In this document: positions 1 to 64,000 of the stretch, one piece after another | Numbering within the stretch: the stretch's first letter is position 1 | Layout: each line of letters opens with the position of its first letter | DNA from: Thermodesulfovibrionia bacterium | GTDB lineage: Bacteria > Nitrospirota > Thermodesulfovibrionia > JACRGW01 | Assembly (NCBI GenBank): GCA_919902655.1 | Contig: CAKKRL010000162.1 | Span: 251-64,250 of the forward strand | Reading direction: 5' to 3' | Length of the DNA: 64,000 bases | Position numbers and translations under genes: made by a program | Notes under the pieces: generated by a model | Database searches by the model: none | Told to the model about the DNA's origin: nothing | Seen by the model: the letters and a program-made list of their open reading frames with translations, nothing else

Positions 1-2
1 AT

Positions 3-281
3 ATCGCTGTAGCAGTATTCTTTATTGCCGGTGTTTCTAAGGTCAGGGTGCAGCTCGGAAAGGGACTCATATGGAGGATATTAATGATACTCTATACAGC
101 CTTTTCATTATTCATCTACCATTATATAGAAATACCTTTAATTGTCCTTCTACCCTTACTGGATAACCTTATCTTTTCTATTATGCCTTACAGGATAAAA
201 TTAAAGGTGATTGGCTGGATAGAAGTTTTAAAAGGAATTATCTTCTTACTGCTAATGGTATTTTATTATAAGTTTGTATAG
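3..281 (+). CDS. C-terminal fragment of a hydrophobic membrane protein; the reading frame is open to the window edge. The listed ORF 48..281 begins at an internal GTG.
   Basis: No stop codon in frame from position 3. The translation is highly hydrophobic (LIWRILMILYTAFSLFIYHYIEIPLIVLLPLL). No recognisable family. Confidence 0.3.
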   Translation: MAVAVFFIAGVSKVRVQLGKGLIWRILMILYTAFSLFIYHYIEIPLIVLLPLLDNLIFSIMPYRIKLKVIGWIEVLKGIIFLLLMVFYYKFV

Positions 282-290
282 AAATAAAAA

Positions 291-330
291 AGGAGGGGGG
301 GGGGGGGGGAACCCCCCCCCCCCCCCTCCT
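291..330. terminator. Perfect homopolymer hairpin AGGAG-G14-AA-C14-CTCCT, a bidirectional intrinsic-terminator-like structure between convergent genes.
   Basis: Read directly: a run of 15 G, then AA, then 15 C, flanked by the complementary AGGAG/CTCCT. It lies between the stop of the plus-strand ORF (281) and the stop of minus-strand htpX (348). Confidence 0.55.
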
Positions 331-347
331 CGTCTCTTAATCCCTTT

Positions 348-1196
348 TTATCCCCTAACCATCGCCTCAAGCCTTGCGATCCTCTTCTCCATCGGAGGAT
401 GGGTGCTGAAGAGTTTAAGAAGCCCTCTTCCGGAAAGTGGACTAACAATGAACATATGAGCTGTGGCAGGGTTTGCCTCAAGTGGTATCCTCTGAGATGC
501 GATATGGAGCTTCTTCAGGGCGTTTGAAAGGAAAAAGGGGCTTCCTGCAATCCTTGCCCCTGCCTCATCTGCAGAATATTCCCTTGATCTCGAAATTGCC
601 ATCTGGATAAGGAGGGCGGCAATCGGCCCTACAATCATCATCGCAAGGGCAACAAGCGGATTCCCTCCTCTATCATCGTCATCACTGCTTCTTCCTCCAA
701 AAAGCATTGCCCAGTGTGCCATCTGTGCAAGGTAGCTTATCGCACCAGCTATGGTAGCAGCAATGGTCCCTATGAGGATATCCCTGTTTTTTACATGGGC
801 AAGCTCATGGCCTATTACGCCTGCGAGTTCATCCCTGCTGAGTATCCTCATTATACCTGTCGTCACAGCTACTGCAGCATGGCTTGGGTTCCTACCAGTT
901 GCAAAGGCATTTGGAGAATCGTTCTCCATGATATATACCTTCGGCGTCGGGATAGATGCCTTCTGGGCAAGTGTCCTTACTGTACTGAAAAGCTCGGGTG
1001 CATCCGCCTCTTTAACTTCCTTTGCCCCGTACATCCTGAGTACAATCTTGTCGCTGAACCAGTATGTGACCATATTCATTACGAGAGCAAATCCCAGGGC
1101 CATGGTCATCCCGGATTTTCCTCCCAGGGCAGCCCCTCCCCATATAAGAAGAAGGGTCAGTGCTACCATTAAAACCATCGTCTTTAAACCATTCAT
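348..1196 (-). CDS. htpX: Zinc metalloprotease HtpX (M48 family)
   Basis: HEXXH motif ([11 protein letters not shown]) and N-terminal TM helices. Length and layout fit HtpX, including the C-terminal ...[16 protein letters not shown]. Confidence 0.85.
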
Positions 1197-1483
1197 ACTT
1201 TAAAACCTCCTTTTAAATGAGCATCCCTTCCACAGGATCCTTCGGAGAATCAACCTTTTAAGATCCAGAAATACGATATATATTTACACATTATTTATTA
1301 TTTTGTCAAGATGTTCATAGGGATATGATTTATATCATTTCCTCTGTCCCCCTCTTAGATTTAGATTAACCATCATAATCATCTTTTAAACTCAAAAGAA
1401 GGAGAGCGCAGGTCAATGAAGAAAGTAGTATATATTAATGGTTCTGATGTTATTATGAGAATCTATTAAGGAGGTGATTCAGT

Positions 1484-1723
1484 ATGAGCGAAAAGGTAAT
1501 GGAGCTCAAAGACAGGGTACAGGAGGTAATCGAGATGATCAGGCCATCGCTTCAGGCAGATGGAGGAGATATAGAACTTGTGGATGTTGTAGATAATATC
1601 GCACAGGTAAAACTTCAGGGCGCGTGTGGCGTCTGCCCGAGTTCAATATATACTTTAAAGCTTGGTGTTGAAAGGATACTCACGGAACGGATACCTGAGA
1701 TAAAAGAGGTAGTTGCAGTATAA
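1484..1723 (+). CDS. NifU-like (Nfu-type) Fe-S cluster assembly domain protein
   Basis: 79 aa with the GACGVCPSS CxxC motif typical of the NifU C-terminal domain. Strong SD (aaggaggtg) upstream. Confidence 0.7.
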   Translation: MSEKVMELKDRVQEVIEMIRPSLQADGGDIELVDVVDNIAQVKLQGACGVCPSSIYTLKLGVERILTERIPEIKEVVAV

Positions 1724-1769
1724 AGGTTAGTCGAAGTCATTTCAGCAACACCCATTCTTGACGGAAGGC

Positions 1770-2912
1770 TCAGAGAGATCTGAGCCTTCCGTCTTTAAGG
1801 ATTACCGCTTCCTTCTTATTATGATATACCAATCTAAGGGTAGGACGGAAGAATATGAAGTCCTGATGGAATGGAGTCCTTATCTTTCCTCCGAAGGAAC
1901 TGTTATCACCGAGGGCAATATGTATCGTACCCAGAATCTTTTCTGACTCAAGTATATTATCCGGCCTTGTTGCCTTATCGTTCGTGCCTATTCCGAGTTC
2001 CGCTATATTCCTGAAATTATCGTTCTCTGAAAGTTTCTTTTCAAGCACAGACCTATAGCTATCCCTTCCTTCTACCTCTACTACTTTCCCCTTTCTGACC
2101 GTAAGGTCTACTGTATATTTAAGCCTATGCGTCGGCGCCCATTCAACAATAAGCTTTCCCTCTGATGTCCCTTCAAGAGGTGCGAGATATACTTCTCCTG
2201 CAGGGAGATTGCCAAAAGAACCAGGTTTTCTAAGTATTCCTGTGTCAGAACCTGTCTTTCTCCCTTCTTTACTAAAAGAGAGTTCTGTCCCATTGGGTGT
2301 AGAGACTTCTATCCGCAAGGCCTTATTCACCTTCCCCGCTAAATCCTTCGTTCTCCTCTCAAGATCCCTCCAGTCCACAGTCATAGCCCCGAATAACATA
2401 TCGGGATCAAAGAGTGGCATACTCGCATAACGGGCCCCTGCAGCTCTTGTAATAAAATCCCTGAACCTTGTATGGCTTGTGGAATAGTTAGAAAGACCGA
2501 CCACAACATCTATGGTATTCTTCCTGTATTTAGAAATAATATCCTCTGCCTTTCTGATCTGCTCATCCCCTGCCTTCTTATCAATAAGCGCCTTCATTAC
2601 CTTCAGTTCTTTCAGTGCTTTTACTGTTTTTTCCCCAAAGGCCCTCCTCCAGACCTTTTCAGGAGGTTCAGCACCATGGGACATTAGGGCCTTATACTCT
2701 GTATATACAACCTCCTTACATAAACCCTTTCCTACCTCCGCCACAAGCCTTGCAAGGTCCTTAAGCCTCCCCCTCCTATTTCTGTCTTCAGGGGTTATTC
2801 TCTCCTCCGGCATTATCTCATCTGTGAAGACGAGCACCCTCTCCTCTTTCCTGACTCCGAGATTTATCCTGAACAGATCCTTTATTGCCTCAATGAACCT
2901 GTCATTCGACAT
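1770..2912 (-). CDS. Aminopeptidase, probably M29 (thermophilic metalloprotease / AmpS-like) family
   Basis: 380 aa cytoplasmic protein. Overall resemblance to aminopeptidase T-like proteins (…ELGIGTN…IHIALGDN…), judged from memory of the family. Confidence 0.45.
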   Translation of the reverse strand: MSNDRFIEAIKDLFRINLGVRKEERVLVFTDEIMPEERITPEDRNRRGRLKDLARLVAEVGKGLCKEVVYTEYKALMSHGAEPPEKVWRRAFGEKTVKALKELKVMKALIDKKAGDEQIRKAEDIISKYRKNTIDVVVGLSNYSTSHTRFRDFITRAAGARYASMPLFDPDMLFGAMTVDWRDLERRTKDLAGKVNKALRIEVSTPNGTELSFSKEGRKTGSDTGILRKPGSFGNLPAGEVYLAPLEGTSEGKLIVEWAPTHRLKYTVDLTVRKGKVVEVEGRDSYRSVLEKKLSENDNFRNIAELGIGTNDKATRPDNILESEKILGTIHIALGDNSSFGGKIRTPFHQDFIFFRPTLRLVYHNKKEAVILKDGRLRSL

Positions 2913-4032
2913 TTTTTATTCTTTTATTCCCTTCTCTTTCAAGTATCGTTACAACACCAAGGATAACAACCGCCTGAAGAATCAGTATAATAGCCATCTC
3001 GGTCGTCACCCTTCTTATCAGAAGGGCCGTAAGCCCGAGTGAAATTGCAAGGAAATAGATAAGTATCACTGCCTTCTTTTTTCCTTGAAGAAGTGCGTCC
3101 ATCCTGTGATGCAGATGGTCTTTACCTACATAGTCTATCCACTCCTTAACGCTCTTAACCTTCCCCTCTATGACCCGTGCAACTGTTATATATATGGTAT
3201 CGTATATGAAAATAGAAAAGATAAGGAGGGGTGCTGTTAAAGATACAAGGGGGTTATTCTCTGACCATTCGCCTTTTATAGCCAGTGCAGAAAGGATAAA
3301 ACCAAGGAATGTGCTTCCTGATTCTCCGAGAAAAATGGTTGCAGGGCCTTTAATCCTGAAATTATAGGGGAGAAACCCTAAGGAAGCACCCAGTATTGCA
3401 ATCGCCATCCATCCGAGGATAGGCTGAGCTCCCATGAAGGCAATTATTCCTATAAAAAACGCAGTGATGATCGAAAGCCCTGAAGCAAGGCCGTCCATGC
3501 CATCAAAGAAGTTCATTGAGTTAGTAATCCCCACAACCCAGAGGATTGTGAGGAAGATATTTACTGATGCGCCAAAGACCGATTCGCTTGGGAAGAGCGT
3601 AAGGAGGACCCCGGATTTTATTATAAAGAACGTGATTGCTATCTGGATCAAAAGTCTTATGCTCGCAGGTATCTCCCGTTTGTCATTTATAACTCCGACC
3701 AAAACGAGTATAGCACCGCTTGAAAGAATGGACAAAGATTGATCATCAACGATCTGATTGGACAGAAATGCACTAACCGTACCCAAATAAACTGCCAGTC
3801 CTCCGAGTAGCGGTGTTGGTTCTGCATGTACCTTCCTTTCTGCAGGGATATCGATCATTTTGAATCTTATGGCAATAAGCCTTACAGCCGGAACAATAAA
3901 GAATGAAAGTGAGGCAGAGAAAAGAAGAACATATAACCAGCGGAATCCTCCTCTGAAGAAGAAGTCTTTCCCGTAGGGAGTAAAGAGGATAACCGAAGCT
4001 ATCCCTGATAGAACAAATAGTGCCTTCACCAA
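2902..4032 (-). CDS. Polyprenyl-phosphate N-acetylhexosamine-1-phosphate transferase (WecA/MraY family, GT4 superfamily), the initiating transferase
   Basis: Multi-TM protein with the NSMNFFDGMDGLA motif diagnostic of the MraY/WecA family. Last gene of the long minus-strand polysaccharide operon. Confidence 0.85.
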   Translation of the reverse strand: MVKALFVLSGIASVILFTPYGKDFFFRGGFRWLYVLLFSASLSFFIVPAVRLIAIRFKMIDIPAERKVHAEPTPLLGGLAVYLGTVSAFLSNQIVDDQSLSILSSGAILVLVGVINDKREIPASIRLLIQIAITFFIIKSGVLLTLFPSESVFGASVNIFLTILWVVGITNSMNFFDGMDGLASGLSIITAFFIGIIAFMGAQPILGWMAIAILGASLGFLPYNFRIKGPATIFLGESGSTFLGFILSALAIKGEWSENNPLVSLTAPLLIFSIFIYDTIYITVARVIEGKVKSVKEWIDYVGKDHLHHRMDALLQGKKKAVILIYFLAISLGLTALLIRRVTTEMAIILILQAVVILGVVTILEREGNKRIKNVE

Positions 4033-5078
4033 GTAATCAGTTCCTTATACCTTTTAAGGGAATCAGAAATCTTACGGATTTCTTTACCGGTAAGACCCGG
4101 ATAGATCGGAATTGATATCGATCTTTTCCATGAAAGTTGTGTGTTGTGATATCCCTTTTCACCTGTATAGTAGTGGAGAGGTTTGAATACAGGCCTCCTG
4201 CAGGAGATTCCATCCTTTTCCATAAGCCTTATAAATCGTTCTAAATGACTTGTTTCTAATATATATCTGTAATAGATGCCCTTCCCTCGTCTCTCGTCCC
4301 TCTTTAAGGTGGTATCATAGATCCTTGCGATCTCTTCCCTCCTTTTAATAAAAGAAGGCAATCTCTTAAGCTGGCTAAGTCCAAGGGCTGCAGCCATGTC
4401 AGTCATCTTGTAGTTATATCGGAGTTTAAAACTCTCCTTCTCATCATACTCTCTTATATCCTTTGCCTTTTTTATAATATCAGACGAATCTGAAATAATC
4501 ATACCACCCTCACCCGTAGTAATTACCTTTGTGGCATAGAAAGAGAGTATGGAGACAAGGCCGTAGCTACCGACCATCCTGCCTTTATATGTAGCCCCAA
4601 GTGCCTGTGCAGAGTCTTCTATGACAGGGATATTGTATTTATCGGAAATATAAAGAAATGCATCTATATCCGCAGGCTGGCCAAAACTATGGACAACTAT
4701 TATAGCCCTTACCCTTGACTTTCTCCTTTTACGAAGATAATCTTCGACTATATAAGGGTCTATATTATAGGTTTCCCGCTCTATGTCAGCAAATCTCGGA
4801 ACTGCTCCTGTGGCCATTACCGAATTAAGGAGTGCAGAGCAGGTATAGCTCGGAATTATTACTTCATCTCCCTCTTTGATACCGAGGCATAGAAGTGACA
4901 GGTGCAGGGCGGAGGTGCCAGAGCTCAGTGCAACAGCGCCTTTAACCCTTATATACGACGCCAGGGTTTTCTCGAACTTTTCGACCTCAGGCCCCTGTGC
5001 TATTTGACCTGTTCTGATAACTCCTGATACAGCTTCTATATCCTTTTTGTCAACGCTTGGCCTTGAATGAGGGATCAT
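4026..5078 (-). CDS. DegT/DnrJ/EryC1/StrS-family PLP-dependent sugar aminotransferase
   Basis: Typical DegT architecture (…ALSSGTSALHLSL…, DSAQALG…, SFYATKVITTGEGGM). Overlaps its neighbours by 4-7 nt. Confidence 0.8.
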   Translation of the reverse strand: MIPHSRPSVDKKDIEAVSGVIRTGQIAQGPEVEKFEKTLASYIRVKGAVALSSGTSALHLSLLCLGIKEGDEVIIPSYTCSALLNSVMATGAVPRFADIERETYNIDPYIVEDYLRKRRKSRVRAIIVVHSFGQPADIDAFLYISDKYNIPVIEDSAQALGATYKGRMVGSYGLVSILSFYATKVITTGEGGMIISDSSDIIKKAKDIREYDEKESFKLRYNYKMTDMAAALGLSQLKRLPSFIKRREEIARIYDTTLKRDERRGKGIYYRYILETSHLERFIRLMEKDGISCRRPVFKPLHYYTGEKGYHNTQLSWKRSISIPIYPGLTGKEIRKISDSLKRYKELITW

Positions 5079-5704
5079 CGCTTTTTTTCTTTTACATTGA
5101 TGAACAATCTCAGGGGGCTAAAGCCCTCGGCGTTCTTCACCCTTCCCTGAATACCCCTGAAATGGGCTGAGGACCGGGCAATGTCTATGATAGAAAGCCC
5201 CTCAATATTTGTCTTCATTACCTGAGAGGAATGTGCCTTCAGGAGCTTGAGCTTCTTTTCCAGTTCTGCGTCAATATTTACGAATACTGTTGGGCTGAAG
5301 TTCTGGGTTGTTGGCCCTTCATAGAACATGACATTCCTCGTGTATCTTGTTGCCGTTATTGTGCAGGTTGATATATGACGGTGGTCCTGGTGAGTATCAT
5401 CGAAGTAATGCACAAAGATAAAGGCAGGTTTGATCTTTTTTACAATATTCTCTATCCTCTGGATAAGCTCCTGATTAATGGGTATTTCCGTATCCCTGTA
5501 ATTTCCCCAGAAGAGCTTATTAACACCTATTATCCTTGCCGATTTCTCCTGCTCTCTTCTCCTCATACCTTCAACTGCTCCGCTCTCTCCCTCTGTAAGG
5601 ACGAGCAGATATATATTATGCCCCTTATCTGCATATTTTATTAATGCCCCCCCACAACCAAATTCTATATCATCCGGATGTGAACCAATTGCAAGAATAT
5701 TCAT
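5075..5704 (-). CDS. PIG-L/LmbE-family N-acetylglucosaminyl deacetylase
   Basis: N-terminal HPDDIEFGCGG motif and the HQDH motif. Confidence 0.8.
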   Translation of the reverse strand: MNILAIGSHPDDIEFGCGGALIKYADKGHNIYLLVLTEGESGAVEGMRRREQEKSARIIGVNKLFWGNYRDTEIPINQELIQRIENIVKKIKPAFIFVHYFDDTHQDHRHISTCTITATRYTRNVMFYEGPTTQNFSPTVFVNIDAELEKKLKLLKAHSSQVMKTNIEGLSIIDIARSSAHFRGIQGRVKNAEGFSPLRLFINVKEKKR

Positions 5705-6390
5705 GAAGAAATCCTCCCTTTTCTTATCATCTCCATACCATTTTCTCCGCAGTTAAAAAGGATATCTATGCAGGATAGGTTTGGTTCAAACCCTTCATAG
5801 AGCTGTTGATATACAGGGTGTTTAAAATCCTGGATAACCACCTCTATCCCTGCCCTCTCGAAGGCATCCATGCCCATATATTTCGGTCCGTCCTTGCCGG
5901 AAAGATAGGTATCAGCCCCTACCGACCCGCAGAGGTCTATCAGCCGGCCATCAGGTTCATCCCTCGTTTCAAATTCTGATGCGATAAAAATCTTTTTCTT
6001 TATTCCAAAGAGGTCTGTAAGCATCTTTATCAGAGTGATATTAATATCTACAAGTCTCTCCCAGTTCTTTCTGTATATATCTTCGAAATAAGGAAAATAT
6101 TTTATGAAATATGGCGTCCTTCTGTAATTTGTCTCTATCGCAGTTAAATGTTTCCTCCTCCAGTCTACTCCGTTATTTATCCTCACCTCATTAATCTTCT
6201 CAGGAAATCTGTAAAGAACAGGGACTGTTAACCACTGCCATCCCTGGGATGTTTTTATCCTGTTACGGTTCTGCCATTCATTCTTTTTATACTGGACATT
6301 GTCAAGAAGTATAAATACATCAGACCTGTCTATCTTATCTATATATCCGATCCATGGCATATACTGGGGCTGATGTATAGAGGCCATCAT
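5701..6390 (-). CDS. WbqC-family protein of unknown function, as found in O-antigen clusters
   Basis: The N-terminus MMASIHQPQYMPWIGY is the hallmark of WbqC-like proteins. Confidence 0.65.
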   Translation of the reverse strand: MMASIHQPQYMPWIGYIDKIDRSDVFILLDNVQYKKNEWQNRNRIKTSQGWQWLTVPVLYRFPEKINEVRINNGVDWRRKHLTAIETNYRRTPYFIKYFPYFEDIYRKNWERLVDINITLIKMLTDLFGIKKKIFIASEFETRDEPDGRLIDLCGSVGADTYLSGKDGPKYMGMDAFERAGIEVVIQDFKHPVYQQLYEGFEPNLSCIDILFNCGENGMEMIRKGRISS

Positions 6391-7955
6391 CCATCGAACC
6401 TCACAAAAATCGGATTGGTAATAAGTTGTTCACCAACAGCCAGTCGATAATATATCTTCTTTCCGGGTAGAAAATAATCGTCTTTGTATTTTATCATAAA
6501 ATCTTTCCTGGCAGAAAACGTTTCTTTGACCTCTCCATTCCGTATCAGGAAAATCTTTATTTCTTCTTTGGGCGGCTTTGGAAATTTTATATTTATCGTA
6601 ACCTCTATTCCTTCTCTGCTCTGCAACTCCTCTCCCATTGTCGCCTCTCCATCAGAGCTTCTTAGAGTAAAATCCTCAAGAATCGGTTTATCTATACCCC
6701 TTACCGCATAGGCCCTCCCCTTCTTTAATGCATCTAAAACCTCTTCTTCTTTAAAAACCTTAAGAAAAAATACGGTCTGCGTCATACCCATCCAGTCACC
6801 TTCTTTGTAATCAAGCTCCCCTATAGCCCATACAGGGCTATCCCTCTTACCTTCACAGTAATCCTTCAGAATCTGATCCCACAGTCCACCGGGTTTTCCC
6901 ATGATCTTGTATCCCTCCTCAAAGACAGCAAAGCCAGTGTATCCTTTTGTCTCCATGAGATCGTTGTAATATGGCGACGTACTTACTTTTACCTTCCCGC
7001 CTTCAAAGGCACCACCGGCTTCGTATTTTCCCTCTGCCTCAGGATGTGCCCAGTAGGTCAGGGCATTCTTCTTATTTGCATAATCTATCAGAAACTGGTA
7101 CGGCCCTGTACCCTTATCCCCGTGGTACTGGTTATAGATAGGCTCGCAGAATGGGAAATTATTAATGAGGAAGATGATACCCGATGTCAGGATAATTATA
7201 CCTGTTACAGAATATATCCTCCTTTTCTTTTTAATCGTAAATCCTCTGAGACGATAGACCCTTTCTCCTTTTTTCCTTAAGAGGATAACACCGGGGATAA
7301 AGACTGCTATGGGCCAGAGATTTATTATACAGAAAGGGCCTAATCTTAAAGGAAATCCATATCCCACAGAAGGGATACCATTATAATCCTCAGGACTCTT
7401 CAGGCCCAGGATAAGTATATGCTTATGCCAGTTATTAAGGGTCAGTTCTCTTTTTATAGGATTTCCCTCCCAGTAGTAAAAAGGCACAGCCTCTGCGCCA
7501 TGGAGTATGAGCATATCCGTATATCTCTTCCTTAATTCTTCGATGGTGTCTATATATCTCCCTGAACCGTATTCTCTTATCCCTCCCTTATCAACCCTCT
7601 TTTTTATTATCTTCCTCAGAAGTGGTAGGCCGTATTCAACCCTCATATTGTCATGATCAGTAATAATTGCGATTTTGAGACCTTGATCCCTTACCTTTCT
7701 CACCATCTCCTCTGGAGAAAGCGTGCCGCCTCCTATATTGGTATCGAGATGAATTACCCCCTCAACCCTCAGATATTCCGCAGCAGAGGATTCTGAAATC
7801 GTAAAGAAAAATATGAGAAAAAGAATCCCGAACCAGCCGAATCGATTTTTCCGTTTAAATCCCCCCCTGTCCCTCTTTAACCCCTCTATCTCCCCCCTTA
7901 GTAAGGGGGGAATAAAAGGGGGGTGAGGGGGGATTTTACATCTTTTTAAGGACAT
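6387..7955 (-). CDS. PHP-like metal-dependent phosphoesterase domain protein with internal TM segments. The annotated N-terminus is encoded by a palindromic repeat, so the true start is probably downstream.
   Basis: IHLDTNIGGGTLSPEEMV…KIAIITDHDNM resembles a PHP-domain N-terminus. Hydrophobic stretches sit mid-protein. The first ~35 codons overlap repeat family B and the small ORF at 7936-8115. Confidence 0.4.
   Translation of the reverse strand: MSLKRCKIPPHPPFIPPLLRGEIEGLKRDRGGFKRKNRFGWFGILFLIFFFTISESSAAEYLRVEGVIHLDTNIGGGTLSPEEMVRKVRDQGLKIAIITDHDNMRVEYGLPLLRKIIKKRVDKGGIREYGSGRYIDTIEELRKRYTDMLILHGAEAVPFYYWEGNPIKRELTLNNWHKHILILGLKSPEDYNGIPSVGYGFPLRLGPFCIINLWPIAVFIPGVILLRKKGERVYRLRGFTIKKKRRIYSVTGIIILTSGIIFLINNFPFCEPIYNQYHGDKGTGPYQFLIDYANKKNALTYWAHPEAEGKYEAGGAFEGGKVKVSTSPYYNDLMETKGYTGFAVFEEGYKIMGKPGGLWDQILKDYCEGKRDSPVWAIGELDYKEGDWMGMTQTVFFLKVFKEEEVLDALKKGRAYAVRGIDKPILEDFTLRSSDGEATMGEELQSREGIEVTINIKFPKPPKEEIKIFLIRNGEVKETFSARKDFMIKYKDDYFLPGKKIYYRLAVGEQLITNPIFVRFDG
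7861..7935. repeat. GC-rich palindromic repeat family B, copy 1 (ccccccctgtccc…cccccctta g taagggggg aataaaagggggg tgagggggg atttt)
   Basis: Contains the perfect hairpin CCCCCCTTA/TAAGGGGGG. A related copy sits at 35726-35808. Lies within the annotated N-terminus of the PHP protein. Confidence 0.6.
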
Positions 7956-8115
7956 AAATCGTTATCGCAAAAAGGAGCAGTGTATTCGAGATCCTCATGT
8001 ATCCTCCAGGTGTAAGATGAGCAATCGAAAATGGTAGCAGAATAAATGCATCAAGAACCCCTATTCCCAGACTCACTACTGCTAAACCAAAAAATATCCA
8101 GCCCACGATTTTCAT
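7936..8115 (-). CDS. Small (59 aa) two-helix membrane protein, not in the ORF track
   Basis: Reverse complement reads ggaggtgaataagtATG then MKIVGWIFFGLAVVSLGIGVLDAFILLPFSIAHLTPGGYMRISNTLLLFAITIYVLKKM. Good SD. Confidence 0.45.
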   Translation of the reverse strand: MKIVGWIFFGLAVVSLGIGVLDAFILLPFSIAHLTPGGYMRISNTLLLFAITIYVLKKM

Positions 8116-8170
8116 ACTTATTCACCTCCTTTATAATGTTCAAGGATTCGAGGTTTGGAGTATTTATTTT

Positions 8171-9346
8171 TCACCTGGCACCTTGACTACCTGATCCCTC
8201 GAATCCTTTATAGAGAGATTCTAAATTATCTATTGCAATCTGTATATCGAAACCCTCTGACCGTATTCTTCCTTCTTCTCCCATAGCATCAGCCATTTCC
8301 GGGGCTGTAAGAATCTTCATAACGGCAGAAGCCATCTCTTCCGGATTTGATGGAGGGACAAGGATACCTGTTATACCATCTTTAACAACCTCTGGCACCC
8401 CTCCGACCTTTGTTGCGACTACCGGCTTACCCGCAGCCATAGCCTCGAGAAGGACACGTCCCAGACCTTCATTCAAGGAGGATAGAACCAGGATATCCAT
8501 CGAAGGTATTATATCACAAATATCCTTCCTTGTTCCTGTAAAAATCGCCTTAACCCCAAGTTTTTCTGCCATCTCTTCCATCTTCTTTCTCTCAGGGCCA
8601 TCACCGACAATTAAAAACTTCATATTTTTTAGCTCGGGAGACCTGCCTGTTTTATCTTTAAGCAGGAATGCGGCCTTCAGGAATGTTCCGCAATCTTTCA
8701 CTGGTACAAGCCTCCCTATCCATCCTATAACCTTATCTTCGGAAGAGAGGCCGAGGATCTGCCTGACCTCTTCTCTTGTTTTTTCCGACCCCTGAAATTT
8801 CTTAGTATCTATCCCGTAGGGAATGGTAATATATTTCTCCCTTCTTGCAAGTCTTAACCTCTGATAGTCTTCTATCTCAAGGTCTGTTAAGGTTGTAACT
8901 CTATCTGTAATCCCTGCTGTTATCCTTTCAGTCCAGAAGAAGAGTTTAGTCTTAATCCATCCAAAATATCCGTAAAAGATATGTCCATGGGTTGAATGGA
9001 TTATTACTTTCACCCCGTTTAACCATGCCGCCCATCTACCTAATATTCCGGCCTTTGATGTATGTGTGTGAACAACTTCCGGCCTTTCCTCTTTAACAAA
9101 CCTGTAAAGTTTGCAGAAGGAATAGAAGTCAAAGAGTGGACTTATCTCTCTTTTTATTTTCTGAACTACAGTTAAAGGTACGCCTGTCCTTTTAGAATAT
9201 TCCTCAAAGTCTTCCTGCGGTTCCTTTGTGAAACCTGTTATAATTCTCACATCATGGCCTTTTTTTGAAAGCCCCTCTCCTATCTGCATAACCGCCTCTG
9301 CCGAACCTCCCTGGTCAAGGCGGGTTATTATCTGGATAATTTTCAT
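8171..9346 (-). CDS. Glycosyltransferase family 4 (GT-B fold)
   Basis: EGLGRVLLEAMAAGKPVVATKVGGVPEVV, the classic GT4 E-X7-E region. Confidence 0.85.
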   Translation of the reverse strand: MKIIQIITRLDQGGSAEAVMQIGEGLSKKGHDVRIITGFTKEPQEDFEEYSKRTGVPLTVVQKIKREISPLFDFYSFCKLYRFVKEERPEVVHTHTSKAGILGRWAAWLNGVKVIIHSTHGHIFYGYFGWIKTKLFFWTERITAGITDRVTTLTDLEIEDYQRLRLARREKYITIPYGIDTKKFQGSEKTREEVRQILGLSSEDKVIGWIGRLVPVKDCGTFLKAAFLLKDKTGRSPELKNMKFLIVGDGPERKKMEEMAEKLGVKAIFTGTRKDICDIIPSMDILVLSSLNEGLGRVLLEAMAAGKPVVATKVGGVPEVVKDGITGILVPPSNPEEMASAVMKILTAPEMADAMGEEGRIRSEGFDIQIAIDNLESLYKGFEGSGSQGAR

Positions 9347-9364
9347 AGAATGACAGAAATAACT

Positions 9365-9769
9365 CTAACTCAACCAATTTTCAACTTTCAAATCTGGTAT
9401 TCTCACAAAATGTCTTTCATTGGATGTTATCAAAGTCAAATCATTCTTTACTGCTGTTGCTGCAATAAGGAGATCCTCTGGCGATATAACTTGTCCCCTG
9501 CTTGCTAATATTGCTGCTAAATCACCTGCGATAATTGCAATCTCTTCAGTAATAGGAAGGATAACTACTTTATCTAACACTTCTGTCTCAATCCTCTTCC
9601 ATAATATCTTATTGTCTGGCCGTCTCTGGCTACCATACCTGAGTTCCATCACGCATATACAAGATGTAAATTGGACTTCAGCAGAAATACTGGAAAGATG
9701 CTCCATAAGGGGTATATTGGGTTTCTTCTTCATGACCTCACTCAGGATATTTGTATCAAAAAGATACAT
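9365..9769 (-). CDS. vapC: PIN-domain toxin VapC
   Basis: MYLFDTNILSE… N-terminus, conserved acidic residues and the TSNERHF C-terminus. Immediately downstream of the antitoxin with a 1-nt gap. Confidence 0.8.
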   Translation of the reverse strand: MYLFDTNILSEVMKKKPNIPLMEHLSSISAEVQFTSCICVMELRYGSQRRPDNKILWKRIETEVLDKVVILPITEEIAIIAGDLAAILASRGQVISPEDLLIAATAVKNDLTLITSNERHFVRIPDLKVENWLS

Positions 9770-10039
9770 TTAACCCTTCCTCTCCTTAACAATCCTGAGT
9801 TTATGCTTATGTCGTTCTTTTAAAATCCTATCAATATCCTTGAAGAATGGGTCTCTAATACCAAGCCAACCTTTTATAGAGCCTAATCCCCTTTCAGATG
9901 GAGCAGATAGGACAGCCACTGGTTTCCCCCTTTTAGTTACAACAACCTCAGCATGGCCGTAAGCCACTCTATTTAAAAGTTCTGAGAAATGTTTTTTAGC
10001 ATCAGCTACGCTCACAGCGATCCTTGGCATAAATATCAC
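9770..10039 (-). CDS. Phd/YefM-type antitoxin paired with VapC
   Basis: About 85 aa with …VSVADAKKHFSELLNRVAYGHAEVVVTKRGKPVAVL…, a Phd/YefM signature. The true start is probably the Met at 10030. Confidence 0.75.
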   Translation of the reverse strand: MIFMPRIAVSVADAKKHFSELLNRVAYGHAEVVVTKRGKPVAVLSAPSERGLGSIKGWLGIRDPFFKDIDRILKERHKHKLRIVKERKG

Positions 10040-10094
10040 CCCCTTTAGGGCATTATAGTCATTTTGGGCAATTTAGTCAATATGACTATAACGG

Positions 10095-11258
10095 TCAGAA
10101 CCTGTAATACTCCGTGCATCTTGAACATACAGGAAAGGCCTTCCTCTCTTTCACCACACGCCTGAAGTTCCTGTATCTTTCTGAATTCCATATATCCCTG
10201 AAGGACGATTCTCGGAGGCTGCCTGCAGAGAAATTGAGGGACTGGCAGGGCCTCACAGACCCATCAGGGAAGATATACGCAACCATCCAGGGACTTATAC
10301 ACCGGTTTCTGTAACTTGCGGGCCAGAATTCGAAGTTACTGTAGTATCTTCTTATCTCCTCGTTCGTGTAGTTTGGATAGAATGAAACATCAATGCTTGT
10401 TTTCATCGACTTAATCTCTACCATCTTTTTTAAAAGCTTCTCTGGTTCTATCCTCGGGAGATCATCCCTCACGAACCCTGCCCAGTCAGGGGAGATACAT
10501 GAAAAACATTCCTTAAAAACCCTGTTATGCTCAGTATATGTATCTTTGCCAGTAAAGATTAGATGGTGGAAAGTGATGGATGTGGCACCCATCTCCTCTG
10601 CAATCCTTACTACCTCACCGAGTCTGTGATAGTTCATCTCAAATACTGTGCTCGATATGTTCACAATCGGCTTTTTTGCTCCGCTCCTGTCCTTTGTCTC
10701 CTTTAACCTTTGAAAACCAGAATAGGCTTTATCAAAGGTCCCCTCACTGCTCCTCATTTCGTCGTGTATGTCCTTTGGACCGTCAAGAGAAAAGATTATC
10801 TCATCAACCCCCAGCTCAACAATCTTCTCTGCATTATCACCGAGGAGGACGCCGTTAGTAATTATATTACATCTCATCTCTCTCTCTTTCACCATCCTTA
10901 TGATATCCGGCCATTCCCAGTATATGAAAGGCTCACCACCGAAGAGGGTGATATTCGGCCTGAATGCCCTTACATCGTTCAGCAGGGATTCTATCTCCTT
11001 CAATGATAATTGTTCCCTTAACATCTCCTGCGGATAGTCCTTCGATGAACCTACCATACCCCACTGCCCGCACATCTTGCACCTCAGGTTACAGCGGTAT
11101 GTGAGGAATAGGGAAATCGTTTCAGGATAGGCACTGTAGCCGTTAAAGAGCTTGTAAGTGAGGTAAGACAGAAACCTTCTCCTGAATGCCTGCCATCCAT
11201 AGGCAGGCTGGGATATCGCCTTGCCGATCGCCCGTTTTATATTTCTAAGAGGGATCAT
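10095..11258 (-). CDS. Radical SAM protein with a C-terminal SPASM/twitch-like Cys cluster, located inside the polysaccharide locus
   Basis: CNLRCKMCGQW (CxxxCxxC). C-terminal cysteines CISPW…RPCQ…CSRC. Overlaps the downstream DegT gene by 4 nt. Confidence 0.8.
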   Translation of the reverse strand: MIPLRNIKRAIGKAISQPAYGWQAFRRRFLSYLTYKLFNGYSAYPETISLFLTYRCNLRCKMCGQWGMVGSSKDYPQEMLREQLSLKEIESLLNDVRAFRPNITLFGGEPFIYWEWPDIIRMVKEREMRCNIITNGVLLGDNAEKIVELGVDEIIFSLDGPKDIHDEMRSSEGTFDKAYSGFQRLKETKDRSGAKKPIVNISSTVFEMNYHRLGEVVRIAEEMGATSITFHHLIFTGKDTYTEHNRVFKECFSCISPDWAGFVRDDLPRIEPEKLLKKMVEIKSMKTSIDVSFYPNYTNEEIRRYYSNFEFWPASYRNRCISPWMVAYIFPDGSVRPCQSLNFSAGSLRESSFRDIWNSERYRNFRRVVKERKAFPVCSRCTEYYRF

Positions 11259-12448
11259 TCCATCTCCATGAGCACATTGATCATTTTATCTATTGCTCCA
11301 TCATGAACCAGCGGATGGGTCGGAAGGAGGAGTAGTTTCTCTGCTATCACTGTAGCATTAGGGAAGGGGTCTGGATTCTCTTTATAACCAAGATCAAAAA
11401 TCCTGTGCATGGGTCTGAGGTACATCCTTGTAGCCTCTATTCCTTCTTTCCATAGCCTGCCTATCAATAATTCTATCTTATCCTTATCTTTGACAAGCAA
11501 TGGAAACTGGCTGAAGGCTATAAAGGAATTTTCAGGAGGTTGTGGCAGTATATATCCCTTTAAACCAGTTAATCCTCTGAGGAGGTTCATTCCATTTCTG
11601 TTCCTCATAATACTGAACTCTTCAAGTGAGTGTAGGAGGCTCTGTCCGAGCCCTGCCTGGAATGGAGTATATGCCTTTACCTCAAAATCATGATGTAATT
11701 CTCTTGATTTTAAAGGTTCAACGACTGGATAAAGCACACCATAAACCTCTGGTTTTACAATTATAGAAACGAGAATTGCCTTTATCATAATTATTAATTT
11801 GTTCACTTTCTGTTCTTTTACGAAACGATCTAACTCCTTTCCGATCAGATCGGCAATAGATTCAGAGTTAGTCACCAATGCCCCGCCTGTATAGGTAGAG
11901 AGGTTCTTCCCCCTCTGGAAGCTGAGGATCCCGATATCCCCGTTACCGCCTGTTAACCTTCCATCGCTCCTTGTCCCCAATGACTGGGCGTTGTCCTCAA
12001 TGATAAAAACATTTTTTTCATCGGCTATCCTTTTTATCTGTTCCATTGGCGAAGGGATTCCAAATAGGTGTACAGGTACTATGCAGAGAGTATCTCCTGT
12101 AATTACCTCCTCAAGTTTTAACGGGTCGAGGTTGAATGTCTCGAGGGACACCTCGCAGAGCACTGTCTTAAGGCCTGCCCTTTCTACAGGAAGTTTCAGG
12201 ATAGGTGCAGTATAGGCAGGGAGGATAACCTCCTTCTTATCCGATAATTTCTTGAGAACCTCAAGGGCTATATAGAAGGCCGCAGTGCCCGATCCAACAG
12301 CAAATGCCTCTTTAACTCCGAGAACATCTCTGAGGTCATTCTCAAATGCCTTTACGGAATCCATACCTCTTAATTCTCCCCTTATTCCTCTCATGAGGTC
12401 CATAAGATTTATAGGAGTCCCTGCGCAGGGAAATTTCTTCAACATCAT
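11255..12448 (-). CDS. DegT/DnrJ/EryC1/StrS-family aminotransferase, second copy
   Basis: FAVGSGTAAFYIAL…, EDNAQSLG…, GILSFQRGKNL pattern. Confidence 0.75.
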   Translation of the reverse strand: MMLKKFPCAGTPINLMDLMRGIRGELRGMDSVKAFENDLRDVLGVKEAFAVGSGTAAFYIALEVLKKLSDKKEVILPAYTAPILKLPVERAGLKTVLCEVSLETFNLDPLKLEEVITGDTLCIVPVHLFGIPSPMEQIKRIADEKNVFIIEDNAQSLGTRSDGRLTGGNGDIGILSFQRGKNLSTYTGGALVTNSESIADLIGKELDRFVKEQKVNKLIIMIKAILVSIIVKPEVYGVLYPVVEPLKSRELHHDFEVKAYTPFQAGLGQSLLHSLEEFSIMRNRNGMNLLRGLTGLKGYILPQPPENSFIAFSQFPLLVKDKDKIELLIGRLWKEGIEATRMYLRPMHRIFDLGYKENPDPFPNATVIAEKLLLLPTHPLVHDGAIDKMINVLMEME

Positions 12449-13116
12449 CAGTCCTTTTTCCCCTGGACAACAATGGCCGGAGAAAATCTTCCAAGGGGCA
12501 TTCCTATACCGATATGCTCTATCTTCTTCATACCGAGTTCTTTAAGAATCCTCTTGATATCCTTCAGACTATTCATTCTTAAGGGCACTTTTATATAGGG
12601 GTCATGAAGCGGTGCGAGCTTGTAGCCAGCATAAATAAGAGGATTCAGGATATTCCTGAAGTCGAAATAAATAAAACCTCCCTTTTTACATACCCTCACC
12701 ATTTCCGATAATGTCTCCACCATATCCTTCCTTGCAGGCAGATTAAGGAAAAGGTTTATGCATACTACATGTTCAAAACTCTCATCCCTGAATGGAATAG
12801 ACTGGGAGATCCCCTTGACAATAGCAATTCTCTTTAGCCCTTTTTCAAGAAGCCTTTTCCTTGCCTTCAGGAGTATCTCATCCCATGGCTCCAGCCCGAT
12901 CACATCCATCACGGGACATTTGATGGATATCTCTGCAAGGAAAAGTCCTTCACCGCTGCCTATTTCAAGAAGCCTCCTATCAGGCCTGGCTGCAACAAGC
13001 TCTCCCACCTTCTTTCTTACAAGGAAAGGAAGATACCCTGCAGAATATTCTCCCATCTCCTCAGGCCTTGTAAATCCTTTTCTCAATCTATTGGCTATCC
13101 TTTCAATTACACCCAT
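12448..13116 (-). CDS. Class I SAM-dependent methyltransferase
   Basis: LLEIGSGEGLF motif I. About 220 aa. Confidence 0.75.
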   Translation of the reverse strand: MGVIERIANRLRKGFTRPEEMGEYSAGYLPFLVRKKVGELVAARPDRRLLEIGSGEGLFLAEISIKCPVMDVIGLEPWDEILLKARKRLLEKGLKRIAIVKGISQSIPFRDESFEHVVCINLFLNLPARKDMVETLSEMVRVCKKGGFIYFDFRNILNPLIYAGYKLAPLHDPYIKVPLRMNSLKDIKRILKELGMKKIEHIGIGMPLGRFSPAIVVQGKKD

Positions 13117-14186
13117 TATCTCCTCTTAAGAAGTCTTTCAGCAGCATGGAGAACCTCAAAAGGATATACCTCTCTGAGGCATTTCATGGAATCGCATTCC
13201 CTCCTTGTGCAGGGGGAGCAGTCAACATCTTTTCTAACAGTTATGATATCAGGGCTCTCAGGTATAAATCTCTTGAAATACCCTGGCCCAACAACAGCAA
13301 CAACAGGCGTCTTGACAGCGATCGCTATATGCATTGGACCTGTGTCGTTGGTGATAAATAGGTCCACTCTTTTAAGGATTGCGGCAAGTGTCTTGAGCGT
13401 AGTTTTCCCTGCAAGAACGCAGGACTCTACCTTAAGAAGTCCTGCCAGCTCTTTTGCAATCCCCTCATCATTACCTCCACCGGTGATAACCACATTAATA
13501 GGCATTCCCTCTGACAGGCCATTTATAACCTCTGCAAAATTACCTGCACCCCATCTCTTTGAAGGCCAGTCAGCCCCTGGATTTACCCCGACAAGAAGTC
13601 TGACATCAGAAAAACCGCATCCCTTCAGGATTCTCCCTGCGTTGCTTTCCTCCTCTTCCCCGAGATATATCTCGAGCTCCTTTTTTGTTTTCTTTCCTCC
13701 TATCTCCTCCAGGAGACTTGCCTGCAGATTTACATCATATAATCCAGGCATGTCTTTCTCATATATCTTTATTCCGTAAATAAATCCTCTGCCATTTGTG
13801 TCCCTTCCAGCCTTCTTGTTAGAACCTATTAAAAGAAAGACTATAGCCACTTTAAGTGCGCTCAAGATATTAACCAGAGGGAGGAGATTTATAGCCAGAG
13901 AGTATTTCTTCTTCCTCTGTGATAGAAGAAAGATTAAGGCATTCCACAATCTGCCCGGTCTAAATATAAAATCAGAGAACCTCAATTCCTGCAAGTCAAA
14001 GACAAGGAGTTCATCAAAATAGTTCAGTCCCTGCACAATCTCTTTTGCCCTGTTAACAACCCATAATGTTATGAAGGAATCCGGATATGATTGTCTCAGC
14101 CCTCTGAGAAAAGGAACAGACAGGAGGAGGTCACCGATGCCACCGAGATTCATCACAAGTATCTTATCTATTTTCTCTTTTCTCAT
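13116..14186 (-). CDS. Glycosyltransferase family 9 (heptosyltransferase-like)
   Basis: N-terminal KILVMNLGGIGDLLLSVP typical of RfaC/RfaF/RfaQ-like GT9 enzymes. Confidence 0.75.
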   Translation of the reverse strand: MRKEKIDKILVMNLGGIGDLLLSVPFLRGLRQSYPDSFITLWVVNRAKEIVQGLNYFDELLVFDLQELRFSDFIFRPGRLWNALIFLLSQRKKKYSLAINLLPLVNILSALKVAIVFLLIGSNKKAGRDTNGRGFIYGIKIYEKDMPGLYDVNLQASLLEEIGGKKTKKELEIYLGEEEESNAGRILKGCGFSDVRLLVGVNPGADWPSKRWGAGNFAEVINGLSEGMPINVVITGGGNDEGIAKELAGLLKVESCVLAGKTTLKTLAAILKRVDLFITNDTGPMHIAIAVKTPVVAVVGPGYFKRFIPESPDIITVRKDVDCSPCTRRECDSMKCLREVYPFEVLHAAERLLKRR

Positions 14187-15294
14187 ACCTCAATCCTGAA
14201 CCTGCTATCTTTTTTGTGACAGCATCCATCATATCATCTGGAGTAATAAGTTCCATACATTCCTTTCCCTTACAGACATCCTTATTGCAGGGACTGCATT
14301 TTATGCCTTTCCTTAAGACAATATTATTATCCCCTGCCGGCCACCAGAGATATGGGACAGTTGGTCCCATTGTAGATACAGTAGGAACCCTAAGGGCAGT
14401 AGCTATATGGAGGGGCCCGGAGTTATTACAAAGCAGAAGATTACAATAACTAAGAAGGGCGATAAAGTCTCTCAATCCTGCTCCTTGTATGATAACAGGA
14501 TTTCCACCCATCGCCTTCCTGATAACATCCAATTGCTCCCTGTCCTCCTCTCCTACGAAGATTATAACCTTTGCCCCATATTCCAAGATTATCCTGTCCC
14601 CAACAAGGCCAAACCTCTCTGCAGGCCATCTCTGGCTCTCATAGTATCCGCCCGGATGAATCCCGATCAAGATATCCCGCTTTTCTATCCCCTTTTCCCT
14701 GAGCATCTCCCCTGCTTTAGACCTCTCGCTCTCAGAAAGGTAGATAAAAGGCAGATGGTCTTTAATCTTTATATCGAGCGACCTCGCAAGGTCAAGCGTA
14801 TGATCGAGGACCGTCCTTTCCCCTTCACCCTTCGGTCCCTTTATATTGAAGAATATCTCCCTGCCGCTTATTTCAAAACCTATTCTGTACTTCGCCCCCA
14901 TAATGAAGGATAGAAAAGCTGTCCACAGTTCGTATGTCAGAAAGGGATCTATTATAAGATCGAATTGCCTCTGTCTGATATTTCCTATAATCCTTATCGC
15001 ATCCAATAATTTCCTCTCATATACTATAACTTCATCCACAAATGGATTCCCGAGAAGTATGTCCCTGTTGAGAAGACTGGAAAGGACTATCAGTCTTGCC
15101 CCAGGAAGACCTTGCTTTAAGGCCTCAAGGGTTGGGGTAGAGAGAACCATATCGCCTATCCTGTCATGCCTTAAAAATAATATATTCCTTATACTATCCC
15201 TCTCAGGAATAACCACCTTTCTGAAAGATAAAAATGGTATCAGAATTAACTTCCTTATCTTCAGATAGACCCTCTTGAGTAGTTCCCTTATCAT
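14164..15294 (-). CDS. Glycosyltransferase family 9 (heptosyltransferase-like), second copy
   Basis: NILFLRHDRIGDMVLSTPTLEAL N-terminus and the C-terminal GT9 pattern (…NNSGPLHIA…). Confidence 0.75.
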   Translation of the reverse strand: MIRELLKRVYLKIRKLILIPFLSFRKVVIPERDSIRNILFLRHDRIGDMVLSTPTLEALKQGLPGARLIVLSSLLNRDILLGNPFVDEVIVYERKLLDAIRIIGNIRQRQFDLIIDPFLTYELWTAFLSFIMGAKYRIGFEISGREIFFNIKGPKGEGERTVLDHTLDLARSLDIKIKDHLPFIYLSESERSKAGEMLREKGIEKRDILIGIHPGGYYESQRWPAERFGLVGDRIILEYGAKVIIFVGEEDREQLDVIRKAMGGNPVIIQGAGLRDFIALLSYCNLLLCNNSGPLHIATALRVPTVSTMGPTVPYLWWPAGDNNIVLRKGIKCSPCNKDVCKGKECMELITPDDMMDAVTKKIAGSGLRYEKRENR

Positions 15295-15308
15295 CCGGTA
15301 TCACTACA

Positions 15309-16262
15309 TTATTTTTGAATAAGCCAGAGAATCTCCAGAGCAAGAAGCTCATTTAATATCGGCATATCCGCTAAGTATGGCCTTACCACATCAACAAATC
15401 TCCTTCGGTATTTAAAGCCCCTCTTCCTCAATTTCTTCTCAAAAGCAAATCTTGTAGTAAGGCCGTAATGCAACCTTGTACCTTCTCCTCCCTTAAACCA
15501 CCCGATAGCAGACCCTATCAATTCCCTGACCTTATTCGGGGTAAAGATAACCATACTTCCTTTCTCCTTTAAGATTCTTGCCGATTCGTCAAGGAACCTT
15601 TCTTTCTGGCTATCATCAATATGCTCTATAAAATCTGCCGAAACAATAGTGTCAGCCGACAGGCCTTTAAAAGGCAGATTAGCTGCATCGGCAACAACAA
15701 ATCTTATCCATGTATCATTACCGAGCCTTTCTTCTGCAATTGTCTTTGCGACCTTTATAGATTCAAAAGAGTAATCTACGCCAACCGCCTTTGCACCTTT
15801 CATGGCCGCCCTGTATGTAAATGTCCCCACGCCGCATCCGATATCAATTATAACCTCTCCCTTTTCTGCACTTATGGAATTAGATACGACCACGATTCTT
15901 CTCTTATCAATACTATCCTCCGGTTCCCAGTATACCCTGACTGCATGATCGATACCGAGTGCCTCTATCCTCTCGTTATAATCCCTCGAGGTTATCTCCT
16001 GTGAGGAAAGAAAAGATAATAATCTCTGTGCCCTCTTTTTTATTATCCCTTTAAGTCCCTCATGCTTTAGGGCGTATCTTAAGAATTTCTCGCAGACAAA
16101 ACGATTTTTTTCATGGAAATATCCTTCTTTTTCTGCCAGTTCTGAAACATTATCTAATAATTTCAGGAGATCTTCCAGTTGGGGACGGTATCTTTTCTCA
16201 AAACCCTTCTGCCACTCCCCTTCCATCTCTATAAAATATTCATCTACCAATGACCCCTTCAT
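15309..16262 (-). CDS. Class I SAM-dependent methyltransferase
   Basis: VIIDIGCGVGTF motif I. Confidence 0.75.
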   Translation of the reverse strand: MKGSLVDEYFIEMEGEWQKGFEKRYRPQLEDLLKLLDNVSELAEKEGYFHEKNRFVCEKFLRYALKHEGLKGIIKKRAQRLLSFLSSQEITSRDYNERIEALGIDHAVRVYWEPEDSIDKRRIVVVSNSISAEKGEVIIDIGCGVGTFTYRAAMKGAKAVGVDYSFESIKVAKTIAEERLGNDTWIRFVVADAANLPFKGLSADTIVSADFIEHIDDSQKERFLDESARILKEKGSMVIFTPNKVRELIGSAIGWFKGGEGTRLHYGLTTRFAFEKKLRKRGFKYRRRFVDVVRPYLADMPILNELLALEILWLIQK

Positions 16263-18528
16263 AAATTCCCTCTATCTTCTTAATCCCTTTTTTCAGAGAA
16301 AACTTCTCATTAACCGTCCTTCTGCCGTTTTCGCCGAGTTGTCTCATCAAACCCGTGTCTCCCATAAGCCTCTCTATACCAGAGCGCAGGGAATAAGAGT
16401 CTTTTGGAGGTATGAGTATTCCATTCTCCCCGTCTGTTATTATCTCCCTTAAAGGGCCCAGGTCCGAAGCAATGACCGGTTTCCCTGCTGCCATCGCCTC
16501 GATAACTGCAATGCCGAAGCTCTCATACTCTGTGGGGAATATGAAGATATCCATTGCCTTCAACAGTGCAGCTACATCCTGTCTTAGACCTGTAAGAATA
16601 AAATATTGGTCCAGACCTTTTTTCCTAATCTCCACTTTAAATTCGTCCCTCGCTTCTCCGTCTCCTACAATAAGAAACTTGCCCCCCCGAATTTCATGGG
16701 CAGCATCGATTATTGTCTTCAAACCTTTTCTCCAGTCAAGCCTTCCTAAAAAACCTATAACAAAGCTATCTTTATTAATTCCGAGTTCCCTTCTTATTTC
16801 TGCTACATCTTCTTCGGATGGTACAATACCTGTATCCACAAAGTTATGGACAATAACTACCTTTTCCGGAGAGATCCCCTGCCTTTCTATATAGGAATCC
16901 CTCGCTTCCTTAGAGACAGCTATTACAAATCTTGCCATCCTGTTCGAAAACCTATGACCCATCAGATGTAACTTTCTTTTTAGGGGGTTCCTTATCCATG
17001 AATGGTCATGGGCAACAAGATGTTCAGTAATAATCACAGGCGTCCCTGTCATGGCCCCAACTAATTTTGCATAAAACCCTGCTCTTCCCATATGTGCATG
17101 GATGATGTCAAATCTCCCCTCTCTTGCTATCCTGTAAAGTGATAAGAGGGAACGGATGCTTAAGCTGTCCCTGAGTTCAACCTTATGGGTTATGACATCA
17201 TTCTTTTTGAGTTCCCTGTAAAGCCATCCATCCGGACAGGCAACTTCCAATCGGAAGTTATTTTTATCAATAGCTTTAGCTATATCAATTATATGCCTCT
17301 GCGGGCCTGATAATTCTGATGAATGGATTACCTGCAGTACCTTCACCTGTGGGTCAAGTAGTTTCAAATAAAGTTTCTCTGTTTGCTTTGAATTGCTTTT
17401 TATAGAGAAATGATTCTCTGCCCTTTCCCTCGCCTTTTTACCCATATCAGACATTCTTTCAGGATTCCTGAAAAGGGAGATTATTGCAGCGGCCATAGCC
17501 TTATGATTACCGGGGTCAACCAATATTGCTGTTACCCCATCAACCGCTATTTCAGGTGTCCCGCCACTTTTTGTAGCAATAATTGGTTTCCCCATTGCCA
17601 TCGCTTCCAGGTGGGACCTTCCTGAAGGCTCTGCATATGAGGGAAGAACAAAAATATTCATTGCTGCGAGTATCTGTGGCAGGTCTTTCCTGAAACCTGT
17701 GAATATAACCTTATCCGAGAGGCCTGTCTCAACTGCAAGTCTCTTTATATATCCCTCCCATTCACTGAATTCAGGAGATATATGACTTCCTGCAATAAGA
17801 AATCTCGCCTCAGGAAATTCCTCTGACACAATACCTGCAGCCTTCAAAAATATATCATGTCCCTTTTCAGGGACGATACGACTTGTGACACCAATCAGAA
17901 GGGTTTCTGCTGACATACCAAATTCCTTTCTTATCAGCTCCCCTGAGATTCCGTGGTTAAATTCCTCTGAATCAACACCGTTCTGAATAACAATGGATTT
18001 CCTGTGCGGCATTGCATCTTTATGGAATCTTCCCCTGATCGCCTCTGTAAGACAGATGAGCTTATGGGTCAGAAAGATAAAAAGTCTATCAGGGTCTATC
18101 TTTTCTGTAGTGATGAGATTCCTCGCATGCCAGACAATCTTTTTCCCTGTAATCCTTCCAGCAATTCCTCCGTATAGATTCGTCCTGAAACCGTTTGAGT
18201 GTATAAGGTCTATATTCTTTGACTTTACAATGCGAATAAGTTTAGTAATGGTTTTAATTTTTTTGAAGATATTAATGCCGAGTGGTCTTGGAAAGTCTGT
18301 GAAATGTATCTCAACTCCGAGACCCTTCAGGTCTTCCATAAAAGGCCCTTCGGATGGTAGGACTGCTACAGGTAAAAACCTTTCTCTGTCGAGATTTTTT
18401 ATAAGATAAAAAATACTCCTTTCAGCGCCACCTGTCTGAACAACATCGTGGAGATAGAGGATTTTGAATCTTCTAAACCTTTTTTGCATAAAATATAATC
18501 TCTGTCTGGAGGCTGAAAATTCTCGCAA
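16240..18528 (-). CDS. Tandem two-module glycosyltransferase (GT4 + GT4 fusion)
   Basis: Two separate GT4 E-X7-E regions: EPSGRSHLEAMAMGKPIIATKSGGTPE and ESFGIAVIEAMAAGKPVIASDLGPLRE. The true start is possibly the Met at about 18489. Confidence 0.8.
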   Translation of the reverse strand: MREFSASRQRLYFMQKRFRRFKILYLHDVVQTGGAERSIFYLIKNLDRERFLPVAVLPSEGPFMEDLKGLGVEIHFTDFPRPLGINIFKKIKTITKLIRIVKSKNIDLIHSNGFRTNLYGGIAGRITGKKIVWHARNLITTEKIDPDRLFIFLTHKLICLTEAIRGRFHKDAMPHRKSIVIQNGVDSEEFNHGISGELIRKEFGMSAETLLIGVTSRIVPEKGHDIFLKAAGIVSEEFPEARFLIAGSHISPEFSEWEGYIKRLAVETGLSDKVIFTGFRKDLPQILAAMNIFVLPSYAEPSGRSHLEAMAMGKPIIATKSGGTPEIAVDGVTAILVDPGNHKAMAAAIISLFRNPERMSDMGKKARERAENHFSIKSNSKQTEKLYLKLLDPQVKVLQVIHSSELSGPQRHIIDIAKAIDKNNFRLEVACPDGWLYRELKKNDVITHKVELRDSLSIRSLLSLYRIAREGRFDIIHAHMGRAGFYAKLVGAMTGTPVIITEHLVAHDHSWIRNPLKRKLHLMGHRFSNRMARFVIAVSKEARDSYIERQGISPEKVVIVHNFVDTGIVPSEEDVAEIRRELGINKDSFVIGFLGRLDWRKGLKTIIDAAHEIRGGKFLIVGDGEARDEFKVEIRKKGLDQYFILTGLRQDVAALLKAMDIFIFPTEYESFGIAVIEAMAAGKPVIASDLGPLREIITDGENGILIPPKDSYSLRSGIERLMGDTGLMRQLGENGRRTVNEKFSLKKGIKKIEGIYEGVIGR

Positions 18529-19447
18529 TCAGATTGACAGCCCAGTTGCTGAAGAGTCTTCTTATCCCCGTTGCCCCGTAATCGTATCCACCTGCCGGAT
18601 ATGAAACGATAGAAAAATTACATCTTGAAAGCAGTCCTTTCAATGCCTTTGGGTCGAAAAAATATAGATGGTACAGGTTATGGAGGAGATAAAGCCTGTA
18701 ACCCTCCTCATCCGACCTCCTCGGGTAAAGATGACAGTAACCATTCTTAAATTTTCTAATCGCGTATGGGTCCTCAAGGGGTTTTACCGGATTACCGAGC
18801 ATTCTGTTCAGTCGGGATAGAAAAGTCGTAACCGTTCTCCGGTTAGGGGTAACGACCAGTAATAACCCCTTGTCTCTTAATATCCTGTTGATTTCCATAA
18901 GTGTAACATCCGGATATGGCATGTGTTCAATAACATGGCAGAGGGCTACCACATCAAAACTATTATCTTCAAACCCTGCCTCCTCTATCTTACCGACATT
19001 TAAGACCGGAATATCGTAATTCTCCCTGGCGAACTCGGCTGCCCTTTCTGAAACCTCAATACCCAGGACAGCAAAACCTTTGTCCTTCGCAAGTTTCAGA
19101 AAATATCCAGCACCTGTCCCGATATCCAGAATTTTTTTATACCCATAACTATTCCGCATTTTCATAATCGGTATTAATCGATTGAGATGAACCTTCTCTC
19201 TCTTGCTTTCAAGTTCAAGTGTCTTTTCTGTCCATGTATTTCTGTCTTCTATGACCGAGGTATAATATCCTTCCCGATACATCCAATCGAGAAACTCCTT
19301 ATCAGGCCTCGGACTTATATACTGAAGCCCGCAGTTTTTACATTGAACTATCCTTGCCTCTTTCTCTGCCATGAAATGGATGACGGTAACTGTATCAGCA
19401 TTATTATATCCGCAGAGACATTTAACCTCCTCAAGTCTGAATTCCAT
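18473..19447 (-). CDS. Class I SAM-dependent methyltransferase with an N-terminal zinc-ribbon
   Basis: CLCGYNNAD…CKNCGLQY zinc ribbon, then ILDIGTGAGYF motif I. Confidence 0.75.
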   Translation of the reverse strand: MEFRLEEVKCLCGYNNADTVTVIHFMAEKEARIVQCKNCGLQYISPRPDKEFLDWMYREGYYTSVIEDRNTWTEKTLELESKREKVHLNRLIPIMKMRNSYGYKKILDIGTGAGYFLKLAKDKGFAVLGIEVSERAAEFARENYDIPVLNVGKIEEAGFEDNSFDVVALCHVIEHMPYPDVTLMEINRILRDKGLLLVVTPNRRTVTTFLSRLNRMLGNPVKPLEDPYAIRKFKNGYCHLYPRRSDEEGYRLYLLHNLYHLYFFDPKALKGLLSRCNFSIVSYPAGGYDYGATGIRRLFSNWAVNLIARIFSLQTEIIFYAKKV

Positions 19448-20239
19448 CTAACCCGTAACCTTTTCCGCCAATATCTTGAACTGTGATTCTGACTTTAATA
19501 GTCTTGAATCAATCCAGTTAGATATACCGAGCCTCATTGTTGAAGAATATTTTTTAAAGGAAACCTTAAAGCCCGCTTCTTCAAGAAGTTCTTTCACTCT
19601 ATCATGATCAAATCCTTGATAAAGGTGGTAATCGGATAACCTCCAGTCAACGCCTTCTATTTCCTTATTCTTTCCTCTTGTTTTTATGAGGTAGCCGATA
19701 TGGTCTGACTGCCAGAGTATCTTCCTTAAAAGGTTATCTTTTTTTGAGAGGACATCCTTCAGTGGTTCATGGGTTATATACATGAACCCTCTATATTTTA
19801 TGATTCCTATAATCCTTTTCAGGGTCTCCTGATAATCGGGAAGATGATGAAGGACTGAAGAGATAGTCACGAGATCATATGTAGATGATGTTCTTGATAG
19901 AAATGTATCAACGTCCGATTGCACTATGTTAAGATTTTGAGCCATTTCTTCTTTTAGTTCTTTCCCCATCCCCTCAATCATCGTGGTAGAAATATCGAGG
20001 GCAGTAACCCTGAAACCTAAGGAAAGGAGTTTTAAGGCGATATTACCCATAGCGCATCCTATATCAAGGGCTTCCCTGCTAATCAGCCTCTTACTTATAT
20101 AAGCAAGGTCTTTCCTGATCTGCCCCTGTTCAAACCAGTTATATATCTCAGGGTGCAGGGATATATAACCCTCTGCCTCAAGTCTGTAGAGCTTGAGGTT
20201 TTCCTCTATTATTCTCTCTCTTTCTGTTCCAGCTCCCAT
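19448..20239 (-). CDS. Class I SAM-dependent methyltransferase
   Basis: ALDIGCAMGNIALKL motif I. Confidence 0.7.
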   Translation of the reverse strand: MGAGTERERIIEENLKLYRLEAEGYISLHPEIYNWFEQGQIRKDLAYISKRLISREALDIGCAMGNIALKLLSLGFRVTALDISTTMIEGMGKELKEEMAQNLNIVQSDVDTFLSRTSSTYDLVTISSVLHHLPDYQETLKRIIGIIKYRGFMYITHEPLKDVLSKKDNLLRKILWQSDHIGYLIKTRGKNKEIEGVDWRLSDYHLYQGFDHDRVKELLEEAGFKVSFKKYSSTMRLGISNWIDSRLLKSESQFKILAEKVTG

Positions 20240-20973
20240 AATTTTACTGAAGCGACAAATACGGTTAGTGCTGATGACAGAGAAATAAATAATCCCCTGA
20301 ATCCATCCATGAATCCCTTGTATAATATATACTTTAGGAAGAAATTATAAAGGGGTCTTAGAAATAAACTGCTTGCGGCATTTAAGGCTGTTATCCTTTT
20401 TCCAATCCTGAATTCTTCTTTCGCAAGCTGTGTCGTATATCTGTTAAACTTCTCGAAGTATTCTTCGAGAGTGTTGTATGAATAATGAATCAGGTCGCTT
20501 TTGAGATAACCGTATTCTTTTTTATGTAGAGGGACCTGATGGATCTCGTTAGGAAACAGAACTTCACCCTTTTTAAAGAGCCTTAATACAGGAGATGGGT
20601 ACCAGCCGCAGGTCTTTATCCATTTACCGAGAAAATAGTTCCTTCTTTTTACATAATAGGCTTGCCTGGGATCATTAGATTTTACAACCGAAAGGATTTC
20701 ATCCCTTAACTCAGGAGGCACCCTCTCATCAGCATCAATATAGAATATCCACTTCCCGGATGCCTTTTCTATTGCAGTGTTCCTGTCTGGTTCGCAATAT
20801 CCCTTTGGTTCGGTTATAAAGACCCTGTCGGTAAATTCTCTTGCTATTTTCTCAGTCGAATCGGCGCTTGACTGGTCCATGATTACAATCTCATCCGCCC
20901 AAGAGACAGTTTCAAGGCATTCCCTGAGCTGCCCCTCCTCGTTTCTTACAACCATAATTACTGAAACATCCAC
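20209..20973 (-). CDS. Glycosyltransferase family 2
   Basis: VSVIMVVRNEE…YIDADERV (GT2 DXD region). Confidence 0.8.
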   Translation of the reverse strand: MDVSVIMVVRNEEGQLRECLETVSWADEIVIMDQSSADSTEKIAREFTDRVFITEPKGYCEPDRNTAIEKASGKWIFYIDADERVPPELRDEILSVVKSNDPRQAYYVKRRNYFLGKWIKTCGWYPSPVLRLFKKGEVLFPNEIHQVPLHKKEYGYLKSDLIHYSYNTLEEYFEKFNRYTTQLAKEEFRIGKRITALNAASSLFLRPLYNFFLKYILYKGFMDGFRGLFISLSSALTVFVASVKLWELEQKERE

Positions 20974-21864
20974 CTACAGCGCCCTCTCTGCCTTTATAAC
21001 CACCTGACTCGCCATGGAAGGGAACGTTTCCCCTATAAGACACAGGAACATGAATATCCTTCTGTAAATTGTCTTATTCCTGGAATATAGATTGTTCAGG
21101 AAGTGATTCGATACAAGGTTCAACTCAACTGAAACAGGGCTGACAAACCCCCTCTTCGGTCTTTTCCTTTTGATTACTGCATAAAAGACCCTCGGTATAA
21201 CAGCTATTGATTTTGGTATTCTCACCCTTAATTTAAATCCTATCCCTTTTATCCCTGCCGTTTTAAAACCTGTTTTTCTCAGAAGGGATTTCAGCCTCCT
21301 CGGTGAGAATGTATGGAGGTGTTGATCCTTCAATATCTCACCTATATTATTTTCATAAAATAAGGGCGACGGCGTAGAGATGATCAGTGTACCACCTCTT
21401 TTTAGAACATGGTTGGAAGATGAGAGAAATCTCTCAGGTTCTATAAGGTGTTCTATAATCTCTGACGCTACGACATAATCAAAACACTCTCCCCTGAAAG
21501 GTAATTCCTCTGCATTTCCTACAACAAAATGTCCATTTTTATATGTTTCAGCACACCTCTTTATCCTCTCCAAGGAGATATCGAGAGCAGTCATCGCTTT
21601 TGCATCTTTCAGTAATAACCCGGCAAGTACTCCGTCGCCAGTACCGGCATCAAGAATATCCTTACCCGGAGAAATCATCAATTTTATCTCTCTCATCTGA
21701 CCTTCATACATTACCATAAATCTTGTAGGGTCTTTCACCTCATGCCCATCGGTTCCGTACTGCTCCAAGAGTATTGAGGTTGCTGCTCCATAGCGGCTAC
21801 TGTATTCGTAGAACTCTCTCAAGCGTTTTCTGATATTATCTTCTCCGAAGGATCCTGTGGACAA
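20974..21864 (-). CDS. Class I SAM-dependent methyltransferase
   Basis: ILDAGTGDGVLAGLL motif I. Confidence 0.7.
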   Translation of the reverse strand: MSTGSFGEDNIRKRLREFYEYSSRYGAATSILLEQYGTDGHEVKDPTRFMVMYEGQMREIKLMISPGKDILDAGTGDGVLAGLLLKDAKAMTALDISLERIKRCAETYKNGHFVVGNAEELPFRGECFDYVVASEIIEHLIEPERFLSSSNHVLKRGGTLIISTPSPLFYENNIGEILKDQHLHTFSPRRLKSLLRKTGFKTAGIKGIGFKLRVRIPKSIAVIPRVFYAVIKRKRPKRGFVSPVSVELNLVSNHFLNNLYSRNKTIYRRIFMFLCLIGETFPSMASQVVIKAERAL

Positions 21865-21869
21865 GATAT

Positions 21870-23456
21870 TTACCTCATATCCTTTCTGCGATTTAATTCC
21901 CTGATAATATGCCTGAGTATGGGTATCCTCTCCCGAAGGAGGTTCCTGTCATAGTCATCAAAATATCCTATGCTCAGGATGATCCCTGAATAAACAATAA
22001 GAAATATTATTCCCTTTATGCCGAGGGAGACTATTGTATCAATCCTGTTCTTCAGAATGGTTTCTGTAAAGAACCTTTCAAAAACAAAGATAAGCCCTCC
22101 TGCCAGGAACCCTGCTATTCCGGGTTTTATAAACGGTGACAACACTTCTCTGCCTGATTTTTCAAAAGAGGCCTTAAATATTTTCAGGAAATATATTGAA
22201 CCAATAATCAGAGAGATTGTTGTCCCAAAGACTGCCCCGAGGAAACCGTATCTCAGGATCAGCATCAGGCTGAGAGCCAGATTTAATGCTATTGTAAGGA
22301 GTCCCCTCTTAAGTTCGAGTTCTACCTTCCCTATACCCCAGACCACAGAAGAAGCCATACTGCATATAAAATTCATAAAAAAACCAAAGGATAGAATCCT
22401 GACTACATTTGCTGAAAGCGGATAATCATTTCCTATCCATACAAATATAATATCCCTTGCCTCGAGAGTAATGAAAAGGAAGAGAGGTATTCCTGCAATG
22501 GTAAGATATTTAGACCCCCTTATATAGAGTTCCCATACCCTCTCCCTTCCCTGCCTGACTTCCATCTCTGAAGCTGCCGGTGTTACAGCAGAGGTCATGA
22601 AGGCAGGGAGGGACCTCATCATCTGTGTAAGCCGTGAGCCCAGTTCATAATATGTCACCTGTGCTACTCCGAGAAAATGGGATATCAGCATCTTGTCGTA
22701 ATGGGAGCTCACCATCTGGGAAAGTTGACCGAGCTGGAGGGCAAAGCCGAAGCGGAACAATTTCTTAAGCATTGACCTCTTGATATATGAAAAACCGATT
22801 CCCCAGGAATCTCCAAGAATCTTATAAGCCATGATTCCCCCTGAAGTTAAAAGAACAAGGGATGCAAAGATATAGTTATACATCAGGCCTGCCAATCCAT
22901 AGCCTTTCTCGAGCACGAAGATTGTTCCAATAATAAGGGGCAGAGAAGAGAGGGCCGCAATTTTGAAAGATATGTCCAGCCTCTGTAATCCATAAAGGAC
23001 AGAGTTAAATACATTGAAGAGATTGCTGATTCCAAGACTTATCACACCCAGGATTATGGCAGTGGTAGCCTCCCCCCGCAGTGCAGGACGGAGATTAAAG
23101 AAATTCAAAAGCGGCCCTGTGAAAACAACAATTGCAACAAGGATTAAAGCCCCCATGACCGCATAAAAGAATAGACCCGAGCTTATCATTTCCCTCAGGC
23201 CTTCCCTGTCTCCCTTTGCATAATAAAGGGATGTATGCCTGACAAAGGATGTGCTTAATCCCATATCGAGAAGGCCCATATAACCTGTCAGTATCCATAC
23301 TACAGACCAGATACCAAAATACTCTACACCCAAACGGCTCAGGATATAAGGAGTGAGGAAAAAGCTCACAAGCATCCCCCATATCCTCGCAAGTGCATTG
23401 TAAAAGGTATTTCTGGCTATCCGGCTGATGTATCCCTGTTCAGGATAAGAGTTCAA
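21870..23456 (-). CDS. Wzx-type oligosaccharide flippase (polysaccharide biosynthesis protein, MOP superfamily)
   Basis: 528 aa, about 14 predicted TM helices, and a typical Wzx-family N-terminus. Confidence 0.7.
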   Translation of the reverse strand: MNSYPEQGYISRIARNTFYNALARIWGMLVSFFLTPYILSRLGVEYFGIWSVVWILTGYMGLLDMGLSTSFVRHTSLYYAKGDREGLREMISSGLFFYAVMGALILVAIVVFTGPLLNFFNLRPALRGEATTAIILGVISLGISNLFNVFNSVLYGLQRLDISFKIAALSSLPLIIGTIFVLEKGYGLAGLMYNYIFASLVLLTSGGIMAYKILGDSWGIGFSYIKRSMLKKLFRFGFALQLGQLSQMVSSHYDKMLISHFLGVAQVTYYELGSRLTQMMRSLPAFMTSAVTPAASEMEVRQGRERVWELYIRGSKYLTIAGIPLFLFITLEARDIIFVWIGNDYPLSANVVRILSFGFFMNFICSMASSVVWGIGKVELELKRGLLTIALNLALSLMLILRYGFLGAVFGTTISLIIGSIYFLKIFKASFEKSGREVLSPFIKPGIAGFLAGGLIFVFERFFTETILKNRIDTIVSLGIKGIIFLIVYSGIILSIGYFDDYDRNLLRERIPILRHIIRELNRRKDMR

Positions 23457-23465
23457 GGATAACCC

Positions 23466-24812
23466 CTATACACTAATACTCTGCTTGTATTTATTCAGAC
23501 GATAGGCAGAAAATACGAGACCGACCAAAAGCCAGTAGGGCTCCATGATTCTAACAATGATGAAACTATTTGCACCGATAGAATGCACTAAAATACCTGC
23601 TGTCCCTGCTATCAGACCGAGAGATAATCCTCTGAGGTAAGGGTCAGAAGAGGCGCTGAAGGAAAGCCATAAATTTTTTAGAATTGTATAGACTAACCAT
23701 AAAAAAACAGCCAGACCAACAAGACCCACCTCTACCAGAATCCTGAAATACTGGCCATCAATAAATCCCTTTCCTGTAACACCATATCCCAGGACAGGTT
23801 TTTTCTTCCATGCCTTTATCGCATCCTTAAAACCTGTAATCCTCTCAGAGGCCGAGGGATCGAAGGTCAGTCTTCCAATTCTGACAGTCCTTTCAAAGCC
23901 CGGAGACTCCTGAAAGGTTGAAGAATATCGTTCCGATACAACCGCCGGAGAAAGTACAACTAACAGTAGTAAGGCTATTATACCGCCGAATAGAAGGTCC
24001 CTCTTTCTTTCGCTCAGGACGAAGAGAATTCCATACATTGGTATCAATCCAAGCCATGAGGAACGGGATAATGAATAAAGAAGCGATACAGATTGAAGGA
24101 GTAACAGACCAACCAGTAGAAGCCTCTTCAATCCCTCTTTCAGGGTCAAGGCAAGGCCCAGGGTTATAGAAATCATTAAGACCAGATAACCCCCAAGGGT
24201 ATTCGGTTCTCCGCCATACCTCCCTTCAAAAGGGGCTGTCACCCTCTCTCCTGAGGGTATCTGGTAAATTGCATAAACTGATATCAGGAAAGATGTAATG
24301 AGTATAGCTGTGCCGAGCCTCTTTATCTCTTCTTCATCCTTTACATAATTAGCCACAATGAAGAAGATCATGAAATATTCTATGTATTTTAAGATGAAGA
24401 GTGAGCCGGATAATATACTGACCCTTCCCGAGATATAACCCAGACCCGTAGCAAAAATGGATAGAAATATGTAAACGATGATCGGTTTATTATAGGGCGT
24501 TTTGGAAAACAGCTGTACATCCTTATACACAGCGATTCTTGCAAACCAGCCAAGTATCAACAGCGGAAGGAGAAAATCCTCAAGCCTGAGACTAATTTCC
24601 CTTGCAGGTGTCGAGGCTACAATAATCTCTGGAGAGAGAAGCATGGAGAATATCAGGAAATAGAGTGTAATCTCGGTAGACATAAAGGAGACGATAAAGA
24701 TTATTATCCCCGCTAATAAAGCAAGTGTTGTTTTGAATGGGAAAAGGCCTGTACCGAGAATCAGGAGAAGAAGTACAAAGAGGATAAGAATAAACCTGGG
24801 GATATTACCCAC
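23466..24812 (-). CDS. O-antigen ligase / Wzy-like polymerase family membrane protein
   Basis: Polytopic membrane protein with a large periplasmic loop. Sits between wzx and wzc. Confidence 0.55.
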   Translation of the reverse strand: MGNIPRFILILFVLLLLILGTGLFPFKTTLALLAGIIIFIVSFMSTEITLYFLIFSMLLSPEIIVASTPAREISLRLEDFLLPLLILGWFARIAVYKDVQLFSKTPYNKPIIVYIFLSIFATGLGYISGRVSILSGSLFILKYIEYFMIFFIVANYVKDEEEIKRLGTAILITSFLISVYAIYQIPSGERVTAPFEGRYGGEPNTLGGYLVLMISITLGLALTLKEGLKRLLLVGLLLLQSVSLLYSLSRSSWLGLIPMYGILFVLSERKRDLLFGGIIALLLLVVLSPAVVSERYSSTFQESPGFERTVRIGRLTFDPSASERITGFKDAIKAWKKKPVLGYGVTGKGFIDGQYFRILVEVGLVGLAVFLWLVYTILKNLWLSFSASSDPYLRGLSLGLIAGTAGILVHSIGANSFIIVRIMEPYWLLVGLVFSAYRLNKYKQSISV

Positions 24813-24813
24813 A

Positions 24814-27057
24814 TTATTCCTCTTTCATCTGCTTTCTTTTAGGCGGCTTCTCAGAATATCGGTAATAATGATGGTAGTAATCAGGGCTTATCTCTGCCTT
24901 AACACCCGTAAGTACTATGCCGAGAATCTTCGCCTGTGCGTTATCGAGGAGTATCTTTGTCCTTTTAAGTGCAGACCTTGCCATCCTTCCTACCTGATAG
25001 ATGAGGATGGTTCCCTCTATCATAGGCGCCAGGATCAGGGTGTCGGTAAGGGGGAGAACCGGTGGCGCATCAACGATAACCACATCATAACTACTCTTCA
25101 CCGTTTCTATAAGCCCCTTCATTTTCACCGATGCAAGAATCTCAGAGGGATTGAAAGGGATGCTTCCTGATGTAATGATATTAAGATTGTCAAGTCCGGG
25201 AGCTGTAAGGAACTCTTCCAGCCCAAAGCCTCCGAGGACAATATCGGAGAATGTCCTCGTTGCCTCCTCAAGGGTAGTGTTCTGCACGATTATCTCAGAA
25301 AGCCCCGGTTCTTTTTTCAGTCCGAATATCTGGTGAATTGCAGGTCTTCTCATATCTGCCTCGATAATAAGTACCTTTTTGCCCATCTGTCCGAAGGCAA
25401 CAGCAAGGTTGATAACCGTCGAGGTCTTTCTTTCAGATAGGGAGGCACTTGTGATAAGAATAGTTTTAAGTTCCTTATCCGGGCTTGCAAATTGAATATT
25501 CGTCCTGAGCGACCTGTAGCTCTCTGCGAGTACGGACTTAGGTGAAAAATGTGTAATGAACCGATAATAGAAATCAAGGCTAACCTTATCCGCTATCGGC
25601 TCGTATGCCTTTTCTATCTCCTTCTTTGCCTCCCTCTCGGAAACATCGGGGATGATCCCGAGTACAGGAAGGCCAAGGAATGACTCAACATCCTCGATCG
25701 TCCCTATTGATGTATCAAACGCCTCTGTAACAAACGCAAGGATAAGACCGAAAATAAGACCGAAGAGTATCCCTATGAGTACATTAGTACCAATATCAAC
25801 TCTGTTTATGGGTTCTTTAGGAAGGGTGGCAGGCTTTATAACAGTTACTTCCTGTATCTGTTCTGCCCCTTTAATCAATACCTCCTGGTATTTGTTCTTC
25901 AGGAGATTGAAAAGGTCGCTATTAATTTTGGTCTCCCTTTCCAGTCTTGAAAGCCTTACCGCAACATCAGGAAATTCTTTAAGCTGAGACTCCAGGATTC
26001 CCAACCTCTCTCTGTAACTTCTGAGCCTTTTAGAGAGTTCCTTACCCATCTCTGTCTTGAGATTCGATATCTTTGCATCCAGCTCCTTCACGAGCGGATG
26101 GTCTTTTGTATAATTTATGAGAAGCGACTTCCTGGCTAACTCCTGCTCTATAAACTGGGTATAGAGTTTATGCATGGGAGAAGCCGGGTCTTCAGAAACA
26201 ATCATCTTCTCCGAATCAAGTATCGTCTTTCCCTTCAGGCTGTCCACCTGTTGCTGGGTCTCCTCCAGCGCCATCTTAACCTTCACATACTCGTCCATGG
26301 TATTTGCTAACGGAGACTGAATAAAACTGCTTGTCTCTGTTGGCACAGGCAGAATCCCTTCTTTTTTCCTGAAGTCCTTAAGTGCCTCTTCAGAGACTTT
26401 AAGTCTTTCCTCTATTATCTTAAGCTGGTTTTCGATAAACCTCTTTGCCTCTATAACCTGGCGGTTTCTGCTTCTAATATTATCGTCTCTGTAAACATTA
26501 GCTACGGTATTTGCCAGAAGCTGTGCCTTTTTCGGGTCCTTATCCTTCGCAGAGATCTCGATAAGGCTTGTATTTCCGATCTGCTTTGTTATTATCCTCG
26601 ATTGAATATCTGATACAATCTTAAGGTATTCTTCAGATTTCTTTGCATACTCATCACTCTTTTCTTTAATTATTGCCTCTAAATCCTTAGCTATATCCCC
26701 TCCTGCTTCCATTAATTTCTGGTAATCCTCAAAGGGGATATCCTCTCCCACATCCTTGGGAATCATCCCCATCTCTTTTGCCACACCCTCTATTACTGGA
26801 TAACTTCGTATCACCTCTGCCTGGGTAGCTATGCTGTCACCAGGGCTCCAGCTTATAACCTCCATAAACAGGCCTGTTACCGTGCTTGCCCTTTCAAATT
26901 TAACCGTCGCAGTAGCCATATAGTTCAGTACAGGTCTCCGTATTTCGGTAACGACAAACGACCCGAGTCCAAGGGCTAATACTATAAACAGGATAATACC
27001 CCTTCTCTTCCTTATTATCCTCCAGTAATCCCTTAGATTTAACTCGTACTGTGGCAT
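24814..27057 (-). CDS. Wzc-like polysaccharide co-polymerase fused to a BY-family tyrosine kinase
   Basis: N-terminal TM plus coiled-coil chain-length-determinant region. Walker A (ITSASLSERKTSTVINLAVAFGQMGKKVLIIEADMRRP). Tyr-rich C-terminal tail (DYYHHYYRY). Confidence 0.8.
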   Translation of the reverse strand: MPQYELNLRDYWRIIRKRRGIILFIVLALGLGSFVVTEIRRPVLNYMATATVKFERASTVTGLFMEVISWSPGDSIATQAEVIRSYPVIEGVAKEMGMIPKDVGEDIPFEDYQKLMEAGGDIAKDLEAIIKEKSDEYAKKSEEYLKIVSDIQSRIITKQIGNTSLIEISAKDKDPKKAQLLANTVANVYRDDNIRSRNRQVIEAKRFIENQLKIIEERLKVSEEALKDFRKKEGILPVPTETSSFIQSPLANTMDEYVKVKMALEETQQQVDSLKGKTILDSEKMIVSEDPASPMHKLYTQFIEQELARKSLLINYTKDHPLVKELDAKISNLKTEMGKELSKRLRSYRERLGILESQLKEFPDVAVRLSRLERETKINSDLFNLLKNKYQEVLIKGAEQIQEVTVIKPATLPKEPINRVDIGTNVLIGILFGLIFGLILAFVTEAFDTSIGTIEDVESFLGLPVLGIIPDVSEREAKKEIEKAYEPIADKVSLDFYYRFITHFSPKSVLAESYRSLRTNIQFASPDKELKTILITSASLSERKTSTVINLAVAFGQMGKKVLIIEADMRRPAIHQIFGLKKEPGLSEIIVQNTTLEEATRTFSDIVLGGFGLEEFLTAPGLDNLNIITSGSIPFNPSEILASVKMKGLIETVKSSYDVVIVDAPPVLPLTDTLILAPMIEGTILIYQVGRMARSALKRTKILLDNAQAKILGIVLTGVKAEISPDYYHHYYRYSEKPPKRKQMKEE

Positions 27058-27058
27058 A

Positions 27059-28180
27059 CTACTCCTTTAAAAGTTTTATTGTCCACGCAGCAGAAATTGG
27101 GATTGTAATGAGTTCGACTGTTGGTCTTATCTTTTCTATGAAAACATTCCAATTCCCAATCAGGCTCCTTGGCACATAAATAATATCATTGTTGGCAAGG
27201 GAAATGTTTTGGGAGATATCTCCTTCTTTTATAAGGCTATTGAGATCTGAAACGATAATCTCAGACTTCTTATCGGCAGTCCGGATTACGGCAGTATTTT
27301 GAAGTACTGCATATATGGTATATCCGTCCGCCATTCCGATAGCATCCATTAGTGTGGCACCCGGTTTTCTCGGATATAGCCCCGGTTTCTTTACTTCCCC
27401 GAATATCAGTATTTTATTTTCTCCAACTTCAATTGAGGGAACATAAATCTCGTCCCCTGCATCAAGAATTACATTTTCCTTAAAATCACCTTCTAAAATA
27501 ATCTTAAGCAGATTTATTGACAGTATAGTACCATCTGCCCTTCTCACATGGACCTTATCCATAGAGGCATTTGGTGTAGGCCCGCCCGCCTGGGTGACCA
27601 TTTCGGTAATCGTTATCTTCCCTTTGAGGACATATTCCCCGGGCCCCGATGCCCTTACAGGAACCATATTAATCGCACCCAGCAATGATATCTTTTTACT
27701 CCTGTATTCCTTTATCCTTACCTCTACCCTCGGCACCCTGATATACTTTGACAGTTCCTCCTTAATCTTTTCCTCTGACTGAGCCGCAGTAAGACCAGCA
27801 ATCTTGACATCAATGAAAGGAAGGAGTATAAAACCATTCGGCCTAACCTCCGGGGTATACTTTTCGACTGTTGGCACTAAGAGGATATCCACCTCCAGGA
27901 TATCGCCTATGCCAATCTTATACTGCGGCACTCCATTAATTTCGACAAAGGTATTGTTTTCTGTTACCTTCCATAACTCAGGTTTATCGGGCTTTGCCTC
28001 CTGGCTGTGCGATTCGACAGCGAATCCGATGTTTGTTAAAATAATAAATGACAGAACAGGCAATAAAAAATTCTTGAATCCTAAGTATCCATTCTTTGCC
28101 CTCATAATCTTTCTCCCCGTAGACCTTTTACCGCAGATCGCCCCCGGGTCATTGAACGGCCTCCGGCTATATAATTCCAT
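27059..28180 (-). CDS. Wza-like polysaccharide export protein
   Basis: Signal peptide and repeated SLBB-like segments (…GDEIYVPS…, …NDIIYVPRS…). Confidence 0.65.
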   Translation of the reverse strand: MELYSRRPFNDPGAICGKRSTGRKIMRAKNGYLGFKNFLLPVLSFIILTNIGFAVESHSQEAKPDKPELWKVTENNTFVEINGVPQYKIGIGDILEVDILLVPTVEKYTPEVRPNGFILLPFIDVKIAGLTAAQSEEKIKEELSKYIRVPRVEVRIKEYRSKKISLLGAINMVPVRASGPGEYVLKGKITITEMVTQAGGPTPNASMDKVHVRRADGTILSINLLKIILEGDFKENVILDAGDEIYVPSIEVGENKILIFGEVKKPGLYPRKPGATLMDAIGMADGYTIYAVLQNTAVIRTADKKSEIIVSDLNSLIKEGDISQNISLANNDIIYVPRSLIGNWNVFIEKIRPTVELITIPISAAWTIKLLKE

Positions 28181-29271
28181 AAATACCTTGCCCCTATTTT
28201 AAAAAGTTCTAAAACCCTTTTCAGATAATAGATAAAAGGATACCTTGATCCTGACATCTCATTGATCTTTTCCTGTGCAGGGAAAAGTATCCTTGAGGCA
28301 AAAAGTATTCTCCTGAAAGTCCCCTTTATCGTATAAAAATATAATATATCTCCGTATCCGTCCCTTCTCTGGTTCTTTATTATCCTGTCCATTATCTTCT
28401 TCTCTATCAGCCCTGACCTTTCGGGTCTTATTTCCAACAGTAAATCCTCAGGGATAACCCTTGAGATCTTATTTATATATGATAGTACATAATAGATAAT
28501 CTTCTCAAAACCTGATTCCCTCGCCCTGTGTCCTATCTTCTTCCAGTCGATATTCGGATTTCCTTTTATCACCTCTATTATATCAACAAGCCAGAGCAGA
28601 CGTAAGAAGGAATGTTTCACAAGATGTATTGCGAGGGTAAGCACCGTATCCTCAGGGGAAAGTATGCGCACAGAATTGAACCTCGCCCCAAAGGGAGAAC
28701 CACTATCCCAGAGGGAATTGTTATCTAATTCAGGGGTATGTGGTATGTGGCCCAGTCTTGTAAAACTGTCTATATCTGCATGAATATCAATGATGGTTCT
28801 TCCGTTATTATAAATCCTCGGACATGTTGAAGTAAGGCGGTATCCTATGGCTTCCATTATCCCGTTTACTTTATCATTATCTCTCTCATCACAGATCAGG
28901 AGGTCTATATCCATTACAGGCCTCGCCCCCATGTCTTTATAGACCCTTTCAAGCAAGGCGGAGCCTTTAAGCACTATTATCCTGACCCCCTTCTCTTCAA
29001 GGGACAGAAGTACCCTGCTCAGGTCATTTATCAAAACAATATTGTTTGTGAGGCTTAGGAGATAACTTTCTCTGAGGGACTTCTGGACAGGGGCGGGGAA
29101 TTTCTGAATCTGACCGTTTTCTTTTAGTATTTTAAATAGAATACCGGACAGGCCTTCTTCTCTGGCAAGGTCGGTAAACCTGTCGAGTTCGACCTCTTCA
29201 AGGCTAAAATTAGCCCCATCTTTTTGGTTTAAGATTGAAAGGATAAGCTTATCTTCTTCAGACCAAGCCAA
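28102..29271 (-). CDS. Uncharacterised nucleotidyltransferase family protein (NTP_transf_5-like)
   Basis: RIIVLKGSALLERVYKDMGARPVMDIDLLI matches the conserved core of this family as I recall it. First gene of the polysaccharide string after the surface-protein gene. Confidence 0.45.
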   Translation of the reverse strand: MAWSEEDKLILSILNQKDGANFSLEEVELDRFTDLAREEGLSGILFKILKENGQIQKFPAPVQKSLRESYLLSLTNNIVLINDLSRVLLSLEEKGVRIIVLKGSALLERVYKDMGARPVMDIDLLICDERDNDKVNGIMEAIGYRLTSTCPRIYNNGRTIIDIHADIDSFTRLGHIPHTPELDNNSLWDSGSPFGARFNSVRILSPEDTVLTLAIHLVKHSFLRLLWLVDIIEVIKGNPNIDWKKIGHRARESGFEKIIYYVLSYINKISRVIPEDLLLEIRPERSGLIEKKIMDRIIKNQRRDGYGDILYFYTIKGTFRRILFASRILFPAQEKINEMSGSRYPFIYYLKRVLELFKIGARYLWNYIAGGRSMTRGRSAVKGLRGERL

Positions 29272-29411
29272 TTTTTTCCTTAATAATCAAAGAGGTTAAG
29301 ATTAATCTTTTAAGTATTCTTTTACCTCTTTGAGGGAGTATAACTGATTTTAAAAAGGATTTCAAGTAAAAAATGAATGGGGCAAAAAAATAATTTTTTA
29401 CTAAAAAAGTG

Positions 29412-31343
29412 TTACTGGAGGGTGAAAGTTACAACTATAGAATTCTTTGACCTCTTTGATTCGTATGTAACATTCTCTGGAAGGATTTCGAACATTATGC
29501 TGATGGTACTTCCTTCTTCTTCTATAATCACGTCACCTACAAATGATGATTTTAGCCTCTGGATCTTCTCCATCTTTCTCACAGCAGGTGTTACCTTGAG
29601 ATTGAGCCACTTTTTCCCTTCCTTTGTGACAAGGGAAGACTTATGGTCGACAGGGCCGTTAGAGGTGACCATGAGGATCGCCCTTTTCTTGCTCTCGATA
29701 ATCCCTATATCACTTACCTCGTAAGGCCCATGAACTGCCTCCTTCTTAGCTATCTCCTTCTTGGGTTCTGCCTTTTTAGCCTCTGCCGTCTCAATCTTTT
29801 TTGCTACTTTTGTTTCAGGCTTTTTTGATTCCTTGGGCTCAGGTTTTTTTTCAACATCCTTCTTGACCTCAGTTTTAGGTTTTACTTCAGGCTTTGGTTT
29901 TTTCTTTACCTCTGGCTGTGCTGGTTTTGGCTTCTCCTCTACCTTTTTGGCAGGTGCAGGTTCAACCTTTTTCTCTGCCGGTGGTTTGGCCGCTTCAACC
30001 TTTTTTTCTTTCTTAACTTCTTCCCTCGCCCCTTCTGTTTTTGGTCCCATCTTTGCATTTATGGAAAATGACTCTGCCTTGTCATATGTGGCATTTACGA
30101 CTGCTATCCCGTTTGCGAATTCAGATGGAGATACTGTTGACGGTGTAAAAGTCCCTGTACCGGTTATACTGATATAAACTTCTCCTCCAATTAGGTTGTA
30201 ATCACGGACAACGTTTTTAAATCTGTCATACGCCTCTATCCTCAGTTTGAAACCCTGGCCTGCTGAGGCTGTTTCAGGGGTAACGACGATAAAGTGGTCA
30301 GGGGTAGCTGGCCTGATCCTGACAGTTCCGCTTTTTCCGCTTTCCTTCTTATTGCTCTCTGTCGCAACTACCTCTATATTTTCAGCAACTTCGTAGGTGA
30401 CTTTTACTACAGCATTCCCCCCCTTGAATTCTGAAGGAGAGATACGGTCGGGGTAGACTTTTCCCTTCCCTGTGGATGTGAGTTGTACCCCATCACCAGT
30501 TGTATTGTAATTGGTAACAGGATTCCCTATTTTATCATGGGCCGTTATTATAATTTCAAAGGGGTTCCCTGCTATACCGTCCTTTGGGGCCTGTACATTT
30601 AACGCACTCATGGCTCCGGGCAAGATATTTATCGATGAACTCTTCCCCCTGATTCCTGAATATGGGTCATAAACATCTATAATTACCTCTCCTGCTTTCC
30701 CTGAAAGAAACCTTGCTGTTGCAACACCTGATTTGAAATTCAGGGCCCCGCTATCGAGGTATTTGAGTCCACCTGTTCCAGTCGTATTAATCCTGAAGTC
30801 CTTCCCTATCCCTGCATCATCCTTGATCATATTTTCGAAGGAGTCTCTTGCAACTATCCTCACATCAAATGTATCTCCTGCCTTTACCTGGTTAGGTGTC
30901 TGGAGCACAAAATTATCGAGCCTGTTAGGTTTTATTATTATTTCTTTTGAAAGTATCGGAACATTCCCGCCTGTCTCTAAAACAGAAAAGGTTATAGTCT
31001 CGGCCTTCTTATCTCTGATATTTATGGCGGCGCTTCCTCCAAGGAAATTTGACGGACTCAGGACCTTTGGTTCTGCCTTGGCACTGCCTGAAACCCTTAT
31101 CTCAAACTCCCTGCCTGTTTCGTTAAAATCGGTTATAAGGTTATTATACATATCATAGGACTGCAGTCTTACAACAATATTTTCCCCGGCAATCGGGGCA
31201 GGAGGAATTTGTACGGTAAAATGACTGAACTTTCCTGGTTTTACTGTTATGGTTGCAGCCTTAAGGTCATGGTAGCCTGATAAGAATAAGCAGAATAATG
31301 ACAAGATTAATAAAAAGAGAAACCTTTTATGGGTATTTACCAT
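29412..31343 (-). CDS. Secreted/surface protein with four tandem ~90-aa beta-sandwich (Ig-like) repeats, a Lys/Pro/Glu-rich linker and a C-terminal AMIN-like domain
   Basis: Signal peptide. Four internally similar repeats (…SPSNF.GG.A…, …AG..F.V.I.A.D.F.N…). About 100 aa of low-complexity KPEVKK linker. The C-terminal domain resembles the AMIN domain of the amidase at 47242. Confidence 0.5.
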   Translation of the reverse strand: MVNTHKRFLFLLILSLFCLFLSGYHDLKAATITVKPGKFSHFTVQIPPAPIAGENIVVRLQSYDMYNNLITDFNETGREFEIRVSGSAKAEPKVLSPSNFLGGSAAINIRDKKAETITFSVLETGGNVPILSKEIIIKPNRLDNFVLQTPNQVKAGDTFDVRIVARDSFENMIKDDAGIGKDFRINTTGTGGLKYLDSGALNFKSGVATARFLSGKAGEVIIDVYDPYSGIRGKSSSINILPGAMSALNVQAPKDGIAGNPFEIIITAHDKIGNPVTNYNTTGDGVQLTSTGKGKVYPDRISPSEFKGGNAVVKVTYEVAENIEVVATESNKKESGKSGTVRIRPATPDHFIVVTPETASAGQGFKLRIEAYDRFKNVVRDYNLIGGEVYISITGTGTFTPSTVSPSEFANGIAVVNATYDKAESFSINAKMGPKTEGAREEVKKEKKVEAAKPPAEKKVEPAPAKKVEEKPKPAQPEVKKKPKPEVKPKTEVKKDVEKKPEPKESKKPETKVAKKIETAEAKKAEPKKEIAKKEAVHGPYEVSDIGIIESKKRAILMVTSNGPVDHKSSLVTKEGKKWLNLKVTPAVRKMEKIQRLKSSFVGDVIIEEEGSTISIMFEILPENVTYESKRSKNSIVVTFTLQ

Positions 31344-31421
31344 ACACCCTCCTTTAAATAGTTTAACACGACAGCTTTTTCCCTGTTATTCCTACCACTT
31401 TTCTTTTAGAGTGTCAAGAAA

Positions 31422-31449
31422 AATCTCTTTATTGAAAACCCAATATAGC
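31422..31449 (+). promoter_or_regulatory. Candidate sigma70-type promoter (TTATTG-N16-TATAAT) for the ABC/PqqD/rSAM operon
   Basis: Read directly, 17 nt upstream of the ATG at 31466. Confidence 0.35.
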
Positions 31450-31465
31450 TTATAATCAATTATTA

Positions 31466-32197
31466 ATGAACACTAATAGTGCAATTAAGACCTTAAACCT
31501 CACTAAGTTTTTTACCTCTAAGGGTAACCCAATACTTGCCGTAGACGAAGTAACCATGGACATTTCTCAGGGAGAAATATTTGGTCTTATGGGGCCAAAC
31601 GGCGCAGGGAAGACAACCCTTTTAAAAATACTTACAACCCTTTTATTGCCGAGTTCAGGGGAGGCCTATGTTTCGGGTTACAGTATAAGGGAAGAGGATA
31701 AGGTCAAGGGTTCGATCGGTGTTATATCCTCAGAGGAAAGGAGCTTTTACTGGAGGCTTACAGGGAGAGAGAATCTCAGATTCTTTGCAACACTTCACAA
31801 CCTGAAGCCGTCAGAGATAAAAAGGAGAATCGAAAGCATAACCGGGACACTCGGATTGAAAGACTTTCTAGACAGAAGGTTTGATAGCTATTCCACAGGA
31901 ATGAAACAGAAACTCTTAATTGCAAGGAGTCTTATAGGTAACCCCATGGTTCTCTTTATTGACGAACTCACGAGGGGACTTGACCCTGTCGCAGCGTCAC
32001 AGATAAGAGAGAGCCTTAAAACCCTTTCTTCTAACGGCATAACGATCTTCCTTATTACCCATAGCATTGAAGAGGCGATAGAGGTCTGTGAAAGAGTTGC
32101 AATAATGTACCAGGGGAGTATAAAGGCCACTATAAGACCTGGGGAGGTAGAATTAAAAGATTTTATGATAGAGACTATTGGAGGCAGGATTGATTAA
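31466..32197 (+). CDS. ABC transporter ATP-binding protein (ABC-2 exporter type)
   Basis: Walker A GPNGAGKTT, the ABC signature and Walker B. Confidence 0.85.
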   Translation: MNTNSAIKTLNLTKFFTSKGNPILAVDEVTMDISQGEIFGLMGPNGAGKTTLLKILTTLLLPSSGEAYVSGYSIREEDKVKGSIGVISSEERSFYWRLTGRENLRFFATLHNLKPSEIKRRIESITGTLGLKDFLDRRFDSYSTGMKQKLLIARSLIGNPMVLFIDELTRGLDPVAASQIRESLKTLSSNGITIFLITHSIEEAIEVCERVAIMYQGSIKATIRPGEVELKDFMIETIGGRID

Positions 32198-33005
32198 TCA
32201 GATCTATAAAGTCATAGCCTTTCTCCGCAGGGATTTTAAGACAGAACTGAGTTACCGTTTTTCCTTCCTTTTAAACCTTGCAGGTATCTCCTTTTCTGTA
32301 ATAATGTTCTATTATATATCCAAACTATTCGGTAAGGCCGCATCCCCTTATCTGGAGGATTATGGAGGCGATTATTTCTCTTTTGTGATCATAGGTATAG
32401 CCTTTTCAGGCTATCTTTCTGTATCCCTCCACTCCTTCTCAGGGGCAATCAGGGAAGGGCAGATGCTCGGCACACTCGAGGCAATGATGGTAACACCAAC
32501 AGGGATACCTGCTATAATACTCTTTTCGGGCCTCTGGAGTTTTATATCAACAACTGTTGAGGTCATAATTTATTTATTGGCAGGTGTAATTATCTTTGGA
32601 CTTGACCTCGGAAAGGCAAATATCCTTTCTGCCATAACAGTAATGATCCTTACTATACTCTCCTTTTCTCCTCTCGGCGTTATATCTGCAAGCTTCATAA
32701 TGGCCTTCAAGAGGGGTGACCCGATAGCATTTTTATTCGGGTCAGCCTCTTCCCTTCTTGGAGGAGTCTATTATCCTATAACGATTCTTCCATCGTGGCT
32801 GCAGGACATCTCCCATCTTCTCCCCATCACATATTCACTAAGGGCAATGCGGTATTCCCTCATTAAAGGGTCTACACTATCAGAGATTTCATCTGACCTT
32901 TTTGCACTTGGTTTTTTTTCGGCATTTATGATACCTCTCAGCCTTATGGCATTTAGTTATGCTGTAAGGAAGGCAAAAGAAAAAGGTAGCCTGGGACAGT
33001 ATTAG
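32178..33005 (+). CDS. ABC-2 family transporter permease
   Basis: About six TM helices. Overlaps the ATPase gene by 20 nt. Confidence 0.75.
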   Translation: MEAGLINQIYKVIAFLRRDFKTELSYRFSFLLNLAGISFSVIMFYYISKLFGKAASPYLEDYGGDYFSFVIIGIAFSGYLSVSLHSFSGAIREGQMLGTLEAMMVTPTGIPAIILFSGLWSFISTTVEVIIYLLAGVIIFGLDLGKANILSAITVMILTILSFSPLGVISASFIMAFKRGDPIAFLFGSASSLLGGVYYPITILPSWLQDISHLLPITYSLRAMRYSLIKGSTLSEISSDLFALGFFSAFMIPLSLMAFSYAVRKAKEKGSLGQY

Positions 33006-33034
33006 AAAAATAATTTGTCTTGACACAACTTTTG

Positions 33035-33043
33035 TGGTATAAT
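33035..33043 (+). promoter_or_regulatory. Extended -10 promoter element (TGgTATAAT) immediately upstream of the PqqD gene
   Basis: tggtataat read directly. No properly spaced -35 (TTGACA is only 12 nt upstream). Confidence 0.35.
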
Positions 33044-33048
33044 TAATC

Positions 33049-33324
33049 ATGATTTACGAAAAAGACGAATCCATGGTCTTCAGGAAGATAGAGGATGAAA
33101 CAATCCTCGTCCCGATCAGAAACAAGGCAGGAGACCTCCAGAACATATTTGTCCTTAATGAGGTAGGGGCAAGGATCTGGGAGCTTATTGATGGTGAAAG
33201 TGATATAAATAAAATAAGCAGTACCATTTGTGCGGAATATGATATAACTTCTGAAGAAGCTGAAAGGGATTTAATGGATTTCATCGAAGACCTTAAGTCA
33301 ATAGAGGCATTGAAGGAAAAATAA
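33049..33324 (+). CDS. PqqD-family peptide-binding protein (stand-alone RiPP recognition element)
   Basis: About 85-90 aa: …VFRKIEDETILVPI…LNEVGARIWELIDG…S..I…E…DLMDFIEDL, the PqqD-like pattern. Start may be the ATG at 33073. Three nt upstream of the rSAM gene. Confidence 0.75.
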   Translation: MIYEKDESMVFRKIEDETILVPIRNKAGDLQNIFVLNEVGARIWELIDGESDINKISSTICAEYDITSEEAERDLMDFIEDLKSIEALKEK

Positions 33325-33326
33325 CT

Positions 33327-34412
33327 ATGGAATGTCAGAGAATCCATGAGATAAACTACAATGACTGGAGTAACGTCTTCCACAACAGGAATCTCGACAA
33401 AAGGGTGCCTATCTCAGGAAGCCTTGAACTCACCTTCAGATGCAACAATAACTGCATACACTGCTACTGTAACATACCTGCAAATGACAGAAATGAAATG
33501 TCTAAAGAGATGTCTACCTCTATGGCCACCAGAATCCTTAGTGAGATTGCAGATGAAGGGTGTCTCTGGCTCCTGCTTACAGGAGGCGAACCTCTTCTAA
33601 GGCCTGACTTTAAGGAGATATATCTCTATGCAAAGAAAAAAGGTATGCTCATAATATTATTTACAAACGGTACGCTTATTAATGAAGAAATAGCAGATCT
33701 CCTTTCAGAATGGATGCCCTACTCTGTAGAGATAACCCTTTATGGTGCCACAGAGAATACCTATGAGGATGTTACAAGGGTTCACGGCTCATACAGACAG
33801 TGTATGAAGGGTATTGAACTGCTTCTTGAGAGAAAAATCCCCCTCGAATTAAAGACGATGGCAATAAGGCAGAATGTCCATGAACTCCCTGTCATGAAGA
33901 AATATGCAGAAGACCTTGGCCTTAAATTCAGGTTCGACCCTATAATAAATGCCCGTTTAGATATGTGCAAGAACCCTCAATCAACAAGAATTGATATAGA
34001 GGATGTGATAAGGCTTGATCTCGAGGATGAAAAGAGATTAAAAGAATGGAAGGAATTCTGTGAAAAGTATATAGGTTCTCCTGATTCAGACAGGCTCTAT
34101 ACCTGCGGGGCTGGAATAAATACATTTCATATAGACCCATACGGTAACCTCAATATATGTATCATGGCAAGGAAGGATAGATATGATCTTAAGACAGGAA
34201 ACTTCAGAGATGGTTGGAATGATTTTTTAATTAAGCTAAGGGAAATGTCTATGAGCCCTTATAATAGATGTATGGGATGCGATCTCATGTCTCTCTGCGG
34301 TCAGTGCCCTGGATGGGCGCAAATGGAGCACGGGGATGATGAGACCCCTGTTGACTATTTATGTGATATTGCACACAAGAGGGCAGAGGCATTCGGGGTG
34401 AAAGGGCATTAG
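33327..34412 (+). CDS. Radical SAM/SPASM-domain peptide-modifying enzyme
   Basis: CNNNCIHC (CxxxCxxC). C-terminal SPASM cysteines (CGAGINTFHIDPYGNLNIC…CMGCDLMSLCGQCPG). Confidence 0.85.
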   Translation: MECQRIHEINYNDWSNVFHNRNLDKRVPISGSLELTFRCNNNCIHCYCNIPANDRNEMSKEMSTSMATRILSEIADEGCLWLLLTGGEPLLRPDFKEIYLYAKKKGMLIILFTNGTLINEEIADLLSEWMPYSVEITLYGATENTYEDVTRVHGSYRQCMKGIELLLERKIPLELKTMAIRQNVHELPVMKKYAEDLGLKFRFDPIINARLDMCKNPQSTRIDIEDVIRLDLEDEKRLKEWKEFCEKYIGSPDSDRLYTCGAGINTFHIDPYGNLNICIMARKDRYDLKTGNFRDGWNDFLIKLREMSMSPYNRCMGCDLMSLCGQCPGWAQMEHGDDETPVDYLCDIAHKRAEAFGVKGH

Positions 34413-34493
34413 GGGGATAAAAGCGATTGAGAATATAAAGGGGAAAGGGAGAAAGAGCAACTATAGACTACGGACTTAAAAACAGGAGGACAA

Positions 34494-34748
34494 ATGGATA
34501 AACTTTTAAAGTTAGATAAAACAGGCGATTCAATACTTCTTAAAGAGATAAAAAAATCATTAGGCTTGAAACTTGATGATGAACTTTTCTTGTTCAGCGG
34601 AAAGGATTATCTGGTAATTAAAAAGGTTCAGAGACCTTCCCTTTCTGAGCGTTTTAAGAGCCTTTCTGAGAAGACAGAGAAACGATTTAAAAAAGAGGGG
34701 TTAAAAGAGGATGTGGTAGTTGAGGCTATTAAATGGGCACGAAGATAG
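34494..34748 (+). CDS. AbrB/MazE/SpoVT-type swapped-hairpin antitoxin-like protein
   Basis: LKLDKTGDSILLKEIKKSLGLKLDDELFLF…YLVIKK resembles an AbrB-type DNA-binding fold. Overlaps the truncated PIN ORF by 16 nt. Confidence 0.5.
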   Translation: MDKLLKLDKTGDSILLKEIKKSLGLKLDDELFLFSGKDYLVIKKVQRPSLSERFKSLSEKTEKRFKKEGLKEDVVVEAIKWARR

Positions 34749-34807
34749 TGCTCGATACCAATGTATTTGTTTCAGCAATCGGTTTGAGGCAAGGCCTCAA
34801 AGAGTAG
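34733..34807 (+). pseudogene. Truncated PIN-domain (VapC) toxin remnant, 24 codons then a stop
   Basis: MGTKIVLDTNVFVSAIGLRQGLKE* is a typical VapC N-terminus (…VLDTNV…) ended prematurely by TAG. Confidence 0.55.
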
Positions 34808-34810
34808 CGA

Positions 34811-34845
34811 GCCTGTTTCCAGAAGCTGTTCGGGAAACAGCCTTA
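34811..34845 (+). terminator. Stem-loop (cctgtttcc…ggaaacagc) just upstream of the peptide promoter; possible terminator or insulator
   Basis: 8-9 bp stem with a 12-nt loop, read directly. No U-tract. Confidence 0.3.
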
Positions 34846-34851
34846 CGATTC

Positions 34852-34880
34852 TTGACAGGAATGAAGATGGATAGTAAAAT
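34852..34880 (+). promoter_or_regulatory. Near-consensus sigma70 promoter TTGACA-N17-TAAAAT dedicated to the small peptide gene
   Basis: TTGACA at 34852-34857, a 17-nt spacer, TAAAAT at 34875-34880, then AAGGAGG and an ATG 9 nt later. Confidence 0.6.
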
Positions 34881-34903
34881 CAAAACAAAGGAGGATTAGC
34901 ACT

Positions 34904-35071
34904 ATGACAAAAAAGGCATATGAAAAACCCAAGGTAAGTAAGGTACCTTTAAAGACATCAGAGGCAGTTCTGACTGCATGTAAAGGTCCAGGTTCAAGGG
35001 GCCCCGGTTCTCTCGTAGGAAATTGTAGAGGCACCGCAGGCCGTGACTGTTCCTCTTGGAGTAGGACATAA
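34904..35071 (+). CDS. 55-aa Cys/Gly/Ser-rich small peptide, a candidate RiPP precursor; not in the ORF track
   Basis: MTKKAYEKPKVSKVPLKTSEAVLTACKGPGSRGPGSLVGNCRGTAGRDCSSWSRT. SD AGGAGG 9 nt upstream and its own promoter. The listed antisense ORF 34843..35034 is probably spurious. Confidence 0.6.
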   Translation: MTKKAYEKPKVSKVPLKTSEAVLTACKGPGSRGPGSLVGNCRGTAGRDCSSWSRT

Positions 35072-35089
35072 ACCTATATCACCGTATCC

Positions 35090-36166
35090 TTGTTACTACT
35101 CAGAATCGCAGATATAAACCTTCTCTTTAAGTCTGATCTCAAAGGGCTAAAGATCGGCTATCCTCAAAAGAATTTTATTCATTCCACATTCCCTCAATCC
35201 TCTCCCCAAAAGGGAGTGGAGGCAAAAAAGAAAGTCCCCTCTCCCCAACGGGGAGAGGGTCAGGGTGAGGGGGAAATTATTGACTGCACCATATCTATAG
35301 AACACCACCCTCTACCCTTTAATATTAAAGATAAAGAGATCTTCAGCCATGCAGGACCCTGGAAACTTTTCAGGAACAGAAAAGGTTATAAGATTGCCTT
35401 CTTTTTCCCCGCTTTAAAGCCTGATTATTACATGCTTGCAGAATTTAAAAGGGATTTCTCAAGGGTAAGACTATATATAAAAGACGCGGATCTTCGCTAC
35501 GCTCAGAATGACAAGCGAAGGGCTCAGAATGACAACAAGAAGACCTTTATTATTTCCCATCCCCTTGACCAGCTTTTAGTCATCAACCTCCTCTCCCGTG
35601 GCAGAGGAGTAATGATACACTCCTGTTGTGTCAATGATAACGGAAGGGGTTTCCTTTATGCCGGGACATCTCGCTCTGGCAAGAGTACGACTGCGAAACT
35701 CTGGTTAAAGCAGACAAAACCCTCCGAATCCCCCCACACCCCACTTTGGAAAAGGGATAATCCCCCTTCCTCCCCCTTTATTAAAGGGGGAATAGAGGGG
35801 GATTTTAAAGATATGACAGGAGTGAAGGTTTTAAGCGATGACAGGATTATAATCAGAGAGTTTGATGATAAGATCTATGCCTATGGCACACCCTGGCATG
35901 GGGAGGTAAATGTCTGTGATCCTGGAAGGGTGGAGATAGAAAGGATATTCTTCCTTCAACACTCGACGAAAAACTATGTGAAGTCACTTCCTCCTGTGGA
36001 TGCAGCAACGAGGATGTTTGTCAGATGCTTCCCCACCTTCTGGGATAAGGAAGGTATGGCATTTACACTGAAATTCATAGATGAGGTGGTCAGGAAAGTC
36101 CCCTGCTATGAATTCGGATTCGTGCCGGATAAAAGTGCGGTCAATTTCGTTAGAGGGCTTCGCTGA
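35090..36166 (+). CDS. HPr kinase/phosphorylase-like P-loop kinase (HprK-related). Its N-terminal region carries three in-frame repeat-element insertions. The start is uncertain: the track lists TTG at 35090, and the first ATG is at about 35432.
   Basis: P-loop LYAGTSRSGKST (HprK Walker A pattern G-x-S-G-x-GKS) plus downstream DDRII…GTPWHGE. Repeat families A, C and B lie in frame. Confidence 0.5.
   Translation: MLLLRIADINLLFKSDLKGLKIGYPQKNFIHSTFPQSSPQKGVEAKKKVPSPQRGEGQGEGEIIDCTISIEHHPLPFNIKDKEIFSHAGPWKLFRNRKGYKIAFFFPALKPDYYMLAEFKRDFSRVRLYIKDADLRYAQNDKRRAQNDNKKTFIISHPLDQLLVINLLSRGRGVMIHSCCVNDNGRGFLYAGTSRSGKSTTAKLWLKQTKPSESPHTPLWKRDNPPSSPFIKGGIEGDFKDMTGVKVLSDDRIIIREFDDKIYAYGTPWHGEVNVCDPGRVEIERIFFLQHSTKNYVKSLPPVDAATRMFVRCFPTFWDKEGMAFTLKFIDEVVRKVPCYEFGFVPDKSAVNFVRGLR
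35190..35281. repeat. Palindromic repeat family A, copy 1 (tccctcaatcctctcccc … cccctctcccc aac ggggagaggg … gggtgaggggg), in frame in the HprK-like ORF
   Basis: Shares the core CCTCAATCCTCTCCCC…GGGGAGAGG with copies at 36449-36500 and 50519-50562. Confidence 0.6.
35501..35540. repeat. Repeat family C, copy 1: tandem gctcagaatgacaa(gcgaag)ggctcagaatgacaa, in frame in the HprK-like ORF (encoding AQNDKRRAQNDNK)
   Basis: A near-identical arrangement at 52165-52205 (ggactcggaatgacaagcaaaggactcagaatgacaa) is intergenic. Confidence 0.55.
35726..35808. repeat. Repeat family B, copy 2, in frame in the HprK-like ORF (encoding …SPHTPLWKRDNPPSSPFIKGGIEGDFK)
   Basis: aatccccccacacccc…atcccccttcctccccctttattaaagggggaatagagggggatttt aligns with the reverse complement of 7861-7935. 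Confidence 0.55.
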
Positions 36167-36188
36167 ATAAGTGAGGACAGGCGAGACG

Positions 36189-36261
36189 CCTGTCCTACCA
36201 ATACGGATGACGAAACAAGGAAAAAGTAGGTCAGGCGTCTCGCCTGACAAAGTGGAATCGC
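36189..36261 (+). terminator. Pair of near-identical inverted hairpins (ggacaggcgagacgcctgtcc … gtcaggcgtctcgcctgac); terminator/attenuator-like
   Basis: Stems of 9 bp and 8 bp with 3-nt loops, about 40 nt apart. They are reverse complements of one another. Confidence 0.4.
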
Positions 36262-36276
36262 TCAATTTAGGTTAAT

Positions 36277-36831
36277 ATGAAACCCGACCTCCAGACTATA
36301 ACATCCATAATCCTTGATGAAGGATACTATGCTGCTTTACCCACAATAGGCCCATCTATGTACCCTGTTATTAGAGCAGGCGACAAAATCTATGTTGAAT
36401 CCCTTATGGGAAGGACGCCTGAAACTGGAGATATTGTACTCTTTAAATCCCCCTCACCTCAATCCTCTCCTCTACGAGCCATGGCCCCAAGGGGAGAGGA
36501 AGTAAGTGTAGAGTCCTCTCTCTCTAATAGAGAAGAAGTAATTATGGTATGCCACAGGCTTCTGAAGATATTCAAGAAGGATGGTACTACTTATTATCAA
36601 ACAAGAGGAGATGCCTATTTCTATAAAGACATACCTATAACATATGACCAGATTATCGGAAGGGTTGTAAAGGTTGAACGGTCTGTAGTATCTTTGCCAA
36701 GGAAGATCCTTTTGACTTTAAACCCCTTCTTAGGAAAATTTACCATACTGAATGCAGCTATAATTACTGTATTGGTATGGATTAAAAAGGCTTTAGTAAA
36801 AAATAACCATTTGTTTATCGGTTATTTTTAG
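36277..36831 (+). CDS. S24/S26 (signal peptidase I / LexA-like) serine peptidase-fold protein with a C-terminal TM helix and a repeat-encoded insertion
   Basis: PTIGPSMYPVIRAGDKIYVE (the GxSMxP nucleophile region of S26/S24). Insertion …SPSPQSSPLRAMAPRGEEVSVESS… is encoded by repeat family A. Confidence 0.45.
   Translation: MKPDLQTITSIILDEGYYAALPTIGPSMYPVIRAGDKIYVESLMGRTPETGDIVLFKSPSPQSSPLRAMAPRGEEVSVESSLSNREEVIMVCHRLLKIFKKDGTTYYQTRGDAYFYKDIPITYDQIIGRVVKVERSVVSLPRKILLTLNPFLGKFTILNAAIITVLVWIKKALVKNNHLFIGYF
36449..36500. repeat. Repeat family A, copy 2, in frame in the S26-like ORF (encoding SPSPQSSPLRAMAPRGEE)
   Basis: ccctcacctcaatcctctcc…ggggagagga. Same reading frame (PQSSP) as copy 1. 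Confidence 0.55.
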
Positions 36832-37749
36832 TTACTGGGAATGTATATCTTCTTCTGATACAAGAGAGATTATATAGAGCAGAGGGTTCTCTTTAAGATT
36901 TATTTTTCTCCTTGTCGCAGGCTTACGGCCCTGTGGATCAAACAGGATCTCTACAGCCGGTCTGAATGGGGAAATGCTATCGGTGGATACAACAATCGCA
37001 ATCTCCTTAGAATTCAGTCTAACTATAGTGCCTACAGGGAAGACAGGAAGTTTGGACATAAGTGCCTTTATAACCTTCTCGGGAAAAGAGGCCCTCTCGG
37101 CTGAAAGGATCTCTTTCATGGAATCGAAGGGAGGAAGATTCTTTCTCTGGAACCTGTGATGGGTAAGCGCCTCATAGACATCGGCTATCCCTATAATGAG
37201 GGCAAACTCATGGATCTCATTGCCCTTGAGCCCTTTCGGATAACCTCTCCCGTTAAACCTCTCATGCTCCTGAAGGATGATCTCTGAAATCCAGAGATTA
37301 TCTTCGCTGAATTTATTCAGAATCTTTACTCCCTCTTCAGGGTGTCTCTTCACGGTATCAAACTCTTCATCATTTAACTTCCCCGGCTTTTTAATGATAT
37401 TTTCAGGAACACCAGCCATACCGATGTCGTGGATGATGGCAGCAAGGCCTAACCTCTCAAGGTCATCCCTGTTATAATTAAGCGCTATACCTATCTCGGT
37501 TGCGAATATACAGACATTCAAGAGATGTGATGGGAGATCAAAACCCTTTGTCTTTGAATACAGGGCCCTTCTGACAAGGTGATCCCCTGCAAAAAGACTA
37601 TCAACAATCCCGGATATAACCTCGGAGACAGGGTTTAGAGAAAAAGATTTACCTTTCTTAACATCCTGAAAAATCTTCTCTATCTGATCTCTGCCATTCT
37701 CATAAAGAGCCGTTTCGATATTCTCCTCCTCTTGGACCTTTATTATCAC
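36832..37749 (-). CDS. HD-GYP domain phosphohydrolase (putative c-di-GMP phosphodiesterase)
   Basis: HDIGM…, H-D pair, and HHERFNGRGYPKGL (GYP motif). Confidence 0.75.
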   Translation of the reverse strand: MIIKVQEEENIETALYENGRDQIEKIFQDVKKGKSFSLNPVSEVISGIVDSLFAGDHLVRRALYSKTKGFDLPSHLLNVCIFATEIGIALNYNRDDLERLGLAAIIHDIGMAGVPENIIKKPGKLNDEEFDTVKRHPEEGVKILNKFSEDNLWISEIILQEHERFNGRGYPKGLKGNEIHEFALIIGIADVYEALTHHRFQRKNLPPFDSMKEILSAERASFPEKVIKALMSKLPVFPVGTIVRLNSKEIAIVVSTDSISPFRPAVEILFDPQGRKPATRRKINLKENPLLYIISLVSEEDIHSQ

Positions 37750-37827
37750 TTCGGTACTAATTCCCTCCTGCTAAAATTAAGTATTTGTTAATAATAAATA
37801 TCATTTTGGTCATTTTGTCAAGTTTTT

Positions 37828-38790
37828 TTAGACCCTTACGGATTTTTTATCAATATTTATCTTTTTCATAAAATAGTCCAGCGTATTGGAAAGCCCCTCT
37901 CCGAGGCTGACCTGTGGCTCCCATCCCAGCAGGGATTTTGCCTTTGAAATGTCAGGTTGCCTTACCTTCGGATCGTCTTCAGGCAGGGGTTTAAAAACTA
38001 TTCGGCTCTTGCTTCCTGTAATGCTTATTATCTCCTCAGCCATTTTAAGAACTGACATCTCTTCGGGGTTTCCGATATTCACCGGTGTATCCACATCGGA
38101 GTGTAGGAGGCGATATATACCATCAACCATATCGTCTATGTAGCAGAAACTCCTTGTCTGGGAGCCGTCTCCAAAGACAGTTATATCTTCTCCTCTTAAT
38201 GCCTGAACCATAAATGTGGGAATTGCCCTTCCGTCATTCAGTCTCATCCTCGGGCCATAGGTATTAAATATCCTGACTATCCTTGTCTCAACACCATGGT
38301 AACGGTTGTATGCCATGGTAATTGCCTCTGCAAATCTCTTTGCCTCGTCATAGACACCCCTTGGGCCTATAGGATTTACATTTCCCCAGTAATCCTCCCG
38401 CTGGGGGTGGATCAGAGGGTCTCCATAGACCTCAGATGTAGATGCCAGGAGGATCCTCGAACCTTTTGCCTTTGCAAGACCCAGCGCTTTATGTGTTCCG
38501 AGAGAACCTACCTTAAGGGTCTGTATAGGTAGCGAATGATAATCTATCGGACTTGCCGGACTTGCAAAATGGAGTATATAATCCACATTCCCTTCAACAT
38601 AGATATAGTTTGTAACATCATAGTGGATAAATGAAAACCTCTTATCCCTGATATGCGAGATATTAGCCACATCCCCGGTGATAAGATTATCCATACAGAT
38701 AACCTCATAATCTTCTAAGAGGAATCTATCAGCAAGATGGGAGCCTATAAACCCTGCCCCTCCTGTTATTAGAACCCTTCCTTTAATCAT
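37828..38790 (-). CDS. UDP-glucuronate decarboxylase / UDP-xylose synthase-like NAD-dependent SDR
   Basis: [12 protein letters not shown] Rossmann motif and the YDEAKR catalytic motif. Overall similarity to UXS/ArnA-C. Directly downstream of ugd. Confidence 0.7.
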
Positions 38791-40091
38791 TTCCCCCTCC
38801 CTACCCCTGTATATCTTATACCCATCTCCTTCATTTTCTTTGGGTCGTAAATATTCTTGAGATCTATTACCACAGGCTTCTTCAGGAGACTCTTTATCTT
38901 ATTTATTTCAAGATTTCTGAACTGATTCCACTCAGTAATGATTACGAGTGCATCAGACCCATCTGCCACCCCGTAAGGGTCATTACAGTACTCTATATCA
39001 TCGAGGAACTTCTTTGCCTCCTCCATTGCTGCGGGGTCGTATGCCCTGATCTTTGCCCCCTCCTTCTGAAGACCCTTTATTATGGAGACCGATGGTGCGT
39101 CCCTCATATCATCCGTATTCGGTTTAAATGAGAGGCCCAGGATACCTATCCTTTTATCCTTCAATTCTCCGGTTTCCTTCTTTATCTTCTCTACCATAAG
39201 TGCCCTCTGTCTCTTATTCACCTTTATAACGGCCTTTACTATCTCAAAGTCATAACCATGTTCCTTGGCTATATTCACTATGGCAGATGTGTCCTTCGGG
39301 AAGCAGGAACCTCCGAATCCAGGGCCCGGATGAAGGAATTTTGTCCCGATCCTGTTATCATGGCCCATCCCCTTCGCTACCATATGGACATCTGCCCCGA
39401 CCCTCTCGCAGATATTTGCAATCTCGTTAATAAATGACACCTTTGTTGCCAGGAAGGCATTTGATGCATACTTTATCATCTCGGCCGTCTTGATGTCTGT
39501 AACTATAAAGGGGGTCTCTATAAGGTAAAGGGGAGCGTAGAGGTCTCTCATTATAGCAATCGCATGGTCGCTCTCGGCGCCGATTACTACCCTGTTCGGC
39601 CTCATGAAATCCTCTATGGCAGATCCTTCCCTCAGGAACTCGGGGTTGGATACTATATCAAAGTCTACCTTCTCCTTCTGTTTCTCCCCTATGATCTTTC
39701 TTATCTTCTCACCTGTTCCAACAGGCACTGTACTCTTTGTGACTATCACCTTATATCCATTCATGTTCTCTGCAATACTGTGTGCAACCGCCTCCACATA
39801 GGAAAGATCAGCAGAGCCATCCTCCATTGAAGGCGTACCTACAGCTATAAAAATACCGAGCGATCTTTTTACAGAACCGGCAAGGTCTGTGGTAAAGGAA
39901 AGTCTCCCGTCTTTAATGTTCCTCTTTACAAGTTCCTCAAGGCCCGGTTCGAATATAGGTATAATCCCATTAGAAAGGTCTTTTATCTTCTTTTCATCTT
40001 TATCAACACCGACGACCTTCAGTCCGAATTCTGCAAAGCAGGCCCCTGTTACCAGACCTACATAACCCGTTCCAACAACACAGATGTTCAT
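38787..40091 (-). CDS. ugd: UDP-glucose 6-dehydrogenase
   Basis: [24 protein letters not shown]-terminus and the catalytic GGSCFPKD. The track ORF extends 14 codons upstream to 40133; the true start is probably 40091. Confidence 0.85.
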
Positions 40092-40948
40092 AGTGAAACC
40101 CTTTCTCCATAATCCCTCAGCGTCTCTTCCCATTTCCTCATCCTGTATCCAGTCAGCTTAAAATATCTGTCATTGCTCAATACAGAATATGAAGGCCTCT
40201 TCGCAGGTCTTTTCAGCTCACCGGATTTTATCGGTATAACATTCACGCCCTTTATCCCCTTTATTCTTATTATCTCTTTCGCAAAATCATACCAGGAACA
40301 TTCCCCTGAATTACTGCAATGGACAATACCCGCTGCATCTGAATCAATCAACCTCTCTATTGATTCTGAGAGGTCTACAGTATAAGTGGGTGAGCCTGTC
40401 TGGTCATCCACAACCCTTATTTCATCTTTTTCATTCGATAACCTCAGGATCGTATCAACAAAATTCCTTCCGTTTTTACCGAAGAGCCATGAGGTCCGTA
40501 TAATAAGAGTCTGGAGTCTGGAGTCTGGAGTCTGAAGTCTGGAGATTTCCTGCTCTCCTTCAAGTTTGGACTGTCCGTATATATTTATTGGCCTTGGCTC
40601 ATCATCCTCTTTATATGGTTCCTTCTTCTCTCCGTTAAAGACATAATCTGTACTGATGTGTATGAACCTTGCATTCACTTCATAACATCCTGTTGCCACA
40701 TTTCTCGCCCCACCCCTGTTCACTTTAAATGCCACTTCCCTCTCTGTCTCGCAGGCATCAACATCTGTGAATGCAGCAGTATTTATAACAAGTTCGGGAA
40801 TTATTTTTTTTATTCCCCTTATAGTCTCTGCCTCGTCCGTAATATCGAAATCTTCAACATCAACACCTTTTACATCATTCTTTATAGAAAGCCTTTTTAC
40901 AAGATCAGTTCCAAGCATCCCCTTTGCACCTGTCACAAGAATCCTCAT
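40088..40948 (-). CDS. rfbD: dTDP-4-dehydrorhamnose reductase
   Basis: MRILVTGAKGMLG…, …RTSWLFG…, and a C-terminal pattern typical of RfbD. Contains an in-frame heptamer-repeat insertion (EISRLQTPDSRLQT). Confidence 0.8.
   Translation of the reverse strand: MRILVTGAKGMLGTDLVKRLSIKNDVKGVDVEDFDITDEAETIRGIKKIIPELVINTAAFTDVDACETEREVAFKVNRGGARNVATGCYEVNARFIHISTDYVFNGEKKEPYKEDDEPRPINIYGQSKLEGEQEISRLQTPDSRLQTLIIRTSWLFGKNGRNFVDTILRLSNEKDEIRVVDDQTGSPTYTVDLSESIERLIDSDAAGIVHCSNSGECSWYDFAKEIIRIKGIKGVNVIPIKSGELKRPAKRPSYSVLSNDRYFKLTGYRMRKWEETLRDYGERVSL
40508..40550. repeat. Tandem heptamer (GAGTCTG)x5 within rfbD, in frame
   Basis: gagtctggagtctggagtctggagtctgaagtctggag read directly. Translates on the minus strand to EISRLQTPDSRLQT. 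Confidence 0.7.
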
Positions 40949-40950
40949 AA

Positions 40951-41035
40951 TTTAGTCTATCAGTCAACAGTCTATAGTCGACCAGTAGATTGAAAGACTG
41001 CTGACTGCCGACTCAAGACTGATTTGCACCAGTCC
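40951..41035. repeat. Long hairpin built from tandem heptamers (cagtcta/cagtcaa …) and their complements (agactgc/tgactgc…) at the rfbD/rfbB junction
   Basis: tagtctatcagtcaacagtctatagtcgaccagtagattgaaagactgctgactgccgactcaagactgat. Overlaps the 3' end of rfbB. Confidence 0.6.
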
Positions 41036-41970
41036 TGATTTTCCTTATACCACCCGATTGTCTTCTCCATAGCCTCATCAAAATTATTAACCGGCCTCCA
41101 CCCCAATTCCCTTTCGGCCTTTGTTGAGTCAAGGGCATAGCGCCTATCATGGCCCGGTCTATCCTGGACATAAGTTATCAGGGATTCAGGCTTATCAAGC
41201 ATCCTCAGGATCATCTTCGCAATCCCAATGTTGTTCTTCTCGTTCACGCCACCAATATTATAGACCTCACCATCCCTTCCCTTGTGGAAGACTATATCTA
41301 TAGCCCTGCAGTTATCCTCTACATATATCCAGTCCCTTACATTCATACCATCACCGTAGAGGGGCACCTTCTCATCGGCTATAGCCTTCATAATAAAGAG
41401 TGGGATTAGTTTTTCTGGATACTGGTATGGACCGAAGTTATTCGAGGAACGGGTTATTAAAACAGGTAGTCCGTATGTCTTATGATAAGCCCTTGCAAGA
41501 TGATCGCCTGCCGCCTTCGATGCGGCATACGGGCTATTAGGCATAAGAAGGCTCTCTTCTTTGAATGTCCCTGACGGACCTAAAGAACCATAGACCTCAT
41601 CAGTTGAAACCTGAAGAAAGCGGGGTATTTTTCTCCTCCTTGCAACCTCAAGCAGTATCTGCGTCCCGAGTACATTTGTTTTAACAAATATGGAAGGGTC
41701 GAGGATAGATCTGTCCACATGGGTTTCGGCAGCGAAGTTTAATATCCCGTCACAATCTCCTGCTAAATCCGTTAAAAGGTCATAATCGAGGATATCACCC
41801 TTTACAAATGTATAACTGGAATTCTTCGATATATCCTCAAGATTTTTCAGGCTACCTGCGTATGTAAGTAGATCAAGGTTGATTATCTTGTAATCAGTGC
41901 GGGTAGAAAGGAGATACCTTACAAAGTTAGAACCTATAAAACCACACCCCCCTGTTATCAGTAACTTCAT
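40972..41970 (-). CDS. rfbB: dTDP-glucose 4,6-dehydratase
   Basis: MKLLITGGCGFIGSNFVRYLL…YAASKAAGDHL (YxxxK). Confidence 0.85.
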   Translation of the reverse strand: MKLLITGGCGFIGSNFVRYLLSTRTDYKIINLDLLTYAGSLKNLEDISKNSSYTFVKGDILDYDLLTDLAGDCDGILNFAAETHVDRSILDPSIFVKTNVLGTQILLEVARRRKIPRFLQVSTDEVYGSLGPSGTFKEESLLMPNSPYAASKAAGDHLARAYHKTYGLPVLITRSSNNFGPYQYPEKLIPLFIMKAIADEKVPLYGDGMNVRDWIYVEDNCRAIDIVFHKGRDGEVYNIGGVNEKNNIGIAKMILRMLDKPESLITYVQDRPGHDRRYALDSTKAERELGWRPVNNFDEAMEKTIGWYKENQDWCKSVLSRQSAVFQSTGRL

Positions 41971-42000
41971 TTTAATTATCGAAGACCCGACCTATAGGGC

Positions 42001-42065
42001 GGATTTTGGATTTTGGATTTTGGATTTTAAATCTCCAATCCGCAATCTGAAATCCAAAATTGATA
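42001..42065. repeat. (GGATTTT)x4 tandem heptamers followed by their complementary arm (aaatctc caatccg caatctg aaatcca aaat), at the rfbB/rfbC junction
   Basis: Read directly. Confidence 0.65.
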
Positions 42066-42521
42066 TTATCCATCCTTCCTTTCCCAGTTGTATGGAATAT
42101 CTTTTGTACGGGGGTCGATCCTGAACTCATCGGGTTCTCCGTAGTTATATGGCACTGTAGGACAGTTAATTACTATTGACTCAGTCTCACCTGTTCCCTT
42201 GAACCCATGAAGTACATAAGGTGGTATCTGGATAAGAAGCGGGTTATGTTCTCCGATAAAGAATTCGTTCAGCTCACCCTTTGTCGGGGATTCCTCCCTC
42301 GGATCATAGAGGACAAGTTTTATCACACCTTTCACACAAACAAAATTATCCACTTGTTTCTTATGATAATGCCAACCTTTTACAACTAAAGGATAGACTG
42401 TAGTCATATAGATCTGTCCGAACTTAATAAACAACTCGTCATCGGCCCTCAGCATCTCCATAAGCCTCCCCCTCTCATCAGGGATGACCTTTAGCTTTTT
42501 TATTTTAACTCCGTCTATCAT
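42066..42521 (-). CDS. rfbC: dTDP-4-dehydrorhamnose 3,5-epimerase (cupin)
   Basis: …IPDERGRLMEM…GWHYHKKQ… pattern of RmlC. Confidence 0.8.
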   Translation of the reverse strand: MIDGVKIKKLKVIPDERGRLMEMLRADDELFIKFGQIYMTTVYPLVVKGWHYHKKQVDNFVCVKGVIKLVLYDPREESPTKGELNEFFIGEHNPLLIQIPPYVLHGFKGTGETESIVINCPTVPYNYGEPDEFRIDPRTKDIPYNWERKDG

Positions 42522-42525
42522 ATTA

Positions 42526-42562
42526 GTTCACTGTTCACTGTGAACGGTTCACAGTGAATTAT
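42526..42562. repeat. Perfect 12-bp palindrome (ttcactgtgaac g gttcacagtgaa) preceded by an extra tcactgt heptamer, at the rfbC/rfbA junction
   Basis: Read directly. Confidence 0.6.
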
Positions 42563-42565
42563 TTT

Positions 42566-43630
42566 CTATAGCACCCCCACCTTGCTATAATCCCCTAACA
42601 TAAATCTATATGCCTTCGGCTTAAGAGGCGATTTAGAGACTTCAACATCCCTTCCTATTAGACTATCCCCTATCCTCCCTTTGATATTCATTATAGAGCT
42701 CCCCTCAAGGACGATGCTGTGTTCCACCTCACTCTCTTTTATTGTAACCCTGTCTGCAATTGAGGTAAAGGGACCGATAAAAGAATTTATTATCTTTGAT
42801 CCCTTCCCTATTATTGCCGGCCCCCTTATAGTGCTCTTTGTAACCTCTGCATCCTTTTCGATAACCACCTTGAAGTCTACCTTTGATTCATCATCTACCA
42901 AACCATCAATTCTGGTATCAAGGGTGTCAAGGACCATCTTATTCGCCTCAAGAAGGTCATCGAGCCTTCCTGTATCCTTCCACCATCCCTTCACCATATG
43001 AGGATGAACCACATACCCTTTGTCTATCAGATACTGAATTGCATCTGTTATCTCCAGTTCATTCCTCCATGAAGGTTTTATATTCTTAACAGCCTCAAAG
43101 ATATGTGAATCAAACATGTAAACCCCTACAAGTGCGAGATCACTTCTGGGGTCCCTTGGTTTCTCAACAAGCCTCACAACCCTTCCGTTCTGAAGCTCTG
43201 CCACTCCGAACTGGTTCGGGTTCTGTACCCTTGAGAGAAGGATATGACAGTTAGGTGATACCTCCTTAAACTCCTTCACCAGTTCCTTTATGCCTCCGAG
43301 GATAAGATTATCTCCAAGATACATAACAAAGGGTTCGTCCTTAAGGTATCCCTGGGATACGAGGACAGCATGTGCAAGCCCTGCAGGTTCTGCCTGCTCA
43401 ATATAGGTTATACTTACATTCCAGTCACTGCCATCCCCTACAGCCCTCCTGACCTCTTCCTTTGTATCGCCAACGACTATACCTATATCCTTTATCCCGG
43501 CATCCCTCAGCGCCTCAATACCATAAAAGAGTACAGGTTTATTCGCAATCGGTATAAGCTGTTTCGCACTCGTAAAGGTTATGGGTCTGAGTCTTGTACC
43601 TTTACCGCCGCTAAGGATTAATCCTTTCAT
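42566..43630 (-). CDS. rfbA: Glucose-1-phosphate thymidylyltransferase (long form with a C-terminal LbH domain)
   Basis: MKGLILSGGKGTRLRPITFTSAKQLIPIANKP… N-terminus. Confidence 0.8.
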   Translation of the reverse strand: MKGLILSGGKGTRLRPITFTSAKQLIPIANKPVLFYGIEALRDAGIKDIGIVVGDTKEEVRRAVGDGSDWNVSITYIEQAEPAGLAHAVLVSQGYLKDEPFVMYLGDNLILGGIKELVKEFKEVSPNCHILLSRVQNPNQFGVAELQNGRVVRLVEKPRDPRSDLALVGVYMFDSHIFEAVKNIKPSWRNELEITDAIQYLIDKGYVVHPHMVKGWWKDTGRLDDLLEANKMVLDTLDTRIDGLVDDESKVDFKVVIEKDAEVTKSTIRGPAIIGKGSKIINSFIGPFTSIADRVTIKESEVEHSIVLEGSSIMNIKGRIGDSLIGRDVEVSKSPLKPKAYRFMLGDYSKVGVL

Positions 43631-45776
43631 ATCCCCCCATGGAAAACGATGCCAGTTTCATCGACCCGAGCCCTTTAAGGTCAACACTCAAGAGTACCTG
43701 AGTTTCTTCCGGCCTGCCAATATATAAAAGTGTAACTGCCCAGCACTGAGAGGTATAAGTCCCTCTCAGGTCGACCTCAAGGAACTTTTTCTGTGTAGCA
43801 TCATACCACACCTTTCCGGAAAGGTCTAACGATTTAAATAACCTTACGCTTCCCTCGGCAGTAAGAAATAAGGCCTCAGGTATCTTCGTATATCTTTCGT
43901 CAATAGAAAAATACCAGGGTGTATCCCCCCTTAAGGTAAGGGTCGTATTGAATGAAGTCATATAACCACTGTAGGGGTTATAGGTTGCACCTGTATTGAA
44001 TTTTAAGAACTCTGTGGTCCTGAACATGGCCTCCATTGTTATATCGGAAAGAGGCTCATCTCCCTTATCAAAATCATAGTCCTGGCTAAGTTTCAATGTA
44101 ACGAACTCATAGATTCTCTTTCTCTTTTCGTCTTCTAATTTCCCGATAAGGCGGTTCGTCAAGGAGTAAGTCACTTTATTTGTCTGTTGTATGAAATCAA
44201 TACCATCGAACTGAGGAAGATTATACTGATTGACTTCCGGGATGTATGTATAACTGATAGAAGGCTCTATAGAGTGTTTTACCTTGCTCATCCCTCCTAA
44301 ACCATCGACTTCAAAGATCCTGAACATCTTGGTACCTATAGAAGCACCCAAATCATAAATCCCCTTATCAGTAATGTCTCCGTCTACCAGATATGCCCTT
44401 TCCCTGAACCCGGCCCTTGGAGATAAAACGAATCCGCTTCCAAGATTAAGTGCTGAGGAAAGCTGGGGATAGATATTCAACCTCTGACCTGTCATCCCTT
44501 CCTTCCTCCAGAAGTTTATCGCAGTAGTTTCATGGGTAAAATAAAGCGGTAGCTTTCCGACCTTGTAATTTGTAAGGACATAGCCAGCTTCAGGAAGTTT
44601 CTGGAGGGTACCCGCATTACTCTGGGTAAGGTCCTGCCTGTACTGATTAAGGATATAGAGCCTGCTTGTTTGCCAGTTCTGGCTTAAAAGGAAATTTGAT
44701 TCGAGTGCCCTCTGGACTCTTTCCTCTGTTACTGTACTGAATCTCTGATAGTATGCAGGCTCACTCAGATAGTATATATTCGCCTTTCCCTGCAGCCGTT
44801 TTGTTATCTGGTGATCATGGTTGTACCTCAGAACCCAGTAATCCTGCCCTACCTCCTTATCCTTCATGTAATAATTATAGAGTTCGCCCCTCGCATCCTT
44901 GTTCAGGATATACCTGTATTCAATTCCGCCACCAAAACCTATCTTTCCCCTGTAATCGAGGTAATATGTGGAATCCATATTATCTGCCATGACCCAGTAA
45001 AAGGCGTTCTGCAGGATGAAACCATTCTGGTTGCTGTAACCTATCCTCGGAAGAAGAAAGCCTGTCTGCCTATCCTTCTTTATCGGCACCTTTATGTATG
45101 GCGTATAGAGACATGGCACATCCTTAATATAGAAAACCACATCCCTGCCTACGATATTATCGTTAAGCTGGACCCTTACATCCTTACCCCTGAACCTCCA
45201 TGGTGGCACAAGGGCATCACATGTTGTGAAGGAACCACTTCTGATCTCGTAGACGTCCTCACCCACCTTCTCCATTTCATCCCCTTCGATATGGTAATTA
45301 TCAGGACGTTGAAAGATCCTTCCCTTGTAGATAACACCAAGCTTTGTATTTACATTCATTTCAACTTCATCTGCTATAAGTATGCTGTCCGCCTCTTCAT
45401 ACCATACATTCCCTGTGGCCAGGGCATCACCGCTACTGTTATCCAGAATTGCATAGTCGGATTCCATATGTGTCCCATCCTGTGTTATCTTCACCGAACC
45501 CCATGCCTCGTATGTATCTGTGTCTTTATAATATTCGATATGATCTGCCTCTATTGTTACGGGGGTATCGCTGTCCGCTTTTTTGGGGTCCTTACGTTTC
45601 TTCTCCTCTTTTAGTGCAGTATCTTCAACTTTCTTCTCCTGTTTAGCCTGAGGGGTTGGACCTTTATCTTCAACCTGAACTTCCTTAACCTTCTCCTCCC
45701 CATAGAGTGAACATGGAAATCCTGCAAGAACCACAACTGCAAAGCCTATTATAATCCATTTACATTTCTCCCCCAA
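43611..45776 (-). CDS. lptD: LPS-assembly protein LptD (OstA/Imp) outer-membrane beta-barrel
   Basis: Signal peptide, an N-terminal OstA-like beta-jellyroll region and a ~500-aa aromatic-rich beta-barrel region. Confidence 0.6.
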   Translation of the reverse strand: MGEKCKWIIIGFAVVVLAGFPCSLYGEEKVKEVQVEDKGPTPQAKQEKKVEDTALKEEKKRKDPKKADSDTPVTIEADHIEYYKDTDTYEAWGSVKITQDGTHMESDYAILDNSSGDALATGNVWYEEADSILIADEVEMNVNTKLGVIYKGRIFQRPDNYHIEGDEMEKVGEDVYEIRSGSFTTCDALVPPWRFRGKDVRVQLNDNIVGRDVVFYIKDVPCLYTPYIKVPIKKDRQTGFLLPRIGYSNQNGFILQNAFYWVMADNMDSTYYLDYRGKIGFGGGIEYRYILNKDARGELYNYYMKDKEVGQDYWVLRYNHDHQITKRLQGKANIYYLSEPAYYQRFSTVTEERVQRALESNFLLSQNWQTSRLYILNQYRQDLTQSNAGTLQKLPEAGYVLTNYKVGKLPLYFTHETTAINFWRKEGMTGQRLNIYPQLSSALNLGSGFVLSPRAGFRERAYLVDGDITDKGIYDLGASIGTKMFRIFEVDGLGGMSKVKHSIEPSISYTYIPEVNQYNLPQFDGIDFIQQTNKVTYSLTNRLIGKLEDEKRKRIYEFVTLKLSQDYDFDKGDEPLSDITMEAMFRTTEFLKFNTGATYNPYSGYMTSFNTTLTLRGDTPWYFSIDERYTKIPEALFLTAEGSVRLFKSLDLSGKVWYDATQKKFLEVDLRGTYTSQCWAVTLLYIGRPEETQVLLSVDLKGLGSMKLASFSMGGYERINP

Positions 45777-45777
45777 A

Positions 45778-47148
45778 TCACACCCTCAGCCTCTCCACAT
45801 CCATACCGAATCCTTTAACCTCTCCCACAGTATATAGGGAGCCTGTAATACATATAAGATCCCGACTGCCTGCTTTACCCATTGCATACTCAATGGCCTC
45901 GTTTACTCCCTTTATAGCCATTACATTCGGATTAAACGCCTCTGCCTCAACCGCAAGAGATTCAGGTGAAGCAGCCCTCTCATAGTCCACTGTTGTCACT
46001 ATCACCTCAGATGCAATGGGTGCAAGGACCCTGAGGAATCCCCTTACATCCTTATCCTTCATCATACCTACTATCAAAAATAACCTACCGTGCCCGGGGA
46101 GAAATATCTCTTCAAGTGATTTCTTAAGAGAACGTGCGGCTCCTTCATTATGTGCACCATCGAGGATAACTGTTGGGTTTCTGGATATTATTTCGAGCCT
46201 CCCGTCCCACCTGGCCTCTTTAAGTCCCTTCCTTACCATCTTCTCTTCTATTTTAATTTCATTACCGATTACCTCTGTAGTAGCAACTGCCAGTGAGGCA
46301 TTCGTTATCTGATGTGCACCTAACAGAGGAATTTCAAGACCTTGGTATATCTTTTTTATTCCATAATAATCAAAGACTTGAGTCTGGAGTCTGGAGTCTG
46401 GCCCGCCTTGCTTCTCCGTAGGATCCTGTGGAGCGGAGCGAGGCCGGGGAGCCTGGAGTCTTGAACCCTCTGTCCTAAAATCCCTTCCTGATATATATAG
46501 TTTAGACCCCATATCTTTACATTTATCTTCTATCAACTGCCTGACCTCAGGCAGATTATCTGCCATAACAACAGGGATTCCCTCCTTTATGGTTCCTGCT
46601 TTCTCTATCGCTATCTCGGGAAGGGTTACACCGAGGAATTCCTGATGGTCATAACCGATATTTGTTATAACAGAAACCAAAGGGGTTATCACATTCGTAG
46701 CATCGAGCCTTCCACCCATACCTACCTCTATTACTGCTATGTCAACATCTTCTTCTGCAAAGTATTTAAAGGCAATTGCTGTGGTAAATTCGAAAAAAGT
46801 GGGTGTAATACATTTGATATTTGAGATTTGAGATTCGAGATTCAAAGTCATCTCTGACACCCTTTCTTCCTCAATCGGCATACCGTTTACCCTTATCCTT
46901 TCTGTAAAGCTTACAAGGTGTGGTGAGGTATAAAGGCCAACCTTCATTCCTGAACCCTTAAGTATAGATGCAATCATTACTGCGGTTGATCCTTTACCAT
47001 TTGTCCCGGCAATATGGATTGATTTAAATCGCCTATGGGGATTCCAGAGGATACCCATCAAAGAGAGTGTATTATCCAGTCCTAACTTTATCCCGTATTT
47101 CTGCAGACTGTAAAGGTAATCAACCGCCTCTTTATAACCCATACACAC
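45778..47148 (-). CDS. folC: Bifunctional folylpolyglutamate synthase / dihydrofolate synthase
   Basis: HIAGTNGKGSTAVMIASILKGSG P-loop and Mur-ligase-like layout. Carries two in-frame tandem-repeat insertions. Confidence 0.8.
   Translation of the reverse strand: MCMGYKEAVDYLYSLQKYGIKLGLDNTLSLMGILWNPHRRFKSIHIAGTNGKGSTAVMIASILKGSGMKVGLYTSPHLVSFTERIRVNGMPIEEERVSEMTLNLESQISNIKCITPTFFEFTTAIAFKYFAEEDVDIAVIEVGMGGRLDATNVITPLVSVITNIGYDHQEFLGVTLPEIAIEKAGTIKEGIPVVMADNLPEVRQLIEDKCKDMGSKLYISGRDFRTEGSRLQAPRPRSAPQDPTEKQGGPDSRLQTQVFDYYGIKKIYQGLEIPLLGAHQITNASLAVATTEVIGNEIKIEEKMVRKGLKEARWDGRLEIISRNPTVILDGAHNEGAARSLKKSLEEIFLPGHGRLFLIVGMMKDKDVRGFLRVLAPIASEVIVTTVDYERAASPESLAVEAEAFNPNVMAIKGVNEAIEYAMGKAGSRDLICITGSLYTVGEVKGFGMDVERLRV
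46374..46475. repeat. Composite element in folC: (GAGTCTG)x3, then a GC-rich palindromic core, then ctggagtct; in frame (encodes SRLQAPRPRSAPQDPTEKQGGPDSRLQT)
   Basis: Read directly. Same heptamer and the same reading frame as the rfbD copy. Confidence 0.6.
46806..46850. repeat. Tandem heptamers (atttgag/attcgag) in frame in folC (encodes LNLESQISNIK)
   Basis: tttgatatttgagatttgagattcgagattcaaagtc read directly. Confidence 0.5.
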
Positions 47149-47241
47149 CCCCGAAAAGCTGAAGTTTTTTTATCACATTCAGGTTATTATGTCAAGGATA
47201 TTGACAAAAAACCTCATTTATGGTTAACCTTCTTTTTAACG

Positions 47242-48864
47242 ATGGAGTTTCTTTCTAAAAAAACTTTAATACTGCTGGTTACTTTCTTCATAATTGTTGT
47301 CTGTACACCTGCCTCCTACGCCTCTCCGAAGGAGGAATTGAAGAAGGCAGAACAGTGTGTTTCAGCCACCAAGAAATCAAAAAAAGAAAAGAGAGATCGT
47401 GCAAGCTGGCTGAAGTGTGCAGAAGAATTCAAAAAGTTTATCAAAAATAATCCCAAAAGCAACTATGAAGCCAGAGCACTCTTCAATCTGGGAAACCTCT
47501 ATATCGACATCTATCATCTATTCAATGGCAGGGAAGATGTAGGGAATGCCCTAAGCAATTATTCATCCCTTATTGAAAAGTATCCTAAGAGCCACCATAC
47601 ACCCGAAGCCTATTACAGAAAGGGCGAAATTTACTTCATTGACCTTAAGGAAACAAACAGGGCATTGCAGGAATTCGAAAAGGTAACCACAAGATATCCG
47701 GGGACGGATTTTGCGAGAAAATCTGCTGAGAGGATTTCAGCTATAGAGACTGAAAGGAAAAAGGACAGGACGGTTACTGTCAGGGATTTAAAACATAATT
47801 CTACAAAAAAATACACAAGGATAGTTGTAGAATTTGATGGTCCCTTTGAATACGAATATAATCGTATTAAGGAGCCTGACCGCATATTTTTCGATTTCAA
47901 AAAAAGCAGGATCGGGGAAGACCTGCAGAAAAAGACTATCCCTATTGGTGATGGAATTCTGAAGTCGGTGAGGATAGGACAGTTCTCCCCTGAAGTCGTA
48001 AGGGTCGTTCTCGACCTCGACAGCATTGAGAACTTCAGGGCTTTCTCTATGGAAAATCCTGAAAGACTTGTGATCGATATATCCGGTATCTCTAAACCAG
48101 ACATACAACCACAGATAACAAAAGAAACTCCCCTTTACGGTATAAGGAGGATAGTAATAGACCCTGGGCACGGAGGTCATGACCCGGGTGCAATAGGAAA
48201 GAGGGGACTGGAGGAAAAAGAGATTGTCCTTGATATAGCAAAGAAACTAAATGGTTTAATCAAAAAGGATATGGATGTTGAAGTAATTCTCACAAGGGAT
48301 AGTGATATTTTTATCCCGCTCGATGAAAGAACTGCCATAGCGAATACAAAAGAGGCCGATTTGTTCCTCTCCATTCATGCAAATGCAAGCCCAAACCCGA
48401 ATGCAAAGGGCATTGAGACCTATTTCCTTAATTACACAACAGACGACGAGGCAAACAGGGTTGCTGCACGGGAGAACCAGATTTCATTAAAAAGACAGAA
48501 AGAGATTCAGAGGGCATTTCAGACAGACCTCGAAAAAACCTTTGGAGACCTTGAAAGGGACGTCAAGAGGGACGAATCCCTCAGATTTGCCCACATGGTT
48601 CAGAACTCTATGATAGATAATCTGCATTCAAGTTATAATGTTACAAACCACGGGGTAAAGCATGCCCTGTTCTATGTTCTTGTTGGTGCAAAAATGCCGA
48701 GCATCCTTGCCGAGATTTCATTCATAAGTAACCATGAGGAAGAAAGACGTCTTGCCAGTAGTCTCTACCGTCAGAAAATTGCTGAGTCCCTTCTTGCAGG
48801 AATAAAGAACTACCTCTCATACAAGTCTACGGCAATCACAAAATCTAAAACAGACGGAAATTAG
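47242..48864 (+). CDS. N-acetylmuramoyl-L-alanine amidase (Amidase_3, AmiC-like) with an N-terminal TPR/YbgF-like region and an AMIN domain
   Basis: IVIDPGHGGHDPGA…SIHANA… amidase_3 motifs. AMIN-like …RIGQFSPEVVRVVLDL…. Confidence 0.8.
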   Translation: MEFLSKKTLILLVTFFIIVVCTPASYASPKEELKKAEQCVSATKKSKKEKRDRASWLKCAEEFKKFIKNNPKSNYEARALFNLGNLYIDIYHLFNGREDVGNALSNYSSLIEKYPKSHHTPEAYYRKGEIYFIDLKETNRALQEFEKVTTRYPGTDFARKSAERISAIETERKKDRTVTVRDLKHNSTKKYTRIVVEFDGPFEYEYNRIKEPDRIFFDFKKSRIGEDLQKKTIPIGDGILKSVRIGQFSPEVVRVVLDLDSIENFRAFSMENPERLVIDISGISKPDIQPQITKETPLYGIRRIVIDPGHGGHDPGAIGKRGLEEKEIVLDIAKKLNGLIKKDMDVEVILTRDSDIFIPLDERTAIANTKEADLFLSIHANASPNPNAKGIETYFLNYTTDDEANRVAARENQISLKRQKEIQRAFQTDLEKTFGDLERDVKRDESLRFAHMVQNSMIDNLHSSYNVTNHGVKHALFYVLVGAKMPSILAEISFISNHEEERRLASSLYRQKIAESLLAGIKNYLSYKSTAITKSKTDGN

Positions 48865-48875
48865 GAGGCTCATAA

Positions 48876-49565
48876 TTGAACCTGAGATCCAATCTTCTTC
48901 TCGGAAACTACATTCCGGGCAACTCTATAATCCATCGTATTGATCCGAGGATAAAACTTTTATTACTTCTTTCTTTATTACTCTCCCTCTATTCTGTGAA
49001 AACACCTGAAATTGCCATGATACCTCTCGGGTTTATTCTTCTATGTCTTCTGATAGCACACCTTCCCTTTTCTTATATAATTAAATCCCTTTTTCCTTTT
49101 CTATGGCTCTTCTTTCTCACGGGGTTGATTAACATCTTCTTTACCCCCGGCGAATCGATTACAATAATCGGCCCTTTTGCAATAACCCTTGAAGGCATAA
49201 AGTCAGGCATTCTCCTTGTCCTGAGACTTACTGTCATGATATTTTCTGCCTCACTCTTTACCATCACAACATCTCAGAGTGGAATAATTAAAGCACTTGA
49301 ATGGCTCTTTAAACCTCTCAAGAAATTAGGTCTACCCGTCTCAGAATTTACACTAATGGTCTCACTTTCATTGAGATTCATACCCATCCTCCTTGAAGAA
49401 GCTGATAGAATTCTCAGGGCACAGACATTAAAAGGGGCAAATCTCGGAGGCTTCTTCAAAATGATTAGGTTCCTGCCACTTTTCCTCTCTCCTCTGTTCA
49501 TAAACACCTTCCGCAGGGCAGAAGAGCTAACAATTGCTATGATCGCAAGGGGATATAGGCCTTAA
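48876..49565 (+). CDS. ecfT: ECF transporter transmembrane T component (EcfT/CbiQ family)
   Basis: About 5 TM helices and the conserved …RFIPILLEEADRILRAQTLKGAN… coupling region. Confidence 0.65.
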   Translation: MNLRSNLLLGNYIPGNSIIHRIDPRIKLLLLLSLLLSLYSVKTPEIAMIPLGFILLCLLIAHLPFSYIIKSLFPFLWLFFLTGLINIFFTPGESITIIGPFAITLEGIKSGILLVLRLTVMIFSASLFTITTSQSGIIKALEWLFKPLKKLGLPVSEFTLMVSLSLRFIPILLEEADRILRAQTLKGANLGGFFKMIRFLPLFLSPLFINTFRRAEELTIAMIARGYRP

Positions 49566-49572
49566 CTCTAAA

Positions 49573-50373
49573 ATGCAAAATGTTAAATGTGAAATTACTA
49601 AAAATATCAAACTCATACTCGAATACGACGGTACAAATTATTCTGGATGGCAGATGCAGAAAGGCGCAGAGAGGTCGATCCAGAAGATTCTTCAGGATTG
49701 CATAAAAAAGGTTTCGAAGGAAAAAATAAAGCTCGTTTCCTCCGGGAGAACCGATGCAGGTGTCCATGCCTTAGGGCAGGTCGCTAACTTCAAAACAGAA
49801 AGCAGAATCGGCGGGGATATATGGAGAAATGCCCTTAATGCCTGTTTACCGAGAGATATAAGGATCATTGATTCAGAAGAGGTGAACATCTCTTTTCATT
49901 CACGCTATAATGCAAAGAAAAAGATATATTCGTATATAATCCTTAATCAGGAATCTCCGTCAGTCTTCCTCAGGAATTATGTCTGTCATATCCCTGTCCC
50001 TCTCGATTTAGAAAAGATGAAAAAGGCATCAAATAAACTTCTGGGAGAGCATGATTTCTCCTCTTTCCGCGCATCCTCCTGTGGTGCCAAAAGGCCTGTG
50101 AGAGAAATTATAGATATTAGTATCGATGAAAGAAGAACAGCGCTGATTCCTTGGTTACCCTTTTCACCTGAGGGGAATTTTATAACTATAACAATAGAGG
50201 CAAATGCCTTCCTTCATCACATGGTGAGGAATATTGTGGGGACACTGATAGAGATAGGCAGGGGCAGATTCAGACTTGAAAGAATGGAAGAGATTCTTAA
50301 GGCGAGGGATAGGACTAAGGCAGGCCCCACAGCCCCGCCACAGGGCCTTTTCCTTGTTAAGGTCAAATACTAA
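49573..50373 (+). CDS. truA: tRNA pseudouridine(38-40) synthase
   Basis: LEYDGTNYSGWQMQ…SGRTDAGVHALGQVANF catalytic Asp motif. Confidence 0.85.
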   Translation: MQNVKCEITKNIKLILEYDGTNYSGWQMQKGAERSIQKILQDCIKKVSKEKIKLVSSGRTDAGVHALGQVANFKTESRIGGDIWRNALNACLPRDIRIIDSEEVNISFHSRYNAKKKIYSYIILNQESPSVFLRNYVCHIPVPLDLEKMKKASNKLLGEHDFSSFRASSCGAKRPVREIIDISIDERRTALIPWLPFSPEGNFITITIEANAFLHHMVRNIVGTLIEIGRGRFRLERMEEILKARDRTKAGPTAPPQGLFLVKVKY

Positions 50374-50568
50374 CTACTCACGGCATGGCAGTTCGCCGCG
50401 AGGCCTTCCTTGTTTTATCAGACGACACAAGCACCTTAAATTACTTCCCCTCCGATTTCGAATCAATCAACCTGTTGAAATAGTCCTCTTTTGTCACCCA
50501 AATTCATTTCATGGTCTTATCCCCTCACCTTCATCCTCTCCCCTTAGGGGAGAGGGGTGGGTATGAGC

Positions 50569-50594
50569 GCCGTTAGAGGAAATCCTCTAACGGG
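50569..50594. terminator. Perfect 11-bp stem hairpin (ccgttagagga aat tcctctaacgg), a bidirectional terminator between truA and the convergent minus-strand gene
   Basis: Read directly. Immediately follows the family A palindromic repeat at 50519-50562. Confidence 0.55.
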
Positions 50595-50604
50595 GTAAAC
50601 CAAA

Positions 50605-51045
50605 CTATTTCTTACAGGCTCCAAGTCTGCGGCCGGTAAGTTTCGATGTTGAGTCTGTGGTCTGTCCTGTGCTGTCTGTGGTCTTGGTCTTCATAATTCC
50701 ATTGTAACTGATTCCGCCATAGGTGATTTCACCTTCTCCTATAGTTGTGACACCCTCTGTTACACATTTTACCTTCCAAACCACCTTGTTTCCAGTAATC
50801 TTCTGATCTAACACCTTACAATTTTTATCCTTTTTTGCAGTCTTCGGAACAAAATCTTCTTTTGTAAGGCACTGTTTGTCTTTAAAAGTCATCGGCGGCA
50901 TCTGGAATGGAGATTCAGGCATCTCCACCTTTATCTCCATAGTGGTCTCCCACTCCCCTTCCTGCATATTCACAGCAGCGTATACGAATGTCAATGAAGC
51001 AAAGGCCAGAAATAAACCTAAAAACAATTTACCTGCTCTCTTCAT
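50605..51045 (-). CDS. Secreted small protein of unknown function (possibly DUF3617-like)
   Basis: Signal peptide MKRAGKLFLGLFLAFASLTFVYA. Thr/Gly-rich. No catalytic motifs. Confidence 0.35.
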   Translation of the reverse strand: MKRAGKLFLGLFLAFASLTFVYAAVNMQEGEWETTMEIKVEMPESPFQMPPMTFKDKQCLTKEDFVPKTAKKDKNCKVLDQKITGNKVVWKVKCVTEGVTTIGEGEITYGGISYNGIMKTKTTDSTGQTTDSTSKLTGRRLGACKK

Positions 51046-51072
51046 AAGTCACCTCCTCCCTGATTCTAAATC

Positions 51073-52179
51073 TTACACCTTCTTTCCGACAATAACAGCC
51101 TCGTTTCCATTTGCAAAAAGATAAACCTCTGTCTTCATCCCTACACGATGAAACTCGGCCTCTATCTCTTCAGGCATGAGGAAATGATTTCCCTGAATAT
51201 GTTCTGCAAGGTTCTGGAATACCATCCCTTTCTTCATCGGGTCACGCAGTTCAGAACGGTCCTTTGGCCAGTTAGGTTCCCATATTACTGCTGAACCGCC
51301 AGCCTTGAGGTGTTCCTTTAAAATACGAAACACATCCTCTTTCTTATCCCATACATGGTGCAAGGCACGGTTCATAGCGATTAAATTAGCAGGTTCGCTA
51401 GCAGAAAAATGGTAGATATCACCATTCATAAATTTCAATCTATCACTCAGGCCATTGTCCTGTGCAATCTTTGTGGCCTGATTAATATTCTCTTCAAAAC
51501 CATCAAGCCCTATCCCCCTGAGATGAGGAAATCGTGTTACAATCCTTCTCAGATACCACCCGTTTCCACAACCAAGATCGATAATTAGACCTCCTTTCTC
51601 ATCTGTCTCTCTGTACACCGGCACATTCGGAAGTATCTGTTGTTCAAATACTCCACTGAACATGGCTTCAAGCATCGGTCCGAACAGGGGCAGGATACTC
51701 GTTCTCTCTGCCAGTACCATTTCACCCGGACGTTCACCGCTTCTCATTAAAGATGCCGCCCTTTCACACATATGTGCAGAAAGCACAGACTGAACTGAAA
51801 AAGGCATCGCAGTTCCGGGTGTCTCAGCAATGAAGGAACTTCCAATATCTGTAAGACTGAATTTCCCATCACTCTCGTCCAGAAGACCGAACGCATAAGC
51901 AGCATCACACCAGCGATTCAGATAATCTCTATCCAGTCCTGTTTTCCCTGCCAGTTCGTCAGGTGTAGCCTTTCTATCCCTATTTAATACAGAAAAAAGA
52001 TTATTCGATATTCCGATAAATGCTATATTAAGCATCATCGCCCCCTGCATTTGTGAAATTATCTGTTTACGCAATTCCTCTGAAACACTCATAGATTTTT
52101 CCTCCTGTTGAGATTTTTCATGCCGAGCAAAAAAAATGAGATTCCTCCTCCCCATTCCTATCTGGACTCGGAATGACAA
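51073..52179 (-). CDS. Class I SAM-dependent methyltransferase with an N-terminal winged-helix/dimerisation domain (O-methyltransferase-like). The likely true start is MSVSEEL at about 52092.
   Basis: LIIDLGCGNGWYL motif I. The N-terminal ~90 aa look like the dimerisation domain of plant/bacterial O-MTases. Confidence 0.65.
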   Translation of the reverse strand: MSFRVQIGMGRRNLIFFARHEKSQQEEKSMSVSEELRKQIISQMQGAMMLNIAFIGISNNLFSVLNRDRKATPDELAGKTGLDRDYLNRWCDAAYAFGLLDESDGKFSLTDIGSSFIAETPGTAMPFSVQSVLSAHMCERAASLMRSGERPGEMVLAERTSILPLFGPMLEAMFSGVFEQQILPNVPVYRETDEKGGLIIDLGCGNGWYLRRIVTRFPHLRGIGLDGFEENINQATKIAQDNGLSDRLKFMNGDIYHFSASEPANLIAMNRALHHVWDKKEDVFRILKEHLKAGGSAVIWEPNWPKDRSELRDPMKKGMVFQNLAEHIQGNHFLMPEEIEAEFHRVGMKTEVYLFANGNEAVIVGKKV

Positions 52180-52205
52180 GCAAAGGACTCAGAATGACAA
52201 TCAAG
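52165..52205. repeat. Repeat family C, copy 2 (intergenic)
   Basis: ggactcggaatgacaagcaaaggactcagaatgacaatcaagg. Confidence 0.5.
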
Positions 52206-52206
52206 G

Positions 52207-52650
52207 CTATTGTTCCAGTTTCTGTGCCTTGACAGAAAGATAGTATGATACCATCAGGATTATAATTAAAATACCCATCAATCCTAATTCATATAGTCTT
52301 TCAACAGACATATGCTCCATTTGAAATGTTTGCGCCTCTATTATCAGTATCTTCCTTACAGCAACTATTATGCCAATGGCAAGAAAGGGGGCAAGCAAGA
52401 ATTTCTGTTTCTTTAAAAACCTGATAACAGTCCAGAGAAGCTCAAGGATAATCAGTGCAAGGAGTACATCATTCACGAGATGTATCATCGAGTCACGGGA
52501 CGGATGCAGGATATTAAGAAGCGCATAATAGAGGACAACGCTACACGCAAAGAGCAATAGCAAGGCAGCTACGACATGGAAAATTAAATCAATCTTTATG
52601 AGACCTTTCCTGAATATCTCTATAAAATCTTCCTTTTTCTCTTCTTCCAT
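52207..52650 (-). CDS. Small four-TM membrane protein (PsiE-like?)
   Basis: 147 aa with four hydrophobic helices. Family assignment is weak. Confidence 0.35.
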   Translation of the reverse strand: MEEEKKEDFIEIFRKGLIKIDLIFHVVAALLLLFACSVVLYYALLNILHPSRDSMIHLVNDVLLALIILELLWTVIRFLKKQKFLLAPFLAIGIIVAVRKILIIEAQTFQMEHMSVERLYELGLMGILIIILMVSYYLSVKAQKLEQ

Positions 52651-52660
52651 AAAATATCCC

Positions 52661-52795
52661 TCAATCCTCTCTTGTATGTTCAGGTCTACATACAGGGCAG
52701 TACAACTCCCCTAAATCCATAAGGCATACATGCCCGCATTCAGGGCAACACATACATTCTTTTGTTGGCATTTCACAAACAGGGCAGATATTCAT
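52661..52795 (-). CDS. 44-aa zinc-ribbon mini-protein with 8 Cys, not in the ORF track
   Basis: Reverse complement reads MNICPVCEMPTKECMCCPECGHVCLMDLGELYCPVCRPEHTRED. Its stop is 11 nt before the start of the downstream membrane-protein gene. Confidence 0.4.
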   Translation of the reverse strand: MNICPVCEMPTKECMCCPECGHVCLMDLGELYCPVCRPEHTRED

Positions 52796-52866
52796 AATTT
52801 TATTATAGCACATATTGTAATAAATAGTAACACCTCATCCTTGTCGGTCATGCAACTCCGAAACCC

Positions 52867-52895
52867 TTGACAATCCTTCAGAGAATTTGTATAAT
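52867..52895 (+). promoter_or_regulatory. Perfect consensus sigma70 promoter TTGACA-N17-TATAAT upstream of yceD-rpmF-plsX-fabH
   Basis: TTGACA 52867-52872, 17-nt spacer, TATAAT 52890-52895. Read directly. Confidence 0.65.
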
Positions 52896-52924
52896 CACCA
52901 TGCTCTTAAGGAAGTTCTATTTGA

Positions 52925-53431
52925 GTGCATATAAATATCAGCGATATCCCTGAAGAGGGATTAACCTTAGACTACAATGAAGAACCCCTGACCTTATCTG
53001 AAGGAACCAGGGTTGAAGGTAAAATAGGGGTCTCCCTCAGGGTTTTGAAGGCAGAGACAATTGTCACTGTATCCGGCGATGTGAATGTAACCCTGGGTCT
53101 TGAGTGTAGCAGGTGCATCAAGGAATTTTTCTACCCTTTGAGTTCTTCCTTCAGGGTTGATTATATGCCCCTGAAGGAAATAGGAAAGGATAAGGAATAC
53201 GAACTAAAAGGTGCCGATCTCGACATAAGTTTTTACAAGGAAGACAGGATAGACCTTACCGAGCTTATTAAGGAACAGATCCTGCTTTCCTTGCCGATGC
53301 AACCTCTGTGTTCCCCTGACTGTAAGGGGTTGTGTCCTAAATGTGGCAAGGACCTCAAGGTGGGGCCCTGCAAGTGTGAGATAAAGGAGATAGATCCAAG
53401 ATTTGAAATATTAAAAAAATTGAAAGGATAA
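52925..53431 (+). CDS. yceD: YceD/DUF177 family protein (23S rRNA accumulation protein), upstream of rpmF
   Basis: C-terminal CSPDCKGLCPKCGKDLKVGPCKCE four-Cys motif. Conserved synteny with rpmF-plsX. Confidence 0.75.
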   Translation: MHINISDIPEEGLTLDYNEEPLTLSEGTRVEGKIGVSLRVLKAETIVTVSGDVNVTLGLECSRCIKEFFYPLSSSFRVDYMPLKEIGKDKEYELKGADLDISFYKEDRIDLTELIKEQILLSLPMQPLCSPDCKGLCPKCGKDLKVGPCKCEIKEIDPRFEILKKLKG

Positions 53432-53439
53432 TTTAAGAA

Positions 53440-53622
53440 ATGGGAAATCCTAAACATAAGATTTCAAAATCAAGAAGGGATAAAAGAAGAACCCATAAGA
53501 TACTCTCCGCACCATTTCTCTCGATATGCCCCCAATGCAGGGAGCACAAGTTACCGCACTATGCCTGTCCTAGCTGCGGTACATACAAGGGCCTCGAGGT
53601 ACTTACCGTAAAAGAGATTTAA
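53440..53622 (+). CDS. rpmF: 50S ribosomal protein L32
   Basis: [19 protein letters not shown]… with CPQC…CPSCG zinc ribbon. Confidence 0.9.
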
Positions 53623-53623
53623 G

Positions 53624-54646
53624 GTGAAGATTGCCATTGATGCCATGGGGGGAGACCACGCCCCTGTTGCAATCGTAGAAGGGGCTGTCGAGGCTGCAAG
53701 GGAACATGGCATAGAGATTATCCTTGTTGGAGACAAGGATAGTCTATCCCGCGAGCTTTCAAAATACAATATAACCGGCCTATCCCTGAGCCTCAGACAT
53801 GCCTCACAGATCATAGAGATGGAAGACCCCCCTTTAGCCCCCTTAAGAAAGAAAAAGGACTCTTCCATAAGGGTTGCAGCAGAAATGGTCAAAAGAAAAG
53901 AGGCTGCAGCATTTATTAGTGCGGGTCATACAGGGGCAACGATGGCAACTGCCTTCTACACCTTCGGCCCCCTCCCCGGCGTGGAAAGGCCTGCAATAGC
54001 CACGTTCCTCCCGACCCTCAAAGGTGTTTCGATAATGCTCGATGTGGGAGCAACAGTTGACTGCAAACCTGTTCACCTCCTCCAGTTTGCACTCATGGGA
54101 GATATCTACTGCAAGGAGATTCTGAACAAAGAGGAGCCAAAAGTCGGGTTACTCAGTATAGGCGAGGAAGATATTAAGGGAAACGAACTGACAAGGGAAT
54201 CCTTTAAACTTTTAAAAAGTACCGATATCAATTTTATAGGAAATGTTGACGGAAAAGATGTATTCAGTGGCAAGGCAGACGTTATTGTCTGCGATGGTTT
54301 CATAGGTAATATCGCCCTGAAAATAAGTGAAGGGCTTGCTGATGCAATAACCAAGATGCTTAAGAGAGAGATAGCAGACGCCCCCTCAGGGAGATTTGGG
54401 TATTTCTTACTCAAGTCTGCCTTTAAGAATTTCAGAAAGAGGACAGACTATTCGGAATACGGTGGGGCGCCGCTTCTTGGAGTAAACGGTATCTGTATTA
54501 TTGGACATGGAAGATCTTCTTCAAAGGCAATAACGAATGCCGTACAGGTGGCTGTGAATTTTTCTAAAAGCGGGATAAACGAAAAGATAAGTAAAAAGAT
54601 GTCCTCCCTCTTCCAGACCAGAAAAATAAGGAGGGCAACGAAATAG
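53624..54646 (+). CDS. plsX: Phosphate acyltransferase PlsX
   Basis: MKIAIDAMGGDHAP N-terminus. GTG start. Confidence 0.9.
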   Translation: MKIAIDAMGGDHAPVAIVEGAVEAAREHGIEIILVGDKDSLSRELSKYNITGLSLSLRHASQIIEMEDPPLAPLRKKKDSSIRVAAEMVKRKEAAAFISAGHTGATMATAFYTFGPLPGVERPAIATFLPTLKGVSIMLDVGATVDCKPVHLLQFALMGDIYCKEILNKEEPKVGLLSIGEEDIKGNELTRESFKLLKSTDINFIGNVDGKDVFSGKADVIVCDGFIGNIALKISEGLADAITKMLKREIADAPSGRFGYFLLKSAFKNFRKRTDYSEYGGAPLLGVNGICIIGHGRSSSKAITNAVQVAVNFSKSGINEKISKKMSSLFQTRKIRRATK

Positions 54647-55626
54647 TGAAGAGATCAAGGATAGTCGGCTCCGGTTCCTATGTCCCGAAGATGGTACTCA
54701 CGAACTTCGATCTCGAGAGTATGGTCAATACCTCTGATGAATGGATTATCGAGAGGACAGGTATAAGGGAAAGACGTATAGCCGGAAAGGATGAGGCTGC
54801 ATCTGACCTTGCCTATGAGGCATCTCAGAGGGCACTTAAGTCATCAGGCATTAAGGCAAAGGATATAGACCTCATTATACTTGCAACCACAACCCCTGAT
54901 ATGGTCTTCCCTTCCACTGCCTGTTTACTTCAGGACAGGCTTAATGCTAAAAAGGCAGTCGCCTTCGATGTCTCTGCAGCCTGTTCAGGCTTTATCTATT
55001 CTCTCTCTGTTGCAGATCAGTTCATTAAAGAGGGGATATACAAAACTGCCCTTGTGGTCGGATCAGAGGTGCTCTCGAGGATAACTGACTGGAATGACAG
55101 GGCTACGTGCATCCTCTTCGGCGATGGTGCAGGTGCGGTGGTACTTCAGGCATCGTCGGACAGAAGAGGAATCATATCAGTCCATCTCCATTCTGACGGG
55201 GCACTGAAAGACCTCCTCTATATACCAGGAGGGGGATCAAGAAACCCCGCATCAAAGAAAACAATTGAAAAAGGACTCCATTACATAAAGATGAGAGGTA
55301 ATGAGACCTTCAAGGTCGCTGTAAGGAAACTTGAGGAAGTTGCCCTCGAGGCGATCAATTCTAATAACCTCAAGCCTTCTGATATAGACCTCTTCATTCC
55401 ACATCAGGCAAATTTGAGAATCATACAGGCAATAGCAAAGAGGCTCAATCTTTCTATGGATAAGGTCCTCGTAAATATAGACAGATACGGTAACACCTCT
55501 GCTGCCTCAATCCCGATAGCCCTTGATGAGGCAGTAAGCGAAGGAAGGCTCAAAGAGGGAGATTTAATACTTATGGAGGCATTCGGAGGCGGTCTTACCT
55601 GGGCCTCAGCACTCTTGAGATGGTAA
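54646..55626 (+). CDS. fabH: 3-oxoacyl-ACP synthase III
   Basis: …AACSGFIYSL… (active-site Cys), HQAN and …N.DRYGNTSAASIP… motifs. Confidence 0.9.
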   Translation: MKRSRIVGSGSYVPKMVLTNFDLESMVNTSDEWIIERTGIRERRIAGKDEAASDLAYEASQRALKSSGIKAKDIDLIILATTTPDMVFPSTACLLQDRLNAKKAVAFDVSAACSGFIYSLSVADQFIKEGIYKTALVVGSEVLSRITDWNDRATCILFGDGAGAVVLQASSDRRGIISVHLHSDGALKDLLYIPGGGSRNPASKKTIEKGLHYIKMRGNETFKVAVRKLEEVALEAINSNNLKPSDIDLFIPHQANLRIIQAIAKRLNLSMDKVLVNIDRYGNTSAASIPIALDEAVSEGRLKEGDLILMEAFGGGLTWASALLRW

Positions 55627-55712
55627 AGAGTAAGGGATCAAGGATTCAAGGGGTCAAGGGGTTAAGTATCTCACTTGAACCCTCGATTCCTCGAACCCTT
55701 GAATTCTTTTCC
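55625..55712. repeat. Long imperfect hairpin built from four tandem octamers (GGATCAAG GATTCAAG GGGTCAAG GGGTTAAG), a loop, then the complementary octamers
   Basis: Read directly, immediately after the fabH stop. Period-8 direct repeats on each arm. Confidence 0.6.
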
Positions 55713-55751
55713 CAATCTTTGTGGAAAACAACAACTTTATAGGAGTCAATC

Positions 55752-56909
55752 ATGGATTATTTTTTAACAGATGCACAGAAGACAATTCGCGACATTGCAA
55801 GAAAGATAGCAATTGAGAAGGTAGTTCCTTCAAGGGCTGAACTTGATGAGAAAGAGGAATTCCCCCATGAAATAATGAAGGCCCTTGCCCAGGCAGATCT
55901 GTTCGGACTTTATATACCCGAGAAGTATGGTGGTTTCGGCGGAGGAAGCATCGATCTTGCCCTTGCTGTGGAAGAATTGAGCTCTGCCTGTCTCGGCGTT
56001 TCAACCACTTTTGCTGCAAATGCACTTGCTGCATATCCCGTCCTCCTCTTTGGCAGCGAAGAACAGAAAAAGAGCTTTCTTCCGGATATAGCATCAGGAA
56101 AGAAACTTGCTGCATTCGGTCTTACAGAGGCTGGTGCAGGCAGCGACGCAGCGGCCATCCAGACTACAGCAAAAAAAGAAGGCGATGAATATATCCTTAA
56201 TGGCACTAAACAATGGATTACAAATGGTGGAGAGGCAGAAATCTATACCATAATAGCAATGACAGATAAATCCAAAGGGACTCGCGGTGCCTCAGCATTT
56301 ATCGTGGAAAAAGGGACTCCAGGATTTAGTTTCGGTAAGAAGGAGAAGAAGATGGGAATAAGGGCCTCAGCAACAAGGGAATTGGTCTTTGAAAACTGCC
56401 CTGTTCCGAAGGAGAACCTCCTCTCCAAAGAGGGGATGGGTTTTATCGTAGCAATGAGAACACTCGATATCTCAAGAGTAGGTATAGGCGCACAGGGGGT
56501 TGGCCTTGCACATGGGGCCCTCGATGAAGCAGTAAAATATGCAAGAGAAAGACATCAGTTCGGCAAGCCCATTATATCTTTCCAGGCCATACAGCACATG
56601 CTTGCAGATATGGCCATATTGACAGAATCAGCAAGGGCGCTAGTCTATTCTACTGCACGTGTCATTGACAGCGGTTCTAAGGAGTATTCTAAGGAGTCCG
56701 CTATGGTTAAAGTATTTGCTTCGGATGTAGCGATGAAGGTAGCAACAGACGCAGTCCAGATCTTCGGGGGTTATGGCTATATGAGGGAATACCCTGTTGA
56801 GAAGATGATGAGAGACGCAAAGATCCTTCAGATATATGAGGGAACAAACCAAATACAGAGAAATATTATCGGTCAGGCACTGATAAAGGAAGCAGCGAGC
56901 AAAAAATAG
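55752..56909 (+). CDS. Acyl-CoA dehydrogenase family protein (FAD-dependent), inserted between fabH and fabD
   Basis: 385 aa. Typical ACAD layout: …GLTEAGAGSDAAA…, …YEGTNQIQR… C-terminus. Confidence 0.85.
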   Translation: MDYFLTDAQKTIRDIARKIAIEKVVPSRAELDEKEEFPHEIMKALAQADLFGLYIPEKYGGFGGGSIDLALAVEELSSACLGVSTTFAANALAAYPVLLFGSEEQKKSFLPDIASGKKLAAFGLTEAGAGSDAAAIQTTAKKEGDEYILNGTKQWITNGGEAEIYTIIAMTDKSKGTRGASAFIVEKGTPGFSFGKKEKKMGIRASATRELVFENCPVPKENLLSKEGMGFIVAMRTLDISRVGIGAQGVGLAHGALDEAVKYARERHQFGKPIISFQAIQHMLADMAILTESARALVYSTARVIDSGSKEYSKESAMVKVFASDVAMKVATDAVQIFGGYGYMREYPVEKMMRDAKILQIYEGTNQIQRNIIGQALIKEAASKK

Positions 56910-56960
56910 TCTTTAGTCAGCAGTCGGCAGTCAGTAGCAAAGAAAAATAAAAAATAAAAA
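56909..56960. repeat. Tandem heptamers (agtcttt agtcagc agtcggc agtcagt), then (aaaaat/aaaaaat)x3 between the ACAD and etfB genes
   Basis: Read directly. Confidence 0.45.
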
Positions 56961-57746
56961 ATGAATATAATCGTCTGCATAAAACAGGTACCTGATACCT
57001 CTGAGGTAAGGATAAACCCTGAGACAAACACCCTTATCAGGGAAGGCGTCCCCTCTATTGTTAACCCCTTTGATATGTATGCCATAGAGGAGGGATTAAG
57101 GATAAAGGAAATGATAGGTGGGAAGGTAACTGCCATTTCAATGGGCCCCCCTCAGGCATTGGAGGCACTTAAAGAGGCATTCTCCCTCGGTGTGGATGAG
57201 GTAATTCTTATCTCTGATCGTGCCTTTGCAGGTTCGGACACACTGGCAACATCCTATACACTATCAAAGGCTATAGAGAAGATCGGCCTCTTCGACATTA
57301 TCCTCTGCGGGAAACAGGCTATTGACGGCGATACAGCACAGGTAGGTCCTGAACTTGCTGAACATCTCGGAATCCCTTTTGTTACCTCTGTGAAAAAGAT
57401 AGATGAGATACGAGAGGGCTACCTCAGGGTCCACAGGATGATGGAAGATGGATATGATGTGATAGAGACCAGACCTCCGGCGCTTCTCACCGTCGTGAAA
57501 GAGATCAATGAACCAAGACCTCCTTCACTTAAAAGAAAAATACAGGCAAAAAACCTCCAGGTACCTGTCTGGAGAAAGGAAGATCTGGATGTAGATGAAA
57601 AGAGGCTCGGCCTTAAAGGGTCTCCTACACAGGTATTAAGGATCTTTCCTCCTGAGATAAAGGGTGAGAGGAAAATCCTTGAGGGTAATCTGGAAGAACA
57701 GATATATAAACTTGTATCAGAACTGAAGGGTCTGGGCATACTTTGA
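56961..57746 (+). CDS. etfB: Electron transfer flavoprotein beta subunit
   Basis: MNIIVCIKQVPDTSEVRINPETNTL N-terminus. Confidence 0.85.
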   Translation: MNIIVCIKQVPDTSEVRINPETNTLIREGVPSIVNPFDMYAIEEGLRIKEMIGGKVTAISMGPPQALEALKEAFSLGVDEVILISDRAFAGSDTLATSYTLSKAIEKIGLFDIILCGKQAIDGDTAQVGPELAEHLGIPFVTSVKKIDEIREGYLRVHRMMEDGYDVIETRPPALLTVVKEINEPRPPSLKRKIQAKNLQVPVWRKEDLDVDEKRLGLKGSPTQVLRIFPPEIKGERKILEGNLEEQIYKLVSELKGLGIL

Positions 57747-58930
57747 TCAGGATCAAAAGAGAAATCTGTACAGGCTGTGAGATATGTATCAGCAGTTGTC
57801 CTTACGGTGCCATAGAGATGGTGGAGGACAGGGCATTCATCACAGAGATGTGTAATCTCTGCAGGGCCTGCCTCTCTGCATGTCCTGTCGGCGCTATAAT
57901 TGAAACAGAGGAATCCCGACTCCCGACCACTGACTCCCGACTTATGGACTTTTCAGGTGTCTGGGTATTTGCAGAACAAAGGAGAGGAAAACTCCACGAT
58001 GTCTCATTAGAACTCCTGGGAGAAGGGAGACGGCTCGCCAATATACTCTCAACAGAACTCTCTGCTGTTCTTATAGGAAGTAATATCGAGAAAGAGGCAA
58101 AGACCCTTATAGCCTATGGTGCAGATAAGGTCTTCGTTGCTGACGACCCTTCTCTCTCTGATTTCCATGACGATTCCTACGGACATATCCTCGCCGGGCT
58201 CATCGAGAAAGAGAAACCTGAAATAATACTCTCAGGTGCCACATCCATAGGAAGGTCATTTATTCCGAAGGTAGCGGCAAGGCTGAGAACAGGTCTAACA
58301 GCCGACTGCACAAGACTTGGCCTTGACGGGAAAATACTCCATCAGATAAGGCCTGCCTTTGGAGGGAATATCATGGCAGTTGTTATCTGTCCAAATCGGA
58401 GACCCCAGATAGCTACAGTAAGACCCAGGGTCTTCAAAAAGCCGATCCCTGAAAAAGGCAGGAAAGGAAAGGTCATTAAAGTTCATGTTCCTGAAGATAT
58501 CTCTTTGAGGACAAAGACACTCGAATTTGTAAAAGACCTCACAAGCACAGTAAATATCTCTGAGGCAGATGTAATAATCGCAGGAGGAAGGGGTCTCGGG
58601 GATGCAAAGAATTTCAGATTACTCGAAGAACTTGCAGAGGCCCTGGGAGGAGCGATAGGTGCATCAAGGGCAGCAGTGGATGCAGGATGGATCTCCTATC
58701 CCCATCAGATTGGACAGACAGGCATGACTGTATCACCGAGACTCTATATTGCCTGCGGCATCTCAGGCGCTGTCCAGCATCTTGTCGGGATGCAATCCTC
58801 TGATATAATAGTTGCCATAAACAAGGACCCCGACGCACCTATATTCAAGGTAGCAACATACAGTATCGTAGGTGATGCGCTGGAGGTTATTCCGCTTCTT
58901 GTGAAAAAAATTAAGGAGGTCAGGGGTTGA
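57743..58930 (+). CDS. etfA: Electron transfer flavoprotein alpha subunit with an N-terminal 2x[4Fe-4S] ferredoxin domain
   Basis: Two CxxCxxCxxxCP motifs (CTGCEICISSCP, CNLCRACLSACP), then the EtfA FAD-binding C-terminus (…GISGAVQHLVGM…). Confidence 0.8.
   Translation: MIRIKREICTGCEICISSCPYGAIEMVEDRAFITEMCNLCRACLSACPVGAIIETEESRLPTTDSRLMDFSGVWVFAEQRRGKLHDVSLELLGEGRRLANILSTELSAVLIGSNIEKEAKTLIAYGADKVFVADDPSLSDFHDDSYGHILAGLIEKEKPEIILSGATSIGRSFIPKVAARLRTGLTADCTRLGLDGKILHQIRPAFGGNIMAVVICPNRRPQIATVRPRVFKKPIPEKGRKGKVIKVHVPEDISLRTKTLEFVKDLTSTVNISEADVIIAGGRGLGDAKNFRLLEELAEALGGAIGASRAAVDAGWISYPHQIGQTGMTVSPRLYIACGISGAVQHLVGMQSSDIIVAINKDPDAPIFKVATYSIVGDALEVIPLLVKKIKEVRG
57915..57955. repeat. Tandem heptamers (cccgact cccgacc actgact cccgact) in frame in etfA-Fd (encodes SRLPTTDSRL)
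   Basis: Read directly. Related to the GAGTCTG family by reverse complement plus one substitution. Confidence 0.5.
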
Positions 58931-59859
58931 AGATAGCCTTTATCTTTCCGGGCCAGGGTTCGCAGTATGTCGGTATGGGAAAGGACTTGTATGAGAACTT
59001 CCCTGCTGTCAGATTTATTTATGAACAGGCAGAAGAGGTCCTGGGCTATGACCTCAGAGGGCTATGTTTTAATGGCCCTCAGGATAAACTCAATCTCACA
59101 GAATATACACAGCCTGCTGTATTCACAACAGACATTGTTATCCTGAAGGCAGTTGAGGATGCCGGCATTAAATCGTCTTTTGTTGCAGGTCATAGTCTTG
59201 GCGAATATTCCGCTCTCGTTGCTGCTAAAGGTATGGATTTTTCTGATGCACTCAGGGTAGTTCTGAAGAGAGGACTTTTTATGCAGGAGGCAGTTCCTGA
59301 GGGAAAAGGCATGATGGCTGCCATCCTCGGCCTTGAACCTTCTGTTGTTGAAAATATATGTAAAAAGGCATCATCCTTTGGAACTGTTACACCTGCCAAT
59401 TACAACTGCCCCGGGCAGATCGTCATCGCAGGTGAGAAGACTGCGGTTCAGGAGGCATCAAGGCTTGCCACAGAGAACGGGGCAAAGAAGGTCATACCAC
59501 TGAAGGTCAGCGTCCCTTCCCATTCTCCTCTGATGGTCTCAGCAGGTAAAAGACTTGAGATAGAGATGAATGATCTGGTGATGAAGGATCTCAGTATCCC
59601 CCTTGTGAATAATGCTGATGCAAGATTCCTGACCTCTGCCAAGGAGATAAGGTCTTCCCTGATAAGACAGGTAAGCGAACCTGTCCTCTGGGAGAGGTCT
59701 ATAAGAGGAATCATTAAATCAGGTGGAGATACCTTTATCGAAATAGGACCAGGTAAGGTTCTCTCAGGTCTTTTAAGAAGGATAGATGATAGTGTAAAGA
59801 TATTTAATGTCGAAGACATAAAAAGCCTTGAATCCTTAAAGGAGGCATTATGGAATTAG
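58927..59859 (+). CDS. fabD: Malonyl-CoA:ACP transacylase
   Basis: FPGQGSQYVGMG and GHSLGEYSAL active-site motifs. Confidence 0.9.
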   Translation: MKIAFIFPGQGSQYVGMGKDLYENFPAVRFIYEQAEEVLGYDLRGLCFNGPQDKLNLTEYTQPAVFTTDIVILKAVEDAGIKSSFVAGHSLGEYSALVAAKGMDFSDALRVVLKRGLFMQEAVPEGKGMMAAILGLEPSVVENICKKASSFGTVTPANYNCPGQIVIAGEKTAVQEASRLATENGAKKVIPLKVSVPSHSPLMVSAGKRLEIEMNDLVMKDLSIPLVNNADARFLTSAKEIRSSLIRQVSEPVLWERSIRGIIKSGGDTFIEIGPGKVLSGLLRRIDDSVKIFNVEDIKSLESLKEALWN

Positions 59860-60590
59860 ATGGTCAGGTAGCCCTTGTAACAGGCGGGGGGCAGGGTATC
59901 GGAAAGGCAATATCTTTAGCCCTTGCAAAAGACGGGGCAGATATGATAATCTTTGAACTTAATTTAGATAAGGCAGAGGAGGTTTCAAAAAAGATCGGGG
60001 ATATGGGAAGAAAATGTATCACTGTAAAGGTCAATGTGGCTAATCCCGAGGATGTTGAGAATGGTTTTCACAAGGCAATCGAGACCTTCGGCAAAATAGA
60101 CATCCTTGTCAATAATGCAGGTATAACTAAGGATGCCCTGATCGTCAGGATGAAGGATGAGGACTGGGATAATGTCCTCAACGTAAATCTTAAAGGTGCC
60201 TTCTTATGCACAAGGGCCGCTGTTAAGACAATGTCCAAACAGAGATACGGGAGGATAATAAGCATATCCTCTGTGGTAGCCTTTATGGGAAATTCAGGAC
60301 AGGCAAATTATGTTGCATCCAAGGCAGGCATAGTTGGCTTTACAAAAACTGTGGCAAGGGAATATGCATCGAGAGGCATCACTGTCAATGCAATAGCGCC
60401 TGGTTTTATACAGACTTCAATGACCGACGCCCTTCCTGAACAGGTTAAGGAGGCGATGCTCAAGGAAATACCTCTCGGGGAATTCGGCGACCCGGAAGAT
60501 ATCGCAAATGCAGTAAGATTTCTTGCATCAAAGGATTCAGGATATATAACAGGACAGGTCATTCATGTAAATGGTGGGATGTATATGTAA
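59850..60590 (+). CDS. fabG: 3-oxoacyl-ACP reductase
   Basis: TGGGQGIGKAI Rossmann motif, NNAG, and the YVASKAG catalytic motif. Confidence 0.9.
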   Translation: MELDGQVALVTGGGQGIGKAISLALAKDGADMIIFELNLDKAEEVSKKIGDMGRKCITVKVNVANPEDVENGFHKAIETFGKIDILVNNAGITKDALIVRMKDEDWDNVLNVNLKGAFLCTRAAVKTMSKQRYGRIISISSVVAFMGNSGQANYVASKAGIVGFTKTVAREYASRGITVNAIAPGFIQTSMTDALPEQVKEAMLKEIPLGEFGDPEDIANAVRFLASKDSGYITGQVIHVNGGMYM

Positions 60591-60665
60591 TATAAGTTTA
60601 AGGTTTAGAGTTTAGAGTTAGTAGTTTGATTTTTTAACTTTCGACTTTGAACTTTTAACTTTTAC
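60590..60665. repeat. Two blocks of tandem heptamers (gtttaga gtttaga gttagta gtttgat / aactttc gactttg aactttt aactttt) in the fabG-acpP intergenic region
   Basis: Read directly. Confidence 0.5.
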
Positions 60666-60685
60666 CATGGGAGGTGATTGAAGAT

Positions 60686-60931
60686 ATGGCAGCAGAAGAA
60701 AAATCGATTGAGGAAAAGGTAAGGAAGATAATTTCAGATCAGTTAGGAGTTGACGCTGAAGAGGTCACTCCGGATGCCTCATTTGTAGATGATTTGGGGG
60801 CTGACTCTCTGGACACGGTTGAACTCGTCATGGCCTTCGAGGAAGAGTTTCATATCGAGATCCCTGACGAAGATGCAGAGAAGATAGCTAAGGTTCAGGA
60901 CGCTATCAATTATATTAAGGATAAAATGTGA
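60686..60931 (+). CDS. acpP: Acyl carrier protein
   Basis: [20 protein letters not shown] (phosphopantetheine Ser). SD gggaggtg upstream. The track ORF starts 12 nt earlier, at 60674. Confidence 0.9.
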
Positions 60932-60954
60932 CTTAGGATTTAAATCTTATTTAT

Positions 60955-61040
60955 CGAACAACTAATAAAATCCCCCTCAATTCCCCTTCCTGCCTGTCGG
61001 CAGACAGGTTTCAAAGGGGGGTGGAGGGGTTTTTTTAAAA
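60955..61040 (+). terminator. Nested GC-rich palindrome after acpP (cccctcaattcccc…cctgcctgtcggcagacagg…aaggggggtggagggg TTTTTTT), intrinsic-terminator-like
   Basis: Inner 8-bp stem cctgcctg/cagacagg, outer C-rich/G-rich arms, then a T7 tract. Read directly. Confidence 0.55.
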
Positions 61041-61042
61041 GA

Positions 61043-62296
61043 ATGGAGAGAGGTATTCTAAAAAAAAGGGTGGTCGTTACAGGCATCGGCCTTATTACAC
61101 CTCTTGGTTTAGACTTTGAAAAAAGCTGGCAGGCCCTGTGTAAAGGTTACTCCGGCGTTGATAAAATAACCCTTTTCGACCCTAAAGACCTGACAACACA
61201 GATAGCGGCTGAGGTAAAGGATTTTAATCCCTCAGACTGGATCGAGCAGAAAGAGATAAAAAAAATGGACCGTTTCATCCATTTTGCCGTCTCCGCGAGT
61301 CAGATGGCAATGGATGATTCAGGGTTAAAGATCAACGGCGGAAATGCAGACAGCACTGGAGTAATTGTCGGCTCAGGTATGGGGGGAATGGCTGCCGTGG
61401 AGCATTACCATTCCGTTCTCATGGAAAAAGGTCCAAAAAGGATCTCTCCATTTTTCATTCCGATGACCATTATAAACCTTGCCTCTGGTCAGATATCCAT
61501 AAGATTTGGTGCAAAGGGGCCAAACTCTGCGCCTGTTACTGCCTGCGCAGCAGGAACCCACGCAATAGGTGAGGCCTTCAGGTTAATACAGAGAGGCGAT
61601 GCCGATGCCATGATAACAGGAGGGACAGAAGCTGTTATTACACCACTCGCTATCGGAGGTTTCTGTTCGATGAAGGCACTTTCAACTCGAAATCATGAAC
61701 CACATAAAGCAAGCCGTCCATTTGAGAGGGACAGGGACGGATTTGTGATGGGAGAAGGTGCAGGGATCCTTATCCTCGAATCCCTCGAATCCGCACTCAT
61801 CAGAGATGCAAGGATATACGCAGAGATTATCGGATTCGGCATGAGCGGAGATGCTTACCATATATCATCCCCTTCCCCTGATGGTGAAGGTGCTGCAAGG
61901 TGTATGGCCATGGCATTGAGGGACAGCGGCATAGGCCCTTCAGATGTTGATTATATAAATGCCCACGGCACATCAACTAAATACGGAGATGAACTTGAGA
62001 CAAAGGCGATAAAGACCGTCTTCGGAGGTCATGCCTATAGATTGAAGGTCAGTTCTACCAAATCAATGACAGGTCATCTCCTTGGTGCTGCTGGCGGTGT
62101 TGAGGCAGTTATTTCCATACTTGCAATCCATAGGGGTATCATCCCTCCAACAATCAATCTTGAGAACCCTGACCCCGAATGTGATCTCGATTATGTACCG
62201 AATAAGGCTATTGAGGCCAGGATAGATACCGCTATGTCCAATTCCTTCGGCTTCGGCGGAACAAATGCCTGTGTTATCTTCAAACGTTATGAATAA
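61043..62296 (+). CDS. fabF: 3-oxoacyl-ACP synthase II
   Basis: Active-site …ACAAGTHAIG…, HGTST and GHLLGAAG motifs. Confidence 0.9.
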   Translation: MERGILKKRVVVTGIGLITPLGLDFEKSWQALCKGYSGVDKITLFDPKDLTTQIAAEVKDFNPSDWIEQKEIKKMDRFIHFAVSASQMAMDDSGLKINGGNADSTGVIVGSGMGGMAAVEHYHSVLMEKGPKRISPFFIPMTIINLASGQISIRFGAKGPNSAPVTACAAGTHAIGEAFRLIQRGDADAMITGGTEAVITPLAIGGFCSMKALSTRNHEPHKASRPFERDRDGFVMGEGAGILILESLESALIRDARIYAEIIGFGMSGDAYHISSPSPDGEGAARCMAMALRDSGIGPSDVDYINAHGTSTKYGDELETKAIKTVFGGHAYRLKVSSTKSMTGHLLGAAGGVEAVISILAIHRGIIPPTINLENPDPECDLDYVPNKAIEARIDTAMSNSFGFGGTNACVIFKRYE

Positions 62297-63005
62297 AATA
62301 TCCAGCGCTGAAGTGACTAACATCGAAGAAAAGATTAATTATACCTTCCGAAATAAAGATGTCCTCCGTGAGTCCCTGACTCATAAGTCCTATTCAAACG
62401 AGAACAGACTCCTCTATAATAACGAGCGTCTGGAATTTCTCGGCGATGCAGTCCTGAACCTGATCATCAGCGACTACCTGCTCAGGAGACTTCCTGATTC
62501 TCCCGAGGGAGACCTTAGCAAGCTCAGGGCAATGGTAGTCAATGAAAATACACTATCAAAGGTTGCAGAAAGGATAGAGCTCGGAAATGAACTCTTTCTG
62601 GGAAAAGGAGAGGACATGACAGGCGGAAGAGAGAAACCTTCTCTCCTCTCAGACGCCCTCGAGGCATTAATCGCTGCCATTTATCTCGATGGTGGTATTG
62701 ATGAGGTATCTTCTTTTGTAAATAGATTCTTTGACGAAGAAATAAGGATCGCCGTCTCGAAAGGAATCTCTTACGATTTCAAGACAGACCTCCAGGAATG
62801 CTGTCAGGGCAGGTTCGGCATATTGCCAAGATACCATGTCTCGAGGGAATCAGGCCCTGACCACAAAAAGGTCTTTGAGGTGAGTCTATTCATAAAGGAT
62901 GAGCACTATGGAACAGGAATAGGTAAAACAAAGAAAGAGGCTGAGCAGAGAGCAGCACGGGAGGCCCTCGAAAAGCTCAAATTCGAAATTTTAAATTCTA
63001 AATAA
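62289..63005 (+). CDS. rnc: Ribonuclease III (the track ORF starts at 62265; ATGAATAA overlaps the fabF stop)
   Basis: ERLEFLGDAVL catalytic signature and a C-terminal dsRBD. Confidence 0.85.
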   Translation: MNKISSAEVTNIEEKINYTFRNKDVLRESLTHKSYSNENRLLYNNERLEFLGDAVLNLIISDYLLRRLPDSPEGDLSKLRAMVVNENTLSKVAERIELGNELFLGKGEDMTGGREKPSLLSDALEALIAAIYLDGGIDEVSSFVNRFFDEEIRIAVSKGISYDFKTDLQECCQGRFGILPRYHVSRESGPDHKKVFEVSLFIKDEHYGTGIGKTKKEAEQRAAREALEKLKFEILNSK

Positions 63006-63007
63006 AC

Positions 63008-64000
63008 ATGAAAAGCATAACTTATAAAGAGGCAGGAGTCGATATTTCATGGGGAAATGAATTTGTTAGAAAGATAAAACCCCTGATAAAGAAAACTTTT
63101 AGGCCTGGAGTGATTGGAGGCATCGGTGGGTTTAGCGGTCTTTTCAGAATAGAACCTAAAAATTATAAAGATCCGGTCCTTGTATCAAGCACTGATGGTG
63201 TCGGTACAAAACTGAAGATCGCCTTTATGATGAATAGACATGATACTGTAGGCATTGACCTTGTTGCCATGGGTGTGAACGATATCCTTGTCCATGGTGC
63301 AGAGCCACTCTTCTTCCTTGATTACATGGCGACTGGAAAACTCAGGACAGATCAGGCCATAGATATCGTAAAGGGTATTATAAAGGGATGCAGAGAGGCT
63401 GAATGCGCCCTCTTGGGAGGCGAGACCGCTGAAATGCCTTCCCTGTATAAAGAAGGCGAATATGACCTTGCAGGATTTGTAGTAGGGATCGTTGAAAAGA
63501 AAAGAATCCTTGATGGATCGAAGATAAAGCCCGGAGATGTTTTAATTGGCCTTGCATCAAGCGGACTCCATAGCAATGGCTTTTCTCTTGCAAGAAAATT
63601 ATTCTTTGAGAAGATGAGGTATAAGGTTAACGGCCTGATAAAGGGTTTGAAGAGACCATTAGGAAAGGAACTCCTTTGCCCCACAAGTATCTATGTAAAG
63701 CCGGTTCTCAAACTTTTGAAAGAATACAATATCAAAGGTATGTCCCATATAACAGGTGGAGGAATAACAGAGAACCTTCCGAGGATACTGCCAGATGGTG
63801 CATCAGCAGTAATAAAAAAAGGGTCATGGAAGATCTATCCTATATTTAAAATAATTCAAGAAATGGGAAATGTCTCTGAAAAAGAGATGTACAGGACATT
63901 CAATATGGGAATAGGGTTTATACTTGTAGTATCGAAAAAAGATGCAGATTCTATCCTTCGAAGACTCAAAAGACTCGGCGAAAAAGCTTATGTTATAGGA
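63008..64000 (+). CDS. purM: Phosphoribosylformylglycinamidine cyclo-ligase (AIR synthetase), 3'-truncated by the window edge
   Basis: MKSITYKEAGVDI…GGFSGLF…DGVGTKL… PurM N-domain motifs. Runs off the end of the window. Confidence 0.85.
   Translation, partial: MKSITYKEAGVDISWGNEFVRKIKPLIKKTFRPGVIGGIGGFSGLFRIEPKNYKDPVLVSSTDGVGTKLKIAFMMNRHDTVGIDLVAMGVNDILVHGAEPLFFLDYMATGKLRTDQAIDIVKGIIKGCREAECALLGGETAEMPSLYKEGEYDLAGFVVGIVEKKRILDGSKIKPGDVLIGLASSGLHSNGFSLARKLFFEKMRYKVNGLIKGLKRPLGKELLCPTSIYVKPVLKLLKEYNIKGMSHITGGGITENLPRILPDGASAVIKKGSWKIYPIFKIIQEMGNVSEKEMYRTFNMGIGFILVVSKKDADSILRRLKRLGEKAYVIG

Follow-up and report, generated by a model that had tools for sequence, protein, structure and literature searches.

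Tandem arrays of 7-nt units recur throughout this DNA and are probably heptanucleotide simple-sequence repeats of the STRR kind, a trait that runs through the genome of one uncultured Nitrospirota lineage and is kept by slippage or conversion in place together with selection. STRR is the name given to the tandem heptanucleotide repeats of cyanobacteria. The window (the whole stretch analyzed, 64,000 nt) comes from a Nitrospirota MAG from Hainich groundwater. TRF found 18 period-7 arrays in it versus a mean of 1.5 expected from 20 dinucleotide shuffles; for arrays of at least 2.8 copies, the count was 16 versus 0.25 expected from such shuffles. As in other simple-sequence repeats of this class, the 7-nt units stand head to tail at about three or more copies (TRF), and the arrays are many and dispersed, well above chance. 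They also prefer intergenic DNA: non-coding sequence, 7.5% of the window, holds 8 of 17 arrays (p = 1.3e-5). Per 10 kb, loci of the clade carry 1.9–6.4 arrays, whereas rfbD loci of unrelated genomes, 1.23 Mb in all, carry 0.37. Heptamer arrays are also dense on contig BBPD01000027.1 and on the Berkelbacteria locus L068. A search of genome contigs with RfbD returned no clade member (best match, 51% identity), and these contigs served as control and outgroup.

The initial annotation had described in-frame arrays in three genes, rfbD, folC and Fd-etfA. TRF and translation bear this out, with coordinates right to a few bases, and Pfam confirmed the identities of the host genes. All three arrays are in frame and are read as an S-R-L-Q-T-P-D-like peptide. 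These three are not the only ones, though: the window also holds a second folC array, one in a DUF3617 protein gene and about eight intergenic arrays (Table 1). Nor are the arrays whole multiples of 21 nt, as had been proposed, since they measure 38 nt (rfbD), 22 nt (folC) and 29 nt (Fd-etfA).

Table 1. Heptanucleotide arrays in the 64-kb window, with their host genes and the folC insert
Feature	Positions	Strand	Unit, copies and product	Basis
rfbD/rmlD (dTDP-4-dehydrorhamnose reductase), host gene	40088-40948	minus		Pfam RmlD_sub_bind, E=9e-94
rfbD array	40507-40544	minus	(GAGTCTG) x5.4, 93% matches	TRF
rfbB-rfbD spacer array	40953-40979		TAGTCTA-like x3.7	TRF
rfbC-rfbB spacer arrays	42001-42060		sense (AAAATCC)x4, with inverted degenerate (GGATTNN)x4 before it	TRF
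rfbA-rfbC spacer array, intergenic	42526-42552		GTTCACT x3.9	TRF
folC (folylpolyglutamate/dihydrofolate synthase), host gene	45778-47148	minus		Pfam Mur_ligase_M, Mur_ligase_C; homologues named FolC
folC site-2 array, downstream part	46380-46401	minus	(GAGTCTG) x3.1, 100% matches; sense CCAGACTCCAGACTCCAGACTC, PDSRLQT	TRF, codon alignment
Insert splitting folC site-2 array	46401-46452	minus	52 nt, 71% GC, imperfect palindrome; encodes APRPRSAPQDPTEKQGG	
Dispersed-repeat core within folC insert	46412-46432	minus	21 nt	
folC site-2 array, upstream part	46453-46464	minus	12 nt; sense TCAAGACTCCAG, SRLQ	sequence, codon alignment
folC site-1 array	46812-46842	minus	sense AATCTCA x4.4 (LNLESQISNIK)	TRF
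Array in DUF3617 protein gene, near C-terminus	50653-50690	minus	sense CACAGAC-like x5.6; TKTTDSTGQTTDST	TRF, Pfam
Two intergenic arrays 5' of etfB	56915-56962		AGTCAGC x2.9 and AAAAATA x2.9	TRF
Fd-EtfA gene	57743-58930	plus		Pfam; 100% identical to NCBI 'MAG: FAD-binding protein [Nitrospirota bacterium]'
Fd-etfA array	57914-57942	plus	(TCCCGAC) x4.1, 72% matches; SRLPTTDSRL	TRF
Two intergenic arrays	60595-60664		AGTTTAG x3.6 and TTTTAAC x4.7	TRF
Array forming final codons and stop codon of RNase III gene	62979-63003	plus	AAATTCT x3.6	TRF, Pfam

Arrays occupy matching codon positions in 7–11 related species, at 62–91% protein identity. The array near FolC residue 105 is present at all seven clade loci and that near residue 231 at six of seven; the array at RfbD residues ~141–149 is likewise found at six of seven, the remaining locus having two units. 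Orthologues at ≤56% identity have a short non-repetitive segment instead, and neither distant orthologues nor PDB homologues carry the repeat peptide. The arrays are thus lineage-specific rather than native sequence, as the initial annotation had supposed. Although positions are shared, units are not. In rfbD, the in-register unit is CAGACTC in the window, CAGACTT in L090, GAAACTC in L084 (4.9 perfect copies) and ACGACTC in L087. At the etfA site, TCCCGAC in the window corresponds to TCAGAGT, TCCGAGT and TCCCACN in orthologues, while at folC site 2 some species have CAGACTC-type units and L088 has CACAGGT x4.7. Each array is internally uniform, in a unit particular to its species: lag-7 self-identity is 0.78–0.91, compared with an in-register identity of 0.59–0.69 between more distant species. 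Because the codon positions are the same in all clade members sampled and the units differ, the arrays predate these species and evolve in place. As judged from these alignments, the pattern is one of concerted evolution in place, not of recent spread of one element.

In most orthologues, array length is exactly kept though all units differ, and out-of-frame alleles number zero among 11 RfbD, 13 FolC and 15 EtfA clade sequences. Length differences of 21 nt, which the initial annotation had anticipated among strains or reads, do occur between orthologues: rfbD has two units in L089 and L216 versus five in L215, a difference of exactly 21 nt. None was seen among the assemblies of this population: the ENA assembly, two Logan assemblies and the NCBI MAG do not differ in copy number, assemblies being prone to collapse minority variants. 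L081 was considered as a copy-number variant and rejected, its arrays being identical to those of the window; its divergent 5' end comes from another strain or from a chimeric join and does not reflect variation of the arrays.

In rfbD, the sense unit CAGACTC x5.4 codes for S136–T147 (SRLQTPDSRLQT), and translation across the array gives EISRLQTPDSRLQTLIIRTSW. Alignment to PDB 1vl0 and 3sc6 indicates a net gain of 5 residues, so the term insertion, used in the initial annotation, is only partly right here. In the AF2 model of RfbD (mean pLDDT 96.3), the array forms the end of helix 123–137 and loop 138–146, ahead of strand 147–152. Its two blocks have pLDDT values of 92 and 86, and all other blocks, the C-terminal tail excepted, are at 94 or above. 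Three independent assemblies and the NCBI MAG yield an identical protein. A truncated orthologue, P0013, was examined as a possible frameshift ('phase-off') allele and rejected, as the truncation is N-terminal and the array is in frame. The gene sits in a large polysaccharide cluster.

The two folC arrays differ in structural setting. Site 2, over which the peptide reads GSRLQAPRPRSAPQDPTEKQGGPDSRLQTQ, lies at a low-confidence hairpin tip of the AF2 model (pLDDT 56–61, and <50 at residues 247–252; mean for FolC, 91.3). Here P0133 is shorter than P0132 by 7 residues. Site 1 lies inside helix 94–111 (AF2 secondary structure) and shows no net length change versus the outgroup. The insert that splits site 2 is absent from the L084 orthologue (88% identical), which is 48 nt (16 residues) shorter there. 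Repetition is limited to the 21-nt core of this insert and does not extend over all 52 nt; the core has three exact copies in the window, with unrelated flanks, and none in the other 2.15 Mb searched. As sense RNA, the insert region folds no more stably than shuffled sequence does (z = +1.2), and we therefore claim no mRNA structure there.

For Fd-etfA, translation across the array gives ESRLPTTDSRLM, in the linker joining the ferredoxin and ETF domains. In this case there is no insertion in the sense first proposed, as net length is unchanged (homologues, 395–403 aa). The window's unit has an in-register identity of only 0.20–0.37 with the units of relatives. To go by these sequences, it is not a simple point-mutated form of theirs, and a register shift or replacement must be assumed.

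Positional conservation extends to intergenic arrays. Arrays are found in the rfbC-rfbB spacer of L087, L089 and L091, and in the rfbA-rfbC spacer of L084, L087, L089 and L091. The arrays at 60595-60664 separate ORF 59850-60590 from a small ORF, 60674-60931. Locus L092 is syntenic; there, the counterparts of these ORFs encode a FabG-like short-chain dehydrogenase and an acyl carrier protein, and the matching spacer contains an array. L092 also has an array at the matching end of its RNase III gene. The rfbB-rfbD spacer array is mostly intergenic but overlaps the final 8 nt of the rfbB ORF, stop codon included. In the rfbC-rfbB spacer, the inverted arrays are predicted by RNA folding to form a hairpin of -24.4 kcal/mol, with a modest z-score (-2.2). 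One contig, L082, terminates exactly at 42028, within these arrays.

That all three coding arrays use the frame giving S-R-L had been taken as a sign of frame selection. It is uninformative, because 7 and 3 share no factor and every frame of (CAGACTC)n yields one cyclic peptide, QTPDSRL, a peptide of which our literature search found no mention. Strand is the only choice open to a coding heptamer array. The CAGACTC, TCCCGAC and CACAGAC units are stop-free on both strands, so stops do not force their strand choice; for the folC site-1 unit, the antisense strand contains a stop. At least 120 metagenome stretches contain an exact (CAGACTC)x4. There, and for the most part at linkers, (CAGACTC)n is read in frame in chorismate synthase, RpoC, UppS, OadA-like, RluB-like, exosortase and histidine-kinase proteins. 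The sense reading QTPDSRL outnumbers the antisense reading ESGVWSL by 32 to 8 in a count that includes arrays just 5' of start codons; many metagenomic arrays lie directly 5' of a start codon, in sense orientation.

We infer a mechanism of slippage or conversion, coupled with selection on the encoded peptide. Strand misalignment during replication or repair, as slippage or as templated conversion, would form the arrays and keep them uniform in situ. Within genes, selection would spare those arrays that are stop-free on the sense strand, keep the frame and lie in structurally tolerant segments, namely helix ends, hairpin tips and interdomain linkers. A coding array is read in all three phases, giving a 7-residue peptide repeat, and the viable length steps in genes would be gains or losses of three units only (21 nt, 7 residues). 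The arrays are old yet would be continually turning over, and each species would thereby come to have its own uniform unit. The common S-R-L peptide would stem from related units (GACTCCA, GACTCCC) on the sense strand, coding there for a hydrophilic, loop-friendly peptide, and not from a common insertion event. Against slippage, neither a slippage event nor within-population length polymorphism was seen in three independent assemblies. Moreover, constant length with changed units is not obviously predicted by simple slippage; it would call for cycling between two and five units or for length-neutral conversion.

Conserved positions in intergenic spacers, which are kept across species despite unit change, could instead signal that the arrays function. 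They might act at the DNA or RNA level, as sites for a protein that reads 7 nt or as regulatory or terminator hairpins, with the coding arrays sharing this role. The rfbC-rfbB hairpin would fit, and the placement of (CAGACTC)n directly 5' of start codons resembles that of the TAACTGA repeats of Beggiatoaceae, for which translation regulation has been proposed (PMC4679880). The same paper also points to the cold-shock protein CspB, one molecule of which binds each unit of heptamer direct repeats (PMC4679880). We nevertheless regard such a function as rather unlikely. Units differ between orthologous arrays, which speaks against sequence-specific recognition; the z-score of the hairpin is modest; structural tolerance alone explains where the coding arrays are placed; and we identified no candidate binding protein.

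It is somewhat less probable still that the arrays, rather than arising passively by slippage, are actively written or homogenized by a mechanism common across phyla, acting in genes as frame-restoring buffers. If true, active writing would explain both the identical in-frame (CAGACTC)n of unrelated organisms and the swapping of units without length change. A 7-nt unit shifts the frame by one base, and gain or loss of units would then rescue any frameshifting insertion nearby. With such buffering, essential genes could take in small mobile elements like the 52-nt insert of folC.

We see only a slight chance that the arrays are contingency loci, in which unit gain or loss switches or modulates genes by phase variation, notably rfbD in O-antigen/rhamnose synthesis. 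A simple-sequence repeat in a surface-polysaccharide gene of a large polysaccharide cluster is what such a locus would look like, rfbD exists in 2-unit and 5-unit states between species, and a one-unit change would break the frame. Yet all alleles seen are in frame, with none of the out-of-frame, on/off kind; copy number is the same in three independent assemblies and the MAG; and the arrays are short, at 3–5 units. The hosts also fit poorly. While rfbD is a surface gene, folC, etfA, the DUF3617 gene and, elsewhere, rpoC, aroC and uppS are not surface, antigenic or restriction-modification genes, and switching off folC, etfA, rpoC or aroC would be harmful. The frame-neutral expansion or contraction that the initial annotation offered as an alternative does agree with the 21-nt, 7-residue steps between orthologues (rfbD, FolC P0133), but the alleles, all in frame, lend no support to a classical on/off contingency locus.

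The reading first favored, in which a mobile short-repeat element (GAGTCTG)n newly inserted in frame into three unrelated genes under frame selection, now appears very improbable. The same or a near-identical unit does occur in three genes of one genome, the 28-mer (CAGACTC)x4 is widespread in unrelated metagenomic contigs, and the 52-nt folC insert with its dispersed 21-nt core does look mobile. But clade orthologues at 62–91% identity share the sites, at the same codons, and differ in units, which contradicts recent spread of one repeat element. In addition, etfA has no net insertion, the arrays lack terminal structure and target-site duplications, and the coincidence of frame is a mathematical necessity. 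The heptamer arrays themselves lack the marks of mobile miniature elements of the MITE, REP or SDR-like kind. Finally, an artefact of assembly or sequencing can be dismissed with near certainty, as can the idea that the peptide is native conserved sequence: contigs do break at arrays (as L082 does), but independent assemblies concur, with an identical RfbD in three of them and the NCBI MAG, no ORF is broken, arrays stand at the same positions in relatives sampled at other sites and in other studies, and the peptide is missing from distant orthologues and PDB homologues.

As in-place simple-sequence repeats, the arrays have close counterparts. Heptanucleotide long simple-sequence repeats of prokaryotes (Mrazek et al. 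2007, as related in PMC4679880) and the tandem heptanucleotide repeats of Calothrix PCC 7601 (as cited in PMC4692102) likewise have 3–6 tandem 7-nt copies, diverse units dispersed in each genome, intergenic enrichment, a sporadic phylogenetic distribution and polymerase slippage as their proposed origin; intergenic bias is reported in other heptamer-rich bacteria as well (PMC4692102, PMC4679880). The present arrays differ in their uncultured Nitrospirota host, a phylum for which our literature search found no report of heptanucleotide repeats, in that about half lie in frame within conserved enzyme genes, and in that orthologous arrays have species-specific units. Geobacter metallireducens has 49 copies of elements of four tandem heptanucleotide repeats (GGACCGG), a single GC-rich consensus unit read as a regulatory RNA element (PMC2700814); the units here are many and different, AT-rich or mixed, and turn over between species, and the arrays share no flanks. 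TAACTGA direct repeats, found in marine Beggiatoaceae, some Cyanobacteria and Bacteroidetes, are also heptamer arrays of 2–6 copies gathered just upstream of start codons, and consequences of their translation have been considered (LSVISYQ in one orientation; PMC4679880). However, they have one favored unit, contain stops in the forward orientation and are nearly all intergenic, whereas the units here are diverse and the coding arrays stop-free. The G-quadruplex-forming GGGNATC repeats of Xanthomonas and Nostoc (PMC4692102) share genome-wide heptamer arrays, a preferred copy number of about 4 and proximity to ORF ends, but our arrays are not G-rich and several are coding.

The contingency loci of host-adapted pathogens resemble the present arrays in being simple-sequence repeats in ORFs with a unit length that is not a multiple of three; unlike those, the arrays here sit in housekeeping genes, differ only by frame-preserving 21-nt steps and give no evidence of on/off switching or of polymorphism within the population. 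Small dispersed repeats of Nostoc (SDR, 21–27 nt), described by Elhai and colleagues in 2008, are said to enter heptamer repeats and conserved genes. The folC insert alone is comparable: it has a 21-nt exact core with three copies in 64 kb and unrelated flanks, one copy lying in a GC-rich insert that itself sits within a heptamer array of a conserved gene, with the frame kept. It differs from SDR in phylum, in sequence and in having three copies only, and is a putative mobile element.

Knowledge of bacterial heptanucleotide repeats goes back to the 1990s, and their origin and function are still unsettled. The arrays of this lineage join that known class, with a coding-region twist. In practical terms, they fragment metagenome contigs, raise apparent divergence in marker-gene alignments (RpoC in other lineages included) and could be mistaken for biologically meaningful insertions. 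The clade also supplies something rare, orthologous arrays that hold fixed codon positions in conserved enzymes across a series of species at 62–91% protein identity. This series makes concerted evolution directly visible, with the unit swapped and the position and mostly the length retained; it reveals protein segments tolerant of arbitrary 7-residue repeats, and shows 21 nt to be the working step in coding DNA.

The tandem heptamer arrays that the initial annotation placed in rfbD, folC and etfA are real, as confirmed by direct reading and Tandem Repeats Finder (TRF). Pfam identified the host ORFs as RmlD/RfbD, Mur-ligase-type FolC and ferredoxin-fused EtfA, and translation gave the array peptides EISRLQTPDSRLQT, GSRLQ...PDSRLQT and ESRLPTTDSRL, respectively. 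An assembly artefact was ruled out: the RfbD protein is identical across three independent Hainich groundwater assemblies, two of which match the window over 4.6–5.6 kb with at most one mismatch, and EtfA is 100% identical to an NCBI protein, 'MAG: ... [Nitrospirota bacterium]'. Arrays missing from that annotation lie at a second folC site (site 1), in a DUF3617 gene, in the RNase III gene and between genes. The window holds 18 period-7 arrays versus 1.5 in dinucleotide-preserving shuffles, and 16 with at least 2.8 copies versus 0.25 expected; no other repeat period gave a comparable excess in the window. The non-coding 7.5% of the window contains 8/17 arrays (p = 1.3e-5). Density was 1.9–6.4 arrays per 10 kb in the window and six syntenic loci of relatives; the corresponding value for 1.23 Mb of sequence around rfbD in 80 unrelated genomes was 0.37. 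The arrays of rfbD, folC and etfA belong to a genome-wide feature.

Repeat features of the window (forward-strand coordinates)
Feature	Position	Unit or composition	Remarks
rfbD array	40507-40544	(GAGTCTG) x5.4	
Inverted heptamer arrays, rfbC-rfbB spacer	41999-42060	(GGATTNN)x4 then (AAAATCC)x4	on sense strand
folC array, site 2	46380-46401	(GAGTCTG) x3.1	12 further array bases at 46453-46464
Insert within folC site 2 array	46401-46452	52 nt, 71% GC	imperfect palindrome
folC array, site 1	46812-46842		peptide LNLESQISNIK
DUF3617-gene array	50653-50690		
etfA array	57914-57942	(TCCCGAC) x4.1	
RNase III array	62979-63003		supplies the gene's last codons
Intergenic arrays			~8 in window
21-nt repeat	1229-1249 (+), 21841-21861 (-), 46412-46432 (-)	TCCACAGGATCCTTCGGAGAA	two exact copies, one with a single mismatch
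G/C hairpin	291-330	GGAG-G15-AA-C15-TCC	perfect homopolymer; between convergent ORFs 48-281 (+) and 348-1196 (-, M48 peptidase)
21-nt unit, twice	52164-52204	GGACTCAGAATGACAAGCAAA	90% matches; at boundary of ORFs 51073-52179 and 52207-52650

Protein searches returned a clade of related metagenomic species (identities of 60–91% for RfbD, 62–88% for FolC and 76–86% for EtfA); hits beyond it, at ~50–64% identity, were named Nitrospirota or Thermodesulfovibrionales. We compared the syntenic folC-lptD-rfbA-rfbC-rfbB-rfbD loci L084 and L087-L091, and additionally etfA loci L092-L094 and rfbD loci L215 and L216. Clade members carry heptamer arrays at shared codon positions, with a unit specific to each species. 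In codon register, the rfbD unit is CAGACTC in the window, CAGACTT in all copies of L090, CAAACTC/CAGACTC in L088, GAAACTC in L084 (4.9 perfect copies), ACGACTC in L087 and GCATCNN in L091; that of the etfA linker is TCCCGAC in the window, TCAGAGT in L093, TCCGAGT in L092 and TCCCACN in L094. At folC site 2 the unit is CAGACTC-type in the window, L084, L089 and L091, and CACAGGT (x4.7) in L088. TRF found arrays at FolC residue ~105 in 7/7 loci, at FolC residue ~231 and RfbD residues ~141-149 in six of the seven, and recurrently in the rfbA-rfbC and rfbC-rfbB spacers. Lag-7 self-identity inside arrays is 0.78–0.91, and in-register identity between more distant species 0.59–0.69. In more distant orthologues, as in the PDB homologues 1vl0 and 3sc6, a short non-repetitive segment takes the place of the array, in keeping with the earlier view that the peptide is not native. 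Shared codon positions, species-specific units and absence from distant orthologues together indicate, on this comparison of sequences, that the arrays are older than the clade species and that their uniformity within each lineage reflects concerted evolution. At RfbD residue ~24 (HGSRFTV), L087 (10054-10087), L090 (10054-10080) and L091 (6660-6693) have an (ACGGTTC) x4-5 array, unlike the window.

The arrays are not neat 21-nt insertions. The rfbD site is five residues longer than in the outgroup and PDB homologues, folC site 1 shows zero net length change, and at folC site 2 clade members are 2–5 residues longer. EtfA homologues are all 395–403 aa, so the array there occupies a native linker, and the proposed insertion into etfA falls away. 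Among clade members, length differences come in steps of seven residues. RfbD carries two units (G/S-NFKF) in L089 and L216 and five of the same AAATTCA type in L215, a difference of exactly 21 nt; at FolC site 2, one relative (P0133) falls seven residues short of another (P0132). The frame-preserving 21-nt steps anticipated earlier are thus seen between species, but not as within-population variation.

In the AlphaFold model of RfbD (mean pLDDT 96.3), array residues S136-T147 form the end of helix 123-137, which follows the catalytic YxxxK motif, and loop 138-146, ahead of strand 147-152; block pLDDT is 92 and 86 versus at least 94 elsewhere, C-terminal tail excepted. In that of FolC (mean 91.3), site 1 lies inside helix 94-111, nearer its C-terminal end, and site 2 with its extra insert forms the tip between strands 224-231 and 257-262, with block pLDDT of 61 and 56 (<50 at residues 247-252). 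The etfA array is the linker joining the ferredoxin and ETF domains. Judging from these contexts, sequence constraint at all of these sites would be expected to be weak.

The S-R-L frame common to the three genes had been taken as a sign of frame-selected spread. Yet all three phases are read per 21 nt of array, so every frame of (CAGACTC)n yields the cyclic peptide QTPDSRL and the start residue alone varies. The real choice is of strand only, and this is not forced by stop codons, since the opposite strand, (GAGTCTG)n, encodes ESGVWSL and is stop-free as well. Exact (CAGACTC)x4 occurs in at least 120 metagenomic stretches, on contigs of 38–69% GC. Among the 80 loci listed, arrays for which just one strand is stop-free over 200 codons or more comprised 32 sense (QTPDSRL) versus 8 antisense (p = 2e-4), several 'sense' arrays lying just upstream of a likely start codon, outside the gene. 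This bias suggests selection on the encoded peptide; QTPDSRL-type peptide is hydrophilic, with a high content of Ser, Thr, Pro, Asp, Gln and Arg. Pfam confirmed in-frame arrays, mostly at domain boundaries, in chorismate synthase, RNA polymerase beta', UppS, an OadA/pyruvate-carboxylase-type protein, an RluB-like pseudouridine synthase, an exosortase, a histidine kinase and a DUF1376 protein; in-frame CAGACTC-unit arrays are therefore widespread.

An RNA polymerase beta' gene of L108 (8742-12758, -) and of L121 (contig BBPD01000027.1) has several in-frame heptamer-encoded segments (e.g. ESRVESRESRV, ELQTPDSRLQTP), and these contigs carry 18–25 arrays per 11–15 kb, far above the window. Chorismate synthase of L149 (52-1332, +; 40% GC contig) has two adjacent, different in-frame arrays (VELRVKSSELK followed by DSRLQTPDSRL) and, some way downstream, a third (QTTDSRPQT); its Pfam match covers 390 residues against a profile of 327 positions. 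A control locus, L068 (Candidatus Berkelbacteria contig PEZW01000025.1), has nine arrays in 13 kb, a density equal to that of the Nitrospirota clade; richness in heptamers is thus found in a candidate-phyla-radiation bacterium too.

We consider it probable that arrays originate and homogenise in place through strand misalignment, and that purifying selection confines arrays within genes to those that lack stops, preserve the frame and occupy tolerant segments. Unit change at mostly constant length could reflect cycling between the observed two-unit and five-unit states, or length-neutral templated conversion. That the arrays instead serve a function as DNA or RNA, to which the conserved spacer positions and the inverted-array hairpin of the rfbC-rfbB spacer (-24.4 kcal/mol, z = -2.2) point, seems unlikely; the non-conserved unit speaks against recognition of a specific sequence. 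There is little support for classical phase variation or recent transposition. Orthologues have other units at the same codon positions, which contradicts the initially proposed spread of a single short-repeat element as a recent event. An independent contig, L082, ends exactly at an array edge in the rfbC-rfbB spacer (42028).

At folC site 2 the window is 48 nt (16 residues) longer than L084, whose FolC is 88% identical, and has 4 nt less array sequence. The 52-nt insert there contains a 21-nt core, TCCACAGGATCCTWCGGAGAA, copies of which have unrelated flanks: one lies ahead of the M48 peptidase gene, one where a methyltransferase ORF begins and one within the folC insert; the core was not found in the other 2.15 Mb of loci compared, clade relatives included. 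The insert has the appearance of a small dispersed repeat, possibly a mobile one, lodged within the array, similar to the 'small dispersed repeats' reported from cyanobacteria. Since an insert of 52 nt shifts the frame, a change in the array must have brought it back, which prompts the speculative idea of the array as a 'frame buffer'. Another FolC relative, P0123 (468 aa), has a 25-residue insert, SKTFIPLTHTSPPWGEEKGEGRFTA, at alignment columns 316-340, absent from all other FolC sequences; this suggests that clade genes receive in-frame insertions of further small elements as well.

Elsewhere in the window, the G/C hairpin may act as a terminator in both directions, or may be an oddity of the sequencing. 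A same-sample contig, L081, is 99.9% identical to the window over ~11.5 kb, the match breaking down in the 5' part of rfbB; its positions 1-330 (window beyond ~41742) have GC-rich sequence, CCCTCTCCCCCTGCGGGAGAGGGTAAGGGTGAGGGG, upstream in place of heptamer arrays, and this end stems from a second strain or from a chimeric join. The region ~30000-36200 (L081 annotation), with a radical SAM enzyme, a PqqD-like protein, a weak ScmC-family match, an ABC transporter pair and small ORFs of 55 and 84 aa, looks like a cluster for a ribosomally made, post-translationally modified peptide.

Heptanucleotide repeats are described as the most abundant long simple-sequence repeat class in many prokaryotes, with polymerase slippage as their proposed origin (Mrazek 2007, as cited in PMC4679880). 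Known hosts include cyanobacteria, Xanthomonas (PMC4692102) and Beggiatoaceae (PMC4679880), and Geobacter metallireducens has 49 four-heptamer elements 'within genes ... as well as between genes' (PMC2700814). The literature searched gave no report of heptamer repeats in Nitrospirota or of the QTPDSRL peptide, and we file these arrays among the known heptanucleotide repeats. What they add is a series of orthologous arrays in housekeeping enzymes, in which concerted evolution can be followed at fixed codon positions.

Follow-up and report, generated by a model that had tools for sequence, protein, structure and literature searches.

The rml operon in the window, a 64,000-nt stretch of DNA from an uncultured, probably Nitrospirota bacterium, raises the question of what the heptamer-built hairpins at its gene junctions are, how they are made and whether the operon uses them. 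The initial annotation had reported such hairpins at every junction of an operon read as rfbA-rfbC-rfbB-rfbD; identification of the genes by Pfam gave the matching minus-strand order rmlA-rmlC-rmlB-rmlD, which was unchanged in all ten lineages compared, and each of the three junctions was found to carry one (Table 1). All three elements, designated J1 (rmlA-rmlC), J2 (rmlC-rmlB) and J3 (rmlB-rmlD), were identical in an independent assembly (L082, 99.6% nucleotide identity), indicating that they are not assembly artefacts. The RNA fold was better than that of shuffled sequences at J3 (z -5.95; -40 kcal/mol for 40945-41045, equalled by 0 of 200 shuffles), J2 (sense-strand z -2.2, antisense-strand z -3.7) and J1 (z -4.5). 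The single architecture attributed to them, in which heptamer direct repeats form the arms of an imperfect stem, was also borne out, the best self-match lag being 7 at J3 (score 0.46, P = 0.0005 against shuffles), J2 (0.75, P ≤ 0.0005) and J1 (0.51, P ≤ 0.0005). The 7-nt register is continuous through the whole junction element, loop included, and the three elements represent a lineage-wide class, here called heptad-register hairpins.

Table 1. Coordinates of the genes, hairpins and arrays discussed, numbered within the window
Feature	Position	Strand	Basis
rmlA, long-form glucose-1-phosphate thymidylyltransferase	42566..43630	-	PF00483, E=2e-58
rmlC, dTDP-4-dehydrorhamnose 3,5-epimerase, short form	42066..42521	-	PF00908
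rmlB, dTDP-glucose 4,6-dehydratase	40972..41970	-	PF16363, E=5.8e-80
rmlD, dTDP-4-dehydrorhamnose reductase	40088..40948	-	PF04321, E=9e-94
J1 element, rmlA-rmlC junction	42525..42559	-	sequence, fold, orthologues
J2 heptad hairpin, rmlC-rmlB junction	42003..42060	-	sequence, fold, orthologue alignment
Non-repetitive J2 tail, GCCCTATAGGTCGGGTCTTCGATAATTAAA, directly upstream of rmlB ATG	41971..42000	-	alignment with L086 lineage
J3 heptad hairpin, rmlB-rmlD junction	40952..41021	-	sequence, fold, lag-7 test
Small 10-bp hairpin, CAGGACUGGU-GCAA-AUCAGUCUUG, in rmlB 3' end	41016..41037	-	minimum-free-energy structure
Unidirectional in-frame array in rmlD, CAGACTT CAGACTC x4, encoding RLQTPDSRLQT	40507..40541	-	sequence
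Unidirectional in-frame CAGACTC array, Mur-ligase-family gene	46374..46401	-	sequence
Second in-frame array of Mur-ligase-family gene, GAATCTC/AAATCTC units	46810..46843	-	sequence
8-nt-unit sister architecture, TCAAGGGG / CTCGAACC, fabH-acyl-CoA dehydrogenase gene junction	55632..55700	+	fold, lag test
Direct-only arrays, AGTCNGC x3 then AAAAATA x3, into ATG of etfB-like gene	56908..56963	+	sequence
Fourth heptad hairpin, fabG-acpP junction, AGTTTNN vs NNNAACT units	60594..60664	+	fold, lag test

The sense strand of J3 reads CAGTCTT GAGTCGG CAGTCAG CAGTCTT in its 5' half (from 41021) and GACTATA GACTGTT GACTGAT AGACTAA in its 3' half (to 40952). The 5' arm consists of four NAGTCNN units (41021-40994) within the last 16 codons of rmlB, the loop of two further 7-nt units (40993-40980) and the 3' arm of four GACTNNN units (40979-40952) that include the rmlB stop codon (40974-40972), in agreement with the overlap with the rfbB 3' end noted earlier. 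A protein alignment indicated that the 5' arm encodes the variable C-terminal tail of RmlB. The minimum-free-energy fold has 24 bp, and the stem ends 4-5 nt upstream of the rmlD ATG. The copies in relatives L083 and L085 differ from that of the window by only 2-5 substitutions. The kinship with in-frame arrays that had been suggested is evident here, as the J3 units belong to the AGTC/GACT family common to the arrays within rmlD and the Mur-ligase gene. The small hairpin in the rmlB 3' end abuts J3 and falls in the span (40951-41035) originally assigned to the first element.

At J2, the 3' arm is a perfect AAAATCC x4, which is the (GGATTTT)x4 of the plus strand at 42001-42028, and the 5' arm (up to about 42063) is degenerate, with the units TTTTGGA TTTCAGA TTGCGGA TTGGAGA; the repeat followed by a complementary arm described for 42001-42065 was thus recovered, the complementary arm in degenerate form. 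Three helices (11, 4 and 5 bp), set apart by symmetric 2-nt internal loops, make up the 20-bp stem, and within the 64-kb window GGATT x3 was found only at J2. Orthologues were present in L086, L093 and L174, with identities among the window, L086 and L093 of 0.85, 0.86 and 0.80. Pairing was kept in 91% of the pair cells of four orthologues, compared with at most 69% when the partners were slid, and the conserved positions were those of the paired cores and not those of the internal loops; two pairs showed double compensatory changes, a level reached by 70 of 500 shuffles in what is an underpowered test. The tail that separates J2 from rmlB was conserved with the L086 lineage, and a promoter scan called no promoter above background in it.

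J1 reads ATTCACT GTGAACC GTTCACA GTGAACA GTGAACT on the sense strand, a palindromic double unit of 14 nt present in 2.5 copies. What had been described as a perfect 12-bp palindrome proved to be a near-match: the main stem has perfect arms, but of 11 bp and around a 3-nt loop (42534-42544 / 42548-42558), and is preceded by GTTCACT x2. The minimum-free-energy fold has 11-16 bp, and within the 64 kb GTTCAC-N-GTGAAC occurs only at J1. L092, L093 and L175 carry a 44-nt orthologue, and that of L085 lacks one 14-mer and measures 30 nt, the between-lineage identities being 0.84, 0.70 and 0.82. In the L086 lineage, the gap between rmlA and rmlC is only 1 nt, indicating that J1 is dispensable.

The initial annotation had let its claim depend on enrichment over shuffled sequence, and this was found in the 64-kb window, which contained 14 period-7 tandem runs against 1.1 expected from dinucleotide shuffles (about 13-fold); runs at other periods numbered 0-8 (8 at period 14, which is 2 x 7, otherwise 0-5). 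Phased cores, in which direct 7-spaced matches are followed by complementary 7-spaced ones, formed 3 clusters against 0.27 expected, and AGTCNNN x3 had 13 matches against 0.19 expected. TRF reported period 7 at 40953, 42001 and 42526; a strict gapless hairpin finder missed J3, and a 5-mer form of the phased-core test was too strict. The heptamer hairpins are not specific to the rml operon, being present across the window and throughout the lineage. The fourth, at fabG-acpP, had a lag-7 self-match of 0.69 and folds on the sense strand only (-22.6 versus -5.2 antisense), and the 8-nt-unit element has 27-nt arms, a fold of -35 and a best lag of 8. Arrays in spacers switch orientation and pair, whereas the direct-only arrays are those in coding sequence plus the one at 56908. 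In the window genome, the CAGACTC array of the Mur-ligase-family gene is split by a 48-nt insertion. Every relative has an rmlD array of constant position and length, and its unit is CAGACTC, GAAACTC, CGACTCA or CAGACTT depending on the lineage; in L083, L088 and L092, the array has been homogenised to a unit of its own.

In density of period-7 runs, this lineage exceeds other phyla about 10- to 45-fold: per 100 kb, there were 14.1 in the window and 47.4 in the loci of the clade, compared with 1.0 in other phyla. Phased inverted cores numbered 7 in 50 kb of the relatives, all of period 7, and 6 in 792 kb of other phyla. The loci of other phyla, obtained by a genome-contig search with RmlB (relatives ≤64% identical), served as a negative control and were useless for orthology. 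A metagenome search with RmlC gave only relatives of 66-74% identity, in which period-7 runs reached 9.0 per 100 kb and most of which had compact junctions of the SD type. Six of these loci had period-7 phased-core matches, directly beside rmlC in four (L095 at J1; L115, L131 and L170 at J2), inside a predicted upstream ORF in L105 and about 1 kb upstream in L162.

Among the ten syntenic lineages, lag 7 was the best period in 21 of 24 junction spacers, and 15 of the 24 had a fold z below -2. In the remaining 9, the period of 7 persists but the fold is no better than that of shuffles, so that the periodicity, rather than the stem, is the more constant trait. Third codon positions of rmlA, rmlC and rmlB were 0.42-0.62 identical between the same lineages, so that J1 (GTTCAC-N-GTGAAC) and J2 (GGATT/AATCC) are conserved far above silent sites (70-86% versus 42-62%), although low complexity accounts for part of the identity of such repeat-rich spacers. 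Other lineages have unrelated heptamer hairpins, or none, at the same junctions. A 14-nt indel was seen in J1, and the J2 elements of L083 and L092 differ in length by 21 nt. In a comparison of strands over 16 elements, the sense fold was stronger in 9 and the antisense fold in 6, with 38 versus 29 G-U pairs; because there is no consistent strand bias, selection at the RNA level is indistinguishable in these folds from symmetry at the DNA level. Between close relatives (97-99% background identity), there were sharply divergent patches over rmlC with both of its junctions and over rmlD, the identity drops starting about 200 nt inside rmlA and ending about 100 nt inside rmlB. Small palindromic inserts are also gained and lost between genomes of this identity, some of them in frame inside genes.

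As an explanation for these features, we favor a two-step scheme, in which the arms arise by slippage of 7 bases with homogenisation of units and the hairpins are retained in intercistronic mRNA by selection for pairing, and we consider it about equally probable that this scheme is right or wrong. Each spacer is one unbroken run of 7-nt units, forward and then reverse-complement, so that its halves pair. In the first step, 7-nt tandem units would be made and homogenised at the DNA level everywhere in the genome, in the simplest form by slippage during replication together with local conversion of units. The operation of such a process is shown by the period-7 excess in coding sequence as well as in spacers, the lineage-specific homogenised units at a fixed rmlD site, the indels in 14- and 21-nt steps, and J2, where one arm is perfect (x4) while the partner arm and the orthologues are degenerate. 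In the second step, selection for pairing in the spacers of co-transcribed genes would balance forward and reverse arrays, and stems would grow and be renewed by 7-bp steps. This selection is suggested by the identity of J1 and J2 relative to third positions, by the conservation of paired cores and by the fact that coding-sequence arrays stay unidirectional.

As for the role, the hairpins probably act on the operon mRNA, by way of translational coupling, processing or stability, judging from the far better conservation of two of them, J1 and J2, than of silent codon sites. Folding of the spacers in the polycistronic rml mRNA would put them away and make the translation of rmlC and rmlD depend on the upstream ribosome. 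This coupling is proposed because neither gene has a good Shine-Dalgarno site, the SD duplex being -4.1 for rmlC (a weak site) and -2.3 for rmlD (without a Shine-Dalgarno match) compared with a window median of -6.3, and, for rmlD, because the J3 stem ends so close to the AUG and has its 5' arm within rmlB. Alternatively or additionally, the hairpins may serve as processing sites or 3'-protective stems; the window contains the gene for RNase III (rnc, 62265-63005). The case is an unusually informative one, since the ten syntenic lineages allow the same junctions to be followed through conservation above that of silent sites, changes in whole-unit steps, homogenisation of one arm and wholesale replacement, with coding-sequence arrays that keep their length and renew their unit sequence. 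Two components can thus be told apart in this lineage, a mutational engine of 7-nt unit turnover and a selective filter that acts on pairing within spacers and on the reading frame within genes; the elements also provide concrete material for tests of translational coupling, of processing by RNase III and of phase variation in a pathway for cell-surface sugar.

A more far-reaching version, which we regard as a rather unlikely combination, is that a dedicated lineage-restricted DNA-level mechanism, not generic slippage, copies 7-nt units, whatever their orientation, and homogenises them, being possibly shared with cyanobacteria and large sulfur bacteria, that it builds self-pairing intercistronic spacers used by the cell as tunable coupling or processing modules, and that it makes in-frame arrays such as that of rmlD into switches, each change by one unit shifting the reading frame. 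Two candidate mechanisms were rejected: trans-templating from a genome-wide master copy, as L083 has GAAACTC in rmlD and CAAGACT/CCAGACT in the Mur-ligase array, and repeat synthesis driven by a nicking enzyme at GAGTC, as most unit families are without GAGTC.

Part of the evidence could equally be expected if the hairpins were a neutral or selfish by-product without a role, with slippage and occasional strand-switch copying filling tolerant spacers and the hairpins persisting only since a self-folding insert does little harm. This is consistent with the periodicity inside coding sequences without hairpins, the 9 of 24 junction spacers that are periodic but not significantly structured, the one lineage without J1 altogether, the turnover of other small palindromic inserts between nearly identical genomes and the lack of strand bias in folding. 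We consider it possible but unlikely, because J1 and J2 are 70-86% identical where silent sites are near saturation, the conserved positions are the paired cores, slippage alone yields direct repeats and not balanced inverted arrays, and the arrays in coding sequence are never inverted. The units could also be protein-binding sites in DNA, either operators (for example the J1 palindromes, for a dimeric regulator) or iteron-like arrays for a protein that steps by 7 bp. However, the units are wholly different between junctions, and between lineages at one junction, so that no single protein could read them, and promoter signal within the operon was not above background (11 sites versus 7.6 expected in the scan). 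The only junction promoter match was rejected, as the rmlC ATG serves as its -10 box. The half-site spacing of GTTCAC-N-GTGAAC, compared by eye, presumably does not fit the parS, Rex or CRP/FNR consensus. Binding sites therefore seem improbable, even though the J1 hexamer cores are nearly invariant with every seventh base variable in five lineages, the J1 palindrome is restricted to rmlC-flanking junctions in all DNA examined, and heptamer deletions near promoters in Nostoc altered NtcA and LexA effects (bioRxiv 10.1101/2022.06.06.494920).

The initial annotation had offered REP-like stabilisers, attenuators and recombination sites as candidates; of these, attenuators and recombination sites were not supported. 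Mobile REP/REPIN-like palindromes, spread by a RAYT-type transposase and landing in intergenic gaps, would share with the junction elements the extragenic position between co-transcribed genes, the palindromic form and the location at gene 3' ends; in addition, the GTTCAC-type element occurs at J1 in most lineages and at J2 in L083 and L092, and the AGTC unit family at six loci in the window. REPs, which lack internal tandem periodicity, occur as families of many copies that follow a consensus across the genome and are accompanied by a RAYT transposase. Here, by contrast, there is no multi-copy consensus, the unit differs from element to element, 64 kb contain no second copy of the J1 palindrome, no transposase was seen beside any element, and what look like replacements in L083 and L085 fall where divergent rmlC segments have been imported and do not represent insertions into a retained spacer. 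Membership in a REP family is thus very unlikely, and the term REP-like is plausible only if it denotes a function, that of an RNA hairpin between cistrons. Terminators or attenuators governing polarity inside the operon are likewise very unlikely: although the stems between the genes are stable and the antisense strand of J1 scores as terminator-like, no U-tract and no sense-strand terminator-like site was found at any of the three junctions (minus strand, 40949-41040, 41971-42065 and 42522-42565), where the sequences 3' of the stems are AAAUU, GCCCUAUAGG and CAGUGAACUAAU. No leader peptide or alternative antiterminator arrangement was evident, and Rfam 15 gave no match at E ≤ 1 on either strand of 40000-43700. 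Equally hard to sustain are recombination or cassette-boundary sites that would let the rml genes shuffle. Integron attC sites have R''/L''-L'/R' arms with RYYYAAC / GTTRRRY cores, variable cassettes and a nearby integrase. The mosaic of divergent patches around rmlC and rmlD in close relatives is what such sites might produce, but identity breaks inside rmlA and rmlB and not at the hairpins, the gene order is fixed in all ten lineages, and there is no integrase and no GTTRRRY core (the units being GTTCACN, AAAATCC and NAGTCNN).

Among known systems, REP/BIME/REPIN elements of enterobacteria and pseudomonads are imperfect palindromes between co-transcribed genes, as are the junction elements, and can shield the mRNA upstream of them and cause genes of one operon to be expressed at different levels; the likeness is a functional analogy only. 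In phage T7 early mRNA, RNase III hairpins lie at successive intercistronic junctions and are not built from tandem units. J2 and J3 resemble them in having long stems (about 20 bp at least) interrupted by internal loops and reach the length of about two helical turns of dsRNA associated with RNase III, but J1 does not. Heptanucleotide repeats are statistically over-represented in many bacteria. The STRR of Calothrix and Nostoc, reportedly described by Mazel et al. in 1990, are cyanobacterial tandem heptanucleotide repeats, and small dispersed repeats within heptamer arrays are said to be the subject of work by Elhai et al. in 2008. The arrays of the window share with STRR at least 3 head-to-tail 7-nt copies, the period-7 excess, and variation in length and unit between relatives, but spacer arrays are not purely direct. 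STRR belong to a different phylum and are not defined by paired inverted arrays, whereas an array in the window lineage typically has a reverse-complement partner in the same 7-nt register, the two forming long stems at junctions within operons, and orthologous elements can be traced across lineages.

Marine Beggiatoaceae carry intergenic TAACTGA repeats, mostly a few bases upstream of start codons, with a proposed post-transcriptional role and a patchy phylogenetic distribution (MacGregor 2015, PMC4679880). One unit dominates there, with 169 direct sets against one inverted set (PMC4679880), whereas the window lineage has numerous unit families, and arrays in its spacers are as a rule paired in inverted orientation. 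The GGGAATC heptamers of Xanthomonas occupy the same gene gaps with length and sequence that vary between close relatives, and some form inverted pairs capable of stem-loops; they are G-rich, of one unit type and were studied as quadruplex formers (Rehm et al. 2015, PMC4692102). That report describes no hairpins of the heptad-register kind at consecutive junctions of an operon, and a full-text literature search found no report of heptamer repeats in Nitrospirae. Compared with known heptamer repeats, what appears to be new is the pairing of arrays in the same 7-nt register at successive operon junctions. The repeats of Nostoc PCC 7120 (TTTTGAA, GACYAAT; PMC4692102, bioRxiv 10.1101/2022.06.06.494920) are, as in the window, head-to-tail 7-nt units, of which each genome has a large variety. 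Cyanobacterial heptamers and those of the window also have in common a strong intergenic excess and often end at or in a start codon, and their A/T-rich units are alike, namely TTTTGAA in Nostoc and TTTTGAT and TTTGAAC in the window lineage.

The dTDP-rhamnose genes (rml; rfb in the initial annotation) are flanked upstream by lptD and a Mur-ligase-family gene and downstream by UDP-glucose dehydrogenase and epimerase genes, and the gaps between them measure 44 nt (rmlA-rmlC, J1), 95 nt (rmlC-rmlB, J2), and 23 nt (rmlB-rmlD, J3). On the sense strand, an unbroken series of 7-nt units that switches orientation midway was read in each gap, and the first arm of J3 encodes the C-terminal tail of RmlB. 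RNA folding, which the initial annotation had proposed as a check, gave -40 kcal/mol for J3 (z against shuffled sequence, -5.95), -24.4 for J2 (z -2.2), and -14.7 for J1 (z -4.5). The best self-match was at an offset (lag) of 7 nt in all three alike (P<=0.0005), and the elements were identical in a second, independent assembly (99.6% nucleotide identity). These folds, the lag-7 match, and the identity between assemblies thus confirmed the heptamer-armed hairpins that had been claimed at each junction of the operon. The one slip in that description was the 12-bp palindrome at J1, which is an inverted repeat of 11 bp with a 3-nt loop.

Genes and period-7 or related elements, in window positions (rml gene assignments by Pfam)
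Feature	Position	Strand	Details
rmlA	43630..42566	minus	Pfam
rmlC	42521..42066	minus	Pfam
rmlB	41970..40972	minus	Pfam
rmlD	40948..40088	minus	Pfam
J1 units (sense)			ATTCACT GTGAACC GTTCACA GTGAACA GTGAACT
J2 units (sense)			TTTTGGA TTTCAGA TTGCGGA TTGGAGA, ~10-nt loop, AAAATCC x4
J3 units (sense)			CAGTCTT GAGTCGG CAGTCAG CAGTCTT, two loop units, GACTATA GACTGTT GACTGAT AGACTAA
Heptad hairpin	60594-60664		fabG-acpP spacer
8-nt-unit hairpin	55632-55700		fabH / acyl-CoA dehydrogenase gene spacer; 27-nt arms, TCAAGGGG / CTCGAACC
Direct-only arrays	56908-56963		reaching into a start codon
Unidirectional in-frame arrays			inside rmlD and Mur-ligase gene

The heptamer architecture is not confined to the rml operon. 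The window contained 14 period-7 tandem runs against 1.1 expected from dinucleotide shuffles; the remaining periods gave 0-8 runs (8 at period 14, twice 7, and otherwise 0-5). A combined signature, defined as a 4-mer core repeated at +7 whose complement, likewise repeated at +7, follows no more than 90 nt away, occurred three times (0.27 expected), at J3, J2, and the fabG-acpP spacer. The fabG-acpP hairpin, with a sense fold of -22.6 kcal/mol against -5.2 for the antisense and seven G-U pairs, was the sole element with a clear RNA-strand signature. Triple AGTCNNN units were found 13 times (0.19 expected), and it is this family that ties J3 to the arrays within coding sequence, in support of their proposed kinship. 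The hairpin between fabH and the acyl-CoA dehydrogenase gene has the same architecture at period 8. The 3' end of rnc (RNase III gene, 62265-63005) lies within an AAATTNN heptamer array (62979-63005), its stop codon being part of a unit, and the following gene begins 3 nt on.

The junctions were compared in ten lineages (24 spacers), represented by syntenic loci designated by L-numbers. Lag 7 was the best period in 21 of the spacers, and 15 of the 24 folded with z<-2. At J1, a 44-nt GTTCAC-N-GTGAAC element was common to the window, L092, L093, and L175; L085 has 30 nt, exactly one 14-nt double unit fewer, L083 an unrelated hairpin (TAGACNN x4 / NNGGTCT x5), L087, L088, and L174 CAAAATN / TTTTGAN hairpins, and L086 a gap of 1 nt. 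At J2, the window, L086, L093, and L174 had in common a GGATT/AATCC hairpin of four units in each arm, with GTTCAC-type elements differing by 21 nt in length in L083 and L092 and G+C-rich hairpins in L085 and L175. The J3 element was almost identical among the window, L083, and L085; differing heptamer hairpins, each overlapping the rmlB 3' end, were present in L086, L087, and L174, and four lineages have a 130-300-nt insert in its place.

The nearest named relatives are Nitrospirota MAGs with full synteny and 73% RmlB identity, and a public metagenome assembly holds the exact RmlB sequence on a contig that breaks within the J2 array. Period-7 runs per 100 kb numbered 14.1 in the window, 47.4 in the syntenic loci of nine relatives, 9.0 in 80 metagenome loci with 66-74% RmlC, and 1.0 in 80 rmlB loci of other phyla. 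Phased inverted cores occurred 7 times in 50 kb of DNA from the relatives, every one at period 7, against 6 times in 792 kb from other phyla, without a preferred period. Taken together, the heptad hairpins of the rml junctions are real, non-random, and lineage-wide.

Constraint was demonstrated on two of the three junction elements. Third codon positions of rmlA, rmlC, and rmlB in the window were 42-62% identical to those of the L086, L092, and L093 lineages, against 80-86% for J2 and 70-84% for J1. In J2, the columns that vary are those of the apical loop and of the 2-nt internal loops, and the paired cores make up the conserved ones; pairing was kept in 91% of cells among four orthologues, compared with <=69% with slid partners. 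Double compensatory changes affected two pairs (UA to CG and GC to AU), not significant with four sequences (70/500 shuffles).

Against window positions 36000-47200, L083 and L085 were 97-99% identical across most of the locus, with patches of 58-89% in the middle of the mur-ligase gene, in rmlC with both its junctions (from the rmlA end to the rmlB start), and in rmlD (into ugd in L085). The full replacement of J1 and J2 in these two loci is best explained by recombination, and the pattern looks like the recombination mosaicism of cell-surface sugar genes.

The 7-nt units themselves were shown to be created and homogenised by a lineage-specific process. The in-frame rmlD array (40507-40541, 35 nt) occupies the same codons at unchanged length in the relatives compared, L093 differing, and its near-perfect units are CAGACTC in the window, GAAACTC in L083, CGACTCA in L088, and CAGACTT in L092; L085 has the units of the window, the L086 array is degenerate, and a single unit variant separates the window from the 99.6%-identical strain. 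The array units are in concerted evolution under constraint on reading frame and length. Since a one-unit change would frameshift rmlD, phase variation via this array is possible. The J2 3' arm of the window consists of four perfect units, whereas its own 5' arm and both orthologue arms are degenerate, indicating that one arm was renewed alone with the unit count still four. In the spacers, forward and reverse arrays are balanced and in a single register. Within one genome, unit families were unsynchronised between loci, which opposes a trans-acting template. A 21-nt dispersed element, TCCACAGGATCCTWCGGAGAA, occurs at 1229-1249 (+), 21841-21861 (-), and 46412-46432 (-), three copies where 0.01 would be expected. 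The last of these is part of a 48-nt in-frame insertion, missing from L083 and L085, which interrupts the Mur-ligase-family gene's heptamer array. The element recalls the small dispersed repeats reportedly found inside cyanobacterial heptamer arrays.

As to function, we infer that the constraint may act on pairing in the polycistronic mRNA. Shine-Dalgarno complementarity was poor for rmlC (-4.1 kcal/mol) and rmlD (-2.3; window median, -6.3). The 5' arm of the J3 stem lies within rmlB, and 4-5 nt separate the end of the stem from the rmlD AUG. To complete rmlB, a ribosome would have to open this stem, and a stem opened by the upstream ribosome before the next AUG is the classical arrangement of translational coupling. 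A self-folding spacer could also draw stop and start codons close, and J2 and J3, being of sufficient length in a genome with rnc, are candidate RNase III substrates. A purely RNA-level view is weakened because one lineage is without J1 and several periodic spacers fold poorly, and no strand bias of folding was consistent across elements, which also counts against it. The explanation we prefer, with about an even chance of being right, combines turnover of 7-nt units with pairing selected in the rml mRNA.

That the hairpins are a neutral by-product of such turnover appears unlikely, and operator, REP-like, terminator, or recombination-site readings, several of which the initial annotation had offered, are less likely still. 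At the rml junctions, neither a terminator-like site on the sense strand nor an Rfam family match was found, which speaks against an attenuator or terminator; attC features were absent and the identity breaks of L083 and L085 are located inside genes, which disfavours recombination sites. No promoter signal above background was detected at these junctions, and no multi-copy REP-like consensus for their elements.

The closest known phenomena are the heptanucleotide repeats of cyanobacteria, the TAACTGA repeats of Beggiatoaceae (PMC4679880), the partly inverted GGGAATC repeats of Xanthomonas (PMC4692102), and Nostoc heptamers near start codons, with known deletion effects (bioRxiv 10.1101/2022.06.06.494920); Mrazek, as cited in PMC4692102, suggested preferential polymerase slippage of heptamers. 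Unlike in those systems, the heptad-register hairpin is here the standard spacer form inside operons, unit families are many, orthologues can be traced and are better conserved than silent sites, and the phylum is a different one. A full-text literature search found no description of heptamer repeats in Nitrospirae.

Other repeats were also observed. An unusual homopolymer G/C stem (AGGAG15 ... C14TCCT; 18-nt arms, 4-nt loop) lies between convergent genes at 291-330. The 21-nt palindromic element CAGGCGAGACGCCTGTCCTAC, present as two inverted copies in a spacer of co-directional genes (36178-36246) and as neither copy in L083 (62-nt and 48-nt indels), is a separate, REP-like insert class. The 1044 nt between co-directional genes at 27058-28101, without an ORF in a simple gene map, probably represent a gene whose start is unusual or which is frameshifted. 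G+C-rich CCCCTCACC...GGTGAGGGG hairpins occur at ~50519-50560, at L085 ~4910-5000, and in a 75-nt mur-ligase insert of L085; the type lies in-frame within coding sequence in one relative and at the rmlC-rmlB junction in another. The 21-nt unit GGACTCAGAATGACAAGCAAA is present twice at a gene end (52164-52206), and related sequence occurs in the 117-nt rmlD-ugd insert of L085.

Follow-up and report, generated by a model that had tools for sequence, protein, structure and literature searches.

A Bcd/CarCDE-type flavoprotein module in a type II fatty-acid synthesis operon as a candidate enoyl-ACP reductase

The operon and the module within it

The DNA analysed here, a single stretch of 64 kb (hereafter the window) from an anaerobic Nitrospirota bacterium, carries a fatty-acid synthesis (FAS II) operon with all genes on the + strand in the order yceD-rpmF-plsX-fabH-[ACAD-etfB-etfA]-fabD-fabG-acpP-fabF-rnc. 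An earlier note on this DNA had placed an acyl-CoA dehydrogenase family protein (ACAD), an EtfB and a ferredoxin-fused EtfA between fabH and fabD, and searches with Pfam and NCBIfam confirmed the coordinates and identities of all three. The N-terminal 2x[4Fe-4S] domain that it described on EtfA was likewise found, as a Fer4 match with both cluster motifs present. The features are as follows.

52867..52895, + strand: candidate operon promoter, TTGACA, 17-nt spacer, TATAAT (12/12 consensus positions; consensus match only)
52925..53431, + strand: yceD (DUF177, 23S rRNA accumulation protein), at the head of the operon; Pfam PF02620, E 2.6e-34
53440..53622, + strand: rpmF (ribosomal protein L32); TIGR01031, 74 bits against a cut-off of 22.6
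53624..54646, + strand: plsX (phosphate acyltransferase); TIGR00182, 383 bits against 243
54646..55626, + strand: fabH (beta-ketoacyl-ACP synthase III); NF006829 (PRK09352), 479 bits against 249, and TIGR00747, 465 against 292
55624..55722, + strand: RNA hairpin between fabH and the ACAD gene, made of TCAAGG(G) repeats, with UUCUUUUCC after it; MFE -39.8 kcal/mol
55752..56909, + strand: ACAD, 385 aa; Pfam Acyl-CoA_dh_N/M/1, E 3e-33, 4e-29 and 1e-54
56961..57746, + strand: EtfB (small subunit), 261 aa; PF01012, E 9e-47
57743..58930, + strand: EtfA (large subunit), 395 aa; Fer4 at residues 2-58, ETF E 5e-49, ETF_alpha E 7e-37
57743..57922, + strand: ferredoxin-like 2x[4Fe-4S] domain of EtfA; Pfam Fer4 families at residues 2-58, motifs CTGCEICISSCP and CNLCRACLSACP
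58927..59859, + strand: fabD (malonyl-CoA:ACP transacylase); TIGR00128, 348 bits against 261
59850..60590, + strand: fabG (3-oxoacyl-ACP reductase); TIGR01830, 349 bits against 298
60686..60931, + strand: acpP (acyl carrier protein, DSLD motif); NF002148, 128 bits against 71; the likely start is this ATG, 3' of GGAGG, and the mechanical ORF starts at GTG 60674
61043..62296, + strand: fabF (beta-ketoacyl-ACP synthase II); Pfam ketoacyl-synt and Ketoacyl-synt_C
62265..63005, + strand: rnc (RNase III), last gene of the operon, overlapping fabF by 32 nt; Pfam Ribonucleas_3_3 and dsrm

The candidate sigma-70 promoter is a single perfect consensus situated 30 nt 5' of yceD. Gaps of 125 nt and 51 nt separate the ACAD gene from fabH and etfB, respectively, and the start and stop codons downstream overlap by 4 nt at etfB/etfA, where the TTG start of etfA overlaps the etfB stop, by 4 nt at etfA/fabD and by 10 nt at fabD/fabG. 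The GC and GC3 values of the three module genes agree with those of the adjacent fab genes. The ACAD-etfB-etfA module is a native, genuine component of the FAS-II operon.

The hairpin between fabH and the ACAD gene has a z-score of -3.2, and equally stable folds arose in 0 of 200 shuffles. It is absent as a conserved feature from the corresponding fabH-ACAD gap of related loci and is possibly an attenuator or a processing/stability element. That a strong hairpin stands between these two genes counts against an enoyl-ACP reductase reading of the module.

Affinities of the ACAD and Etf subunits

On sequence comparison the ACAD is classed as a Bcd/CarC-type flavoprotein of the butyryl-CoA dehydrogenase family. 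Among solved structures its best match is C. difficile Bcd (5OL2_C, 432 bits), with 4L1F_A at 413 bits and CarC at 340; the catalytic Glu lies within IYEGTNQIQ of the translation. The Etf-docking residues of C. difficile Bcd are F155 and E198 (PMC5691135), and the ACAD has Trp155 and Glu198 at the equivalent positions. It falls below the cut-off of every NCBIfam equivalog model, the best being acryloyl-CoA reductase AcrC (474 against a cut-off of 640). Models for acyl-ACP/PCP dehydrogenases stay far under their cut-offs (MbtN 89 against 700, RedW 272 against 650), and it is CoA-dependent enzymes that the sequence resembles most.

In our tree the ACAD and its close relatives form a tight clade, broadly following taxonomy, on a long branch that separates it from two catabolic Bcd references. 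The question of whether the ACAD groups with catabolic butyryl-CoA dehydrogenases, raised by the earlier note, thus receives a divided answer: membership of the Bcd/CarC family holds, and grouping with these two references does not. The clade is marked by the loss of one residue from helix E, by Ala88, by TEAGAGSD and by KQW where Bcd has KIF. In the helix-E region the ACAD aligns gap-free to human MCAD and not to Bcd, with Ser84 and Ala88 opposite MCAD Gln95 and Glu99, positions that we take to form the pocket floor and to be Gly in VLCAD. These small residues hint at a substrate other than C4. The net charge is less negative in fab-linked ACADs (-0.9) than in those of Bacillota and Elusimicrobia (-4.5) or in the two Bcd references (-5 and -15), which hints at an acidic partner for the fab-linked forms. 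Most core FAS enzymes are no better conserved than the ACAD; between the window and one related locus (L028), for example, identity is 72 % for ACAD, 64 % for FabH, 58 % for FabD, 63 % for FabG and 69 % for FabF, and AcpP alone (76 %) exceeds the ACAD.

By sequence the Etf pair is of the electron-bifurcating (group 2) type, resembling CarDE and Bcd-Etf. Both subunits score 225-417 bits to solved bifurcating Etfs against 90-166 bits to canonical ETFs: EtfB matches LctB at 254 bits, CarD at 249 and C. difficile EtfB at 240 against 90 for human ETF-beta, and EtfA matches CarE (6FAH_A) at 417 bits across residues 2-392 and LctC at 306. Group 2 motifs have been defined (PMC10734219), and the bifurcating-type motifs RxGV, SPTxV and RPxFGG are found in EtfB/EtfA; EtfB carries LIREGV, DGDTAQVGP and GSPTQV, and the IRPAFGG of EtfA includes the Arg equivalent to CarE Arg203, the contact to the bifurcating FAD. 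Like CarCDE of Acetobacterium woodii (PDB 6FAH), the module has three subunits, a 2x[4Fe-4S] ferredoxin domain at the N-terminus of EtfA and this conserved Arg, but its ACAD is nearer to Bcd than to CarC. With Bcd-EtfAB (C. difficile 5OL2, A. fermentans 4L1F/4KPU, C. kluyveri) it shares the catalytic Glu, the docking positions and a bifurcating-type Etf, but not the lack of a ferredoxin domain on EtfA. ACAD-EtfBA is accordingly classed, by homology, as an electron-bifurcating enoyl-thioester reductase of Bcd/CarCDE type.

Linkage to fab genes and the search for other reductases

Our comparison covered the window in its own genome and up to 21 kb at each related locus. Among the best 80 species-level genome loci, with ACADs 67-78 % identical, fab genes directly flank ACAD(-etfBA) in 45, spanning Nitrospirota, Thermodesulfobacteriota, Omnitrophota, Margulisiibacteriota and others. 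The order in Nitrospirota and Margulisiibacteriota is plsX-fabH-ACAD-etfBA-fabD-fabG-acpP-fabF. Thermodesulfobacteriota/delta loci, all 17 of which are fab-linked, show fabH-ACAD-etfBA-fabG without fabD or plsX-ACAD-fabD without fabH; fabF-rnc-ACAD-etfBA occurs in Omnitrophota and others, and an isolated ACAD-etfBA-fabD also exists. When relatives were sampled via FabD, Fd-EtfA stood immediately 5' of fabD in four of five, and at one locus Fd-EtfA leads fabD-fabG-acpP-fabF with no other module gene. Some Nitrospirota architectures may be pieces of one ancestral operon and not independent events. Recurring as it does across many anaerobic phyla and with several arrangements of the genes, the linkage is not an accident of one genome, and the view that the module belongs to the FAS operon is borne out. 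This recurrence is the strongest evidence at hand for a role in fatty-acid synthesis. We found no account in the literature of such a module in fatty-acid synthesis operons, and the novelty is comparative: the multi-phylum fab linkage of a Bcd/Etf-like module.

The mapped loci also include 22 with ACAD alone and 12 with ACAD-etfBA but without fab genes. The latter include every member from Bacillota and Elusimicrobia, groups in which FabK is common, and clade members from PVC likewise lack fab linkage. Because such loci exist, the function of the clade is not necessarily bound to replacement of an enoyl-ACP reductase.

As the earlier note had said, fabI, fabK and fabV are not visible in the window: among 58 long ORFs (mostly at least 100 aa) Pfam detected neither NMO/FabK nor FabV-type proteins, and fabG was the only hit among SDRs of the FabI/L type, while tblastn of the window with an NMO protein and an approximate E. 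coli FabI sequence gave no match. The search for FabI/FabK-type genes up to 10 kb from the ACAD in 84 loci (L001-L084) was negative except in two (L034 and L050), where a FabX-like NMO-family gene shares the operon with the module and could itself be the reductase. In Firmicutes the fabK slot lies beside fabD in the fab operon, comparable to that filled by the module. One study places fabK inside the large FAS operon (PMC9671860).

Catabolic company for the ACAD did not appear. Thiolase, crotonase and hbd were absent from the window by Pfam scan, and recognisable butyrate/beta-oxidation neighbours of this kind were not found beside any clade member examined (ORF lists with partial Pfam checks; ORF lists only for four ACAD-alone Nitrospirota loci); crt-bcd-etfBA-hbd was never met. 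For Bacillota/Elusimicrobia members, eight of ten checked neighbours belong to unrelated families and two lack a Pfam match. As the findings that could have overturned an enoyl-ACP reductase function are mixed, we infer that function and go no further.

Proposed reaction and alternative readings

We consider the module a strong candidate for a new type of enoyl-ACP reductase. By analogy with Bcd-Etf and CarCDE, we give about an even chance to its being an NADH-dependent, ferredoxin-reducing, energy-conserving enoyl-ACP reductase that performs the last reduction step of FAS. The three gene products would form a cytoplasmic flavoenzyme like Bcd-EtfAB or CarCDE, recruited into type II fatty-acid synthesis for enoyl reduction. 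NADH would reduce the bifurcating FAD between EtfB and EtfA. From there one electron would be driven uphill to ferredoxin or flavodoxin by way of both [4Fe-4S] clusters in the ferredoxin domain of EtfA, while the other would run downhill, first to the FAD in EtfA and then to that of the ACAD; after two rounds the ACAD would reduce a trans-2-enoyl thioester to the saturated acyl thioester. With enoyl-ACP of C4 to C16-18 as the proposed substrate, the net reaction would be 2 NADH + enoyl-ACP + 2 Fd(ox) -> 2 NAD+ + acyl-ACP + 2 Fd(red). The earlier suggestion of reduced ferredoxin as donor is not favoured by a bifurcating-type Etf, which would make NADH the donor and ferredoxin the second acceptor. 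We also infer complex formation, the direction of electron flow, the substrate (ACP rather than CoA, and its chain length) and that the module replaces, rather than supplements, FabI/K/L/V. If the proposal is true, low-potential reducing power would be gained with each elongation cycle, which would fit the carriers of the module, as these belong to lineages that are strictly anaerobic and energy-limited.

The proposed reaction and its place in pathway and operon are those of FabI/FabL (SDR), FabK (FMN, NMO fold) and FabV, but the fold, subunit make-up and cofactors (3 FAD plus 2 [4Fe-4S]) are unrelated, as is the proposed use of 2 NADH with reduction of ferredoxin; we know of no enoyl-ACP reductase that conserves energy. 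CarCDE likewise differs in context, belonging to a caffeate-respiration operon, and the substrate proposed for the module is enoyl-ACP. That the ACAD fold can take carrier-protein-bound thioesters is seen in MbtN and the prolyl-PCP dehydrogenases RedW/PigA/AnaB, although these are distant from our ACAD (AnaB 4IRN 220 bits; MbtN and RedW models under cut-off) and, unlike the proposed module, oxidise their substrates in secondary metabolism.

An unlikely alternative is an ordinary bifurcating butyryl-CoA dehydrogenase/Etf with crotonyl-CoA or another short-chain enoyl-CoA as its substrate, which would serve redox balancing or ferredoxin reduction and merely ride the strong rpmF-plsX-fab housekeeping promoter. 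The closest solved matches (clostridial Bcd enzymes and CarCDE), AcrC as top NCBIfam model and the clade members without fab linkage are in its favour, and a MAG study labels homologous genes of Margulis-/Saganbacteria as ordinary, non-bifurcating Bcd/EtfAB (PMC6349859). Yet the equivalog scores under cut-off, the long branch and the lack of thiolase, crotonase and 3-hydroxybutyryl-CoA dehydrogenase close to the members examined argue otherwise, and passive hitch-hiking does not predict a fab linkage kept in many phyla and several orders, including the etfA-fabD translational overlap.

We think it very improbable that the module works oxidatively, as an acyl-ACP (or acyl-CoA) dehydrogenase with Etf as acceptor that introduces a trans-2 double bond, whether to make unsaturated fatty acids anaerobically or to modify lipids in some other way, in the manner of H. 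pylori FabX backtracking. ACADs as a rule oxidise their substrates, any ACP-linked role is compatible with the fab context, and FabX (PDB 7E1Q-7E1S) provides a precedent for an Fe-S flavoenzyme in FAS II, using flavin plus [4Fe-4S] on acyl-ACP (PMC8626469). FabX itself is an NMO/TIM-barrel dehydrogenase/isomerase for unsaturated fatty acids; it is not an ACAD and lacks an Etf partner. Against the oxidative reading, all solved enzymes with such an Etf and a Bcd/CarC partner run reductively with NADH. With acyl thioesters at about -10 mV, their oxidation by NAD+ would presumably require reduced ferredoxin as co-substrate, and no isomerase partner was seen. As the FabX-like gene is additional to the module in two operons, a backtracking role may already be taken there.

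Equally doubtful is an enoyl-CoA reductase that makes saturated short-chain primers (butyryl-/hexanoyl-CoA) for FabH or serves CoA-level elongation feeding FAS II: the ACAD lies directly 3' of fabH in many operons and is closest to CoA-dependent enzymes, but in seven complete Thermodesulfobacteriota/delta operons and partial variants it follows plsX with fabH not nearby, elsewhere it follows fabF-rnc or accompanies fabD alone, other reverse-beta-oxidation genes are not linked, and the small pocket-floor residues do not suggest a short-chain specialist.

Gene order of the operon in the window

The DNA comes from an uncultured Nitrospirota bacterium belonging to the Thermodesulfovibrionia. The earlier note placed an acyl-CoA-dehydrogenase-family protein (ACAD), EtfB and a ferredoxin-fused EtfA (Fd-EtfA) between fabH and fabD, and our gene calls, Pfam and NCBIfam agree on this arrangement. 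Each of the fab genes in the window either scores above its curated NCBIfam cut-off or has a strong Pfam match.

Genes of the yceD-rnc operon (window coordinates, strand, product)
52925-53431, + strand, yceD
53440-53622, + strand, rpmF
53624-54646, + strand, plsX
54646-55626, + strand, fabH
55752-56909, + strand, ACAD-family protein, 385 aa
56961-57746, + strand, EtfB, 261 aa
57743-58930, + strand, EtfA, 395 aa
58927-59859, + strand, fabD
59850-60590, + strand, fabG
60686-60931, + strand, acpP
61043-62296, + strand, fabF
62265-63005, + strand, rnc

The genes around the insertion are contiguous on the same strand, with overlaps that point to translational coupling, of 4 nt between etfB and etfA, 4 nt between etfA and fabD, and 10 nt between fabD and fabG; gaps of 125 nt and 51 nt separate fabH from ACAD and ACAD from etfB, respectively. 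Since ACAD, etfB and etfA do not differ in GC and GC3 from the adjoining fab genes, the insertion is native and not recent. On this composition, and on an ACAD tree that broadly tracks taxonomy (see below), we rejected a recent horizontal insertion of the module.

A perfect sigma-70 consensus (TTGACA-17 nt-TATAAT) is found at 52867-52895, 30 nt 5' of yceD, and is likely to be the promoter, as predicted from its sequence, for the entire yceD-rpmF-plsX-fab-rnc operon. We saw no convincing intrinsic terminator in the intergenic gaps of the operon; the gap between fabH and ACAD does hold a strong hairpin whose tail is rich in U. This hairpin, formed by TCAAGG(G) repeats at 55624-55722 (-39.8 kcal/mol, z -3.2) and followed by UUCUUUUCC, might act as an attenuator or stabilise the RNA; the corresponding gap of related loci has no conserved counterpart. 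An Rfam scan of the window gave zero matches. The start of acpP is probably at 60686, because alignments to the family models begin no earlier than residue 9 of the mechanical ORF, which starts with GTG at 60674, and the ATG at 60686 sits 8 nt past a GGAGG.

Similarity of the module to bifurcating enoyl-thioester reductases

The butyryl-CoA dehydrogenase complex (Bcd-EtfAB) and the caffeyl-CoA reductase-Etf complex of Acetobacterium woodii (CarCDE, 6FAH) are NADH-dependent, ferredoxin-reducing enoyl-thioester reductases whose properties have been reviewed (PMC5861303). Matches of ACAD and the Etf subunits to the solved structures are unambiguous at the level of sequence. Pfam domains PF02771, PF02770 and PF00441, the N-terminal, middle and C-terminal domains of the family, span residues 6-377 of ACAD, and its top solved matches are Bcd proteins of bifurcating complexes, from C. 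difficile (5OL2_C, 432 bits) and A. fermentans (4L1F, 413 bits); CarC gave 340 bits. The catalytic Glu is kept, IYEGTNQIQ of ACAD aligning to IYEGTSEVQ of 5OL2_C. In C. difficile Bcd the residues that dock domain II of EtfA are F155, E198, Y340, T343 and Y346 (PMC5691135). The corresponding residues of the window ACAD are W, E, Y, M and Y, so that the aromatic and acidic characters are retained and T343 is replaced by M. ACAD falls under every NCBIfam equivalog cut-off, the top one being that of the acryloyl-CoA reductase AcrC (474 bits against 640), and the models for acyl-ACP/PCP dehydrogenases are far from their cut-offs (MbtN, 89 of 700 bits; RedW, 272 of 650; PigA, 259 of 500).

The N-terminus of EtfA carries two CxxCxxCxxxCP motifs, CTGCEICISSCP and CNLCRACLSACP, as for two [4Fe-4S] clusters. 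The protein aligns end to end with CarE (6FAH_A, 417 bits), from residue 2 and with the ferredoxin domain, described for CarE in PMC5861303, included. For EtfB the nearest solved proteins are LctB (254 bits) and CarD (249 bits), compared with 90 bits for human ETF-beta. More generally, bifurcating Etfs gave 225-254 bits with EtfB and canonical ETFs gave 78-90 bits, the corresponding ranges for EtfA being 296-417 and 140-166 bits. Group-2 Etfs are marked around the bifurcating FAD by three motifs, of which the small subunit has RxGV and SPTxV and the large subunit RPxFGG (PMC10734219), and all three were found, as LIREGV and GSPTQV in EtfB and as IRPAFGG in EtfA. On these structural matches and motifs, the module is by sequence one of the Bcd-EtfAB/CarCDE enoyl-thioester reductases.

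All three proteins match the ACAD, ETF and Fer4 families only, with no SDR or NMO/TIM-barrel fold among them (NMO being the family of FabK and FabX). The module thus falls in no known family of enoyl-ACP reductase (ENR), neither the SDR proteins FabI and FabL, nor the NMO protein FabK, nor FabV, and an ENR function would be assigned to it by analogy only.

Linkage of the module to fab genes across genomes

We scanned one genome per GTDB species with ACAD and obtained 588 relatives, the best 80 of which (67-78 % identity) were mapped by placing the operon proteins of the window on their loci by tblastn. These best 80 loci came from Nitrospirota, Thermodesulfobacteriota/'Deltaproteobacteria', Syntrophorhabdaceae, Omnitrophota and Margulisiibacteriota, and further from Saganbacteria, Edwardsbacteria, Elusimicrobia, PVC bacteria and Bacillota. 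ACAD, with or without etfBA, was directly flanked by fab genes in 45 of the best 80 of 588, and in 32 of the 49 loci with at least 3 kb of sequence upstream and at least 4 kb downstream; all 17 loci from Thermodesulfobacteriota/delta were fab-linked. Across the 80 loci we recorded 22 distinct gene orders, 19 of them with fab genes, under at least six phylum-level labels. They include the order of the window (plsX-fabH-ACAD-etfB-etfA-fabD-fabG-acpP-fabF), the same order without fabD (plsX-fabH-ACAD-etfB-etfA-fabG-acpP-fabF), an order without fabH or an adjoining etf (plsX-ACAD-fabD-fabG-acpP-fabF), fabH-ACAD-fabG, and an order with the module at the end of the operon (fabF-rnc-ACAD-etfB-etfA). 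ACAD-etfB-etfA-fabD also occurs as a four-gene unit remote from the remaining fab genes.

The order lacking fabH was seen in eight loci of Thermodesulfobacteriota/Syntrophorhabdaceae (L040, L043, L045, L046, L053, L056, L072 and L074), in which ACAD occupies the usual place of fabH and neither fabH nor etf lies within 10 kb. Among five relatives sampled by FabD, Fd-EtfA lies just 5' of fabD in four, and a FabK or FabI gene is present in the operon of none of the five. At one locus (L086, 7001-12078) Fd-EtfA, with no adjoining ACAD or EtfB, directly heads fabD-fabG-acpP-fabF-rnc. The adjacency of etfA and fabD persists where other parts of the operon are dispersed, as in L086, in L091 (etfB-etfA, an ORF resembling a 23S rRNA IVP, fabD) and in L090 (ACAD-DeoC-ADH-etfB-etfA-x-fabD). 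In an otherwise typical Nitrospirota fab operon (L008, 11165-14126) a 3-kb insertion parts ACAD from etfB; the ORFs in it are unrelated, and one of them has a SEC-C-type CPCGSGKKYKKCC motif. In the same operon, etfA and fabD are separated by a CBS-like ORF that runs on the opposite strand. The variety of architectures within Nitrospirota may in part reflect decay from one ancestral operon.

The loci without fab neighbours comprise 22 with ACAD alone and 12 with ACAD-etfBA only, and no clade member from Bacillota or Elusimicrobia is fab-linked. The non-fab members sit among housekeeping genes. Neighbours of these members identified by Pfam are PrkA, MetRS, SpoIIR, RluA, MotA and RACo/corrinoid proteins; mdh, ndk, hpt, queD, kds and arg genes were assigned from ORF sequence only. 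No recognisable thiolase, crotonase or 3-hydroxyacyl-CoA dehydrogenase adjoins the ACAD-alone and Bacillota/Elusimicrobia members that we examined, using ORF lists for all of them and Pfam for ten neighbours (two without a match), and none of these three enzymes was found in the window. We accordingly rejected a catabolic butyrate or beta-oxidation bcd operon for the window and the members examined.

In a neighbour-joining tree, the 82 sequences form a tight clade that is separated by a long branch from two catabolic Bcd references and broadly tracks taxonomy. All 82 share features that differ from both references, namely a one-residue deletion after Ala88, TEAGAGSD and TKQWITNGG where the references have TEPxAGTD and SKIFITN, and Arg178, Arg303, Met344 and Lys351, and these could be used as a diagnostic signature of the subfamily. 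In conservation ACAD equals or exceeds most core fatty acid synthesis enzymes of the same genomes: in the related locus L028 its identity is 72 %, compared with 58-69 % for FabH, FabD, FabG and FabF, AcpP alone being higher (76 %).

The earlier note had also seen no enoyl-ACP reductase in the window, and searches with Pfam on ORFs and with tblastn bear this out, with no FabI/L, FabK or FabV candidate there. No FabI was found by tblastn within 10 kb of the module in related loci, and no FabI, FabK, FabL or FabV in the sequence covered, namely the whole window and at most 21 kb of each locus, apart from a FabX-like NMO protein in two loci. This gene lies between acpP and fabF in L034 (15167-16147) and L050 (15197-16171) only, in operons that both carry ACAD-etfBA. 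The top solved match of its product is FabX, a flavin/Fe-S enzyme of FAS II in H. pylori (143 bits; best FabK 137 bits), and a C-terminal CxxCxxxCxxxxC four-Cys motif aligns to the [4Fe-4S] site of FabX. Its sequence would suit either a FabX-like dehydrogenase/isomerase or a ferredoxin-linked variant of FabK. We also considered a FabK concealed in unassigned gaps of related fab operons and rejected it, the gaps in L008, L052, L060 and L073 holding unrelated ORFs.

Proposed role in enoyl reduction

Because linkage to fab genes persists through rearrangements and across phyla, and catabolic partners are absent from the loci examined, the module most likely takes part in fatty acid synthesis. Reduction of the trans-2-enoyl thioester is the sole step of FAS II that matches chemistry of the Bcd/CarC type. 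In Firmicutes, fabK occupies the equivalent slot of the operon. The match in chemistry, the operon slot and the lack of a visible enzyme for this step in these operons together favour a bifurcating ENR, and by analogy with the known complexes we propose, with moderate confidence, that the module is an electron-bifurcating enoyl-ACP reductase. The reaction would be 2 NADH + enoyl-ACP + 2 Fd(ox) -> 2 NAD+ + acyl-ACP + 2 Fd(red), and electrons of the low-potential branch would leave through the ferredoxin domain of EtfA, in line with what has been proposed for CarE. It is possible, if rather more tentative, that this ACAD-EtfAB complex, coupling NADH-driven enoyl-ACP reduction to the formation of reduced ferredoxin, represents a fifth and structurally unrelated class of bacterial ENR.

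The alternative that survives best, although we regard it as unlikely, is that the module is an ordinary bifurcating Bcd carried on a housekeeping promoter. The earlier note had asked whether ACAD groups with acyl-ACP enzymes or with acyl-CoA dehydrogenases of catabolic operons, and the answer is divided: ACAD lies in a clade apart from the two Bcd references and has no recognisable catabolic neighbours in the members examined, but its nearest solved relatives are Bcd proteins and the acyl-ACP models score far under their cut-offs. A 'Bcd next to EtfAB' in Margulisbacteria, Saganbacteria and Melainabacteria has been read as ordinary and probably non-bifurcating in an analysis of MAGs that leaves the fab context unmentioned (PMC6349859).

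Two further alternatives are both improbable in our estimation. The module might be an enoyl-CoA reductase supplying primers, or it might, with the same low probability, be an oxidative acyl-ACP dehydrogenase serving unsaturated fatty acids.

As regards the substrate of the proposed ENR, ACAD is closest in sequence to CoA-dependent enzymes. The helix-E segment of ACAD aligns without gaps to human MCAD, and not to Bcd, with Ser84 and Ala88 at the positions of MCAD Gln95 and Glu99. We take these two MCAD residues to form the floor of the pocket, and both to be Gly in VLCAD. The mean net charge is about -0.9 for fab-linked members; members from Bacillota/Elusimicrobia are at -4.5, and the two Bcd references at -5 and -15. 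Helix E and the net charge are weak hints, in keeping with a substrate of longer chain and with an acidic partner of the proposed reductase.

The enzyme family itself is already known; for its recruitment to FAS II we found no description in the literature searched, either of an ACAD/Etf enoyl-ACP reductase or of the fab linkage, and a review of ENRs mentions neither ACAD nor Etf nor ferredoxin (PMC9260719). If the bifurcating ENR is correct, it would extend the list of ENRs by a class of entirely different fold and might explain how many uncultured anaerobes complete the elongation cycle. Enoyl reduction is the most variable step of bacterial fatty acid synthesis (FabI, FabL, FabK, FabV) and a major antibiotic target, and the lineages that carry the module would be intrinsically insensitive to inhibitors directed at FabI, FabK or FabV. 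The step also involves a large drop in free energy (about -10 mV for enoyl reduction versus -320 mV for NADH), part of which would be recovered as reduced ferredoxin in each elongation cycle, a new idea in the bioenergetics of energy-limited anaerobes. Membrane-lipid synthesis would then be energy-conserving, and not dissipating, in Thermodesulfovibrionia, Thermodesulfobacteriota, Omnitrophota, Margulisiibacteriota and other strictly anaerobic phyla. To our knowledge, every electron-bifurcating Etf complex described so far functions in catabolism or respiration, and this would be the first flavin-based electron bifurcation within a core biosynthetic pathway. Many MAGs are annotated with 'butyrate metabolism' or 'Bcd/EtfAB' from this gene set, and corrections would be due if the module serves lipid synthesis.

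The first 52 kb of the window (1-52 kb) are an LPS/O-antigen and cell-envelope region. Its envelope-glycan genes (348-47148) encode several glycosyltransferases, at least six SAM methyltransferases, two DegT aminotransferases, WbqC, Wzy, Wzx, a polysaccharide export protein, an rml-type dTDP-sugar pathway and lptD. Four ORFs within or beside this cluster had no Pfam match at E <= 1e-8: 6387-7955 (522 aa), 29412-31343 (643 aa), 35090-36166 (358 aa) and 36277-36831 (184 aa). The glycan region also holds two radical SAM proteins, at 10095-11258 (with a SPASM domain) and 33327-34412, and a PIN-domain toxin gene at 9365-9769.
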